Shown here piece by piece: positions 1 through 64,000 of a stretch of 64,000 bases of DNA (position 1 is its first letter; every line of letters begins with the position of its first letter). The notes beneath the pieces were generated by a model, which was given only the letters and a program-made list of their open reading frames with translations, made no database searches and was not told the origin of the DNA. This DNA is from Rhodosorus marinus CCMP1338 (lineage: Eukaryota > Plantae > Rhodophyta): positions 372,001 through 436,000 of the forward strand of contig JAMWBK010000012.1 of NCBI GenBank assembly GCA_029953675.1. Direction: 5' to 3'. The position numbers and the translations under genes are program-made.

Positions 1-499
1 CTAAAATATTAGGTTTATTTTAAATATCATGAACGAATCATTAACGCCGGATTAGCTTACAGTACGGGTATGATTTTTCAAGCTTTGATAAACATTTCCT
101 CCCCTCTCTTCTCTCTTTTGAAAGCGCTGCCCATCAGCTTCGCGATATCCCTCCTTTTTGGTAGCTGATATCCTAAGATCTTAAAGAAGCTTGAACAAAA
201 ACTCTGAAACTCACCTCCAGAAAGGAGGGCAGCGTTACTACAAAACACCGCCAAGTAGTCACACGTTTGTGACTCCCTTTTCTCTCTCGCAGGACACCCA
301 CCTCGGCGTAGTTAGGTTTCCAGGAAACCATAGCGCCAAATTCCAGCTCGCCGGACACCCACCCGGGGTTGCCAGTTTTCCAGTAAGCACACCCCCAAGT
401 TCAGCGATGAATACAATCCCCACAATAGGTCGGGACGTTCCATGTTAGCACTCGCGGGAACCAACTGGCACCCGCTCATACCGCGCATTTTAGGACGAT

Positions 500-770
500 T
501 GCTTCGGCTCGAGCTCATCGCCCGGTACACCTCTGGCCATTGAGTGCTTTAGGCTTATGGATTCCGTTGGTTCTCGTTGGCTTCGGGAATAGTTCCGCGA
601 GCGCCCTGACCGTCTGTAGTCGTTGTTTACCCGTTTAAGTTTCTTGCTGTGGCGTATGGACGCTGCTTTGATGTTGGAGGCTGGCGATCTTCGCCGCGCT
701 TAGTCTTCTTTCTTCCATTGGGGTTTTTTTCTTTAAGCCTGCGATTACTTACAAATTCATTCATTCATAT
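500..770 (+). mobile_element. Degenerate 3' end of a family C-like CRE retrotransposon with (ATTC)n tail
   Basis: Aligns by eye to 59400-59645 (ATTGAGTGCTTT..GGATTCCGTTGGTTCTCG..CGCCGCGCTTAGTC), with stops and indels; ends TTCATTCATTCA. Confidence 0.75.
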
Positions 771-1045
771 TGTTTCTTTTCGTTCGCTCACATCAATCCT
801 TTTTTTTCAACAGAACAGACCAAAGTTCTTCAATCAGAATCAGAAAGGATGGAAAGTGCTTTCACACAAAAATGGTCGAATTAAATATGAGATTAGACGT
901 CAATCTCTTTTTAGTTCTCCAATCAGAATCAGAAAGAATGAAAACTACTTCTCACAAAATGGCCGAATTAGATGTAGATGAGATTAGACAAACTTTTCTC
1001 TCAGGGTGACCAAAGCGGTGGGGTGGAGAGGAGCCGCGGGGGGAT

Positions 1046-1190
1046 GAGGGGGAGAGGCTAGGTGCAGACTCCAGTTTTATGTTCGTATCCTCAAGACTTT
1101 ACAATGGTTTACCCTGGGGGAGGGAGGGGGAGAGGCTAGGTGCAGACTCCAGTTGTATGTTCGTATCCTCAAGACTTTACAATGGTTTAC
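1046..1190. repeat. Direct repeat, two 67-bp copies, 78-bp period
   Basis: GAGGGGGAGAGGCTAGGTGCAGACTCCAGTT(T/G)TATGTTCGTATCCTCAAGACTTTACAATGGTTTAC at 1046 and 1124. Confidence 0.9.
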
Positions 1191-2454
1191 ACTTTTTACG
1201 CATTTTTTCACTCCCTATATTTTCCATACTTTCCATATTTTTATACTTTTATACTTTTTATACCTTTTTTTTGCTTTGTTTGTCTAACTTTTAAAACATT
1301 GTTTTATTTTTTTTTATATCCGAGCCCAGTTTACCCTAGAACACTCTTTTTAGTACAGAGATTAACTATAATATTCCAAAAAGCCTTTTAAAATAAACAC
1401 AAAACCAAATACCGTAGATTTAGATGTTTTAGTTTTTTGGTACGTTTTTAACTAAGAAAATGGCCCACAAGGGAATGATTAGGGTTGTCATCTATCTCCA
1501 TTTGATAAAAAAACGTCCGATTTGCCCGTTCGATACATGCTTTTGTGGGACCTGTATTTAGCAATAATAGAACGTTTATTTTCTGTGGATCCTGTCTGAT
1601 ATGAGTTTATCAAACTGGAATAGAAAAAACAAAAAAAATGACTTTTTCGTCGTCTGATAAATGGTCCAATAACGAACGATTACGTCCAATTGTTGCTTTT
1701 TCATATTTTTCAGATTTTTTTGGTCGTGTTTGCAGTAGGGGGGCTCGACTAAAGTTTGATTTTCATCAATCAATACGTGAGGAAGGATATTTCGTCTTTT
1801 TCGTTGGAATCATCTAAAAAGGCGTGCGCTACTACGGAGGTGGTGGTTGCCTTGCTCGACCAATGCTATGACAGCCTGTCGAGTTCAGAAATAGTCATGA
1901 TTCATTCCATGAGATAATCGCAGTTTTTATTGCCGAAAAGTAGTCACGGTTCATGACATGGTAAATGCGAGAGCGGCGAGCTTGTCATACCACGCAGTAG
2001 TCATGATTCAATGCCAGACCCGGAGATGATTGATTATTAGACTAATGTTGATTGATTATCGGACCAGTTTATCGGAAGGGCAGAGGGACCTGGCTTTCCG
2101 AGAATTTCAATCGGATACCCCGTAATTTGATACTGATTTTCAATAGTCTTTACACTTCGAAAATTTATCAGACCGTCCGATAAACGTTATCGGACGGCCA
2201 GTGACAACAATAGACTGATCAATTCGACCGATGCCGATTTGAAGAGAATCTATCCATTACCCCTGAAACGTCAGTCTGCGACAGGGCTGTTCATCTGGAC
2301 TTTACTGGACATCAGCACGAGGCAAACTCTAGCAGGCGTCCAGACGCGGGTTCGGAGGAGAGATATATATAGTTTCGTTCGATGGACAAACAGTTTGCCG
2401 AATATTTAGATTGGTCCGATGCCGATGATAATTATCAACCAATGAACAAGCACA

Positions 2455-2625
2455 CGGTCCTAAACCGAAAGAAAACCCCCCGAAGGGGAAAAGAAAGGCT
2501 ATATGCGCCGCGAAGATCGCGCGCCTCCAACATCGAAGCATCGAAGCAGCGTTCATATGCCACAGCAAGAGAGTTAAACGGGTAAACAACGTGGGCAAGA
2601 CGGTCAGGGCGTGCGCGGAACAATT
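2455..2625 (-). mobile_element. Degenerate family C-like CRE 3' fragment
   Basis: Reverse complement matches CGCCCTGACCGTCT..TTGTTTACCCGTTTAA..GATGTTGGAGGCGCG. Confidence 0.65.
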
Positions 2626-3333
2626 CCCGAAGCCAACGAGAACCAACGGAATCCGTAAACCAGAGGTACCAGCCGGTAAGCTAGAGCGGCTGCGCGACAT
2701 TGCTAAATTAGCGTCTCGGGACGGTCCCACCGCCCCGGAACGGCTTTTGTTTTGTAATGTATATCCACGACGTGAGAAGTGATTGACGCAAGGTTGGTTT
2801 GCTGGTGGTGCGCAGTTCAGGCGCTTTCCATTTCTAGCTTCGTCGCACGCCCTGCGTAGCGCTTCAGGCTATGCTACTAGAAAGTAGTTTTCTACCCCAC
2901 TCTGGGGTCTCCCCAGCCTAGCCCCTCCTGTCTTCCTTGCGTATCTTTAGCGCTACATTCGGTAGTTGGAATAAACGGGAACAGTAGATCCATCTATTGG
3001 TCAAGAAGAACGGGTTGATTGTACATTCGCCCTCATAGTGGGGGTTACTCACATAGTCAGTCAAATTCGAGTCCAATAGAATGAATGAGCAATGAATATG
3101 TAATCCGTTTATTGCGTAAGGGAACTCAATGGGCTCAAAACTGCGGAGCAAGTCGATAGCTTCCCGTCGAGTGCGGCGAGTACATATAATGCGTCCGCAT
3201 GTATTGGTAGGCAGTTTGTAGGGGGCGTGGAGTGCAAGCAGAGCGGTTAGAAAGTTGCGGACGTGAACGTGACTTGCAGAACAATAGGGTGAATCGATTA
3301 CGTGAGGTGTCTGCTTCTCCTCTCTTCGGAAAC

Positions 3334-5341
3334 ATGCACCGACTTGCAGCGTTCATGCTGCTGAGCATGGTCGTTTCGAAGCTTACTGCAGGTGCGACAT
3401 GTGACGCAGACCCTAAGAAGGGTTTGTTTGGTTACGAAGAAGCGTGTTTTGACCTTCTCGATATTGATGGTGTTAAACACGGGGCCGTGTGTACCTCCAC
3501 CCTTGTCACAACAAGTGGGATGTGCCTTCGCGCCGAGTTCACCCTCCAGAACACGGACTCATCGCTATTGAAACTGCGGGGAGGGCTCCACAAGATGGGC
3601 GACCCTGTCACTAAAGGGTCGTCGAGGTATACCCGCAAGTTAAATATTGACATCGCGGAATCACCATATCTTCAGAGTGCTAGCCTTTATTTCTGTCCGA
3701 GTGATATCTCCGTGCTAGAATTACCGTGCTGCGGATCAGATCTCAACTTCCTCGGATTTGCTAGGATTGCCGTACCCGGACCTGATCCAGATTCTGAGCG
3801 AGTGGAAGTAAAGGCATATGTCAATCCTCAACCGACCACTGCCAAAGGCATCTGCAACGGAAGGACGACATTTGGAGGCCGGGTTGAATTTCTCTGTGCT
3901 TTGAAACTGACCTGCGATAGTTGCCCTAGTAGTGCATGTAATAACAACGGCATTTGCGTAGAAGCGAGCAATTACGCGTGCGGTGGTGACCTGACGGTAA
4001 AACCCAAAACCTCCGTACGCTTTCATCAACGCGGACACCCCCTGATAAATAGGTATTTGGAATCGTTTCTTTCTTCTTCAACCAGGGCATGGCCAACCCG
4101 GCAACGGGGGAGTGTAGTTGCAGTTGCGCTATTGACCATGCAGGGTGTATAGACGCAGCAGCAAACAACCAATGCCGGGATGTCTCCGAATACGGACAAG
4201 GAAACTGTAGTGGGAAGCAGGTAAGCAGGACCCGTCACAGTCGAACAGCAGCAGCCCAGATTCAGGTCATGCATCGCTCTCGCACAGCTCCTCACGGCGA
4301 AAGTGTACGCAACTGAACGACTTATGACCCTCTCAGGTTGGCGGTATGAACTCAACTGACGGTTCTTGTCAATGTGAAGATGTGACGTGCGAAGACAACG
4401 AGTGCTTTGACCCAATCCAGGGCTGCCACAGTATCGAGTCTTCTCCGTTTTGCGATGCGGTAAGCTACACTGATCCTGGGCTGGACTCTTTTGGCGTTCC
4501 TCTCGTCGCTGAACGCATGTTGCCCGCTTTACAATGATCATTGAGTAGCTGGCAGGTTCAGTTGTTTATGCGGACGGTGATGGTAATTGTTCGTGCTGCC
4601 CAACAGGCTCTTGTGCCGTCGGTTCGGGAGATATCGAGTGTATTGCTGTCAGTGATTTCGCAACGACTTGTATGTTTGCCGTAAGTACCCTCGAGCAACA
4701 TCATTCTCCCTTTCCTCTTCAGAGACAGTCCTGGCGGGGGCGTATCTGGGAGAAAAGCATATCGGATCGTTACTGGAAGGTCTGACCTGTTGAACTCGTT
4801 TGGTGATTCCTCTCAACACAGTCCGCTATTACCGACTCTCAAGGGCGATGTCACTGCTGTTCTGAGCACCCCGATCACTGCTTCGACAGTGACAAACAAA
4901 GGTGTGTGGGAGCCTTGGAGAGGAAAGAGACTTGTGATGCCAGAGCAGCAGTCGATCCGGACGGACGTCAGGTACGAATGCGTTTACAAATTCCATTCAT
5001 TCAACTTCGGAAACTATTTCCAGAATTTCGTGGCCGGTGAATCTTCACGGAATTTCCTCTGAGCTCTTCTCGGCTTCCCCCGCCGAATTCCCTAACCTGT
5101 AACGGGAGGAATAGGAACGAACCTCGACTCACATACACTTTCTGCGCGATTGCTATCTCAGTTCGCTCCTGCCATAGACTCCGGATTTTGCTCGTGCTGC
5201 TCAGATGTTGGGCCCAATGGGTATTCTTGCGTCACAGCTTCTCAATATTGCGTCTTCCGCGAAGATTTTGCGAACGCCTACTGCAACGGACTTTCTCCAG
5301 ATGTAGACGCTTCCGGCAACTGCGAATGTCCCAGCACGTAG
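3334..5341 (+). CDS. Multi-exon secreted Cys-rich protein (signal peptide, Cys-rich domain, then EGF/laminin-like Cys repeats)
   Basis: ATG 3334 gives MHRLAAFMLLSMVVSKLTAG. Cys-rich short ORFs (4089-4316, 4346-4537, 5150-5341) are separated by GTAAG...AG introns (donors about 4221, 4459, 4681). AATAAA follows the stop. Exon boundaries are approximate. Confidence 0.7.
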
Positions 5342-5849
5342 CAATAAATAATCAAATTTTCATCTTCAAAACTAGAGAAGGACCAGTAGAATGGATGGAT
5401 AGCAGAATGAGATATCCGGCAACTTCATTGGCAAGCTCCACAAACGGATGCTAAAAAAAGCTAGAACAGGAGAGTCCTTCCTGAGCCCACTCGGACAGGA
5501 TGGTGGTGGTTGATATTGTAGGCTGGAATGTACAGGAAGCGGCCGGAACTGGAACAGGTGCAGACGCAGGTACAGGGCAGGGTGCTACAGGCGCAACTTC
5601 TGCCGAAGGGGCCATCGGCAGGGGGCTACGACACCCTCCATTCGGAGGCAAAGCCCCTGGGAACGTCATTTCCGAAGCGGTGTCTTTTAAGGAATATAAC
5701 TTCAGCTTTATCACGTCAATGATCCAAAGTCCGAACCGAAAACCGTAAAACCCACCAGCCCCGTAGCGTTTATTCGGCAGCCACCTACCGCAGCGCAAAT
5801 ACTCCCTCAAAGCGCTCTTAGCTGGCTTTATTTGCAAGCGGCTTTATTG

Positions 5850-8350
5850 ACTATTTTTTATAACCTCAGCCTAAAGCGCTACGCAAACCGTTAAAGAGAA
5901 CTAAGAACTAGGTAGGGAAGCGTACCCAGGCGACGATGGTGCGCCTCGGCATGCATGCTGCTCGAATATCCCCACGGAGAGACACTTAAACGCCGCAAAA
6001 GTTCCAAGTACTCAACAGGATGCTCAGGGAAACATTTCCGCAACCACTCCAAACCCGATTTCTCCACGTGACCAAAGCTTTCCACGATGAAAGGCTGGAA
6101 CCGGTGGGAGCGACCCTCAGCGCGAGGCAGACTGGCCATACTCTCAGCATACCGTCGTCCCTTCACGCGGCGAAAGGCCGAAGCAGCTGCTCCCCGGCGG
6201 CGGGCGGCAGCCGTGAGATTGGCGCTTGCCACAGGGCATGTCATCGCGAGGTCAACATATGCTGAGCGTCTGGCGGCAGCATCGGAGACGAGGAGATCTG
6301 CGATACAGCGGGGCGGTTCCCTATCCGAGACCGATCTGGGTAGTTCCGATTCCACCTCAACCGTATGGCCTACCCGAGTCAAACATTCGCTGAGAATGTA
6401 CTTGAAGCGAGTGTGACGCCTCGTACGAAGACCTCTCAACAGTCCGCATGAACCTAAGAAATGGTAACCTCAAGCATCGATCCGACTCTCACATCCCTGA
6501 CAGAAAGACGGCCGATTAGAGTGCCACGAAGCTTGTGGCAAACCCAGGTAAGTCCGTGCGGCGGAGCGAAACTGGAAGGCATCCAGACGGTGACCCAGCG
6601 ATGACGGCAGGGTCCTTAACCACAAATGTGATAGATGGCCTCCCATGCCGCGGAGGCGAGCGGCGGTGGTAGGCGGTGTGAGTGGAGAGTTGAGCAAGAT
6701 TGCGTGAGCGGCACAGTGTTGGCTAGAGGTGAGGCTAGGTTGAATCACATCAGTGGGCGAGCTCCACGATCGTCTCAGACCCCGGTAATCGGCAACCGGT
6801 GACCCGGGGCTAGCTTCCCCCTCGTCAGCGAGTACTCTGTCGATGGTAGAGTCCTAGAGCGCTTCAGTCCGTCCCCATAACAGCTCCTTCCAGGAGCTAA
6901 ATCTGGATCGGCTCTCGTCCGGCACGGCGTTGCACTTACTGAACGCCTGTTGCAAGCATCATAGATACTCAAAAGCGGTGGCGGAAGGGTCACTGGGTCT
7001 TCGCTAGTCAGTGCTCTAGCCAGAAGGCAAGCACCTCGCATCCGAAGACTCACCAAGGTGCGAAGCGCGATAGCGCAGGAGGCGACCGCCGCAGCCGAGC
7101 ATACGAGTCCGCGGTCGGCCACTCCAAATCCGCCTAATCGTAAAGGTAGAGCAATCTGGTCACGAATTAGGTCCCTGTCAGGACCCACCTCCACGTCCAG
7201 GGGTTCATCCAAGAGCGTTCCCCAGTGCTTCAGCATCGCCTCCTCCGCCTTGGCTGCCATCCACGAGCCCCAGTGCGGTGGACGGCTTCGCAGCCAGTAT
7301 TTCAGTCGGGGGCCGGCACAAAAGCGGGAGAGCAGGCAAGCCAATTGGGGCATGTTTTCCGGTAGGCGCTCAATGGCGTCGGTGAGCTGCTTATGCCGTG
7401 CTAAAACTCGTTCGTAAGAGTCTTGGACAAAGTTGCCACTCCCCAAATCGAGGCCATAGCGCTCGAACCCCGCACGTTTACCAAGGGCTCGGAGACTAGG
7501 TGGCAGGGAGCCCCTCGAAATTTCACGCGCGCCGAGAAAACGGCTTTTTTCGGGTTCCACGGCTAGACCTACTCAACGGGCGATTGCTTCGATCTGGGTC
7601 AATTCCCGAGCCAAGTGCCCAGCAACGTCACGTCGTCATAGAAGGCACAGATGCGAAGCTCCGGCACCTCAGTCGCCAGTCGCTGGAGCACAAGCTGCAA
7701 GGCATAGGCGTGAAGTACAGGCCCACAAGGATCACTCTGTTGAACGCCAGTACGTGCTGCAAAAACAGAGCCCTGCGTTGTCAAGCAAGGGAGGCTCCCC
7801 CCTGCGTAAATACCGGATAGGAACGGCCGCGCCTCCGGGAACACCCTTCGAATCACCTCCAAAGCATGAGTCCGCGAGACGCTGTTGAACGCGTTACGGA
7901 AGTCAACCACCAAAACGCCCCAATCTGGCCTACTGACTCGCTCCAGCTCGATCGCATGAGTGATCAGTTCGCAACCCCCGGAAAATCCCACCCCTACCCG
8001 CCAAGGCGCCATAAAAACGGTGACCCGCTGGCGTAGGCGCTGGCATCCGCTTAAGTTTCCTGCTGTGGCGCATGAATGCCGCTTTGATGTTGGAGGCGCG
8101 AGTTCTTCGCCGCACTTAGTCTTTTTTTCCCCTCGGGGTTTTTTTTTCAGCCTCCGATTAAACCATTCGTTCGGCATAGGCACCTCCCGGCGAGCTTCCG
8201 TAGACTCTCGACCATGCCGATCGGCCGGAGACGCGGGTGTGCCGGCTCGTTGTCGGGTTTCGTTGGCAAGCAAAGCTGTGCCCGTCGCAGATGGTCCCAA
8301 AGGGCAGACGCACCCCCTGCACCCTGGAACAGCGTTCCTAACATAGCTTT
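5850..8350 (-). mobile_element. CRE non-LTR retrotransposon, family A1, 5'-truncated and frameshifted (RT to RLE to tail)
   Basis: RPIGMVESLRKLA, QVGVG, DFRNAFNS, GVQQSDPCGP, LPLRLGGFG, CQGC..H..C, RRH, ADLL..YVD..ESFG motifs in ORFs 8147-8344, 7599-8300, 6775-7560, 6470-6748, 5891-6439. Confidence 0.92.
8047..8172 (+). mobile_element. 126-bp family C 3'-end insertion inside the A1 RT, 5-bp TSD GGCAT
   Basis: GGCAT at 8042-8046 and 8173-8177; the empty site is reconstructable from the RT copy at about 50020. Confidence 0.9.
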
Positions 8351-8579
8351 AAGTGCTACGAAAAGCCTGAAACGAAAAACTAAGAACTAGGGAGAGAAGC
8401 GTGCAAGCCGAGCCGACGACGGCGCCCCTCGGCATCAATGCTGCTAGAGTATCGCCAAAGAGATACAACGAAACGGCGTAAGAGTTTCATGTATTCCACA
8501 GCATGGTCAGGAAACCATTTCCGCCCGCGGCCACTCCAATCCCGACTTCTCCAAATGGCCAAACGTTTCTAGAATGAAG

Positions 8580-10460
8580 GGCGCTATGCTAATAAAGCCA
8601 TTGAGCACCTACCCGACAGCATGCTGCAATCGGCCTGCTTGCTTTCCCGCTTTTGTGCCGGTCCCAGACTCAACTACTGGTTGCGCAGCCTGCCTCCAGC
8701 TTGGGGCTCGTGGATCGCGGCTAAAGCCGACGAGATGACCCTGCAACACTGGGGAACGCTCTTGGATGAGCCCCTCGATCTTGAAGCTGCTCCCGACAGG
8801 GACTTGATTCGTGCACAGATCGCTCTACCGTTGCGATTAGGGGGATTCGGCGTCGCAGACTGTGGGCTGGTATGCTCGCCAGCGGCGGTTGCCTCCTGGG
8901 CTACCGCGCTGCGAACGTTGGTGACCTTCCAGATACGAAGTGCCTGCCTCTTGGCTCGAGCTTTGACCAACGAGGATCCAGTGACCCTGCCGCCCCCGCT
9001 TTTGACAATTTATGATGGTCTTCAACACGCGTTCAGGAGGTGCAACGCCGTGCCGGACGCAAATCGGTCCCGCTTTCGTTCCTGGAGAGAGCTGTTATGG
9101 GGACGAGCTGAAGCGATTGAGGATTGTCCCCTCGACCGAGTTCTTGCCGATGACGGAGAGGCTAGCCCCGGGTCACCTGTTGCAGACTACCCGGGTTTCA
9201 GCCGACTGTGGAGCTCCCGCACTGATGTGATTCAACATAGCCTCACCTGGGGCCAACACAGTGCCGCTCTCACATTCATGCTCAATTCTCCTCTCACGCC
9301 GCCTACCACTGCCGCTCGTCTCCGCGGCATGGGAGGCCACCTCTCGCACTTGTGGTTAACCACTCTACCGTCGTCATTGAGTCATCGTCTCGATGCTTTC
9401 CAGTTCCGTTCTACCGCACGGATCTATCTCGGTTTTGCCACAGGCTCCGTGGCACTCTAATCGGCCGTCTTTCTGTCAGGGATGTGAGAGCCGGATTGAC
9501 GCTTGTGGCTACCACTTCCTGGGTTCCTGCGGACTGTTGAGAGGTCTCCGTACGAGGCGTCACACTCGCCTCAAGTACATCCTCAGCGAATTTTTGACTC
9601 GGATAGGGCATACGGTTGAGGTTGAGTCGGAACTGCCCAGATCAATCTCGGACTCTGCACCGCCCCGTTGTATAGCCGATCTCCTCGTCTCCGACGCTGC
9701 TGCCGGACGCTCAACATATGTGGACCTTGCGATTACCTGCCCCGTGGCCAGCGCCCACCTCACCGCAGCCTCCCGCCGCCGGGGGGCCGCGGCTTCAGCC
9801 CTTCGAAGAGTTAAGGAACGACGGTATGCTGAGAGCATGGCCAGTCTGCCTTGCTCTGAGGGTCGCTCTCACCGGTTCCAGCCATTCCTCGTGGAAAGCT
9901 TTGGTCACGTGGATAATTCGTGTTTAGAGTGGTTGCGGAAATGTTTTGCTGAGCATCCTACTGAATATTTGGCGCTCTTGAGGCGTTGCCGTGGATCTGC
10001 CGCCGCCAGCATGAGACGCCGCAAAGAGATCAAATACGCGGGGGCTTTGTCTTCCCCTGGTGTTCGTGCTTCGGCACTAGCACATCGCTTGGTACCCCTG
10101 ATCATTGAGTGCTTTGGGTTCATGGACTCTGTTGGTTCTCGCTGGCTTCGGGAGTTGTTCCGCGAACGCCCTGACCGTCTTCAATCGTTGTTTACCCGCT
10201 TAAGTTTCCTGCTGTGGCGCATGAATGCCGCTTTGATGTTGGAGGCGCGAGTACTTCGCCGCGCTTAGTCTTTTTTTCCCCTCGGGGTTTTTTTTTCAGC
10301 CTCCGATTAAACCATTCGTTCTTGAGGCGTTTAAGTGTCTCCCTTTGGCGATATTCCAGCCACATGCTTTCCGAGGCGTGCCATCGGCGCCTGGGGTTGC
10401 ATGCTTCCCTCCCTAGTTATTAGTTCATCTTCACGCCTTGCGTAGCGCTTCAGGCTATTT
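8580..10460 (+). mobile_element. CRE family A2, 5'-truncated (post-RT, zinc knuckle, RLE)
   Basis: ORFs 8621-9460 and 9393-; 3' end CCCTAGTTATTAGTTCATCTTCACGCCTTGCGTAGCGCTTCAGGCTA at about 10410-10460. Confidence 0.92.
9988..10320 (+). mobile_element. 333-bp family C 3' insertion in A2, 11-bp TSD CTTGAGGCGTT
   Basis: TSD at 9977-9987 and 10321-10331. Confidence 0.93.
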
Positions 10461-10564
10461 CTCACACCCGCTTCTATTTCCATTTCAGTCGCCGCGTAAT
10501 AGGGTTATAGAATTCACCTGTTACCTCATATTTTCAGTAGGAAAAAGTACCCTTTATATCGAGT

Positions 10565-11117
10565 CTTGAACCTGTTATACCGGGAACTTCGGCCTATAGT
10601 CCGGCAAGCCGGTCTGGAAATCGAACGTGAGAAACCTTTACCCGTCGCGGACTTTCAAAATGATGAACGCCGTGTAGCCGACCTGGTGATCACCTGTGAC
10701 GACAGCCGCCGTACCACATACGTTGATCTTGCTGTTCCTAACCCTCAAGCTAGTCGTTATCTCCCGGCTGCGGGGGAGCGCCGTGGATCTGCCGCCGCCA
10801 GCATGAGACGCCGCAAAGAGATCAAATACGCGGGGGCTTTGTCTTCCCCTGGTGTTCGTGCTTCGGCACTAGCACATCGCTTGGTACCCCTGATCATTGA
10901 GTGCTTTGGGTTCATGGACTCTGTTGGTTCTCGCTGGCTTCGAGAGTTGTTCCGCGAACGCCCTGACCGTCTTCAATCGTTGTTTACCCGTTTAAGTTTC
11001 CTGCTGTGGCGCATGAATGCCGCTTTGATGTTGGAGGCGCGAGTACTTCGCCGCGCTTAGTCTTTTTTTCCCCTCGGGTTTTTTTTTTTTTCAGCCTCCG
11101 ATTAAACCATTCGTTCG
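10565..11117 (+). mobile_element. 5'-truncated family C CRE (RLE domain), TSD TTATATCGAGT
   Basis: ORF 10566-11060 with ERRVADL..YVDLAVPNP..KEIKY..ECFG; TSD at 10554-10564 and 11118-11128. Confidence 0.93.
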
Positions 11118-11129
11118 TTATATCGAGTA

Positions 11130-11640
11130 CTGGTGGTACTGTAACACGGTAGTAGACCAACACCTGGGGGGGAAAAGGGATGAAGTTGGAGAAGGATCTG
11201 ATGTCATCAACGTGGAAGTCGTTTCTATCTTTCAAGCAAAAAGTTCTTCTTTTCAAACGATGTGAGGGGATGTTGAGGAATTGAGAGCCACGCGCCAAAA
11301 GTGGAGAAATTCCGGCTCTGGGGAGAGGGTATACGGGCCAGGGGAGGACCATCGTCAACCTTAGCTGGAGCTGTCCCTGGTTTACATACAACGCTGACCA
11401 CGTTTGAAGCCCCGTGGCGGAGGATCTCAAGGAGGCGATCTGGAGACAAAAGTTTTGTTGCAGCCGTTGACACCCGGGCCGAAATCACTCAAGGGATGGA
11501 GTAAAGCTTGCAATCTCTCAGTTTGACTCAAATCGCAAAACGTTTTGGCTGATCAAGGGATCCCTCCATCCCGGTGTCAATGACAAGGGTTTTACCCCCG
11601 TCGAGCGGTATCCCTTTCCAGATATCTTTTGACGTGTTTG
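11130..11640 (-). pseudogene. Possible retroelement aspartic-protease relic
   Basis: Minus strand reads KTLVIDTGMEGS, then (after a frameshift) LISQNVL and later GVNG; resembles the retropepsin DTG motif; heavily decayed. Confidence 0.3.
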
Positions 11641-12180
11641 GCTTCACATTATGCAAGGGAACCGGCAGCGAAACTCCTTGAGGGGATGGCAAGCGCGGCC
11701 GAACTCGTGCGCATCAGTCCCAACAGTCTTCTGGTCGAGTGTGGTACATATTTGAGCTCACGCAGATTTCATTTATTCAAACCACACACAACGATTTTTA
11801 CCTATAGTTACGCGCTAATCTGTCTAAACAAATTCATTCAATCTGTCACGCACATTCATTTCATTTCAACCTGTCCACTCCGCAGGGCACGGTGTTGAGG
11901 GAGAAGAAGTCAAAGACCCGGCGTTTATAAGTGAGACTTTATAGGACTCTAGCCACTGGTTGAATATCTAGGAGTATCTGGGTGGTTTGATTAGAGTTTG
12001 AGAGTCTTTCTTTGGCTAGGTCATGAGATGGCGAGCTTTCTAAAGCGAGAGCTCTTCCGCTCTCCGGCGTGCAACGGGTCAATACCTGACTTGACATTGC
12101 TCAAAGCAATCAAGATACAATTTAGGAGAGTCGTAGAATCTCACTTCTAAACCACCGCGTCCCTGACTTCTTCTCCTTCA

Positions 12181-12500
12181 ACGCCGCCAGCATGAGACGC
12201 CGCAAAGAGATCAAATACGCGGGGGCTTTGTCTTCCCCTGGTGTTCGTGCTTCGGCACTAGCACATCGCTTGGTACCCCTGATCATTGAGTGCTTTGGGT
12301 TCATGGACTCTGTTGGTTCTCGATGGCTTCGGGAGTTGTTCCGCGAACGCCCTGACCGTCTTCAATCGTTGTTTACCCGCTTAAGTTTCCTGCTGTGGCG
12401 CATGAATGCCGCTTTGATGTTGGAGGCGCGAGTACTTCGCCGCGCTTAGTCTTTTTTTCCCCTCGGGGTTTTTTTTTCAGCCTCCGATTAAACCCTTCAT
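12181..12500 (+). mobile_element. 5'-truncated family C 3' end
   Basis: ORF 12192-12449 is identical in protein to the other C copies; T-tract/CCCCTCGGGG/T-tract 3' UTR. Confidence 0.9.
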
Positions 12501-12799
12501 TCAATCCATAAAAGGGTTCATTTCATAAAAGGCATAAGAGACAGGAAAATCGAGGGCTTGACACCGCATCCCTTGTAAATTCTTAGACTTTTGGGGTATT
12601 CCCCTCAGTTTTTGTGTTTTTTTTTCAACCCCCGATTGATCCCATTCATTCAATCTGTCTACTAAACGGAGGTGACAAAGCTAGAAAAATGTCGGTGGAA
12701 CATTATTTTGTGTCCAGTTGAGGTCAAGGGCGCTCAGCTGGATTAAGCATTACCATCCTTGCGGTTCGATATGATAACTGGTTCTAACGATCCATCCAA

Positions 12800-14470
12800 C
12801 GAGTATGAATCACCAAGAGCTGCATCTGCTTCCTAGTGTGCACTCTCTTAAGGGCGTTCTTGTACTCTTCCTTCCATCCCCGCCCTTAGTAGCAGCTGAT
12901 CAAATAGGGTACGCAAGGTTCGGTCCGCTGGGGAAGACCGGTAGCGAATCCTCCCAGAGTATGGATCTGAAGGGCGGTCAAGTTCGGAAGACGCCGAGGC
13001 CGACGAAACGTTCGAAGGAAGTGAGCTCGCTCAAATAAACTTGCTTGGGACGTCTCCGCACAAGCTTGGTGGTCACCTGGAAAACGTCTGAACCTCCTCG
13101 AAAGTCGAGAAAACCTCATAAATGCTTTTCGGTTAAGTTTCAACTCGAAGGGCTCACGCTAACGTTGAAGGATAAGAAGTCTGGGCCAAGGTGGTTTAGA
13201 GATGAGATTCTCCAGGGTACCTAGCTGTTGAATATCTGAGGAGTATTTGGGGTCACCACACTCGAAAAAGACATGGTACACACACAAAAGCAGCTCTCTT
13301 GCCGATGGGGAGGAATGGCTTTTGCAATACGCAGAAAAATACAACCATTCGCCTTCCTGAGCAGCTGACGGTCGACTCTAGCCCACAAATGGACGGGCTC
13401 CCCTTAGACGACGGGAACAAGCAATGCAATTCTATCTAAACCCCTCGACGAACACCGACTGCGACCACTGATCCACTCCACGGGTCAACTCAACGAGCAG
13501 CTGCTCGAGGTTAACTTACAAACAAAACGCGACCTGCCACGAAGGACACCGCCCCCTGTACTACGAATTACAGATTGGAATTCACTGGCGCGCACAGAAT
13601 AAGATTGCCACCAATATAAAGCCCCCGAGACGCCCCTGCTCGGTTCAATTGACAAACTCCTATCCATCTGGAGCCACCGACGGGCGTTCAATGACTTGGT
13701 AGACACTCTGCACTTGAACGAAACATTACCAGCGCGTGTGAGATCATGTACCGGATCTAAAGGACGCACCTGACTTGGGAACTTCCCGACCAGCAACCCA
13801 CGGGGCCTGAACACTGATGAGACGAACCTTAGCATCCGGAGCTGGTGGGCTTGCCTCTTCCGGGTGTACGAACGTTTCGTACATGTACTATTTAGTACAC
13901 AACCGATTGAATCCCAATTAATCAACGCCCACACCACTGTACCAGCTCCACTGGGAGCTCGACACTGCGACGCAATCTGATCCGAGATGGTCTTGCCATG
14001 CTGCTAAAATAATGGCGACTTGAATTTTCCCTCGAGTCGACCGGGCACTACCCCGGCAGCAACCTACGCCCTGACATCCTCCGTTGACACTCCCGAACCG
14101 GGAAGCTGTCTGTACTTGACGTGAAAGGAACGTCACCGTTGCAACGCACCTACCTTCACAAAGCGTCCTGGGAGACAGGGCACGCAGCATACAATGCAAA
14201 TAAGTTCAAGGTATCCAAATATTGTGACGCGATTGGAGACCATACAGACGACACGATCGTGCCATTCTGAGTGCAGACCTTCGGGGATCCGGGTAAACAT
14301 GCGGATGAGTTCCTCCAAGAGGTAAGCCTCCATCTACACAACCCTGCAGGACAAGTGAGAGAAGCCCGATCGATGCTGAATCGAACATTGGGAAAGGTGA
14401 ATGCGCTCCTGGTCACACAAGCTTGTCGAATAGATGAAGGCACTACCCGTAGCCTCACCACCCACTAGGG
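12800..14470 (+). mobile_element. Old, decayed RLE-type non-LTR element of a third lineage
   Basis: Manual translation of about 13880-14468 gives HC..RRNLIRD..LE..RPDIL..VLDVKGTSPLQRTYL..AA..KVSKY..IVPF*VQTFGDPGKHADEFL..VNA; upstream GQGGLE (about 13185). The 5' boundary is uncertain. Confidence 0.65.
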
Positions 14471-14542
14471 GTTCATCAGTAACGCCTTGACAGTCCTCTG
14501 ATTCAATTTTTAGAGGCTCCATTAGGGAGTCCTTTAGTAAAG

Positions 14543-14610
14543 CGTCCACGGTTAGATTTTTTGCCTGTTGGTTCGCCGTCCACGGTTAGATTTTTTGCCT
14601 GTTGGTTCGC
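14543..14610. repeat. 34-bp tandem duplication
   Basis: CGTCCACGGTTAGATTTTTTGCCTGTTGGTTCGC twice. Confidence 0.9.
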
Positions 14611-15247
14611 CCACCGGCAACTACCGCCAGTTTCCTTGCCATTAGATGAGATAAAAACCAGATGAGATGATTAAAAATGATTTGCGCCCACTGTTAGGTA
14701 ACTAGATATCATTGGATACCATTTTCGAATTATCCAATCAAGATGAGTTTTATGTTGGAGGTTCACGAATCGCTGAGCTCGATAGGATAGAGGTGTCAGC
14801 GACCAGGTGGCGTACATAGGACGCCCGGCTCCAGTGTATGATTTTACTGGTTTTTAGTAGGCATAGCTTGAAACGCTACACAGGGCGTAAGGCGAACTAC
14901 TTACTAGTAACAAAATCGTGCAAGCCAAGGCATACACCTGGAAGAAGGTGAAGAAGAATATGAGGGTGAAGATGAGCAGGGCGTGCCACCGCATGACTTG
15001 CGAGTTCTTTGAGTCTGGGTCACCAGATGATATTGTGGCCCTAAATCCGTCAAACAGATCCTCCAGTCCGGACTGTTTGTACCTGGGCGTTTAGTTGAAA
15101 GCTGCGCTTTGGTTCTCATTGTGAGAGACCGCGTATCTGTTTCAGAGTTCAGTTGTTAGATCCAAGAATTGTAAAGGGTATAAGAGTGGAAATTGTGCTC
15201 GTCTGAGAATCATGGTGAGGGTAGAAGTGCATGTACTGAAGAGCACG

Positions 15248-15958
15248 ATGAAGTCCTCTGTGGTTGTATATTCGATGGTCGTTTTGGGGCTCGCGGTAGC
15301 TTCCGCTGCCATTCGTTTGCCCGATGACTTCCCGTACGATGGAGAGCCGAACTTTCCAGTCCCTACGAAGAAACCGAGACCTCCTGGGTGCTGGATGAAC
15401 CCGTGCAGAAACCGTGCCTCGTGCGCGGAGAGGAGTCCGGGTTACAGGTGCACTTGTCGTCCTGGATTCGAGGGAACTCGGTGTGAGAGAGCAAAGTGGA
15501 CCGAGCTCACATTAGACGTGAATACGTTCTGGGGAACGCTTCCGGACAAGGATTGGGATTTCCTGTTCGGAAAGGACAACTACTCCGACCTGTTCATAAA
15601 GGTTGTAGCACACAGATCCTCTGGAACCACGATGACGAGGGAGACGCGCACCATCGACGAAGTCAACACCACCAGAAATCAGCAGGGAGGCATTGAATTC
15701 AATGAGTCCCTGTGGTTTGGGTTCAGCAAATGGACGAAGGTCGTCGTCTCCCTCATGGACCGGGATCTACTTAGCGCCGAAACCATCTACACTCGCACCT
15801 ACGTGTTTGGCCAAATGGCACTACCCGTTGAGTACGGAGATTCACAACGCATCTTCCCTATGCTGCGTGAGAACGGCAGAATGATGTGCTACGTCAGCAT
15901 CGACGTCAAGCTCTGGCATTGCCATGACCGCCCCACGGCGTTCACGGAGGCGTGCTAA
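15248..15958 (+). CDS. Secreted EGF + C2-domain protein
   Basis: Signal MKSSVVVYSMVVLGLAVASAA; EGF CWMNPCRNRASCAERSPGYRCTCRPGFEGTRCE; C2-like SDLFIKV..FNESLWFG..VSLMDRD; TATAAG about 70 nt upstream. Confidence 0.8.
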   Translation: MKSSVVVYSMVVLGLAVASAAIRLPDDFPYDGEPNFPVPTKKPRPPGCWMNPCRNRASCAERSPGYRCTCRPGFEGTRCERAKWTELTLDVNTFWGTLPDKDWDFLFGKDNYSDLFIKVVAHRSSGTTMTRETRTIDEVNTTRNQQGGIEFNESLWFGFSKWTKVVVSLMDRDLLSAETIYTRTYVFGQMALPVEYGDSQRIFPMLRENGRMMCYVSIDVKLWHCHDRPTAFTEAC

Positions 15959-17402
15959 AAAGCTCTGATTTAGAATTATCTAGTAAACCACCACCAGAAT
16001 TATACATTCTAAAATCAAAATAAATCCGCTCTCAAGGCAGTTTGACAATTAGCAGAAAACCACGTCATTTTTTGGGAAATAAAAATTCTAACTTTAGGAC
16101 AGACGTCCCCTGGACCGCACCTCGCCAAGTTTGCCCAATTAAACAAATCCGCTGTAACAACATCCAATCATATACTCCATAGGAGACAGACTTTCAAAAG
16201 TCCAAAAAGTAGGAACGAACGGACGCTTTTTTTATGAGTTCTGTATTCTAGATGTACAAGACCAATACCTGAAATGTGGATACTTATTGTCGTACAATCC
16301 AAAAATGGGAGTTTTAGACTCTATTTTGGAAGTTGTCCTTTTTGGGTAGTATTCATACTAGATATAGTGCGTAGAACGATTATTATGAATAAATTATTGT
16401 GTGTTATCCGAGATTTCATGAGAGTGGAGGGTGCGTGGGCTAGCGGCAACTTCAAGGCTGCTGACGGGGAAAAAGAATATCCCTTGGGGAGGAGGTGGAA
16501 GACAGGCAGCCTTTCCATCCTCCGCTGGCTGCTGTGAAAAAGAATTAAAAACACCACATTCCACTATTGATGTCATTAGACCACTACTATTGCCGCCAAG
16601 TGTGCTGTTGAGCTCGCTACGCAGGTTCGCATCTACATTTAAGTGTAAGCAAACCTTCGAGGGACGACGGCGGCTACCGATTCCATCGAGAGTCCCGTGC
16701 GCAACTTAAAACTTGTACTTCAGTCCAGCGCATCGATGAGGGCAGTTTTTGGTGAACAAAGACCCTGTCGCTCAGTACCGTCAGAGCTGGAACGTTGGGC
16801 AATAGGAACCTTTACAGGGATTGAGAACTCAACCTGACTCACCGGCACTCAGAATCTGGAGGAGTCTCTGAACAATGACTACGCGTACGCTAGAAGAAGC
16901 CCTTTTCTTCTCGCAGGAGAGCGATCCGGGTGCTCACAGCAGAGTTAGTGGTGGCCCCTCGGCTATGACCACACGAAACTTACCGCCACCTGATGGACAA
17001 GCAGAAAGGCCTCTACTATAATACCGATAAAACTGCTGTACCGCTCAAAACTGTGGACAATTCAGACGAGTAAATGAATTTTTAGCCACCTGCCAGTGGT
17101 TGCTTGTGGTGCGACATCGCAGCAATTTTTTACAGCTATATGTATGCTGGAAGATGCCACGGCAGTCTTTGCAGTTCATTGCTTGGCTTAGCCTCAGAAT
17201 TCCTCGACTGTCTTCCCTGAAAAAAGTCCAGCGGGCTGTGTAGACAGAGATTGCATCTATAGACAGACCATCCCACTCCCTGCTTGTTCAGCACTATAAG
17301 AAGTCACCGTTTCTGATCGATGGGGAACTTTGTGTTAGTCATCATAGTCCTAACGGATGTAGCAGTAAGCAGTAGAAGTGAGAGAAATATTTTGACGAAG
17401 CT

Positions 17403-17927
17403 ATGAAATTGTTTACGACGGTCAACGTTTTCTTGGTGCTCTTTGGAGCAGTTGCGGCGGTAAAGATTGAGTCTAATTCAGCCCGTCCTATCGCTGAACC
17501 TGAGATTGACCCGCCCATTCCGACCCCCCCCCCGCCACCGCAATCAGCGCTGAAGAAATTGACCATAGACATAGGAGGCGGGAATTTCTACGTGGACCAC
17601 GACGGTTGGGGCGCCGGAATCTCCGATCCTTATGCTGTAGTAACCGCTTTTACTACAGACGGAAGGCGACTCACCCGCAGCACAAGAGTCGCGTCCGAGG
17701 AGCAATTTCCTCGCTGGAACCAGAGACTGCCGTTTGGCAGCGGTGCATGGCGATCATTCAGGATCAAGGTTTATGATTCTGATTCCTTCGGAAACGATGA
17801 CCTGATGTTGGAAACCCCGTTGGTGAACATTCAAGACTGGCTCAACCATCCCATCCCGCTCACCGATATCCACCGCCCGTGGCAGGACGGGTTTGTCTAT
17901 CTCGACGAACTGCATCTGTGGAACTGA
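17403..17927 (+). CDS. Secreted Pro-rich + C2-domain protein
   Basis: Signal MKLFTTVNVFLVLFGAVAA; C2 motifs SDPYAVV, T..ASEEQFPRWNQRLPFG, IKVYDSDSFGNDDLM. Confidence 0.82.
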   Translation: MKLFTTVNVFLVLFGAVAAVKIESNSARPIAEPEIDPPIPTPPPPPQSALKKLTIDIGGGNFYVDHDGWGAGISDPYAVVTAFTTDGRRLTRSTRVASEEQFPRWNQRLPFGSGAWRSFRIKVYDSDSFGNDDLMLETPLVNIQDWLNHPIPLTDIHRPWQDGFVYLDELHLWN

Positions 17928-17939
17928 GCCTGGACTGCT

Positions 17940-18170
17940 GGTTTTACTAGACTGGATGAATGGATTGGATGGATTCATTGGGCTTTAATAGAATAGCCTG
18001 AAGCTTGAAGCGCTGCGTAGGGCGTGAAAGAGGACTAGAAACTTGGGAGAAAAGCGTGCAAACCCAGGCGGCGATGGCGCACCGCGGCGAGCATGCTGCT
18101 AGAATCAAGCTAGATTACCTAGAATATCGCCAGAGAGCGACACTTAACCGGCGTAGGAGTCCCAGACTAG
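17940..18170 (-). mobile_element. Degenerate family A 3' end converging on the C2 gene stop
   Basis: Reverse complement includes ..CACGCCCTACGCAGCGCTTCAAGCTTCAGGCTATTCTATTAAAGCC. Confidence 0.7.
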
Positions 18171-18536
18171 TCCAGTTGTTATTCTCATCCGGGGATATCC
18201 TGTTTTGAACAGATGAGTTTTCCAATAAACACTTTCAGTTGCATGTAACGAGCTTATTCCTATCTTGGGTGACATGGTTCTTGTTCTAGAAACCGTCCCA
18301 CAACCCTCATAAAGGAGCTCAAAGGGAACACAAAGCTCACTTATTTTATGTAGTACGGTTAGCCACTCCAGGTGGGAGTGGCGCCCCCTGGGCTCAGCTT
18401 CTCCACGACGAAGCAAACACGGTGTTTATCCCGTGGAGACATGCCCACTCCCCTCAGGTGGGGATCAAGCATCCAAGAAACGTATGATATACTGGACGAA
18501 GTTCGTCCCTCATCCGCTTCTCTATTGCGGTTAAAA

Positions 18537-18698
18537 CGCCCTGACCGTCTTCAATCGTTGTTTACCCGCTTAAGTTTCCTGCTGTGGCGCATGAATGCCG
18601 CTTTGATGTTGGAGGTGCGAGTTCTTCGCCGCACTTAGTCTTTTTTTCCCCTCGGGGTTTTTTTTTTCAGCCTCCGATTAAACCATTCGTTTCGTTCG
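18537..18698 (+). mobile_element. Short family C 3' insertion, candidate TSD TAAAA
   Basis: TAAAA at 18532-18536 and 18699-18703 flanking the C 3' terminus. Confidence 0.8.
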
Positions 18699-19119
18699 TA
18701 AAATGGCGGCTTGATTTTCGTTTCCGATGCTTACGTCCTCTCCTACTATTCTATGTTGAAGTGGCGTCGATCAAACCTGTATCAGCATTAGCCTGGTATT
18801 TCTGCAATATTTGTTGATTCTCTCCGCAATCCTTGCAATTCTGGCAGATTCGACCCCCTCGGGTTTGCACCCTCAATTCCACCCCCAGATCGCAAATTGG
18901 TTATGAATTGAGAACCCGTCTTGTGGTGACAAACCCGAGGTGTTTGTTCGGGTCAGACCCTCGATTCCGTTCCAGAACACCCCTTTTTTTTCAGCAGCGA
19001 GACCCTCGATTCCGCTACAGTAGAAGAGAATTCAATTGCCGTCCAATACCGGCATAAATCATTTTTTCCCGAATCGAAACGAAAAAAACGAACGAACGAA
19101 CGAATTTTCCCGAATCGAA

Positions 19120-20020
19120 CGAACGAATGGTTTAATCGGAGGCTGAAAAAAACAATTGCGAGGGGAAAAAAAGACTAAGCGCGGCGAAGTACTCGCGCCT
19201 CCAACATCAAAGCGGCATTCATGCGCCACAGCAGGAAACTTAAGCGGGTAAACAACGATTGAAGACGGTCAGGGCGTTCGCGGAACAACTCCCGAAGCCA
19301 GCGAGAACCAACAGAGTCCATGAACCCAAAGCACTCAATGATCAGGGGTACCAAGCGATGTGCTAGTGCCGAAGCACGGACACCAGGGGAAGACAAAGCC
19401 CCCGCGTATTTGATCTCTTTGCGGCGTCTCATGCTGGCGGCGGCAGATCCACGGCGCTCCCCCGCAGCCGGGAGATAACGACTAGCTTGAGGGTTAGGAA
19501 CAGCAAGATCAACGTATGTGGTACGGCGGCTGTCGTCACAGGTGATCACCAGGTCGGCTACACGGCGTTCATCATTTTGAAAGTCCGCGACGGGTAAAGG
19601 TTTCTCACGTTCGATTTCCAGACCGGCTTGCCGGACTATAGGCCGAAGTTCCCGGTATAACAGGTTCAAGATCCGTGTGTGGCGGCGGGTTCGAGCACCT
19701 TTCACCGCCGGGCAACTAGCGAGCAGGTGGGCGCCAAAATCTGCGTTGTCTTCAGTCTGAGAGCAGAGAGGGCACGACGAACCCATCTCGTACGGCCAAG
19801 GGGGCTGATGTAAGCCGAGGTATAAGCGCAGTGAAGTACGCACTTCGAAATCCGACAGTGTGAGTGGCGGAAAGGCTGGTACGGTCATGAGCCACTGAGA
19901 GCTAATAACCCCTCCAAGACTACGTAGGCGGGCGCGAGCGCGAGAAGATGAGACCATCTGCGCGAGGAGTCGGCCATATGCAGCACGGTGCAAGTCCCAA
20001 GAAAGGATATTTTGCAGCGC
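19120..20020 (-). mobile_element. 5'-truncated family C CRE (zinc knuckle + RLE intact)
   Basis: ORF 19175-19993: CPLC..HLLASC, RRH, ADL, YVD, KEIKY; (TTCG)n tail at 19080-19128. Confidence 0.93.
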
Positions 20021-20034
20021 AATCGGTGTTTATC

Positions 20035-21340
20035 TGGCTTTATTGGCTTTATTAGCATCTGGCTTTATTGGCTTTGGCTTGGCTTTATTAGCATAGCCTA
20101 CAGCGCTACGCAAACCGTTAAAAGGAACTAAGAACTAGGTAGGGAAGCGTTCAAACCCAGGCGCCGATGGCGCGCCTCGGCAAGCATGCTGCTCGAATAT
20201 CGCCACAGAGAGACACTTAAGCGCCCCAAAAGTTCTAAGTATTCAACAGGATGCTCAGTGAAACATTTCCGCAACCACTCCAAACCCGACTTCTCCACGT
20301 GACTGAAGCTTTCCACAATTAAAGGCTTGAACCGGTGGGAGCGACCCTCAGCGCGAGGTAGGCTGGCCATACTCTCAGCATACCGTCGTTCCTTCACGCG
20401 GCGAAGGGTGAAGCAGCTGCTCCCCGGGGACGGGCGGCAGCCGTAAGATGTGCGCTTGCCACAGGGCATGTAATCTCGAGGTCAACATATGCTGAGCGTC
20501 TGGCGGCAGCATCGGAGACGAGGAGATCTGCGATACGGCGGGGCGGTGCCCTGTCCGAGACCGATCTGGGTAGTTCCGATTCCACCTCAACCGTATGCCC
20601 TACCCGAGTCAGACATTCGCTGAGAATATACTTGAAGCGAGTGTGACGCCTCGTACAAAGACCTCTCAACAGTCCGCATGAACCTAAGAAATGGTAACCA
20701 CAAGCATCGATCCGACTCTCACATCCCTGACAGAAAGACGGCCGATTAGAGTGCCACGGAGCTTGTGGCAAACCCAGGTAAATCCGTGCGGCAGAGCGAA
20801 ACTGAAAGGCATCCAGACCGTGACCCAGTGATGACGGCGTGGTCGTTAGCCGCAAATGTGAAAGATGGCCTCCCATGCCGCGGAGGGGAGCGGCGGTGGT
20901 AGGCGGTGTGAGTGGAGAGTGGAGCAAGATCGCGTGAGCGGCATTATGTTGGCCCCAGGTGAGGCTATGTTGTATCACATCAGTGCGGGAGCTCCACAAT
21001 CGGCTCAGACCCGGGTAATCGGCAACCGGTGACCCGGGGCTAGCTTCCCCCTCGTCGGCGAGTACTGTGTCGATGGGAGAGTCCTCGAGCGCCTCAGTTC
21101 GTCCCCATAGCAGCTCCTTCCAGGAGCGAAATCTGGATCGGCTCTCGTCCGGCACGGCGTTGCACTTGCTGAACGCCTGTTGCAGAGCATCGTAGATACT
21201 CAAAAGCGGCGGCGAAGGGTCACGGGGTCTTCGCTAGTCAGTGCTCTAGCCAAAAGGCAAGCACTTCGCATCCGAAAACTCACCAAGGTGCGAAGCGCGG
21301 TAGCCCAGGAGGCGACCGCCCCTGCCGAGCATACTAGTCC
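20035..21340 (-). mobile_element. 5'-truncated family A1 CRE with expanded AATAAAGCC tail
   Basis: ORFs 20394-21203 and 20128-20469; tail GGCTTTATT repeats at 20035-20095. Confidence 0.92.
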
Positions 21341-21344
21341 ACGT

Positions 21345-21767
21345 AGCATAGCCTACAGCGCTACGCAAACCGTGAAAAGGAACTAAGAACTAGGTAGGGA
21401 AGCGTGCAAACCCAGGCGCCGATGGCGCGCCTCGGCAAGCATGCTGCTCGAGTATCACCACAGAGAGACACTTGTTTATCTTGAATGAATTGGTTTAATC
21501 TCAGGATAAAAGAAAAAAACCCCGAGGGCAAAAAAACAAGACTGAGAGCGGCGAAAATCGCGCGCCTCCAACATCAACGCAGCGTTCATACGTCACAACA
21601 CCAACTTAAACGTGTAAACAACGAGGACAGACGGTCAGGGCGTGTCTCTCTGTGGCGATATTCGAGCAGCATGCTTGCCGTGGCGCGGCATCGGCGCCTG
21701 GGTTTTCACTCTTCCCTACCTAGTTCTTAGTTCCTTTTCACGGTTTGCGTAGCGTTTTAGGCTATGC
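21345..21767. repeat. Inverted repeat made of two A1 3' ends (about 128-bp arms) around a decayed C fragment
   Basis: 21345-21473 is the reverse complement of 21642-21767; both arms are truncated at GTGTCTCTCTGTGG. Confidence 0.85.
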
Positions 21768-21809
21768 CAATAAAGCCAGTAAAGCCCAGAAAAAATCCGT
21801 AAATCGACC

Positions 21810-23590
21810 AAGGATATAATGTGGCTAGGGGGCTGACCGAGATCGAAGCGATTGCACGTCGCGTCGGTTTGACTGTGGAAACAGAAAAATGTCGCTTTCT
21901 CCCCCCGAGGGACGTGTCGCTGGCCTCTCTGCCACCCACTCTGCGACTAATCAGCGAACGTGAAGGGTTCGAACACCACGGCGTCGGATTGGGGACTGAC
22001 AACTTTGTCCAAGCATCCTGCGAGCGAGTTTTGGCACGGCACAAGCAACTCACCGACGCCATTGAGCACCTACCCGACAGCATGCTGCAATCGGCCTGCT
22101 TGCTTTCCCGCTTTTGTGCCGGTCCCAGGCTCAACAACTGGTTGCGCAGCCTGCCTCCAGCTTGGGGCTCGTGGATCGCGGCTAAAGCCGACGAGATGAC
22201 CCTGCAACACTGGGGAACGCTCTTGGATGAGCCCCTCGATCTTGAAGCTGCTCCCGACAGGGACTTGATTCGTGCACAGATCGCTCTACCGTTGCGATTA
22301 GGGGGATTCGGCGTCGCAGACCGTGGGCTGGTATGCTCGCCAGGGGCGGTTGCCTCCTGGGCTACCGCGCTGCGAACGCTGGTGACCTTCCAGATGCGAA
22401 GTGCCTGCCTCTTGGCTCGAGATTTGACCAACGAGGATCCAGTGACCCTGCCGCCCCCGCTTTTGACAATTTATGATGCTCTTCAACACGCGTTCAGGAG
22501 GTGCAACGCCGTGCCGGACGCAAATCGGTCCCGCTTTCGTTCCTGGAGGGAGCTGTTATGGGGACGAGCTGAAGCGATTGAGGCGTGTCCCCTCGACCGA
22601 GTTCTTGCCGATGACGGAGAGGCTAGCCCCGGGTCACCTGTTGCAGACTACCCGGGTTTGAGCCGATTGTGGAGCTCCCGCACTGATGTGATTCAACATA
22701 GCCTCACCTGGGGCCAACACAGTGCCGCTCTCACATTCATGCTCAATTCTCCTCTCACGCCGCCTACCACTGCCGCTCGTCTCCGCGGCATGGGAGGCCA
22801 CCTCTCGCACTTGTGGTTAACCACTCTACCGTCGTCATTGAGTCATCGTCTCGATGCTTTCCAGTTCCGTTCTGCCGCACGGATCTATCTCGGTTTTGCC
22901 CCAGGCTCCGTGGCACTCTAATCGGCCGTCTTTCTGTCAGGGATGTGAGAGCCGGATTGACGCTTGTGGCTACCACTTCCTGGGTTCCTGCGGACTGTTG
23001 AGAGGTCTCCGTACGAGGCGTCACACTCGCCTCAAGTACATCCTCAGCGAATTTTTGACTCGGATAGGGCATACGGTTGAGGTTGAGTCGGAACTGCCCA
23101 CCAATCTCGGACTCTGCACCGCCCCGTTGTATAGCCGATCTCCTCGTCTCCGACGCTGCTGCCAGACGCTCAACATATGTGAACCTTGCGATTACCTGCC
23201 CCGTGGCCAGCGCCCACCTCACCGCAGCCTCCCGCCGCCGGGGGGCCGCGGCTTCAGCCCTTCAAAGAGTTAAGGAACGACGGTATGCTGAGAGCATAGC
23301 CAGTCTGCCTTGCGCTGAGGGTCGCTCTCACCGGTTCCAGCCATTCATTGTGGAAAGCTTTGGTCACGTGGATAAGTCGGGTTTAGAGTGGTTGCGGAAA
23401 TGTTTTGCTGAGCATCCTACTGAATATTTGGCGCTCTTGAGGCGTTTCAGTGTCTCCCTCTGGCGATATTCCAGCGAAATGCTTTCCGAGGCGCGCCATC
23501 GGCGCCTGGGGTTGCATGCTTCCCTCCCTAGTTATTAGTTCATCTTCACGCCTTGCGTAGCGCTTCAGGCTATGCTAGTAAAGTCCAGTC
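21810..23590 (+). mobile_element. 5'-truncated family A2 CRE
   Basis: ORFs 21821-22921, 22854-23273, 23077-23538; tail AGTAAAGTCCAGTCCAGTAAAGTCC. Confidence 0.92.
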
Positions 23591-26500
23591 CAGTAAAGTC
23601 CACCTTGAAAGATGAGCTCGAACCTCTAAAGGAAGAGTTCAATAAATAGAGATGCGAGCGGCAGATATCCGGACGAGGCCCAGTTGGGTAATTCCTACGG
23701 GAACGCCAAGTAACCTCTTTTTGAAACTCCGGAAATCGCTGTTCGGAAAGACAATGATTCCAGTCAAGAATGGTTGAGGATGATAAGGAATCCCTGAGAA
23801 GAGGGTCGCTGTCGCTTACGAGTTGCAGTATAGGAAAGGACACTAAAAGCAGTGAAGCGCACGCGGGTTTATTCCTCGGTATTTCTAGAGTCGAATATAG
23901 TGGGTGCAGTATACTCCTTGAGTGCTAGAGGCTGGCACGAGGGATACGGAAATCGTGAGTGCCTAGCGAACTCAGTGCGGCAGACAAATGCTTTGAGAGC
24001 ATTACAGGAGGTAAGGTGAATCCCCATACCTCGATTTTGGAGGGCTGTAACTACATGTGCAGAAGGTTGGGATACAACTTTGCTTCCACTACTCACGAGT
24101 TGGTTTGAAGTGCGCGCAGACACTCCGGGGGACAGATGTGTGCATATAGTCCAGGAGCGCCCGCAGCATTTTGAGAACCAATACCTGGACGGAAATTTAT
24201 CTCCGAGGGGGAGAAGTTGAGATAGAAAATGAGATACAATTCTAAGCGGCAAGGCAACGGTCAATGATGCTAAACCATATCTATCCGTATTGCGTTATGG
24301 AGCAGGCAATTCGTAGTAAATGCCTGGACACGTGTTAGCAGATTACGACTGAGCCGCACGTATCGAATGCTCCCCTGAAGCTCCACGTGAATGCCTCTAT
24401 GTTCAGAAGAGTCTGTACAAGTTCAGATCTGGACCCCATAGCATAGGTCAATCGAAAAGGCCGTAACCAATCGAGGTTCCATATTGACTGAACTTAGATG
24501 GAGGGGTTCTGTGGCAGTCAGACTCGGTGCTGGCACGGTTACTAACACAGAGCCACTGTAGTCACCAGTATTGATTCGAATTTTGTCAGCTACCAGAGTA
24601 TCAGGGATCAAACCTCGCCAGGATTGGGTTTTTGCACGCTTGCACCTGCATAAACTTTTCCAAAAGCCCAAGGAGCTGAGAGACTGGTATTGCGAACACA
24701 GTGATCCTAGAAGCCATTATGGTTCGGAATATAAAAACAACGAAGAGGATCCACGTCACTCATACACCTGGTTTTGCTAGCATTTTCTATGCATAAAATG
24801 GAATTCCGACACACACTGCTGATACTTTGTCCCATGAACTTCTGCTTTTGGTTGGAGGCTGCGGAAAACTGGGGAAGGGCCTACAGTTGACTCTTTTTTG
24901 TGGTCTCGTTATCGATGATGACATTTCCAATGAAGTAGAGGGGGAGGTGAGTTGGGTCGATAAAGAATTGGGTCGATAAAGAATTGGGTCGCTACATAGA
25001 TGGCAGAAGTTTCGATGGAATTATCTGACCACCAAATGGAGTGAGAAATATCTTGGTTTTGGCGTTCGTGCAGTAAAAAAAATTCTGTAAGATTTGTTAG
25101 CGCGAGGCGAGGGCGTAAACCTGTTGAGTTGAAGTCGTTTTGAAACAAACGTGTCTTACCCTTTTGGAAGAACAGAGGGTTGTCAAAAATGCAGACATTT
25201 CTGTTCACGGTTGTTCTTCTCAGTCCTGCCGGGGAGAGATTCCTCAAAATACCCTTCTGATCTGTCAAAAAGCCAAAAAGCTTCCCGAATGTATCTTTCT
25301 GCATCAGATTCCTCAAGCGTCGCACTCTGTAGTTGAAAACTTCCCACACACCCAACATTCGCCTTCCCCTGCCCCCCCACCTCGCTCCGTCACTCGCTCC
25401 TGAACATCCGCTAGATATTCTCCTTGTGGTCTTGTTGGGTGAGGTTGGGCGCGTTCATGTTTGGCGATGAAAATTTTCGTTAAACCCTAAAAAACGGCAG
25501 GAACTTTTGGTTTTTCGTTTTTCGTTTTGGAAGTGCGCAGGGCCAATGGGGTATCCATGGCGCTGGAATAATTCACTCGCCTTCGTAAGCCATTTCAGCC
25601 GAACGCCCACACAGAAGCTGAAGAAACCTGTTCTGTATTTTTGGACAAAAGGAGGTCAACTGTCAAAAGTACGCATACCTTCCTGTCAACCGACTGTGTG
25701 GTTCCTGTTTTACATTCAGCAATTGCCTTGTTTGAAATACCATCCAACCCTATCCGGCGGTTTCCTCCACCTCTCGCGATGTAGATTAAATCCACACGCA
25801 CTACTCTTCCATATTCCTCCAGTTACTGGTGTAACAATCGTTAGAGCGACGTGTAGCAAGTTTTACTGCACGAACAAAGTTTTTCCTCTAACCACCGTAA
25901 ACAACGCCAGCAACTTAAAATTCTGCTTTTCTCTTTTTGGTTTCGAGGCCGCTCAAGACCACGTGCCCCAGACTAACAAACTCCAAAATGCTGCAATAAT
26001 TCCCCATCTTCGGACCCTGTTTTCCCCAAGGGCTCGTGCAGGAGTCATCGGTCCTGTATGGAAACTCCCTCGCCCTCAGATGTTCCCTCCCGTCAACATG
26101 CTCTTAAATCCTCCTAACTCCAATGGGTAAGAATTCGGAATGGGGGGGGAGGGTTAGGTGCGGATGCCACCATCCCTACCATCTATGTCCACTATCGCCC
26201 ACCGTCTCCAGCTTGGAAGCCGTCCCAACACCAAATTCTTCTCTGAATTGTTTTAGAGAAGAAAATAAGAGGATTCCCATGAAATTTGTCCCCCCCAAAA
26301 TTGGATGATGTAGGTTCTCCTTGGATCTAATTTATAAATGAAATATAAAATTTTACGTTGGTTCGTCCAATGAAAAGATGTGTTTGAAGTTGTCATCAAC
26401 TATTATTTGTTGAGAGGGTTCCAGTGGGCGAGAAAGACTCTCAAAAACAAGCACCAAACAAGAGTTTAGGGGCCCGAGGAGGTTGGGTTGCTGGAGGATG

Positions 26501-26922
26501 ACCGGAGTGCAACTGCCGGTCGCGGATCGAGACGTCTCCGAATGCTCGTTGTTTTGTTTACGTTTCTCCTTCATGGAGCGAAAGCGATGTTGTTTGAGGG
26601 CGATGAGAGACAATCCTGAGCCCGCGTCGAAGAAATGGGGGATTGAATGAGGCTCAAGGCGGGGAATTCGGTAACTGGGTATATCCCCGTTTGTTCTGGT
26701 TTTTTTCCGCTTCAGCAGAGCGAACGAAAATTCGTTGCAGAGGATCGCTAGGTATAAATATGACTCCGTATCCCGAGTCGCTGCCTGAGGTAACACGGAA
26801 GAATTTTTCACGTAGGGCATAGTAGATCAACCCCTAGTGGCAGCTTCAGACAGAGACCGTGTGAGAACGTAAAGTGTGAGAGAGGAAATTAGGAGATAGA
26901 CGAAGGGCTTGCCCCGGTCGCA

Positions 26923-29190
26923 ATGAAGTTCTCAGCCGCAGTCTGTTTGGTGCTCGTAGCACTATGCGGGTCCGCCCTGAGTGGACCGGTCGCGGCGCCG
27001 TTGAGCTCGAGACCTAATAGCCCACTATTACCGTGCTCCGATTTTGCTGATATGTACGAGATTGTGAAGATCGGTGTGGAGAACAAGAGGTGCTACAATC
27101 TGCTCGCCGATGGGACCGGAACAAAGGTCGGAACACTGTGTGTGAAAGTCCAGGAGCTACCCAACGGAAAAACTTGCATCCAGTTCTCATTTGTCGCCGA
27201 CGATCGATGGGAGTTCTACGAACTTGAGGCTGGCGCGGCGCAGGGATGCGCGCTTAATCTGAGGTCCGACCCCTTCCTAGTTTCTGCCAGGGGCTGGTTC
27301 AAGTCGAAGAAACTCTACGTTTGCCTGAACAAGTTCGAGGCGTTCCCAGGATCAGACGGAGATGGATGCTGTAACGGAACGCTTTGTCTGTACCCAGCCG
27401 TAAAGGCACGCAGAGGATATGTAGATGTTTATGTACTTCCGGAAATTGGTGAAAAGGATTGCAAGCAAAAGAGTGGTGACGACTTTGTTGGTTGCAGGGT
27501 TCCCTTGGTCTGCAAGGACCCGGATACCCCAACACCAACGCCAACGCCAACACCCCGAGTGGAATTGCCGTGCCAGGATTACGCAGATGAGTTTTCCAGT
27601 GTTATGATTGGAAACGAAGAGAACAAGACGTGTTTCCAGCTCCGTGCCAACGGAGCTGCTGATGGTGACCGCGTCGGAACCTTGTGCCTGAGTGTGAGAT
27701 CGGCTCGCGAGAAAACTTGCGTCGTCTTTTCTTTCATCGCGTTGGCCCCGTACGTATTCAAGGGCGCGAAGGCAGGCTTAGCGAATGATTGTGCCGATGA
27801 AAACGAACACCCATTCCAGGAAATGAAGGAAGGTTCATTCAAGCACAAGAAAATATACGTGTGCCTGAACAAGTTTAGCTCACCGCCTGGAGTTGATAAG
27901 GACGGATGCTGCAATGAAGACATTTGTATGTTCTCGCAGGTAACTGCGGTGGACTCGAGTTCTTATAATCCAAAAAAGATAACAGCTTCTCCCAAGGACG
28001 GCCGTAAAGGTTGCGAGGAGGCAGATAATGGTGCCGACACTCAATGCAATGTACCCTTGATCTGCACAAACCCGACGCCGACGCCAACACCGACACCAAC
28101 ACCGACGCCAACACCGACGCCAACACCGACGCCAACACCGACGCCAACACCGACGCCAACACCGACGCCAACACCGACGCCAACACCGACGCCAACACCG
28201 ACGCCAACACCGACGCCAACACCGACGCCAACACCGACGCCAACACCGACGCCAACACCGACGCCAACACCGACGCCAACACCGACGCCAACACCGACGC
28301 CAACACCGACGCCAACACCGACGCCAACACCGACGCCGACACCGACGCCGACACCGACGCCAACACCGACGCCGACACCGACAGCGACACCATCACTGGC
28401 GCCAACCCCACCGTGCGACGCGAGGGACGTGGATTATTGTTTTTCGTTTGATTATTCGAGCTCGATCTGGGATCCGATCAACGGCCTGAACGGTGGAGGA
28501 AGTACGGAGAAGTTTGAGTCGCAGAAGGAGCTGGTTGTGGGAGTCATCGAGAGACTCGACGTACAGGACGTCCAAGGCCTCAACCGGTACGGGTTTGTGA
28601 TATTTGGAGGAAGTTCAGGAGGAACGTGGGAGGGTAACGATACACGCCCGGATTTGTCCCGAAAGGTTGTTGATCCGTTGACGCATTCGGAGGCCGTTAT
28701 TGAGGCGGTCTTAACATTGCAGTCTCCAGCGTTAGTACCTGAGAATGAGATCGTGGTGCAGAACACGAACATTGAGAAGGGTCTGCGGTTCTGCGAGGAG
28801 ATTCTCAACGAGAACAATAACATGAGATCCAAGGTCCTGATTCTGACGAGCGATGGGCGGGCGACCAGAGGCAAAGGTCGCAACAATACCAGCACAAGTC
28901 CAATTGATAATGAGCTTGTGGCACAGGCTTTGGCAATTCAGGAGAGTGGAATCATCATCGTAACAGCGGCGACAACTGAAACGATTGACGATGCATACTT
29001 GCCAGTGTTCGATGTCCTGTCATCGAATGGAAAAGCGATTGTGACGGAAAAACAAGAAGACTTCGAATTACTGATTGAGGAAATCGTCGAGGACCTCTGT
29101 GGTGGTTTGGAAACACCGACGCCGACACCGACGCCGACACCGACGCCGACGCCGGGAGTAGAAGAGACGGCTCCACCAACCCCACCGTGA
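26923..29190 (+). CDS. Secreted protein: two Cys-rich domains, (PT)52 stalk, VWA domain, PT tail
   Basis: 755-aa ORF with signal peptide; duplicated C.nL..G..VGTLC..YVCLNKF..GCCN domain; VWA motifs FDYSSS (DxSxS), [16 protein letters not shown]. Confidence 0.88.
28072..28383 (+). repeat. 12-bp coding minisatellite (CCGACGCCAACA)n encoding about 52 Pro-Thr
   Basis: Directly visible. Confidence 0.97.
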
Positions 29191-29325
29191 GACGATTGAC
29201 GCTCCATACTTGCCAGTGTTCGATGCTCTGGCATCGTCTGGAGAAGCGATCGTGACGAAAAGCAAGAAGATTTCGAATTGTTGATTGAGGATATCGTAGA
29301 GGCCGTCTGCGGTGAGCTAGAGGAA
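29191..29325 (+). pseudogene. Diverged duplicate of the VWA C-terminal coding segment
   Basis: ACGATTGACG..CATACTTGCCAGTGTTCGATG..GAAGA(C/T)TTCGAATT..ATTGAGGA matches 28981-29110. Confidence 0.8.
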
Positions 29326-29399
29326 CACTGAACACCAAATCTCGAAGTCCAATAGTTGGAAGTCATTGACTGCTTACTGGATTGATAGCCCTGAATTAA

Positions 29400-32300
29400 A
29401 ATCAGTTACTTGGCTTGTTGAGAATTGAAGATGCTCCAAGTAGTAAGGCAATCTGCGGGATGTGGTTACGCGGGAATTTTTGGAGATTATGCCGCTCGCA
29501 CATAAGCGCGTAGCTGCTATGTCCCGGACCGGCTCGGAATGTTCCTGCGCGGGGAATTTGAGGTTTTGCAAAGTCTGTACATGACGTAGCTAGCGGCCTC
29601 GGCGCGAGCGGTCCAGTCCGCGGGTGCCTCGCAAGTGCCGGCTCGGGTGCAGAAAATGGTGGTGGTTGGTGATCTGAGTCGAGCGGCACGGGTCTTGGAG
29701 GGACATGCGCCAGTCTTCACCTATGATAACCGGCTGGCGGAACCGACATCCACCCTTATTTCCGTCGTCCAAAGTGATGTTCCAAGCCAAATTTGCGCCC
29801 TTTCTCGACGACCAGCGCGGGCCCGCCTTCGCATAGACATGACACTCCGCGAGTCCGATTTGGAGAAACTTCTCCGCCCCTCCCGCCGCGGACGTTCCCC
29901 TGGGCCTTCAGGCCTTCTCACGGAATCGAACGAACGAATGGTTTAATCGGAGGCTGAAAGAAAAAACCCCGAGGGGAAAAAAAGACTAAGTGCGGCGAAG
30001 AATCATTGCAGGCCCTGAGCGAGACGGGCAGACGCGCATTGGTGAAGCACCGTGGGCACAATTACGGCGGGCACAGTTTTGCTTGCTTGCGAAAGCCGAC
30101 CACTCCCCTGAGCACCCGCATCTTCGGCACATCGAGAAGATTGATAACATGTGGAATCTAGCGGGAGGTGGCTATGCCAGCAACTGCGTCAGCGTGTCAC
30201 AGCTTTTCTGGCTCCTCTCCAAGTGGGCGTGGGGTTTTATGGGGATGCAGACTGATTACCCATGCGACTGAGCTCGAGCGGGCCACTAAGCCGGTACGGG
30301 GCATCTTGGTTGTTATCGAAAGTGTTCCGGAAGATTTCCGGAACACTTTCGACTGCGTATCCCGGACCCACGCACTGGAGGTGGTTCGAAGGGTGTTTCC
30401 GGAGGCTTGGACTGTTTTAGCTGGGATTTACCAAGGAGAGGGGCCTCCCCTATACGTTTGACGGGGTTGAATTTTTGAAGCACACACAGGGGTACAACCA
30501 TCGTAGATACTCAAAAGCTACGAGCATCGTAGATCGGCCACTCGAGCTCCACAATCCGCTCAGACCCGGGTAATCGGCAACCGGTGACCCGGGGCTGGCT
30601 TCCCCCTCGTCGGCGAGTACTCTGTCGATGGGAGAGTCCTCGAGCGCCTCAGTTCGTCCCCATAGCAGCTCCTTCCAGGAGCGAAATCTGGATCGGCTCT
30701 CGTCCGGCACGGCGTTGCCCTTGCTGAACGCCTGTTGCAGAGCATCATAGATACTCGAAAGCGGCGGCGGAAGGGTCACGGGGTCTTCGCTAGTCAGTTC
30801 TCTAGCCAAAATGCAAGCACTGCGCATCCGAAAACTCACCAAAGTGCGAAGCGCGGTAGCCCAGGAGGCGACCGCCCAGCCGAGCATACGAGTCCACGGT
30901 CGGCCACTCCAAATCCGCCTAATCGTAAAGGTAGGGCAATCTGGCCACGAATTAGGTCCCTGTCAGGAGCCGCTTCCACATCCAGGGGTTCATCCAGGAG
31001 CGTTCCCCAGTGCTTCAGCGTGGCCTCGTCCGCCTTGGTTGCCATCCACGAGCCCCAGTGCGGTGGAAGGCTTCGCAGCGGGTAATTCAGTCGGGGGCCG
31101 GCACAAAAGCGGGAGAGCAGGCAGGCTGATTGGAGCATGCTATCCGGTAGGCGCTCAATGGCGTCGGTGAGCTGCTTATGGCGCGCTAAACTCGTTCGCA
31201 AGAGTCTTGGACAAAGTTGTCACTCCCCAAACCGACGCCATGGTGCTCGAGCCCCGCATGTTCACCAAGGGCTGGGAGACTAGGTGGCAGGGAGCCCCTC
31301 GAAACTTCACGCGGGCCGAGAAAACGGCATTTTTCGGGTTCCACGGTTAGAACTACTCCACGTGCGAGTGCTTCGATCTGGGTCAGTCCCCGAGCCAAGT
31401 GCCCAGCAACGTCACGTCGTCATAGTAGGCACAGATGCGAAGCTCCAAGTCGCCAGTCGCTGGAGCACGAGCTGCAAGGCACAGGCGTGAAGTTCCCACA
31501 TAGCGACGTCCCGTTTATTACGCGCCAGACTCTGGAAAATAAAGTCCAGGATTGTCCCAGCCATAGAGAGCTCTCCTAGAGGGAGGACAAGAGGCGGAAT
31601 CCTGCCCCGGAGGGGTAGGGAGCCTTCTTCCAAAGAAATCCATCGCCGGAGCCAACTCCGCAGGCGCGTGCGCCAGATGCCCCAGTCCCCGCCCTCCTTG
31701 AGGACATAAGACTGCAGGTCCATTGGCTGCGACCTCGCAGCCGTGCCCGGGGAGCTAATCGTGCTTCTCCCCCTTAGACCCGGGGGAGTCGGTCCTCGCG
31801 CGCTTGCCCCTTACCTCGCCAAACTGGTCAACCGGCCACTCCGCGAGGCTCGCGGGATGGCTCCCCCGGATTCAACAAAGCAATAGGGGCGTTCTCGACC
31901 TACATGACCTCCGGCTCCCCTTCCTCGCCACTCGCACTGGACGTGGTGCTTGGAGCGAAGCCCTCTAATCTTCCCAAACGCCGTAGCTCTGCTTTGTGAC
32001 TTGAGACCAGCACAAGGTGCCTCTCCCGGTCAAAAAAGGTAGAGGCGGCTGCGCGCAGATGGCGTGGACCCGACGCAAAACGCTCCAAAAGTATCCGCTC
32101 CATTCGATGAATGCGAAGCCAATGGATGGCTGCAGCTTTCACACTGGTCTCGTGCTCAGATAGCCCTGCTGTTTCTCCGGGAGAGAGGAAAGTGCCGGAA
32201 AAACGGTCGAACCCGAAATGCAATACGACCTGGGGTTGAGAACGAAACCAGCGGGCACTCTCAGGCCACTGCTCGGTAGGCTTCTCCAGCAGGGCCTGCA

Positions 32301-33330
32301 GGTACGTGGCCGCGGTCGATGTGACCACAAAGAGGACATCGCGACCCTCATAATTTGCGAAGATGAAGTCTTCGCGGCTACAGCCCAAAGACTCCGCAAA
32401 AGTATCCCGAAAATCTCGCATGGACGGGACCTGACCCCGTGTAGTCTGGGGCCGGACGTTGAGCACCCAGAGGAATTGCAAAGCAGTCTCCGCAGGTCCG
32501 CCCTGCTGCTCGCGATAGGGTAAAAATCTTAACATAGCCGCCGTCCGTGCGGCTGTGGTACCCTTCCGCAAAACTGAGACGTAAGACGGGGCCCTCTTGG
32601 GACCACCGCGTGCTCCCGCCTTGGCTTGGAGCTGTCGCCCACCTGAGGGCTGGCCCAGGACGGGAAAGTCCGCTCCCGCTGAGGGAACATTTGAAGGATT
32701 AGGCAGCTCTGCACCCCTCTCCGAAGAGGCACCAGCTGCGGAACCACCTTCGTCACCTCCAGATCCCTGAGCTCCCCTCAACCTGTCCCGGGACAGGTTG
32801 TTGATTGACCTGGAGAAATTGACTGTCTTCCTCCAACTTCGCCACCCGGCTGGAATTCAAATTCTTACCCGAATTTGAATTTTCCCTCGCCAGGAAACCC
32901 GATTCCAGCCTACGTAGCTTCCAGCCCCCCTAGCTTCTGGGTGAGCTGAGGAACGACACCTCGATCGCCCGCGGCCGTAATCAGGCTTGGTACAGCAGAG
33001 AGCATAGCACGCACTTGCGTAGAAGAGGCGCCCTGTAACTCCACCTGCGTCGAGGAAGGGCCCGTACGAAGAGACAGTCTGTGTTCACCCTCAGTAGACA
33101 CCCCCGCCCGCGGGATCTCCGGATCCTCAGAAGTGGAGCGCGGAGGAACCCCGGCCATCACGGAAGAGTGTGTTGAACAGGAGTTTCACGAAGGAACCCG
33201 ACCAAAATATCCCGCACGATCCAGCGCCGCAGACCGAAAACTCTGGATCGAACACACCCAAAAGGGGAGAACCCGCGATAACCACCCACGAAACCCCCCG
33301 AGAGATGAAAAAACGACCCTCCTGACTTAA
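29400..33330. mobile_element. Composite of family A fragments in both orientations (ORF2 N-terminus/RT on plus; post-RT, ORF1 and 5' part on minus)
   Basis: GDLSRAARVL and RRGRSPGPSGL (29635-29946); ORF1 fragment 31900-32781; C insertion 29928-29999 with TSD GAATC. Confidence 0.88.
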
Positions 33331-36300
33331 CTGGCTTTATTAGCATAGCCTACGGCGCTACGCAAACCGTGAAAAGGAACTAAGAACTAGGTAGGGAAGC
33401 GTGCAAACCCGGGCGCCGATGCCCCGCCTCGGCAAGCATTCTGCTCGAATATCGCCACAGAGACACTTAAGCGCCGCAAACGTTCCAAGTATTCAACAGA
33501 ATGCTCAGTGAAACACTTCCGCAATCTCTCCAAACCCGACTTCTCCACGTAACCAAAGCTTTCCACAATGAAAGGCTGGAACCGGTGGGAGCGACCCTCA
33601 GCGCGAGGCAGACTGGCCATACTCTCAGCATAGCGTCGTTCCTTCACGCGGCGAAGGGCCGAACCAGCTGCTTCCCGACGACGGGCGGCAGCCGTGAGAT
33701 GGGCGTTTGCCGCAGGGCATGCAATCGCGAGGTCAACATATGCTGATCGTCTAGCGGCAGCATCGGACTTTAGGCATAGCCTAAAGCGCTACGCAAACCG
33801 TGAAAAGGAACTAAGAACTAGGTAGGGAAGCGTGCAAACCCAGGTGCCGATGGCGCGCCTCGACAAGCATGCTGCTCGAATATCGCCACAGAGAGACACT
33901 TAAACGTCGCAAAAGTTCCAAGTATTCAACAGGATGCCCAGTGAAACATTTCCGCAACCACTCCAAACCCGACTTCTCCACGTGACCAAAGCTTTCCACA
34001 TTGAAAGGCTGGAACCGGTGGGAGCGACCCTCAGCGCGAGGCAGACTGGCCATACTCTCAGCATAGAGTCGTTCCTTCACGCGGCAAAGGGCCGAAGCAG
34101 CTGCTTCCCGGCGACGGGCGGCAGCCGTGAGATGGGCGCTTGCCACAGGGCATGTAATCGCGAGGTCAACATATGCTGAGCGTCTGGCGGCTGCATCGGA
34201 GAGCGGGGCGGTGCCCTATCCGAGACCGATCTGGGTAGTTCCGATTCCACCTCAACCGTATGCCCTACACGAGTCAAACATTCGCTGAGAATGTACTTGA
34301 AGCGAGTGTGACGCCTCGTACGAAGACCTCTCATCAGTCCGCATGAACCTAAGAAATGGTTAACCACAAGCATCGATCCGACTCTCACATCCCTGACAGA
34401 AAGACGGCCGATTAGAGTGCCACGGAGCTTGTGGCAAACCCGTAAATCCGTGTGGCAGAGCGAAACTGGAAGGCATCCAGACGGTGACCCAGTGATGACG
34501 GCAGGGTCGTTAACCACAAATGTGATAGATGGCCTCCCATGCCGCGGAGGGGAGCGGCGGTGGTAGGCGGTGTGAGGAGAGAGTTGAGCAAGATTGGGGT
34601 TCATCCAAGAGCGTGCCCAAGTGGTTCAGCGTCATCTCGTCGGCCCTGGCGGCGATCCACGAACCCCAGTCGGGTGGTAGGCTACGCAACCAGTAGTTGA
34701 GTCGGGGACCGGCACAAAAGCGGGAAAGCAAGCACGCCGATTGCAGCATGCTGTCTGAAAGGCGCTCAATGGCGTCAGTGAGCTGCTTGTGCGTAGTCAA
34801 AACTCGTTCGCAAGAGGCTTGGACGAAGTTGTTGCTCCCGAAATCGACGCCGTGGTGCTCCAACCCTTCCCGTTCGCCAATGGTTCGTAGATTAGATGGC
34901 AGAGAGGTCATCGAATCTTCACTTGGAGCGAGAAAACGACACTTTTCGGGTTTCACCGTCAGACCTACTCCACGTGCAATCGCTTCGATCTGGGTCAACC
35001 CCCCAGCCAGGGTTTCAGCGGCGCCCAGGAAGGTCACGTCGTCGTGATAGGCGTAGATACGAAGAGCCGGCACCTCAGTCGCGAGACGCAAGGGAGCGAG
35101 CTGAAAGGCACAGGCATGAAGTAGAGGCCCACAAAGATCGCCTTGTTGGACTCCAGTATGTGCTTGGAGAACAGTGCCCTCCCTGGTGCAGTAGGGGAGG
35201 CTCCCCCTTCCGTAAAGACCAGAGAGGAAGAGCCACGCCTCCGGAAAAACCCGTCGGATCACCTCCAACGCACGCGTCCGTGAGACGCTGTTGAATGCGT
35301 TTCGAAAATCAACCACCAAAACTCCCCAGTCCGGCCTACACGCTCCAGCTCGATCCCATGGGTGATCAATTCGCAACCCCCCGAAAATCCCATCCCCACT
35401 TGCAAGGGCGCAATAAAAGCTGCGACCCGCTGGCGAAGGCGCTGGCGTAGTCACCTTCCAGCTAGCTTTCCGTAGGCTCTCGACCATACCGATCGGCCGG
35501 AGACGCGGGTGGGCCGGTTGATGGTCAGGCTTCGTGAGCAAGCAAAGTTGTGCCATTCGGAGATGTTCCCATGGGGCAGACGCACCCGATGTGCCCTGGA
35601 ACAGTTTGTTCAGGAGCTTGAGCAGCGCGCTCCGGCCAGGCTTGCCCAAGGCCTGCAATAATTCGGTTCGAAGCCCTGAGGGTCCGGGAAAGCGTCCACG
35701 ACGCGAGGTGCGAAGCAAATCCTCCAGATCAGACTCGTTGAGACTCAGGTAGATTTGAAACCGGGCAAACTCCGGACGGTCCAAGAATGCTTCGAATTCG
35801 GGTAGCAAGTCCACGTCGGACGAGGGGAACAAAGATGACACCGTCTGGGCGAGACTTTCTTCGTAAGGGAGGACAGGCGCCTGGCCCTCCAGAACTCGCG
35901 CCGCTCGACTCAAGTCGCCCACCGCTACCAATTTCTGTACTCGAGCCGTCAGGGGTGAGGTCAGGGGCGAGACGGTTCCAGCCCGGGTCCGCTTTCAGGA
36001 ACATGGCAAGCCGATCTCGGACACGCCATCTGCGCTCCGGCGCGTGAGTTGGGGCCAGAATCAGGCGCGGCATGACCCCCAGAAATTCCTACATGGCGGT
36101 GTCCCGATGGCTACTCGCCAGGCTCTCGAAGGTGAAGTCCAGGATGGTCCCAGCCACTAAGAGCTCGCCGCGAGGTAGGACGACAGGCGGAATTCTGCCA
36201 CGGAGGGGAAGCAAACCTCCTTCCAGAGAGATCCAACGCCGAGCCAACTTCGTAAACGCGTGCGCCAAATGCCCCAGTCTCCGCCCTCCTTCATGACATA

Positions 36301-38325
36301 AGACTGCAAATCCATCGACTGCGACCTCGCAGCCGTACCCGGGGAGCTAATCGTGCTTCTCCCCCTTAGACCCAGGGGAGTCGGTCCTCGCACGTTTTCC
36401 GCCTAACCTCCCCAGAGTGGTCAGCCGGCCACTCCGCGAGGCTCGCGGGATAGCTCCCTCGGGCTTCAACAAAGTAATAGGGGCGTTCTCCCCCGAAATG
36501 CCCTCATTCTGCTCCCCTTCCTCACCACTCTCACTGGAAGTGGTGTTGGTAGCATAGCCCTCTAATACCCCCAACCTCTGTAACTCCGCCGTGTGACTCG
36601 AGCTCAGCACAAGGCGCCTCTCCCGGTCGAAAAGGGTAGAGATGGCTGCACGCAGGTGGCGTGGCCCCGGCGCGAAACGCTTCAAAAGTATATGCTCAAT
36701 GCGGTGAAGGCGTAGCCAATGGATGGCTGCGGCTTTCACGCTGGTTTCGTGCTCAGCGGTGAACATGTTACACTGCTCAGCCGTTATCTAGTGGATCTAT
36801 CGCGCGAATGAATCTGTTCTAACAAGGATAACCGTAGTTAAAGTATGTACGGGCCCGTACAACCCCCTCTTTGGCGTCATCTAGTGGATCTATCGCGCGA
36901 ATGAATCTGTTCTAACAAGTATAACCGTAGTTGAAGTATGTACGGGCCCGTACACCCCCCTCTTTGGCAGTTCCTGTCTCCCGGAGAAACGGCAGGACTC
37001 TCTGAGCACGAAACCAGCGTGAACGCCGCAGCCATCCATTGGCTACGCCTTCACGCTGGTTTCGTGAACGCCGCAGCCATCCATTGGCTACGCCTTCACG
37101 CTGGTTTCGTGCTCAGAGAGTCCTGCCGTTTCTCCGGGAGACAGGAAAGTGCCCGAGAAACGGTCAAAGTCAAAGTGCAGAACGACCTGGGGATGAGACC
37201 GCAACCAGCGGGCACTCTCAGGCCATTGCTCGGTAGGCTTGGCCAGTAGGGCCTGCAGGTACGTGGCCGTTGTTGCAGTGACCACGAAGAGAACATCCCG
37301 ACCCTCGTAGTTCGCAAAAAGGAAGTCATCTCGGCAACAGCCCAAGGACTCCGCAAAGTATTGCGGAAATCAATCATGGATGGGACCTTACCCCGTGTAG
37401 TCTGGGGCCGAAAATTGCTTACCCAAAGGAATTGCAAAGTAGTCGCATCAGGTCTGCCCTGCTGCTCGCGAGAGGGCAAAAAGTTTAGCATAGCCGCTGT
37501 ACGGGCGGCTGTGGTACCCTTCCGTAAAACCGAGGCGTACGACGGGCCCCCCTTAGGGCCACCACGCTCCCCCGCCTTGGCTGGAGCTGTCCCCCCACCT
37601 GAGGGCTGGCCCAGCACAGGAAAGTCCGCTCCCGTTGAGGGGACGTGTAAAGGAGTAGATATGGCTGCACCCCTCCCCGAAGAGGCGCCAGTCGAGGGAC
37701 CACGAACAGCGGGCTCAGCAGCCCGCGCCTGTTCGGCGACAGTCGCAGAGTGACTGACCCCTTGATTTTGACTGCCTGGGGGCCGCGTAGCCACCGTGGC
37801 CACCGCGTCAGATTTTAGAGCAGGCGCCAGGAGGCTGGATTCCAGCAAACCAAGGCGTTGGGTCAGCTGCGGCAGGACGCCCTTGTCCCCCGCGGCGGTG
37901 ATTAGGCTGGTGACGGCTGACATGAGGGCTCGCACCTCCATACCAGTGGCACCCTGCAGCTCCACCTGCGTAGAGAAGGGGCACGAACTTAGACACACCG
38001 GGTGCCCAACCCCCAAGGACACCTCGTTGCCAGGGAGCTCCGCTCCCGAGGGAGCAGGGCGCGGGGAAACCCCTACAATCACGAGAGAATTTAGTGACGA
38101 TAGTTTAACCACCAATTCACCCGCCGAAAACACACACCACCCAACTCCACAAGAGAAAAATCCCCGTCACGACTCAACAACCAGGAGGTGAATGACCCGA
38201 CTACCAACCACAAAACCCGAAAAAACCGAGGGAAGGGCAGCAGAGAGAAGCGCCTCCCACCAAAGAACCCACTTGCCACGCAAAACCACCGAAAACTAGC
38301 ACCGGACACCCTCACGAATACTGGT
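33330..38325 (-). mobile_element. Rearranged near full-length family A1 element (5' UTR, ORF1, ORF2 RT, deletion, RLE), plus an extra 3' copy at 33330-33765
   Basis: 5' block at 38240-38318; ORF1 37096-38133 and 36347-36766; RT ORF 34510-35931 with GVQQGDLCGP and YAYHDDV; RLE 33811-34146. Confidence 0.88.
36786..36968. repeat. 93-bp tandem dimer containing palindrome TGTACGGGCCCGTACA
   Basis: Copies start at 36786 and 36879; palindromes at 36846-36861 and 36939-36954. Confidence 0.92.
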
Positions 38326-38329
38326 TTTA

Positions 38330-39110
38330 CTCTTAAGCGCTAACCAAGGCAGAAAAGGAACTAAGAGCTAGGGAGGGAAGCGTGTAAACCCAGGCGCCGA
38401 TGGCGCGCCTCGGCAAGCATGCTGCTAGAATATCGCCACAGGGCGGCACTCAAACGCCGTAAAGGCGCCAAGTACTCAGTAGGATGCTCAGCGATGGCGA
38501 TCCCGGCGGTCTAATTCTAGCAGCGGTAAATCCACGGCGCTCTCCGCCGGCCAGCAAATAACGACTAGCCTGAGGATTACGAACAGCAAGATCAACGTAC
38601 GTCGTACGGCGGCTATCGTCACAGGTGAACACGAGGTCAACTACGCGGTGTTAATCATTCTGGTAGTCTGCGACAGGCAGGGGCTTCTCACATTCAGTTT
38701 CAAGACCGGCTTGCCTTTCGATAGGTACGAAGTGCGCTGTATAACAGGTTCAAGATCCGCGTATGTCGACGGGTTCGGGCGTATTTTACAGCGGGGCAGC
38801 TGGCGAGCAGGTGGGCTCCAAAATCCGCGGTATCTTCGTTCTGAGAGCATAGAGGGCACGGCGAATCCATCTCGGAATGCCAGGGGGGCTCATGCAAACC
38901 TAGATATAAACGCAGAGAAGTGCGCACTTCGAAATCTGTCAGCGTGAGTGGCGGAAAAGCGGGGACTCCCATCAGCCACTGTGAGCTGATACACCCTCCA
39001 AGACTACGCAGGCGGGTGCGATCTCGGGAAGATGAGACCATCTGCGCGAGAAGTCGGCCGTGGGAACGGTGCGAGTCCCAAGAAAGGGCGTTTAGCAACT
39101 CATCCGCGAC
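38330..39110 (-). mobile_element. Diverged C-like zinc knuckle/RLE fragment joined to an A 3' end
   Basis: ORF 38700-39248 has CPLC..HLLASC..RRH; A-type 3' terminus at 38330-38490. Confidence 0.85.
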
Positions 39111-40579
39111 TGCTAGTGTTTTATGGATAAATACCCTCAATTCCGTTACGGAATAGCCGTATTCACGAAGTTGGTAGAAAACCAAATATATATGCAGGGA
39201 TCCCGCTCGTTTACTACGGTATTTACTCTCAAGATCAAAGCCGTGCATTGAAATGCCGATCGGTATTTGTTTTGCTTCTGGAGAATCCTACAAATATATA
39301 TATGAAAAATAAGCATTTGACGTTTTGATCCAATGTTTATCCTATATTCAATTGAGACCCAACTTTCATCCCCTGTCCCAAAGAAAAAGTCCCGTCTACA
39401 ACCACTCATTTAATTTACTATTTTCAATTGTTTGATAATTGGCTGTCGGCGGCTTGCCTTTTGTTTAATGAAAATGTTTCAAGACTTTTCAAATGGGACA
39501 GATTGGGACGCTTATTTGTTTTTTTCTATTTCCTGCTCATGACCGGTTTCCGGGACAATTTGGCGTTCGCCATTTGTCTTTTGGGAGTTTTTGGGGCTAT
39601 AAAATCTGGGACACTGAAATTTCCACACCCGAGAATATCATTTAAAGTTGTTTTTTTAGTGCCATGGTGTGGGACATCGTAAGCTGGCTGCTGAGTGTCA
39701 CTCCGCGAGCCCAGGGGGACGCCAGTTGGGAGGGTGGGAACATCAAGAGGCGGTGCTAATCATTACAACGTGGGGCTACCAGCTCAAAGCAGTGTGCTTA
39801 TACTTTTGACGTGGAACTGAGTCTGCGAAGAACTGTTAGGCTCGGTCCGAACTCCACTGGAAAAAAGTATCAATCGTGGGGAATGAGCATCGATTCTTCC
39901 TTGGCTATACCACGTTGTCACTACTCCAAGATTGCGGTAGCCCTCTTATAGACTGCAAGTGCGTACAAAACGGAAACTCCAGATGCATACAAATTCTACC
40001 CATCTCTCCAAAAAATCGCCACTAGCAGAGCGCTTTAGCACTTTAGCCACTTGGAGACGCAGTCAACATCCATAGCTTGGGCCCTCCACCGCCATACGCA
40101 CACCACTTTCTATCAGAACAAGAAGAACCTGTTTACCGATGCTCTTACACCTATAGCGCCTGCTCCACATCAACCGATAGAAGCCCAAGTGTGTAGTCGA
40201 TCAGTTCACTGCCAAGCGCATCTCAACACGCTGTCAAGCCCTCCATGAAACAAAAGTTAGCCGTCAGTGACCCAAACCGGCCACCGCCCTCGCCGGGAGT
40301 GATGGATTATGTGGTTTTTTCTGGGTATACTGTCTTGGGTGCTTTTCCATCTGCACTGGTCGGCAATGAGACCTCTGACGCAATGGACAGCTAGGATGGG
40401 ATAGCCATAAATTTCGGAACTCAAACAGATTTTGGTTGAGTTGTGAGGCTTTGGAATACGTACATAAACTATGCGTTGGCTCCTGAAGTCGGAGTCGGGG
40501 TTTAGAGAAAGGAGAGTAGACTACTGTGAGAGAGATTCAAAACTGTAGAGAAACGGAGAGAGAAAGAGGAGTATTCAGT

Positions 40580-41020
40580 ATGTGCGGAAAGGGCTCAGTG
40601 ATTGTTCTGGCGGTGTTTGTTGTTTGTGCTTTCAGCGCACCTGTCGACCGTAATGCTGCAATGAGCTCGGGGTTGAAAGATCCGTCGTCGGTGAGAGACC
40701 CAATCGCTTGTTACAACCGATGCTGCCAGAAGTGTGATCCAAGGGACGAAGCCTGCCGGGAGAAGTGTGGTATCCGGTGTGGATTGACCGACGACAAGCC
40801 TGAACACGATCCAATCGAGTGTTACAATGAGTGCTGCCAGAACTGCGATCCGAGCGATGACGCCTGCCGGGAGAAGTGTGGTATTCGATGTGGGTTGATA
40901 GATGACGAACCTGAGGAGGATCCAATTAAGTGCTACAATGAGTGCTGTCAGGAGTGCGACAGTAGCGAAGAGGATTCTTCTTGCCGGTTAGCCTGCGGTG
41001 TCGACTGTGGTCTCGTTTGA
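40580..41020 (+). CDS. Small secreted acidic Cys-rich protein with three 37-aa repeats
   Basis: Signal MCGKGSVIVLAVFVVCAFSA; three DPIxCYNxCCQxCD(x5-7)CxxxCGxxCGL repeats. Confidence 0.82.
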   Translation: MCGKGSVIVLAVFVVCAFSAPVDRNAAMSSGLKDPSSVRDPIACYNRCCQKCDPRDEACREKCGIRCGLTDDKPEHDPIECYNECCQNCDPSDDACREKCGIRCGLIDDEPEEDPIKCYNECCQECDSSEEDSSCRLACGVDCGLV

Positions 41021-41709
41021 TTTAGGACGGACCGGGGATGTTGGAACGCACGCCGGTATTTCAAGTGAGCTGTGTAGATAGTGCGTTTACAAGCCCTTAG
41101 GCACGAAAATGAACTAATGAAACCGCATCTAATCCGTCTTGTACGAAAACCGTCAAATTTCGCGTCCAAATCGTCTCCATCGGAAAGTGAAATCTTCTCA
41201 AAGTCAAACTTGTCATCTCCAACGCTGTCGATTCGTGCGAGGCAGTCCCCAAATTCCGCGGAGCTTTCTCTAGTTTCTATTTGGGGACCTTTACGCGCTC
41301 ATGTTTCCAGTGCTTTACTATCGCTCTATTGGTTTTACGCGATTACGTTTAGTTTCTTGTTGGAGTGTTCCAATGCCAGCTTTCAACAGTTCTTCTAACA
41401 AGTTACTATTCTTCCTAGATGGTCGTCGAATCCTCACCTAGCTTTTCCGCTTGCATAGCACGAGCATGGTTCATCCACTCTCTGACCGCCTCATGCCCAT
41501 AATATTTGCAGAAGTAATGCCAATTCAATATTAGTCTAGGGCAAACACGTCGTATCCCTCCCAATTGTGCTTCTGGTAGGCCTAGCAGCATATAACCTGG
41601 TTTTAGATGAGGGTCAGCTAGTGACCTGGTCATCGGTTATAAATAGGCCTCGCTCGAGTAGTAATTGACAGAGTAGAGAAAATGAAACTCAGTCAGGTAG
41701 AAAATTACG

Positions 41710-42060
41710 AAGGCCCTAGTAGAGAGCCGTACGACGTTCGCTGACCTTGTTGTTCGTAGTCCTCAGACTCGTTATTTGCCGGCTGCGGGAGAGCGCCGTG
41801 GTCCTGTTACCTCTGGTCATTGAGAGCCTTGGGTTTCTGGATTCCGTTGGTTCCCGTGGCTTCGGGAAGCGATCCACGAACGCCCCGACCGCCTGTCCCC
41901 TTTGCTTACCCGTTTAAGTTTGTTGCTGTGGTGTAGTGTATGAGCGCTGTTTTGATGTTGGAGGAGCGCAATCCTCGCCGCGCTTAGTCCTTTGTTTCCC
42001 GTCGGGGTTCTTTCTTCATGTTTAATCGGGCACTGAAGGTCTCCGATTAAACAAAATTCA
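41710..42060 (+). mobile_element. Decayed C-like 3' end
   Basis: GACCTTGTTGTTCGTA..GGAGAGCGCCGTGG..CGCCGCGCTTAGTC..CCGATTAAAC..ATTCATTC. Confidence 0.7.
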
Positions 42061-42761
42061 TTCAGTAGAGACTACGCCGGAGATATTAGTGCAAGGAACG
42101 GGAGGGTACCCGGTGGTTGGATGTTTCGAAAACAGATAACTCAAAAACAAGGAAAATATGTACGCATCAAGTGGCGGGTTGGCTCAAGGCAAAAATTCCG
42201 ATCTCCAAATAAAATAAAACTATATTGATTGTCTCTCAACTGATACTGGTATATTGACTGATATTGCGGTGGACAGTGAAATCCTACCACAAACACTTTT
42301 CCGGGAAATCGGCGCTAGAGACAACAAGGCCGCGGAGAAAGAAGTGTTTCAAATATTGGTCTCCAAGCAAAAATCGGATCTGCATCACATATTGATTACT
42401 TATCAGTCGAACGGCTATATATTGACTGATGTGTGGTCAGAAGAGCCTACAAATTGGGTCCGACAGGGGCACCTTCAATTCCAGCTCCGAATCGATGCAT
42501 TGGTGAACCGCTCCTATGATAGCAAAAGCGCGGGTTCTCTTTCGACTGGAAAATACGCTCGATTCTGTTTCATAGAACCAGTATATATATCCAAACAACT
42601 ATACTGTTCGTTGAAAACCAACTAGACGGTATGATATAGAAAAAGCCGGTACAATATTCCATTTTAGATTGTTTTGTTACCGTATTTTATTCTCAAAATC
42701 GGTTAACTCGATCGATATTCGTTTGTTCCCAGCGCTATAAATAGTCTTCACCTTCAATGCA

Positions 42762-44183
42762 TTAAAAACACCAATTGATTTCTGTAGCCGAAAAAATTAT
42801 TTCCTTATTCAAATGCATGAGCATTTCTATATTTAGTTTTCTCCCCATGACTGCTTTCCAAACTTTATCAAAATGAGGATGTGAGTTAGCGATTCGTACT
42901 CGTAATTCTAGGGAATCATGGCCCGTACAGCTGTTTATGAGTGCAATTCGAAGGATATCTGGGTAATCTGGACTTTTCTGGTTGAGTATACAGTATATCT
43001 GGTCTTTATATCTGTCTTTCACAGGGTTTTCAGCAGCGGAGTCTTGACTGAGGGTGTCCAGAGCCAGCGGATTCGGAGAGGCCGATGGTGCTTCTGCCAT
43101 GTCGGTGTCACGAGCCTCGGAGACAGGGCGAGGGGAGGAAGGGTGCTCAAGAGTCGGCGGCAGAAGGTCAAACGCAGGGTGGGCTTCCAGCAGGGTGGCC
43201 TCAGTGGAGAGGAAGGCCTCTAGCGCGGTGCGGAGGACCCCGCGAGGAGGAAAACGCGCGAAGAGGCTCGCCTGTATGCGCGAGAGCCGCGCCGCATGAG
43301 TGTGTAGGGCGACAACCGAAGCCTGCGAGGCATCCAGGTTTTGCAAGGCCGACGGTGGAACCCAGCCGGCGTCAAAACGATCGAACTCGACAAACAAAGA
43401 GACATGAGGACGAGTCAGTATCATGTTGGCCAGAGCAGAGCGCTGGGGCGCGGGGGTGGTTACAAGCGATTGAAGGAACTGGTAAGCCGAGTCAGCAACA
43501 ATAAAACAGGCATGAGGGCCCGTGAAGTCCACATATAGGAATTCAGACGGGGCGACCCCAAGGGAGGAAGCCATGGTGTCGCGAAAATCGCGGTAGTGGA
43601 CGGGCGCGCGGCCCCGACCACGAGAGGGGGTCTGGGGACGCACGTTCGTCATCCAAACAAAGTGGAACGGAGATAGTTGGCGAGAAGAGTCAATAGGGAT
43701 GTGTTGTGGCATCATACGCACCATTGCCGTCGTGCGTTGTTCAGAAGAGCCCCTGCGTAGGACCTGCGAATAGGTCGCACGTGGGGCACTGGAGGGAGCA
43801 GGATTCGGGCCCGACGCGGGCCCAGGAGGCGTCTGTCCTTGAATAGGGGTAGGCCAGTCGGAATCAGGAATGGCCGGAGCGGAGCGCTCGGGTCGGGTGG
43901 AGGCAGGCCCCGCTGTACCGTGCGGATCCGCGGGGACGGGCACCGGGGGGTATGGGGCAGGCGCGGAGGCGGAGAAGCGCTCCAAATAGGCGATCAGCAG
44001 GGGCAGGCGGTGTTCCTGGGAAGCAGTCACAAGAAGACTCGTCAGTTTCGAGCAGATCCCATGGGCTAACTCGTCAGCGCAGTCCGTGAGGGTGGCCGCG
44101 GTACTAAACCCGCCCACGCAGAGCTCCACGCGCGCTGAGAGAACGGCTCCGTCCGCCGGAATGGGTGGGGAAACCCCAACCAT
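42762..44183 (-). CDS. CRE family C ORF1 (388 aa, no stops) fused in frame to 85 unrelated codons
   Basis: The ORF track shows 42762-44297 open; the likely start is MVGVSP at 44183; near-identical to 55162-56328 up to AAENPV, then unrelated AT-rich sequence. Confidence 0.6.
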   Translation of the reverse strand: MVGVSPPIPADGAVLSARVELCVGGFSTAATLTDCADELAHGICSKLTSLLVTASQEHRLPLLIAYLERFSASAPAPYPPVPVPADPHGTAGPASTRPERSAPAIPDSDWPTPIQGQTPPGPASGPNPAPSSAPRATYSQVLRRGSSEQRTTAMVRMMPQHIPIDSSRQLSPFHFVWMTNVRPQTPSRGRGRAPVHYRDFRDTMASSLGVAPSEFLYVDFTGPHACFIVADSAYQFLQSLVTTPAPQRSALANMILTRPHVSLFVEFDRFDAGWVPPSALQNLDASQASVVALHTHAARLSRIQASLFARFPPRGVLRTALEAFLSTEATLLEAHPAFDLLPPTLEHPSSPRPVSEARDTDMAEAPSASPNPLALDTLSQDSAAENPVKDRYKDQIYCILNQKSPDYPDILRIALINSCTGHDSLELRVRIANSHPHFDKVWKAVMGRKLNIEMLMHLNKEIIFSATEINWCF

Positions 44184-44428
44184 AACGATTGGAAGGTGTG
44201 AAAAACCGATTCCCCCACGAAACCCCCAAAAAGAGAACTTGTTCCCAACGTTTGCAACCAAAGAAAAACCACCACGACCTCCAAGGGGCGCTAGCAACCC
44301 CCAGCACGCACCACACCACTAGAAGATGCGGGGGAAAGGCTGCAGAAAGAAGCGCCTCCCACCGAAGAACACAATTGCGACTCAAAACCACCAAAAGCCA
44401 GCACCATACACCCTCACGAAACCAAAAA
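43022..44428 (-). mobile_element. 5'-intact, 3'-deleted family C element directly downstream of U2
   Basis: Colinear with 54917-56328. Confidence 0.92.
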
Positions 44429-44442
44429 CGGGGAGTAAAAGA

Positions 44443-44635
44443 GGTGCTCCGCAACAGAAAGCAGTGCGAAATCTGAGCAAAGCGCGGTAAACGGGCGTGG
44501 CAAGCCACTAACCAAACATAAACCCCTCCAGAAAAATATTTGTAACAAAAGCATCTAAAATTTAGATGCATCAAGTTGTTACACTTGATAGAACAGATAC
44601 TACACTTGATCTTAGCCAAAAGGCCGAGAAGAGTT
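44443..44635 (-). ncRNA. U2: U2 spliceosomal snRNA
   Basis: Minus strand reads AACTCTTCTCGGCCTTTTGGCTAAGATCAAGTGTAGTATCTGTTCT; stem IIa ATCAAGT/ACTTGAT; IIb GCATCTAA/TTAGATGC; IIc TTGTTACA complementary to the IIa loop; Sm-like ATATTTTTCTGG; 3' stem TGCTC..GAGCA; about 193 nt. Confidence 0.95.
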
Positions 44636-44711
44636 AGGTCACGCTCACAACTTTGGTAGTAAAGCCGAGCATGTTTGTGAGGTTAGCTGTGGAGATAGAC
44701 CGCCGATGGAG

Positions 44712-44722
44712 GGTATATAAAG
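44712..44722 (+). promoter_or_regulatory. TATA box (GGTATATAAAG) between the divergent U2 and 1268-aa genes
   Basis: About 75-80 nt from both the ATG (44794) and the U2 5' end (44635). Confidence 0.45.
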
Positions 44723-44793
44723 GTCCAACCCGGGTAGGTAGGTCGAGGTTCGTGGAGTAGCCAAGAGGAATTTTTAATTAAGCATAAAACCAG

Positions 44794-47700
44794 ATGAAGA
44801 TTTACAAGAGTGTTTTGTGGGCGGCAGTGGCATCCATGTGCGTATGCCTGTGCGCAAGAGCGCACAAAGATGGTGCGGTGAATGAAGCATGTTTTGGGTG
44901 GGGGTTATCTGATGAAATATGTGCTATGGCCATTGATGAGAGGCAAGAACTGGTTAAAGCGGAATCACAGAACACGCTGACGATCTACGCGCCGTACTTT
45001 TACATGCTCGACTTTTCTCAGAATGAGACGGACACTACGGCGTTATTCGGAGGCAGCACATTAGTTGAGATCTACGGGTTCTATATTATGATCAAGGGAA
45101 AGGCGGGAACCAGCGCAAACATTAGGGGCACGTTACTGTACCTCCTTGCATCGATCATCGATATCCAGACCGATGGATCCTTCTCCTTGGACATGAGTGG
45201 CCCGCCGGTTGATGTCCCTCCTCCGGCGGTGCCATCTGCGAAGCCGACGCCGGGCCCCCAGCCGCGTTTCTCCGGGCGTCAAGGAGCCTCTGGTATTGGT
45301 GGCGCTCCAGGAGGTACCGGAACGGATGGAAACTCTGGTGGTAATTTGATTATGATCACCAAACACCTCAACCTCACCTCGCTTCACTCTGGAGGGTACG
45401 ATTTCACGATCATAAACGATGGGAGCGCCGGGTCGGTCGGTGGCAAAGGTGGACCTGGACAGATCGGCGGTGTGGGAGCTGCAGGAGTGAGCTGCGCATT
45501 CCATAGAAAGAGCTTCGGAACATCTAAAGATCCAAACTGCTGCAAATACTGTAAAGGGCCGTTTGGGCACTACGAACGCTGTAATCTGTACCAGGCTGGC
45601 GAGCCTGGACCAGGAGGCCCGGGAGGTCCTGGAGGACCCGGTGGCAAGGGCGCAGCCCCTGGATGGGTCTCTGTGTATTCCAATTCAGCGAACGGAGCGG
45701 ATAACAAGCCGATAGATAATGACACAGTCAAGGGTCTGATTCTATCCACCAGCAAGTTTGGAGCGGTGGGAGTAGGAGGTCCAGGCGGTGACGGTGGAGC
45801 CGGTGCAGTTAACGACCCCAATGCGCTGTGTACGACGTACTCAAAGGCCGAACCGTTCACGATGTTCTACAAAGGCATGTACGCCGTGAAACCGGTTGGG
45901 ACTCCTGGCCTCCAGGGCCCCACCGGAGTGAACGGGACGACGTTTGGGTACCAGAGGGCGACGTTCATCCGCGCGACGGTCAATGCTACAGGAAACCCGG
46001 GGGATGCGAACCATTACGAGAAACCACACGATTGGGCATACCAAGACTTCCCCGCACCAGTGGAGTACCTCGGTTTCGGACTGGAGCTCTCTGCGAACAT
46101 GCTAAGCTCGCTGGCGTTCATTGACTACGACGCTGGCGCTCAGAACACCTACAACTTGATTCTCCAATCGGTGAGCGACATGATGTACAGCGCCCAGGTG
46201 ATGATGAACCTTACCGCCGACCACACGACCCAGAAGCTCTACGCCTCCTACGTGAACAAGGCGTGGACTCTGATCAGGAGCATCAACCAGGTGAGCTCAC
46301 CAAGCGGATCGCCCCTTGGACAAGTATCGGTGGCGAGCTTCGACCAGCAGCTCGATGACCTCGCAGAGTTTCGAGATCTTGCCGAGGTGGTCGAAGGATA
46401 CTACGAGGAGTACGCCAAGCAGGTGAACGACAGGGAGACATCGGAGAAGATATTGCTCAATGCCACCAAGAGCTCGTTGGTCGGAGTTGAGCAGCAGAGG
46501 ACACTACAGGGACAGATCTACAAGAGCCTTGCGAAAATGAATCAGACCTTGGATGATGTCGCCCTGAAGATCCAAATGACGAAGTACGCGCTGAACGAGG
46601 ACCAGGAGGAGCTGAACCACTGTTGGGAGGAAGCTCAGAAGATTGTGATGTTCAAGAACGTGATGAACTTTGTCTCCTTTGTCACGGGCGTTGCCGATCT
46701 TGGGTTTGCAGCGACCAAACTGGTCGGTAAGGCGTCCCAGTTTATCAGCGACGGCGGAAAGTTCTTCGACGGTATCAACCTGGCGGTCGACAACAAGTTC
46801 TCTAACATTCCAGCATTCATCAACAGCATCGGAAAACTCGTTCCAGGACCGGGACAGTCCTCAGACTGGGATCCGTACGCGTCGAGTATGAAACTGATCT
46901 CTAACGACGAGACGACCGTGGACGGCTATCAAGGAGGGCTCCAGAGCGCTCTTCAAGGGATCTACCATGCGGATAGCTATGCAGATGCACTGGTTATCTA
47001 CCAGAAGATGAACCAGACAGCCGACGACTACAAGACAGCGAGAATCAATATGGCCAAGAGCGAGGTGACTAGCAAAGTCAATGCGATGAAGGCAGCGTGC
47101 CCGGGACAGGCCCAAAATTTCTTTCGCAGCTTTGATACGCTTCAGATGTGGGTCAACCAGCGCAATGATCTGCTCGCGGTCTATAGCGCCCTCGTTGTGT
47201 ATTATAACCGGGTTACTGCGAAGAAACTCTACTTGGAGAACATCGCCCAGAACACTCTCACGGAGCTTCAACAGAATGCCACCAACCCCGCGTCGCTCGC
47301 CGTACTCAACGTACATCAGGAGACTTACAACATGTTGGTCGAGCAGTTCTCGAAGAACCTGGGTCTCGTTCTCAATGCCAGGAGCTACCTCATGATGGGA
47401 GCGACAAATAGCAGCCTTTCTGCCGTCTCGTTTGCCAGCTGTAGATGGGAGACGTCAATCATGAAGGCCTCGGACAACATGTTCTTCAAGTGTGCAGCAG
47501 ATGCCGTTCTGGAGCTGAAGAACGCGCTTGCCTACTGGCACACAAACACCTACTCCAACAATCAGCTCGTTGACTGGAGGTCGTACTGGGGTCCAATTGA
47601 CTTGAACGAGGAGTCTGTAGGTGCTGATCGATGGGCCGATTTCAAGAAGACCGGCATTCTCAGCTTCTGCATGGATCCTACCGAGCCGAGTTTCAACAAG

Positions 47701-48600
47701 GGCCCGGGTCTTAGTGCCGGGATGTTCTTCCCGCTGGTCAGCATGGACAGTATCTTTGTCGTAATGGACGGTGCACCTGCGGAAGGAGGCGTACGGGTTG
47801 ATATTCAACACCAGGCCTCCGCCGGAGTCGTTCGTGCGATGGAGAATCCGACGAGCACTGACGCTGAGCATCCTTACCTGACGAAGAAATTTACGCACGC
47901 GGACCGAGACCTTCGATTCATCTACACGGGAGAGCCTCCTGCAGATGACCAGGTCAGCGTCCTTGCCTGGATGAAATCGACGAACATTTCAGTAAGGGCG
48001 GACATGGGCGATCCTAGTAAGATCCTGAGGATAAGCCCCTTCAGCAACTACCAGATTCAAACCGACGCTGGCATTCTACAGACCGTGGACAACGTACGGG
48101 TGTACTACACGGGGCACTATGTGCCAGCAAAAGATTTTAATATCCTGCCGATTTCCTCGTTATCGGAACCGATCATGTGCGCTTCTACTGTCGGGAAGGC
48201 AATGGCCACTCCGACACCAACGACTTCTCCGTCAGACGCCGACAGATCGGCAGGAGCAGCAACGAACAAATGTAAGTCGTACTCTGTTTCGGTAGAGCTC
48301 GTGACGGGGTACGTTTCGCAGGACGGATCATACACCAAGGCGTGCAGGATCAGTTTTGAGCACCCAGTAGAAGGACGACGACCCGAGCAGATCCGGCTCG
48401 AATGGGAGTGGGAGAAGTACCGAGACGACACAGACTGGGAGTACAACAACGCAGTTTCAATGGCAATCAATGCCGCAAAAGCTATAGTCACATTTAATGG
48501 AACCCCAGAGGAAGGTGATGGGACCACTCAGGTGGTGCTGCTCACGGATACCTGTCCTACCAACGTTCGAGTTTTGAGCACGTACCCTCTGTGCTTGTAG
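44794..48600 (+). CDS. Large secreted Gly-rich/collagen-like + helical protein, possible toxin-like (TcA-type C-terminal domain)
   Basis: 1268-aa intronless ORF with signal peptide; GxxGxxG blocks; long amphipathic helices with hydrophobic hairpin VMNFVSFVTGVADLGFAATKLVG; FKKTG..F....F..V.V...G..V...H..F.H...F.Y..SPFS.Y.I pattern. The CDS is confident; the function is inference. Confidence 0.85.
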   Translation: MKIYKSVLWAAVASMCVCLCARAHKDGAVNEACFGWGLSDEICAMAIDERQELVKAESQNTLTIYAPYFYMLDFSQNETDTTALFGGSTLVEIYGFYIMIKGKAGTSANIRGTLLYLLASIIDIQTDGSFSLDMSGPPVDVPPPAVPSAKPTPGPQPRFSGRQGASGIGGAPGGTGTDGNSGGNLIMITKHLNLTSLHSGGYDFTIINDGSAGSVGGKGGPGQIGGVGAAGVSCAFHRKSFGTSKDPNCCKYCKGPFGHYERCNLYQAGEPGPGGPGGPGGPGGKGAAPGWVSVYSNSANGADNKPIDNDTVKGLILSTSKFGAVGVGGPGGDGGAGAVNDPNALCTTYSKAEPFTMFYKGMYAVKPVGTPGLQGPTGVNGTTFGYQRATFIRATVNATGNPGDANHYEKPHDWAYQDFPAPVEYLGFGLELSANMLSSLAFIDYDAGAQNTYNLILQSVSDMMYSAQVMMNLTADHTTQKLYASYVNKAWTLIRSINQVSSPSGSPLGQVSVASFDQQLDDLAEFRDLAEVVEGYYEEYAKQVNDRETSEKILLNATKSSLVGVEQQRTLQGQIYKSLAKMNQTLDDVALKIQMTKYALNEDQEELNHCWEEAQKIVMFKNVMNFVSFVTGVADLGFAATKLVGKASQFISDGGKFFDGINLAVDNKFSNIPAFINSIGKLVPGPGQSSDWDPYASSMKLISNDETTVDGYQGGLQSALQGIYHADSYADALVIYQKMNQTADDYKTARINMAKSEVTSKVNAMKAACPGQAQNFFRSFDTLQMWVNQRNDLLAVYSALVVYYNRVTAKKLYLENIAQNTLTELQQNATNPASLAVLNVHQETYNMLVEQFSKNLGLVLNARSYLMMGATNSSLSAVSFASCRWETSIMKASDNMFFKCAADAVLELKNALAYWHTNTYSNNQLVDWRSYWGPIDLNEESVGADRWADFKKTGILSFCMDPTEPSFNKGPGLSAGMFFPLVSMDSIFVVMDGAPAEGGVRVDIQHQASAGVVRAMENPTSTDAEHPYLTKKFTHADRDLRFIYTGEPPADDQVSVLAWMKSTNISVRADMGDPSKILRISPFSNYQIQTDAGILQTVDNVRVYYTGHYVPAKDFNILPISSLSEPIMCASTVGKAMATPTPTTSPSDADRSAGAATNKCKSYSVSVELVTGYVSQDGSYTKACRISFEHPVEGRRPEQIRLEWEWEKYRDDTDWEYNNAVSMAINAAKAIVTFNGTPEEGDGTTQVVLLTDTCPTNVRVLSTYPLCL

Positions 48601-48759
48601 AAGATCTCTTTTCCATCTGTGAATATTAAATGACCATAACACCTATCGTGAAAGCTGCCGTCGACACGATGATCTTGCCGATGCATGGCGAAGGGATCAA
48701 TAAAGGATCTCTCGAACTACCCCATTGGTTTGGTTTGGTTTGGTTTTACAAACCAAACC

Positions 48760-49500
48760 TTAAACAGTACGCTGCCCGTAATACAGACTAAGAACGCCGA
48801 AGAGTCCGGTGCGAGCTTCAGCTAGAATACCGCTACAAGATCGCCATAAAGCAACCCTTAACGGTTTAGGAAGACAAACACTCGACGGAATGGTCAGCGA
48901 GACGTTTGCGGAGCCGTTCCAAGCTTGACTCTTAAGGTGACCAAATTTTTCCTCAATGAAAGCCTGAAATTTTGCGCCGCAGAGATCTATCTGGGTTTGC
49001 CACATGCCCCTTGGCACTGAGATCGCCCTTCCTTCTGCCAAGGCTGTGAGAGCCGTATTGACGGTTACCATTTCCTGGGCTCGTGTGGACCATTGAGAGG
49101 TCATCGTGCGAACCCTCACATCTGCCTGAAGTAGATCCTGATCGAATATTTGACCAGGGTTGGCCACACGTTGAATGGGAACTGCCCCGGTCAGCGTCGG
49201 TCACCCTTCCCTCCCCCCTTGCATATTTGATCTCCAGGTACCAGACCCCCGCCGCCAGACGCTCAGCGTATGTGGACCTGGTTGTCACCTTCCCTGTGTC
49301 AAGATCCTATCTCCCCTCTACCGCTCTTCACCGGGGCGGCAGCGGCTTCTGCACTTCGCCTACTGAAGGAACGATGGTATGCTGAGAGCATGGCCAGTCT
49401 CCCCTGGGCAAAGAGTTGTTCTCACAGGCTCCGGCCTTTCACCATGGAAAGCTTTGGGCATCTGCAAAATTCCAGCTTGGAGTGACATAGCCTGAAGCAC
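48760..49500. mobile_element. Decayed family A-like RLE fragments in both orientations
   Basis: GYHFLGS, RRSAYVD, MESFGH-like remnants; (AAACC)n tail/hairpin at 48737-48759. Confidence 0.65.
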
Positions 49501-49639
49501 TATGCAGGGCGTGAAAGGGAATTGGAAACTAGGGAGCAAAGCGTACAAACGCAGGAGGCGATGGCGCGCCTATGCGAACATGCTGCTAGAATACCGCAGA
49601 GAGCGACACTTAAGCGGCGTAGGAGTCCCAGACATTCAG

Positions 49640-52220
49640 CAGGATGGTCGGCGATGTTCCCCTCGTCCGACGTAGAATTGCTCCCCGAATTCGAGGCATT
49701 CTTAGACCGTCCAGAGTTGGCCAGGTTCCGCATCGACCTGACGCTCCGTGAGTCCGATCTGGAGGATTTGCTCCAGACCTGCCGTCGTGGACGCTGCCCT
49801 GGACCCCCTGGGCTACGAACGGAATTAATGCAGGCCTTGAGCAAGCCTGGCCAGAGCGCCATGGTGAAGATCCCGAATACGCTGTTCCAGGGTGAAGGGG
49901 TAGCGTCTGCCCCTTGGGACCATCTGCGACGGGCACAGCTTTGCTTGTTAACGAAACCCGACCACGAGCCGGCACACCCGCGTCTCCAGCCGATCGGCAT
50001 GGTTGAGAGTCTACGGAAACTCGCCGGGAGGTGGCTATCCCAGCGCCTACGCCAGCGAGTCACCGCCCTTATGGCGCCTTGGCAGGTAGGGGTGGGATTT
50101 TACGGGGGTTGCGAACTAATCACTCATACGATCGAGCTCGAGCTAGCCAGTAGGCCTGATTGGGGCGTTTTGGTAGTTGACTTCCGTAACGCGTTCAACA
50201 GCGTCTCGCGGACGCATGCTTTGGAGGTGATTCGCAGGGTATTCCCGGAGGCATGGCCGCTCCTATCCGGTATTTACGCAGGGGGGAGCCTCCCTTACTT
50301 GACAACGCAGGGCTCTGTTTTTGCAGCACGTACTGGCGTTCAACAGGGTGATCCTTGTGGGCCGGTACTTCACGCATGTGCCTTGCAGCTCGTGCTCCAG
50401 CGACTGGCGGCTGAGGTGCCGAAGCTTCGCATCTGTGCCTACCATGACGACGTGGCGTTGCTGGGCTCTCCTGAGCACTTGGCTCGGGGACTGACCCAGA
50501 TCGAAGCACTCACACGTGGAGTAGGTCTAACCGTGGAACCCGAAAAATGCCGTTTTCTCGGCCCGCGTGAAGTTTCGAGTGGCTCCCTGCCACCTAGTCT
50601 CCCAGCCCTTGGTGAACATGCGGGGCTCGAGCAACCATGGCGTTGGTTTGGGGAGTGACAACTTTGTCTAAGACTCTTGCGAACGAGTTTTTGCGCGCCA
50701 TAAGCAGCTCACCGACGCCATTGAACGCCTACCGGATAGCATGCTACAATCGGCCTGCCTGCTCTCCCGCTTTTGTTCCGGCCCCCGACTGAATTACTGG
50801 CTGCGAAGCCTTCCACCGCACCCGGGCTCGTGGATGGCAGCCAAGGCGGACGAGGCGACGCTGAAGCAATGGGGAACGCTCCTGGATGAACCCCTGGATG
50901 TGGAAGCGGCTCCTGACAGGGACCTAATTCGTGGCCAGATTGCCCTACCTTTACGATTAGGCGGATTTGGAGTGGCCGACCGTGGACTCGTATGCTCGGC
51001 AGCGGCGGTCGCCTCCTGGGCTACCGCGCTTCGCACCTTAATGAGTTTTCGGATGCGAAGTGCCTGCATTTTGGCTAGAGCACTGACTAGCGAAGACCCC
51101 GTGACCCTTCCGCCGCCGCTTTTGAGTATCTATGATGCTCTGCATCAGGCGTTCAGTAAGTGCAACGCCGTGCCGGACGAGAGCCGATCCAGATTTCGAT
51201 CCTGGAAGGAGCTGTTAGGGGGACAAACTGAGGCGCTCGAGGACTCTCCCATGGACAGAGTACCCGCCGACGAGGGGGAAGCTAGCCCCGGGTCACCGGT
51301 TGCGGATTACCCGGGTCTGAGCCGATGTGGAGCTCGCGCCCTGGTGTGATACAACAGAGCCTCACCTGGGGCCAACATAATGCCGCTCACGCGATCTTGC
51401 TCAACTCTCCACTCACACCGCCTACCACCGCCGCTCCCCTCCGCGGCATGGGAGGCCATCTTTCACATTTGTGGCTAACGACCACGCCGTCATCACTGGG
51501 TCACGGTCTGGATGCCTTCCAGTTTCGCTCTGCCGCACGGATTTACCTGGGTTTGCGACAAGCTCCGTGGCACTCTAATCGGCCGTCTTTCTGTCAGGGA
51601 TGTGAGAGTCGGATCGATGCTTGTGGTTACCATTTCTTAGGTTCATGCGGACTGATGAGAGGTCTTCGTACGAGGTGTCACACTCGCTTCAAGAACATTC
51701 TCAGCGAATGTTTGACTCGGTTAAGGCATACGGTTGAGGTGGAATCGGAACTACCCAGATCGGTCTCGGATAGGGCACCGCCGCGCTGTATCGCAGATCT
51801 CCTCGTCTCCGATGCTGCCGCCAGACGCTCAGCATATGTTGACCTCGCGATTACATGCCCTGTGGCAAGCGCCCATCTCACGGCTGCCGCCCGCCGCCGA
51901 GGAGCAGCTGCTTCGGCCCTTCGCCGCGTGGAAGGAACGACGGTATGCTGAGAGTATGGCCAGTCTGCCTCGCGCTGAGGGTCGCTCCCACCGGTTCCAG
52001 CCTTTCATTGTGGAAAGCTTTGGTCACGTGGAGAAGGCGGGTTTGGAGTGGTTGCGGAAATGTTTCACTGAGCATCCTGTTGAATACTTGGAACTTTTGC
52101 GACGATTAAGTGTCTCTCTGTGGCGATATTCGAGCAGATGCTTGCCGAGGCGCGCCATCGGCGCCTGGGTTTTCACGCTTGCCTACCTAGTTCTTAGTTC
52201 CTTTTCACGCCTTGCGTAGT
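49640..52220 (+). mobile_element. 5'-truncated family A1 CRE with complete RT core
   Basis: ORF 49522-50658: LQPIGMVESLRKLA, WQVGVG, DFRNAFNSVSR, GVQQGDPCGP, AYHDDV; then 50741-51349, 51325-51951, 51734-52219. Confidence 0.93.
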
Positions 52221-52309
52221 GCCAATGAACGAATGGTTTAATCGGAGGCTGAAAGAAAAAACAAAGCCAGTAAATCCAACGGGAACTCTTGAAGATAGCC
52301 TCTTGAAGA

Positions 52310-54815
52310 TAGCATGAGCCCCTCGATCTTGAAGCTGCTCCCGACAGGGACTTTATCCGTGCACAGATCGCTCTACCGTTGCGATTAGGGGGATTCGGCG
52401 TCGCAGACCGTGGGCTGGTATGCTCGCCAGCGGCGGTTGCCTCCTGGGCTACCGCGCTGCGAACGTTGGTGACCTTCCAGATGCGAAGTGCCTGCCTCTT
52501 GGCTCGAGCTTTGACCAACGAGGATCCAGTGACCCTGCCGCCCCCGCTTTTGACAATTTATGATGGTCTTCAACACGCGTTCAGGAGGTGCAACGCCGTG
52601 CCGGACGCAAATCGGTCCCGCTTTCGTTCCTGGAGGGAGCTGTTATGGGGACGAGCTGAAGCGATTGAGGATTCTCCCCTCGACCGAGTTCTTGCCGATA
52701 TCGGAGAGGCTAGCCCCGGGTCCCCTGTTGCAGACTACCCGGGTTTGAGCCGATTGTGGAGCTCCCGCACTGATGTGATTCAACATAGCCTCACCTGGGG
52801 CCACCACAGTGCCGCTCACACAGTCATGCTCAATTCTCCTCTTACGCCGCCTACCACTGCCGCTCGTCTCCGCGGCATGGGAGGCCACCTCTCGCACTTG
52901 TGGTTAACCACTCTACCGTCGTCATTGAGTCATCGTCTCGATGCTTTCCAGTTCCGTTCTGCCGCACGGATCTATCTCGGTTTGCCACAGGCTCCGTGGC
53001 ACTCTAATCGGCCGTCTTTCTCTCAGGGATGTGAGAGCCGGATTGACGCTTGTGGCTACCACTTCCTGGGTTCCTGCGGACTGTTGCGAGGTCTCCGTAC
53101 GAGGCGTCACACTCGCCTCAAGTACATCCTCAGCGAATTTTTGACTCGGATAGGGCATACGGTTGAGGTTGAGTCGGAACTGCCCAGATCAATCTCGGAC
53201 TCTGCACTGCCCCGTTGTATAGCCGATCTCCTCGTCTCTGACGCTGCTGCCAGACGCTCAACATATGTGGACCTTGCGATTACCTGCCCCGTGGCCAGCG
53301 CCCACCTCACCGCAGCCGCCCGCCGCCGGGGGGCCGCGGCTTCAGCCCTTCGAAGAGTTAAGGAACGACGGTATGCTGAGAGCATGGCCAGTCTGCCTTG
53401 CGCTGAGGGTCGCTCTCACCGGTTCCAGCCATTCATTGTGGAAAGCTTTGGTCACGTCGATAAGTCGGGTTTAGAGTGGTTGCGGAAATGTTTTGCTGAG
53501 CATCCTACTGAATATTTGGCGCTCTTGAGGCGTTTAAGTGTCTCCCTTTGGCGATATTCCAGCGACATGCTTTCCGAGGCGCGCCATCGGCGCCTGGGGT
53601 TGCATACTTCCCTCCCTAGTTATTGGTTCATCTTCACGCCTTGCGTAGCGCTTCAGGCTATGCTAGTAAAGTCCCCGCTTTTGACAATTTATGATGGTCT
53701 TCAACACGCGTTCAGGAGGTGCAACGCCGTGCCGGACGCAAATCGGTCCCGCTTTCGTTCCTGGAGGGAGCTGTTATGGGGACGAGCTGAAGCGATTGAG
53801 GATTCTCCCCTCGACCAAGTTCTTGCCGATGACGGAGAGGCTAGCCCCGGGTCCCCTGTTGCAGACTACCCGGGTTTGAGCCGATTGTGGAGCTCCCGCA
53901 CTGATGTGATTCAACATAGCCTCACCTGGGGCCAACACAGTGCCGCTCACACAGTCATGCTCAATTCTCCTCTCACGCCGCCTACCACTGCCGCTCGTCT
54001 CCGCGGCATGGGAGGCCACCTCTCGCACTTGTGGTTAACCACTCTACCGTCGTCATTGAGTCATCGTCTCGATGCTTTCCAGTTCCGTTCTGCCGCACGG
54101 ATCTATCTCGGTTTGCCACAGGCTCCGTGGCACTCTAATCGGCCGTCTTTCTCTCAGGGATGTGAGAGCCGGATTGACGCTTGTGGCTACCACTTCCTGG
54201 GTTCCTGCGGACTGTTGCGAGGTCTCCGTACGAGGCGTCACACTCGCCTCAAGTACATCCTCAGCGAACTTTTGACTCGGATAGGGCATACGGTTGAGGT
54301 TGAGTCGGAACTGCCCAGATCAATCTCGGACTCTGCACTGCCCCGTTGTATAGCCGATCTCCTCGTCTCTGACGCTGCTGCCAGACGCTCAACATATGTG
54401 GACCTTGCGATTACCTGCCCCGTGGCCAGCGCCCACCTCACCGCAGCCGCCCGCCGCCGGGGGGCCGCGGCTTCAGCCCTTCGAAGAGTTAAGGAACGAC
54501 GGTATGCTGAGAGCATGGCCAGTCTGCCTTGCGCTGAGGGTCGCTCTCACCGGTTCCAGCCATTCATTGTGGAAAGCTTTGGTCACGTCGATAAGTCGGG
54601 TTTAGAGTGGTTGCGGAAATGTTTTGCTGAGCATCCTACTGAATATTTGGCGCTCTTGAGGCGTTTAAGTGTCTCCCTTTGGCGATATTCCAGCGACATG
54701 CTTTCCGAGGCGCGCCATCGGCGCCTGGGGTTGCATACTTCCCTCCCTAGTTATTAGTTCATCTTCACGCCTTGCGTAGCGCTTCAGGCTATGCTAGTAA
54801 AGTCCAGTAAAGTCC
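52310..54815 (+). mobile_element. Family A2 3' part with a 1131-bp tandem duplication forming a 792-codon read-through ORF (52379-54757)
   Basis: The unit repeats from 53673; copy-1 stop is TGG (53624-26) and copy-2 stop is TAG (54755-57). Confidence 0.92.
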
Positions 54816-55161
54816 AGTAAATCCAACTCTTGTCAGAAAAGCATGATACTAATTTAACCAGTCAGGACGACATCAGTAAATTTGTTAGTGTAGCCCTGAG
54901 CGTCACCCGTTCGCAGTTTTGGTTTCGTGAGGGTGTATGGTGCTGGCTTTTGGTGGTTTTGAGTCGCAATTGTGTTCTTCGGTGGGAGGCGCTTCTTTCT
55001 GCAGCCTTTTCCCCCGCATCTTCTAGCGGTGTGGTGCGTGCTGGGGGTTGCTAGAGCCCCTTGGAGGTCGTGGTGGTTTTTCTTTGGTTGCAAACGTTGG
55101 GAACAAGTTCTCTTTTGGGGGGTTTCGTGGGGGAATCGGTTTTTCACACCTTCCTATCGTT

Positions 55162-56460
55162 ATGGTTGGGGTTTCCCCACCTATTCCGGTGGACGGAGCC
55201 GTTCTCTCAGCGCCCGTGGAGCTCAGCGTGGGCGGGTTTAGTACCGCGGCCACCCTCACGGACTGCGCTGACGAGTTGGCCCATGGGATCTGCTCGAAAC
55301 TGACGAGTCTTCTTGTGACTGCTCCCCAGGAACACCGCCTGCCCCTGCTGATCGCCTATTTGGAGCGCTTCTCCGCCTCCGCGCCTGCCCCATAACCCCC
55401 GGTGCCCGTCCCCGCGGATCCGCACGGTACAACGGGGCCTGCCTTCAACCGACCCGAGCGCTCCGCTCCGGTCATTCCTGATTCCGACTGGCCTACCCCT
55501 ATTGAAGGACAGACGCCTCCTGGGCCCGCGTCGGGCCCGAATCCTGCTCCCTCCAGTGCCCCACGTGCTTCCTATTCGCAGGTCCTTCGCAGGGGCTCTT
55601 CTGAACAACGCCCGACGGCAATGGTGCGTATGATGCCACAACACATCCCTATTGACTTTTCTCGCCAACTATCTCCGTTCCACTTTGTTTGGATGACGAA
55701 CGTGCGTCCCCAGACCCCCTCTCGTGGTCGGGGCGGCGCTCCCGTCCACTACCGCGATTTTCGCGACACCATGGCTTCCTCCCTTGGGGTCGTCCGGTCT
55801 GAATTCCTATATCTGGACTTCACGGGCCCTCATGCCTGTTTTCTTGTTACTGACTCGGCTTACCAGTTCCTTCAATCGCTTGTAACCACCCCCGCGCCCC
55901 AGCGCTCTGCTCTGGCCAACATGATACTGACTCGTCCTCATGTCTCTTTGTTTGTCGAGTTCGATCGTTTTGACGCCGGCTGGGTTCCTCCGTCGGCCTT
56001 GGAAAACCTGGATGCCTCGCAGGCTTCGGTTGTCGCCCTACACACTCATGCGGCGCGACTCTCGCTCATACAGGCGAGCCTCTTCGCGCGTTTTCCTCCT
56101 CGCGGGATCCTCCGCACCTCGCTAGAGGCCTTTCTCTGCACCGAGGCCACCCTGCTGGAAACCCACCCTGCGTTTGACCTTCTGCCGCCGACTCTTGAGC
56201 ACCCTTCCTCCCCTCGCCCTGCCTCCGAGGCTCGTGACACCGACATGGCAGAAGCACCATCGGCCTCTCCGAATCCGCTGGCTCTGGACACCCTCAGTCA
56301 AGACTCCGCTGCTGAAAACCCTGTGTCTACTTTCTTCAGGTCTTTTAGTTCATTTGTGCGCCCCCCACGTAAGCGTCGTGCGGCTCCTGAGCCTCCCTCC
56401 GACGCACCTCCTCCGGATATTCGATCTGCCTTCCCGACTGAGGGGAGGCCCGATGTCTGA
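55162..56460 (+). pseudogene. ORF1 of the family C element (about 432 aa; premature TAA at 55393)
   Basis: ORFs 55048-55395 and 55402-56460 are in the same frame; the 44183 copy has TAC at that codon. Confidence 0.85.
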
Positions 56461-59400
56461 GTCTTCTTCCTCCGCGTGCGTGTCGTCCCGGTTACCCCTG
56501 TTTACCAGTGACCGCTCAGCCTGGCATGAGCGTGTTCTCTCGTGGTTTTCGCACCTTGTTTTCTCCTACCCGGACGGTTCCCTTCCCCTTTGTCGTCAGA
56601 GCACGGCCGTACGGCTCCCTCGTCGACTTCATAAGCCCCTAGGATTGGTGTTGGATTTTCTCTGGCAGCAGGTCGCGGCGAACCCTCACTGCTGTCTTCG
56701 ATGGGAACTCTTGTTCTTTTTTCCCCGCCTCGTGCTCACCTCCTCTACCGTCCCCCTCAACCCACATCCTCGCCGGGTCCACCCTCGCCAAAAAATACAA
56801 ATGTTCCTTTCCGGCAATTTTGAGGACCTCGAACGTCTTTATTTCGCTTCTCTCTATTCCTTTTCTCCTAGGGCTCCCTCAGCTTTCAGGCCTTCTCGAC
56901 AGAATCGGGCGCGTCACGCGGTGGCAGGCGGTGATCTGCGGCGGGCAGCCGGGATCCTCCAGCAGCGGCAACCTGTGGTTCCATACTCCGATGATCTTTC
57001 TTCACCGCTCCGTTTGCTCTTTCCCTCGGAAGGCTCTCCTTGGGACTCCTCGTTTGAATCAGTGTTGGAAGGTACCGCGCCGCGCCACATCCCAGTGCGC
57101 GGTTAGTGGTCAATCTGGAGGCGGTACGTGAGTTGGTTCATGATGCTCCGAAGGGCCGTTCCCCAGGGCCCTCGGGGCTGCGGGTGGAATATCTCCGTTT
57201 CTTAAGTGATGAAGGTTTGAAGGCGTTGGCGTTGGTGGTCGAAGCGCTTGTGAATGGTGATCCCCTGTGTGAGTGTGCGTGGTTCTTGGTCGGGCGTTCG
57301 CAGTTGTGTCTGCTTTCGAAGCCCGGCCACACGGCCTCGAGCCCTGCTATTCGCCCTATTGGCCTGGTTGAGGTGGTCCGCAAATTGGCGGCGCGGTGGT
57401 TAGTGAAAATCCTGGTTCCCGAATCCCGCCGTCTCTTTGGGCACGTGCAGTTAGGCGTGGGCTATCGTGGTGGCTGTGAGTTGTTGTCTGTTTTACTCCG
57501 TTCGGAAATGGCGTACTCCCCAGATTCTGGGCTCCTCTCTGTAGATTTTACCAATGCGTTCAACCGCGTCTCTCGTCCGGCTCTCATGCACGTGGTACGC
57601 GAAGTCTTCCCTGTAGGCTTTCCCTTTTTTAGTAGACTTTATTCTCCGTTTGGTCGTGGGGCTACCTATGACACCCTTGGCGCTTCCTCACACACGTTTG
57701 CGGCGCGAACAGGGGTACAACACGGTGATCCCTTGTCTCCTTTCCTACATGCCTGTGGACTACAACTAGTCTTGCTTTGTCTTCGCTCCGAAAATCCCGC
57801 AGGTTCGTACGGTTGCATACCACGACGAAGTGTGCCTCTTGGGCCCCCCCGATACTCTAGCGCTTGCTTATGATCGTCTCCGCTCCTTGGCTTCGCGGGT
57901 TGACTTGGAGGTTAATCATCACAAATCGTTCTACTGGGGAGGTGTAGCTGCACAAGAGCAGCAGGTACCTGCGTCGTTCCAGGATATTTGGAGACCGGAT
58001 GGTTTTGTCCACTTAGGCATCCCCTACGGGTCGCCGTCCTTCGTTGAAGGCGAGTTGCTGCAGCTCCTCGGTTAGCACAGACAGCTGGTTGCAGAGCTTC
58101 GACGGCTACCTCCGGGCTTCCTCCAGTGCTCGTTGTTGTTGTTTCGGTATTGTTGCAGTCAGCGGTTAACCTATTGGCTCCGCTCACTGCCAACTCATTG
58201 GGGCCCGTGGTTGGCCACTCGTGCGGATGCTGAAAGTTTCCGTGACCTTGGGTATTTTCTCGATGAGGAGCTGAGCGCTCTGTCGCGACCCACCTGTGAT
58301 GTTGTGCGCGCCCAGGTAGGCCTCCCATTGCGATTAGGGGGACTGGGCCTCTGCAATCGTGTTGTGGTCCAACCTGCAGCCGCAGTAGGGGCCTGGGGAA
58401 CCGCACTTCCCACTTTGAGCAGCTTGGGTATCTCGAAGTTCCGCAATTTGATGGCGAGCCTCTCGCGGGGTGTCTTGCTTCCCAGCGTACCGGAAAGCGC
58501 CCAAGACTTGTTTCTGGAGCTCCAAGCCGCCCTGAATTCCTGTACTAGTCTCCCCGAAACCGTTCAACCCCGTCTTTCTGACTGGCGAGCTGTATTTGAC
58601 CGCTCTCGAGGCTCCGCCCCGGGGATTCGTCCTGCGCCTGAACCTGTTCTAGTGGAGATTGACCCAGTGGTTGCCGCAGAAGAAGAAGTTCCCGTTGATC
58701 CTCCTGATGATTCCCAGCGCGCTGGGAGCCGAGCTCAAGCACGCACGGATGCGCTGCAAAATATCCTTTCTTGGGACTTGCACCGTGCTGCATATGGCCG
58801 ACTCCTCGCGCAGATGGTCTCATCTTCTCGCGCTCGCGTCCGCCTACGTAGTCTTGGAGGGGTTATTAGCTCTCAGTGGCTCATGACCGTACCAGCCTTT
58901 CCGCCACTCACACTGTCGGATTTCGAAGTGCGTACTTCACTGCGCTTATACCTCGGTTTACATCAGCCCCCTGGCCGTACGAGATGGGTTCGTCGTGCCC
59001 TCTCTGCTCTCAGACTGAAGACAACGCAGATTGTGGCGCCCACCTGCTCGCTAGTTGCCCGGCGGTGAAAGGTGCTCGAACCCGCCGCCATACACGGATC
59101 TTGAACCTGTTATACCGGGAACTTCGGCCTATAGTCCGGCAAGCCGGTCTGGAAATCGAACGTGAGAAACCTTTACCCGTCGCGGACTTTCAAAATGATG
59201 AACGCCGTGTAGCCGACCTGGTGATCACCTGTGAGGACAGCCACCGTACCACATACGTTGATCTTGCTGTTCCTAATCCTCAAGCTAGTCGTTATCTCCC
59301 GGCTGCGGGGGAGCGCCGTGGATCTGCCGCCGCCAGTATGACACGCCGCAAAGAGATCAAATACGCGGGGGCTTTGTCTCCCCCTGGTGTTCGTGCTTCG

Positions 59401-59595
59401 GCACTAGCACATCGCTTGGTACCCCTGATCATTGAGTGCTTTGGGTTCATGGACTCTGTTGGTTCTCGCTGGCTTCGGGAGTTGTTCCGCGAACGCCCTG
59501 ACCGTCTTCAATCGTTGTTTACCCGCTTAAGTTTCCTGCTGTGGCGCATGAATGCCGCTTTGATGCTGGAGGCGCGAGTACTTCGCCGCGCTTAG
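56453..59595 (+). pseudogene. ORF2 (RT-CCHC-RLE) of the family C element, with 3 frameshifts and one stop
   Basis: ATG 56453 overlaps the ORF1 stop (ATGTCTGA); IRPIGLVEVVRKLA, QLGVG, DFTNAFNRV, GVQHGDPLSP, YHDE (57818-29), LPLRLGGLG, CPLC..H..C, ADL/YVD/KEIKY. Confidence 0.88.
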
Positions 59596-60229
59596 TCTTT
59601 TTTTCCCCTCGGGGTTTTTTTTTCAGCCTCCGATTAAACCATTCGTTCGAGTCCCGAAGCACGAGTTCTTCGCCGCACTTAGTCTTTTTTTCCCCTCGGG
59701 GTTACTTCTTTCAGCCTCCGATTAAACCATTCGTTCGAGTAAATTTATATCACCTCAAAAGATGAATTCCCGTCAAGAAAAAAGTTTCATAGAAAAAAAA
59801 CAAAGCTTGGTTACCGAATCTGATAAACGATGTATATCCCGGTATGGAACGAATATCGCGTTGAAAAAAAACAACAACGAAACTAGTCCGTCCATATCTC
59901 AGTCAATTTATATCACCTCAGTTTACAAACCCTGTCATGAATCATTGTTTTCATAAAGCAAATGGTAGTATTGAATCTAATAAACGATATAGATAGCTAT
60001 TAACTCCGTGCATTTGTCTTGCCTTTTCGGTTTTTGGGTGGAAGAAGATGAAATCCGGTTGGAGTGATGTCGATGGCTGGTAGCCCGGTTGTGGTAGCCT
60101 CACCATTCATTCAGTACGAACGAACGGTTTAATCGGAGGCTGAAAAAAAAAAAAAAAAAGCCTCAGTAGGGCTAAAGTCATTCAGCCAACCCCGATTTCC
60201 TTTGAATGAATGAATGATTTCCTTTAGAG

Positions 60230-62705
60230 CTCGGAGGGGCAGCCAAGTCCAAAGTTTCTGAGGCAGGCAGAGGAATTTTGGGTGATCGGACAACTGGTAG
60301 CCCTGGTGGTGGTAGCCTTGGGGGGCTGAACACTCTCAGCTAAACCTGGCTTCAGGCGGAGATCGGAGTGGGCACCTTTGTGCCGACTCCGCTGAGGTGC
60401 AGGAAATCTCTGTAAAAATAAGAGCAAAACGCGGAATTCATGAGGAAGCACTCCTACTTGCCAGCACGGATCTTCCTTGGGTTTGCGCCCAGGCTCCGTG
60501 GCATCCAGCCGCCCTTCCTTTTTGTCAGTGGTGCGAGAATCGGATCGACCGTTGTGGCTATCACTTTCTGGGCTCGTGTGCACTTCTGAGAGGCCTACGG
60601 AGGAGACACCACAAGCGCATGAAGTAAGATTTGACCCGAGTTTACCGCACTGTCGAATTCGAATCAGATGTGCATCGATCCGGCTCGGCTACCGCGGCAT
60701 CCCTCTTAAACAGGGACCTACTCGTCCACACAGCCGTTCGACGTTTAGAACAAGTGGACCTCCCCAGCACTTGCCCACAGCCAAGTACCTAATTCCCACC
60801 CGCCGCCATCCGCCTGGATACTGCAGCTGCTGATCTTCCCCGGCAGAAGGAACTACGGTACCCGAGAAGCATGACCAGCTCCCCCTTGTTTTGAGTTCAG
60901 GGTTCGAAGGTTTCAGCTTTTCGTTATCGAAAACTTTGGTAACCTTGAAAAGCCAACCTCGGAGTGGCTTTGCAAATGTTCTACTGGTCATTCTGCGGAT
61001 TCTTTAGTACTGATACAACGTTGAGCATCCTACTGAGTACTTGGGGCTTTTACGATGTTTGAGTGCCGCCCTGTGGCGATATTTTAGCCTCATGCTTGCC
61101 GAGGCGCGCCATCGGCGCCTGGGTTTGCACGCTTCCCTCCCTAGTTCTTAGTTCCTTTTCACGCCTTGCGTAGCGCTTCCATACGGTTGAGGTGGAATCG
61201 GAACTACCCAGATCGGTCTCGGATAGGGCACCGCCCCGCTGTATCGCAGATCTCCTCGTCTCCGATGCTGCCGCCAGACGCTCAGCCTATGTTGACCTCG
61301 CGATTACATGCCCTGTGGCAAGCGCCCATCTCACGGCTGCCGCCTGCCGCCGAGGAGCAGCTGCTTCGGCCCTTCGCCGCGTGAAGGTACGACGGTATGC
61401 TGAGAGTATGGCCAGCCTGCCTCGCGCTGAGGGTCGCTCCCACCCGTTCCAGCCTTTCATTGTGGAAAGCTTCGGTCACGTGGAGCGGTCGGGTTTGGAG
61501 TGGTTGCGGAAATGTTTCACTGAGCATCCTGTTGAATACTTGGAACTTTGGCGGCGCTTAAGTGTCTCTCTGTGGCGATATTCGAGCAGCATGCTTGCCG
61601 AGGCGCGCCATCGGCGCCTGGGTTTTCATGCTTCCCTACCTAGTTCTTAGTTCCTTTTCACGCTTTGCGTGGCGCTGTAGGCTATGCTAATAAAGCCAGT
61701 ACAACACCTTTTGCGTAGCGCTTTAGCCTATGCTAGTAAAGCCAGTTATGCCCATAAAGCCAGTAAAGCCCAGTAAAGCCAGCCAGATACAATGGTTCGC
61801 TTGGATCACGCACTTTCACAGACATGCGACAAAAAATCCATCACCCCAGTAAAACCACCATGTTTCTGCTCCTTCCCGAGCTACTCGTGTCCTGGCTGGC
61901 AAGTGTCCGTGGTGCTTAGTCAGGTACAGCGAAGGAGGGATTTCGTAGCGCTTAAGGCTATGTTAGTAAAGCCAATTGGCGCTCTTGAGGCGTTTAAGTG
62001 TCTCCCTTTGGCGATATTCCAGCGACATGCTTTCCGAGGCGCGCCATCGGCGCCTGGGGTTGCATACTTCCCTCCCTAGTTATTAGTTCATCTTCACGCC
62101 TTGCGTAGCGCTTCAGGCTATGCTAGTAAAGTCCAGTAAAGCCAATAAAGCCAGCCAGTAAAGCCACCAGATTTGTTTCGGGATGGGCAAGAGCCCTGTT
62201 GCTAGGTTTACTTTTACTATGCTAGTAAAGTCCTTTTACCGAAGGCTTGCCTCCTGACGTCAACGGGCTTCCCAGTGGCGACTCAGCTTCGCCTGAAGGA
62301 GACGTGATGATGTCCGCTAGACAAGTGTATACTGGGCTTGACTTAGGCTATATTAGCATTACTGGCTTTATTAACATACCCTACAGCGCTACGCAAACCG
62401 TGAAAAGGAACTATTAGCGTTACTAGCATAGCCTGAAGCGCTACGCAAGGCGTGAAAAAGAACTAAGAACTAGGGAGGGAAGCGTGCAAACCCAGGCGCC
62501 GATGGCGTGCCTCGGCAAACATACTGCTAGAATATCGCCACAGGGCGGCACTCAAACGCCGTAAAAGCGCCAAGTACTCAGTAGGATGCTCAGCGAAACA
62601 TTTCCGCAACCACTCTAAACCCGACTTATCCACGTGACCAAAACTCTCCACAATGAAAGGCTGGAACCGGTGGGAGCGACCCTCGGCGTAGGGCAGACTG
62701 GCCAT
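60230..62705. mobile_element. Cluster of family A-like fragments and multiple 3' tails in both orientations
   Basis: ORFs 60397-60627, 61192-61650 and 62463-62705; repeated GCTATGCTA(A/G)TAAAG(C/T)C tails at 61680-62460. Confidence 0.85.
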
Positions 62706-63524
62706 GCTCGCAGCATTTTGAGTATGCTCAAGTAGTGGGTTTGACTACTGGGTTTGGTAATTCTTGATAGAGACGTCATCTGCGTATCGATTTCGATAGT
62801 TGAGAGGTTCGTGACAAACCAAACAGACGACGAGAAAGTAGGAGAGCAAGCCGAGCTGAGGTGGTATTATAGTCGCTCCATCGCATGATGCTCCACAAGG
62901 AGCCGTTCATAAAATGATCGTTTTTGTAAGCTAAAAGAAACACCCGGTGCAGCCTAGTGGCGACCGTCTGCCCTGACACGTATGTGAGAAACTCAATATA
63001 GGAGCTTATAGATTTGGTTACAGAACCCAGCGAATCAGAAAGCCATAGAGAAAAAAACAAGCCATAGAGAAAAAAAAAAGCCAGCTTTGTTAGCCCACGT
63101 CTGAGCGAAGGTCTACACAGTGAGGATACGTCCACAACTCTCTCGAAAGTTAGATGGATGGGGTCAATAATGATCAAGTCATCTAAAATCCGCAGTTTTC
63201 AGCGAACGGAATCCGCGGCTAGGTATCTCAAGAGGCGGTAGAATAGGGGCTGACCGGATCGATATCGCTTACTCCGACCGAAAAACCGAGCGAATGATAG
63301 AATAAGTATCATCTTCATCATCGAAGATAGCCCAGCTTGACTGGTTTGAACACTTGCTGCTTGTGAGTTTTAAAAATTTGTAGGGCGGTACCAACACTTG
63401 TTCCGTTCGACCTAAACTGATCCCAACGTTGGTTGATATAAAGCGCCATGCCCAGCTTGCCGAACATGGAATTTGCTTGTGAGGAGCAGGAGAAGGAGAA
63501 GTGAGAACTGGTGGAATACGCGAG

Positions 63525-64000
63525 ATGCAGAAACTTGGATATAGTCTTCTTTTGGTGTTTTCGGGGGTAGTATGCGTGTCTACTGCACTGAAGTTGCGGG
63601 ACCCGTACGACCCGGAGCCGGAACCTCCGTTCCCGATCCCAACGCCGGGAAAGCCAGATTGTAGCCCAAACCCGTGCAGGAACGGAGGTACCTGCTCTGA
63701 AACAAGCACCGGGTACAGATGCACGTGCCCTGCTGGAACCCTTGGAACTCGGTGTGAGAGAATGCGCGGCACTCTAGAGGTCTATGTGGAAGACGCTTTC
63801 AGGTTGGGGGATGAGGATTTCTGGTCGCGCTCAGATCCGTATGTTAGGGTGATCGGGGTCAACTACTACAATCAGGAACTCACTCTGAACACAGAGAGGT
63901 GTAACGATTGTGACCTCCGCGTGCGCTTCCGCGAGAATCTGCAGTTCGGAAGAAACTATTGGAAGGCCATCAGGGTTTCAGTCTGGGACCATGACGATGA
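63525..64000 (+). CDS. Secreted Pro-rich + EGF + C2 protein (runs off the window; absent from the ORF track)
   Basis: Manual translation: MQKLGYSLLLVFSGVVCVSTA..CSPNPCRNGGTCSETSTGYRCTCPAGTLGTRCER..LEVYVEDAFRLGDEDFWSRSDPYVRV..FRENLQFG..IRVSVWDHDD. Confidence 0.85.
   Translation, partial: MQKLGYSLLLVFSGVVCVSTALKLRDPYDPEPEPPFPIPTPGKPDCSPNPCRNGGTCSETSTGYRCTCPAGTLGTRCERMRGTLEVYVEDAFRLGDEDFWSRSDPYVRVIGVNYYNQELTLNTERCNDCDLRVRFRENLQFGRNYWKAIRVSVWDHDD

Follow-up and report, generated by a model that had tools for sequence, protein, structure and literature searches.

A complete U2 snRNA sequence at the 5' terminus of an R2-like retrotransposon fragment in Rhodosorus marinus: a possible template-jump chimera

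The U2 snRNA and the element head beside it

The window analysed here (the whole stretch of Rhodosorus marinus DNA under study, 64 kb long) contains a complete U2 snRNA sequence that is followed, after a short linker, by the 5' part of a repeated element designated family C. Along the minus strand, the following features were recognized at this locus:

44439..44635, minus strand (5' end 44635, 3' end 44439): complete U2 snRNA, Rfam RF00004
44428..44438, minus strand: linker TTACTCCCCGT between U2 and the element head, from reading of the sequence; single occurrence in the window
44184..44427, minus strand: family C 5' UTR, beginning at the 5' terminus of the family, (G)TTTTGGTTTCGTGAGGG; 5 differences in 244 nt relative to the second copy
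43023..44183, minus strand: family C ORF1, codons 1-387, 3'-truncated and stop-free, by homology to the copy at 55159-56457
42762..43022, minus strand: breakpoint at 43022 and, beyond it, AT-rich DNA that is unique in the window and in which the ORF1 frame continues for 86 codons; homology to the reference copy ends at 43020-43022

The initial annotation of a structurally complete U2 was borne out by a cmscan search of the whole window, in which the sequence matched RF00004 over the full, untruncated model (positions 1-192 of 192) with 147.1 bits and an E value of 3e-30 (gathering score 46). In the RF00004 alignment, stems I-IV are all present together with the branch-point-binding GUAGUA and an Sm-like site; the 5' half is canonical (GGCCUUUUGGCUAAGAUCAAGUGUAGUAUCUGUUCU), and stems III and IV contain a few non-canonical pairs (U-U mismatches). 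This was the sole Rfam match at E<=1, no further snRNA or U2 fragment being detected in the 64-kb window, and no tRNA gene was found in the window by ARAGORN. The U2 sequence lies 158 bp from the start codon of a neighbouring host gene (44794-48600, plus strand), whose 1268-aa product shares 75% identity with a protein from a Rhodosorus marinus transcriptome.

U2 and the element head are co-oriented, both being located on the minus strand, and the proposed succession of a U2 and a family C 5' end in the same orientation is a real junction according to both Rfam and homology to the second copy. The distance between them is 11 nt from the Rfam end of U2 and about 15 nt from the end of stem IV (...GCACC), so that the spacing of about 15 nt given in the initial annotation holds when counted from the latter point. 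The linker could represent the 3' flank of a U2 gene, a 3' extension of pre-U2 RNA, or added nucleotides; its plus strand contains GAGTAAAAG, which is similar to the AGTAAAGCC tail repeat of neighbouring element families. The join between U2 and the element is not inside any repeat common to another locus of the window.

The head beside U2 matches positions 54917-56325 (plus strand) over 1409 nt with 97% identity, from 44427 down to 43020, and this copy consists of a 1.4-kb head only, namely the 5' UTR and ORF1 codons 1-387. ORF1 starts with an ATG at 44183 and its frame is open past 43023, up to a stop at 42762; the encoded protein is 92-93% identical to that of the copy at 55159-56457. Both the 5' UTR and the stop-free ORF1 noticed previously are therefore present, but the element is only a 5' fragment that is cut inside ORF1 at 43022, and the cut at codon 387 falls about 45 codons short of the own stop of ORF1. 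The two copies differ at 40 of the 1409 sites, including 9 synonymous and 26 non-synonymous differences in ORF1, and this divergence corresponds to neutral decay of about 1.4% per copy. In this context, the good state of the U2 sequence says little, because a pseudogene as old as the C copies would be expected to carry only about three changes.

Both flanks of the fragment are unique sequence. The DNA at 42019-43021 has a G+C content of 40% and no second occurrence in the window, and no window fragment was found that starts where the U2-side copy stops. The in-frame run-on of 86 codons has a chance of roughly 0.4% by base composition; its interpretation as a host exon was rejected, as it has neither a Pfam match nor a homologue among 1.84 billion representative proteins. 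Twin priming or inversion involving the C-like tail at 41727-42018 was also discarded, since this tail reaches only 76-79% identity and is separated from the head by 1 kb of unique DNA. No direct repeat of at least 6 nt was found around either the U2-plus-C unit or C alone, and the delimiting target-site duplication would be gone because the 3' part of the element is missing, and the downstream repeat was lost with it. A head without a tail is not a product of target-primed reverse transcription, so that each hypothesis considered below has to include either a later deletion or priming at an internal site.

Structure and affiliation of family C

The second copy of the head belongs to a full-length element, which was used as the reference for the family:

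54917..59649, plus strand: full-length reference copy of family C; ORF1 with one stop, then reverse transcriptase (RT) and CCHC/endonuclease regions with frameshifts
54884..54916, plus strand: non-element 5' extension of the reference copy, 33 nt, inside the 9-nt direct repeat AGTAAATTT (54875-54883 and 59738-59746)

The reference copy has a 242-nt 5' UTR, an ORF1 at 55159-56460 with one internal stop, and an ORF2 from about 56174. The second ORF region gave a weak match to Pfam RVT_1, and CPLC...H...C followed by ADLV...VDLAV motifs can be read in the C-terminal part of the ORF. The best PDB matches of ORF2 were R2 proteins, in the RT and CCHC region, followed by LINE-1 ORF2p in the RT only. 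The family has a defined 3' end (tail ...CAGCCTCCGATTAAACCATTCGTTCG), and many 5'-truncated copies are present in the window, among which a nested one at 9988-10321 is flanked by the 10-bp duplication TTGAGGCGTT. Judging from these motifs and matches, family C is a two-ORF non-LTR retrotransposon of the restriction-like-endonuclease group (R2 / CRE / NeSL / R4 / HERO).

Relatives outside the window are few. A homology search with ORF1 yielded one relative (P0002, 73% identical) on a sole contig, a JGI contig of 938 bp, and 14 proteins related to ORF2 (P0003-P0016) were at most 36% identical; the ORF1 relative with 73% identity and one of the ORF2 relatives were located on contigs of one JGI sample. 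A metagenome scan with the ORF1 alignment revealed no relative, and a scan of metagenomes for the conserved 5' UTR pattern gave no match. Exact-match queries with the protein of the neighbouring host gene and with its homologue were likewise negative. Five loci of distant relatives from other sources (L001-L005) contained no snRNA.

The surroundings of the reference copy are composite. In addition to the 33-nt extension before its head, an extra 85-nt tail unit follows its first tail within the 9-nt repeat, and this repeat fits the duplications of about 10 bp in the family, which implies that foreign RNA or flanking sequence can be added before C heads. At face value, the reference copy would consist of three templates joined in one integration, as an RT jumping onto RNA 3' ends would yield. 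The 9-mer also overlaps the AGTAAA motif of neighbouring tails, and its significance is moderate. The 33-nt extension was compared with C tails, and its reading as a diverged C tail was dropped because the similarity was not significant (p about 0.4-0.5). Similarly, the 91 nt preceding the reference copy were not accepted as a small RNA, as they are unique and have no Rfam match and no structure (z = 0.21); they look like degenerate tail repeats plus the 33-nt extension. This 91-nt stretch starts with AACTCTTG, which resembles the 5' end of U2, and the same string occurs after another tail at 52284.

Insertion sites of family C in the window

Repeats internal to the window make up about 49% of it, and most of them are elements of the group to which C belongs. 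Nine close and three diverged C-type 3' ends were identified, and their downstream flanks are unrelated to one another; several of these tails are nested in other elements or lie behind other tails, and none is near a small-RNA gene. The other three intact 5' ends in the window are similarly placed, two of them (38325 and 33297) directly behind tails of the (AGTAAAGCC)n type and the third (54917) 91 nt behind such a tail. In its insertion behaviour, family C resembles an R2-type element whose target choice is loose and which favours the tails of other elements. Serial template jumping was considered as the cause of the long head-to-tail arrays and judged less likely than repeated tail insertion, because the downstream units are often 5'-truncated.

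The 5' terminus and the question of a promoter

The window contains precisely two copies of the first 30 nt of the element (TTTTGGTTTCGTGAGGGTGTATGGTGCTGG), one at 44427 (minus strand) and one at 54917 (plus strand). Both C copies start at the same nucleotide (GTTTTGGTTTCGTGAGGGTG) behind unrelated upstream sequences, and the copy at 54917 does so without U2. A second family, represented by a full-length copy from 38325 to about 33780 (minus strand), has the first ~95 nt of the UTR in common with C (84% identity, at 38318), whereas its ORF1 is only ~35% identical; this copy begins 7 nt further in, directly behind the tail of another element. A random truncation would land so near the terminus of C with a probability of roughly 10 in 4700. 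Position 44427 is taken here as the 5' end of family C RNA, because an independent copy has the same terminus and a related family starts within 7 nt of it.

The copy at 54917, with its identical terminus and no U2, and the conserved UTR block suggest that transcription of family C initiates at a site of its own, with no need for a U2 promoter. Judging from this second copy, the 5' ends of C RNA are therefore independent of such a promoter. A search of the 5' UTR for a self-cleaving ribozyme that could trim a U2 co-transcript returned only noise (Rfam, E<=10), and the UTR folds no better than its shuffles (z = -0.19).

Possible origins of the junction

The explanation that we favour, tentatively, is that U2-linker-C is a chimeric retrocopy formed by template jumping, whose 3' side was later lost; U2 would probably be a passenger joined to the front of the element at the RNA or cDNA stage and not the target of the element. 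The RT of family C would first reach the 5' end of a C transcript, then switch to a U2 RNA, entering at its 3' end and copying it to the cap, which would give U2-linker-C as the product. A precursor with a 3' extension may have served as the U2 template, and the 9-15-nt linker would then be explained. The part of the element beyond ORF1 codon 387 would have disappeared through a later deletion, or the cDNA might have been primed internally at a chromosome break. In this scenario, the U2 copy would be a pseudogene; in any case, annotation of the locus as a functional U2 gene would be unsafe before comparison with other U2 loci.

Several observations point in this direction. The U2 is complete from +1 and co-oriented, and C begins at what is taken as its true RNA 5' end, as expected since end-to-end template jumping predicts such a join. 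End-to-end template jumping by R2 RT is on record, as far as it is cited in PMC4494074 (Bibillo and Eickbush 2004), and R2 proteins are the best structural matches of ORF2. Chimeras of snRNA and LINE sequences produced by template switching, as well as U1 and U2 additions at the 5' ends of retroelements, have been described (PMC4494074, PMC4476161, PMC2104539). The foreign 5' addition inside the direct repeat at 54917 implies that discontinuous cDNAs occur in family C. In addition, the chance of finding an intact 5' end on the same strand within 20 nt downstream was estimated by us at about 5e-4 per site (4 intact 5' ends in 64 kb), and far fewer than one such locus would thus be expected for a handful of U2 genes. 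The alternative offered in the initial annotation, a template-switch chimera of U2 and the element, therefore fits better than its main proposal, given that the element is at its own 5' terminus and that the other copy carries a 33-nt foreign extension. A chimera would also account for the presence of a U2 sequence in a repeat-rich window.

Some features speak against a chimera. A linker of 9-15 nt exceeds the few untemplated bases usual at jump junctions, and would imply that the U2 RNA was extended at its 3' end, that mature U2 is longer at this end in the species, or that a short stretch was copied from a third template. The 3' truncation needs a second event or internal priming. The U2 sequence is canonical in its functional motifs and close to a real gene, and could equally be a resident gene; repeated insertion into tails accounts for the head-to-tail arrays of related families no less well than jumping does; and a single junction of this kind was observed.

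Ordinary insertion, the main rival and in our view less likely, would mean that a full-length C landed 11 nt downstream of a resident functional U2 gene and that its 3' 3.3 kb were then deleted. The landing might be due to chance or to a preference for open, highly transcribed DNA, and read-through into ORF1 would be possible but incidental. A resident gene agrees with the complete structure and intact branch-point-binding and Sm regions of U2, and with its position in unique DNA beside a genuine host gene, for which a Rhodosorus marinus transcriptome contains a homologue of 75% identity. The window, about 49% of which is repeats, offers dozens of element ends, any linker length would be acceptable, and intact U2 genes are known directly upstream of Utopia copies in Phytophthora (PMC4640811). 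The above estimate of about 5e-4 per U2 locus for a same-strand 5' end at such a distance weighs against this explanation, as does the absence of an snRNA at all 12 other C or C-like ends, and a second event is still needed for the 3' truncation.

A 5' transduction, in which a source C copy behind a U2 gene elsewhere gave rise to a read-through U2-linker-C RNA that was retrotransposed here, seems improbable. It would make the linker a genuine U2 3' flank, the 33-nt extension of the 54917 copy might just as well be flank that was transduced, and this process has been named beside template jumping as a source of 5' extensions (PMC4494074). However, it needs an unseen source locus of the rare beside-U2 kind, the second C copy is without U2, and the 3' truncation is left unexplained.

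The main proposal of the initial annotation was that this may be a CRE lineage docking immediately 3' of an snRNA gene, which stays intact and supplies read-through transcription. In its most far-reaching form, C or a sub-lineage of it would insert at a constant short spacing from intact U2 genes and displace their 3'-end signal, a U2-ORF1 read-through RNA would be transcribed, and the ORF1 fusion of 473 open codons at this locus would be what is expressed. The precise adjacency and shared orientation are in line with this idea, and elements with a restriction-like endonuclease are often site-specific, U2 being a known target of Utopia and Keno (PMC4640811). Nevertheless, it received no support from the window and appears very improbable. 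The twelve other C or C-like 3' ends are at unrelated sites, with no other snRNA, and include nested insertions with a 10-bp duplication; no U2 fragment lies elsewhere in the window; and none of the loci of the five relatives from other sources has an snRNA. Moreover, the same 5' terminus, present at 54917 with no U2, and the conserved 95-nt UTR block suggest a promoter of its own, and no self-cleaving ribozyme match was obtained that could trim a co-transcript.

Finally, an assembly or rearrangement artefact at 43022 or at the U2/element join might be suspected in a window that is about half repeats, a 3'-truncated head being unusual for such elements, but it is very improbable, considering that the fragment has unique sequence on both sides and that the U2/element join is outside the repeats common to another window locus.

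Taken together, the most probable view of this real junction is that it arose once, as a by-product of reverse transcription, or that U2 and the element are neighbours by chance. If it is a chimera, one red-alga-like, R2-like case would be added to the known class of snRNA/retroelement chimeras, with the junction at the true 5' end of the element, as end-to-end jumping of R2 in vitro would predict; this would be useful natural evidence and no new principle. Repeated U2-to-element joins across the genome, if they exist, would instead indicate flank-docking target choice or a SINEU-like acquisition of snRNA heads. True docking would represent a new "flank-docking" strategy for an element with a restriction-like endonuclease and, for red algae, the first report of a retrotransposon associated with an snRNA.

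Comparison with known systems

CRE, SLACS and CZAR of trypanosomatids are non-LTR elements with a restriction-like endonuclease, some of which have two ORFs, and are co-oriented with a small-RNA transcription unit. The copies of these elements are known from one fixed site inside the spliced-leader exon, whereas copies of family C are scattered, mostly in the tails of other elements; their 3' flanks are mutually unrelated, and the only small-RNA gene in the window is the single U2. CRE, SLACS and CZAR are included in the clade list of PMC4640811.

Utopia resembles family C in its restriction-like endonuclease and in that intact U2 genes are present directly upstream of its copies in Phytophthora (PMC4640811). 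The insertion site of Utopia and Keno lies within U2, between nt 38 and 39 (38/39), the 3' flank of Utopia being U2 from nt 39 onward, and oomycete Utopia copies adjoin an intact upstream U2 because of U2 arrays (PMC4640811). In family C, the junction is outside U2, none of the C tails is followed by a piece of U2, and the window's single U2 copy is intact. Utopia also has a single ORF with 1-3 N-terminal zinc fingers (PMC4640811), whereas two ORFs and no match to a zinc-finger family were found in family C.

Family C differs from R2 by a separate ORF1 and by having no target in 28S rDNA; neither a zinc finger nor a Myb domain could be detected at the N terminus, and no ribozyme match was obtained in the 5' UTR. 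Nevertheless, its best matches among solved structures were R2 proteins, both for the RT and for the CCHC motif that precedes the endonuclease.

The crocodilian SINEU also has U1 or U2 at the 5' end of a retroelement, for which a template jump or 5' transduction has been proposed (PMC4494074). SINEU is short and non-autonomous, it arose by repeated additions, and its snRNA head is part of the propagating unit, whereas the present case concerns a single locus and the head of an autonomous element, with no sign of U2 in the family consensus.

Chimeras of snRNA and LINE sequences include U6/L1 and the rarer U1, U2 and U5 cases in mammals and WEIRD/MGL in Magnaporthe (PMC4476161, PMC2104539, PMC4494074). 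Known chimeras join an snRNA to a 5'-truncated LINE or to the 3' part of an Alu or mRNA and have kept the 3' end and target-site duplication, whereas at the present locus the partner is an intact element 5' end behind an 11-nt linker, and the element, which is R2-like and not L1-like, lacks its 3' part. What they have in common with the locus described here is a full-length small RNA copy that precedes retroelement sequence in the same orientation; in the known cases, the fusion of the two has been attributed to a change of template by RT.

Ends and arrangement of family C copies

The full-length copy of family C, a two-ORF R2-like non-LTR retrotransposon (54917-59649, +), is flanked by the stretches 54875-54916 and 59650-59746, whose outer ends form a 9-nt direct repeat, AGTAAATTT (54875-54883 and 59738-59746). 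This repeat encloses not only the element but also a 33-nt non-element extension at the 5' end and a second tail unit of 85 nt. This structure looks like a single integration assembled from three templates.

At four places, 3' fragments with truncated 5' ends are lined up in tandem, head to tail, in units of 1131, approximately 433-499, and 87 nt.

Tandem arrays in the window
52542-54812, head-to-tail array
33310-34202, minus strand, head-to-tail array
61041-62141, head-to-tail array
59569-59740, head-to-tail array

Each unit starts directly behind the tail of the preceding one, an arrangement suggestive of recurrent insertion at tails, or else of unequal exchange. In addition, another family harbours in its 3' region a nested family C fragment of 334 nt (9978-10331), and a clean 10-bp target-site duplication, TTGAGGCGTT, flanks this fragment. 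At a roughly equivalent place in another copy, a diverged C-like fragment (21480-21643, minus strand) lies within a palindromic rearrangement.

Conserved 5' UTR block and open frames

The 5' UTR opens with a block of ~95 nt that is 84% conserved between family C and a second family, although ORF1 is only ~35% identical between the two.

Conserved 5' UTR block and open frames
44330-44427, minus strand, block in the truncated family C head beside U2
54917-55012, plus strand, block in the full-length family C copy
38230-38318, minus strand, block in the second family
42762-43022, minus strand, open frame of 86 codons, unique DNA (40% G+C)
42254-42625, plus strand, open frame of 123 codons, unique DNA (40% G+C)
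26923-29190, plus strand, ORF of 755 aa, weak von Willebrand A domain match
40526-41020, plus strand, ORF of 164 aa, signal-peptide-like start and three cysteine-rich repeats

The block may be an internal promoter or RNA signal; it had neither an Rfam match nor a significant fold. Beside the truncated head, the 86- and 123-codon frames are of a length unexpected for unique DNA of this composition, and the former continues the truncated ORF1 in frame, giving a 473-codon fusion frame from ATG to stop. Neither frame matched Pfam, and the 86-codon frame was without homologue among 1.84 billion representative proteins.

Around U2, GAGTAAAAG within the U2/element linker (44430-44445, +) and TAGTAAAGCC upstream of U2, 20 nt from its start (44656-44668, +), both lie on the strand opposite to U2 and resemble AGTAAAGCC, the tail repeat of the element families nearby. 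Both may be fortuitous matches or very small remains of tails.

Elsewhere, the 755-aa ORF contains a very regular 12-nt tandem repeat (28000-28467; ~39 units, identity up to 98%), and the 164-aa ORF, with repeats of the form CYN.CCQ.CD...CREKCGIRCGL, had no Pfam match.

Relatives in other assemblies

Database contigs L001 (938 nt) and L004 (4187 nt), both from the single JGI sample 3300016967, carry coding sequences related to those of family C (73% for ORF1, 34% for ORF2). The number range of this sample is presumably that of marine eukaryote culture transcriptomes; if the sample is indeed one, related elements are transcribed. On L005 (ENA ERZ24900291, ctg3984l; 23.5 kb out of a 123-kb contig), no snRNA was found near the three RT genes in these 23.5 kb. 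These genes, distant relatives of family C ORF2 (28% identity), stand in a co-oriented row, a further head-to-tail cluster in an unrelated assembly.
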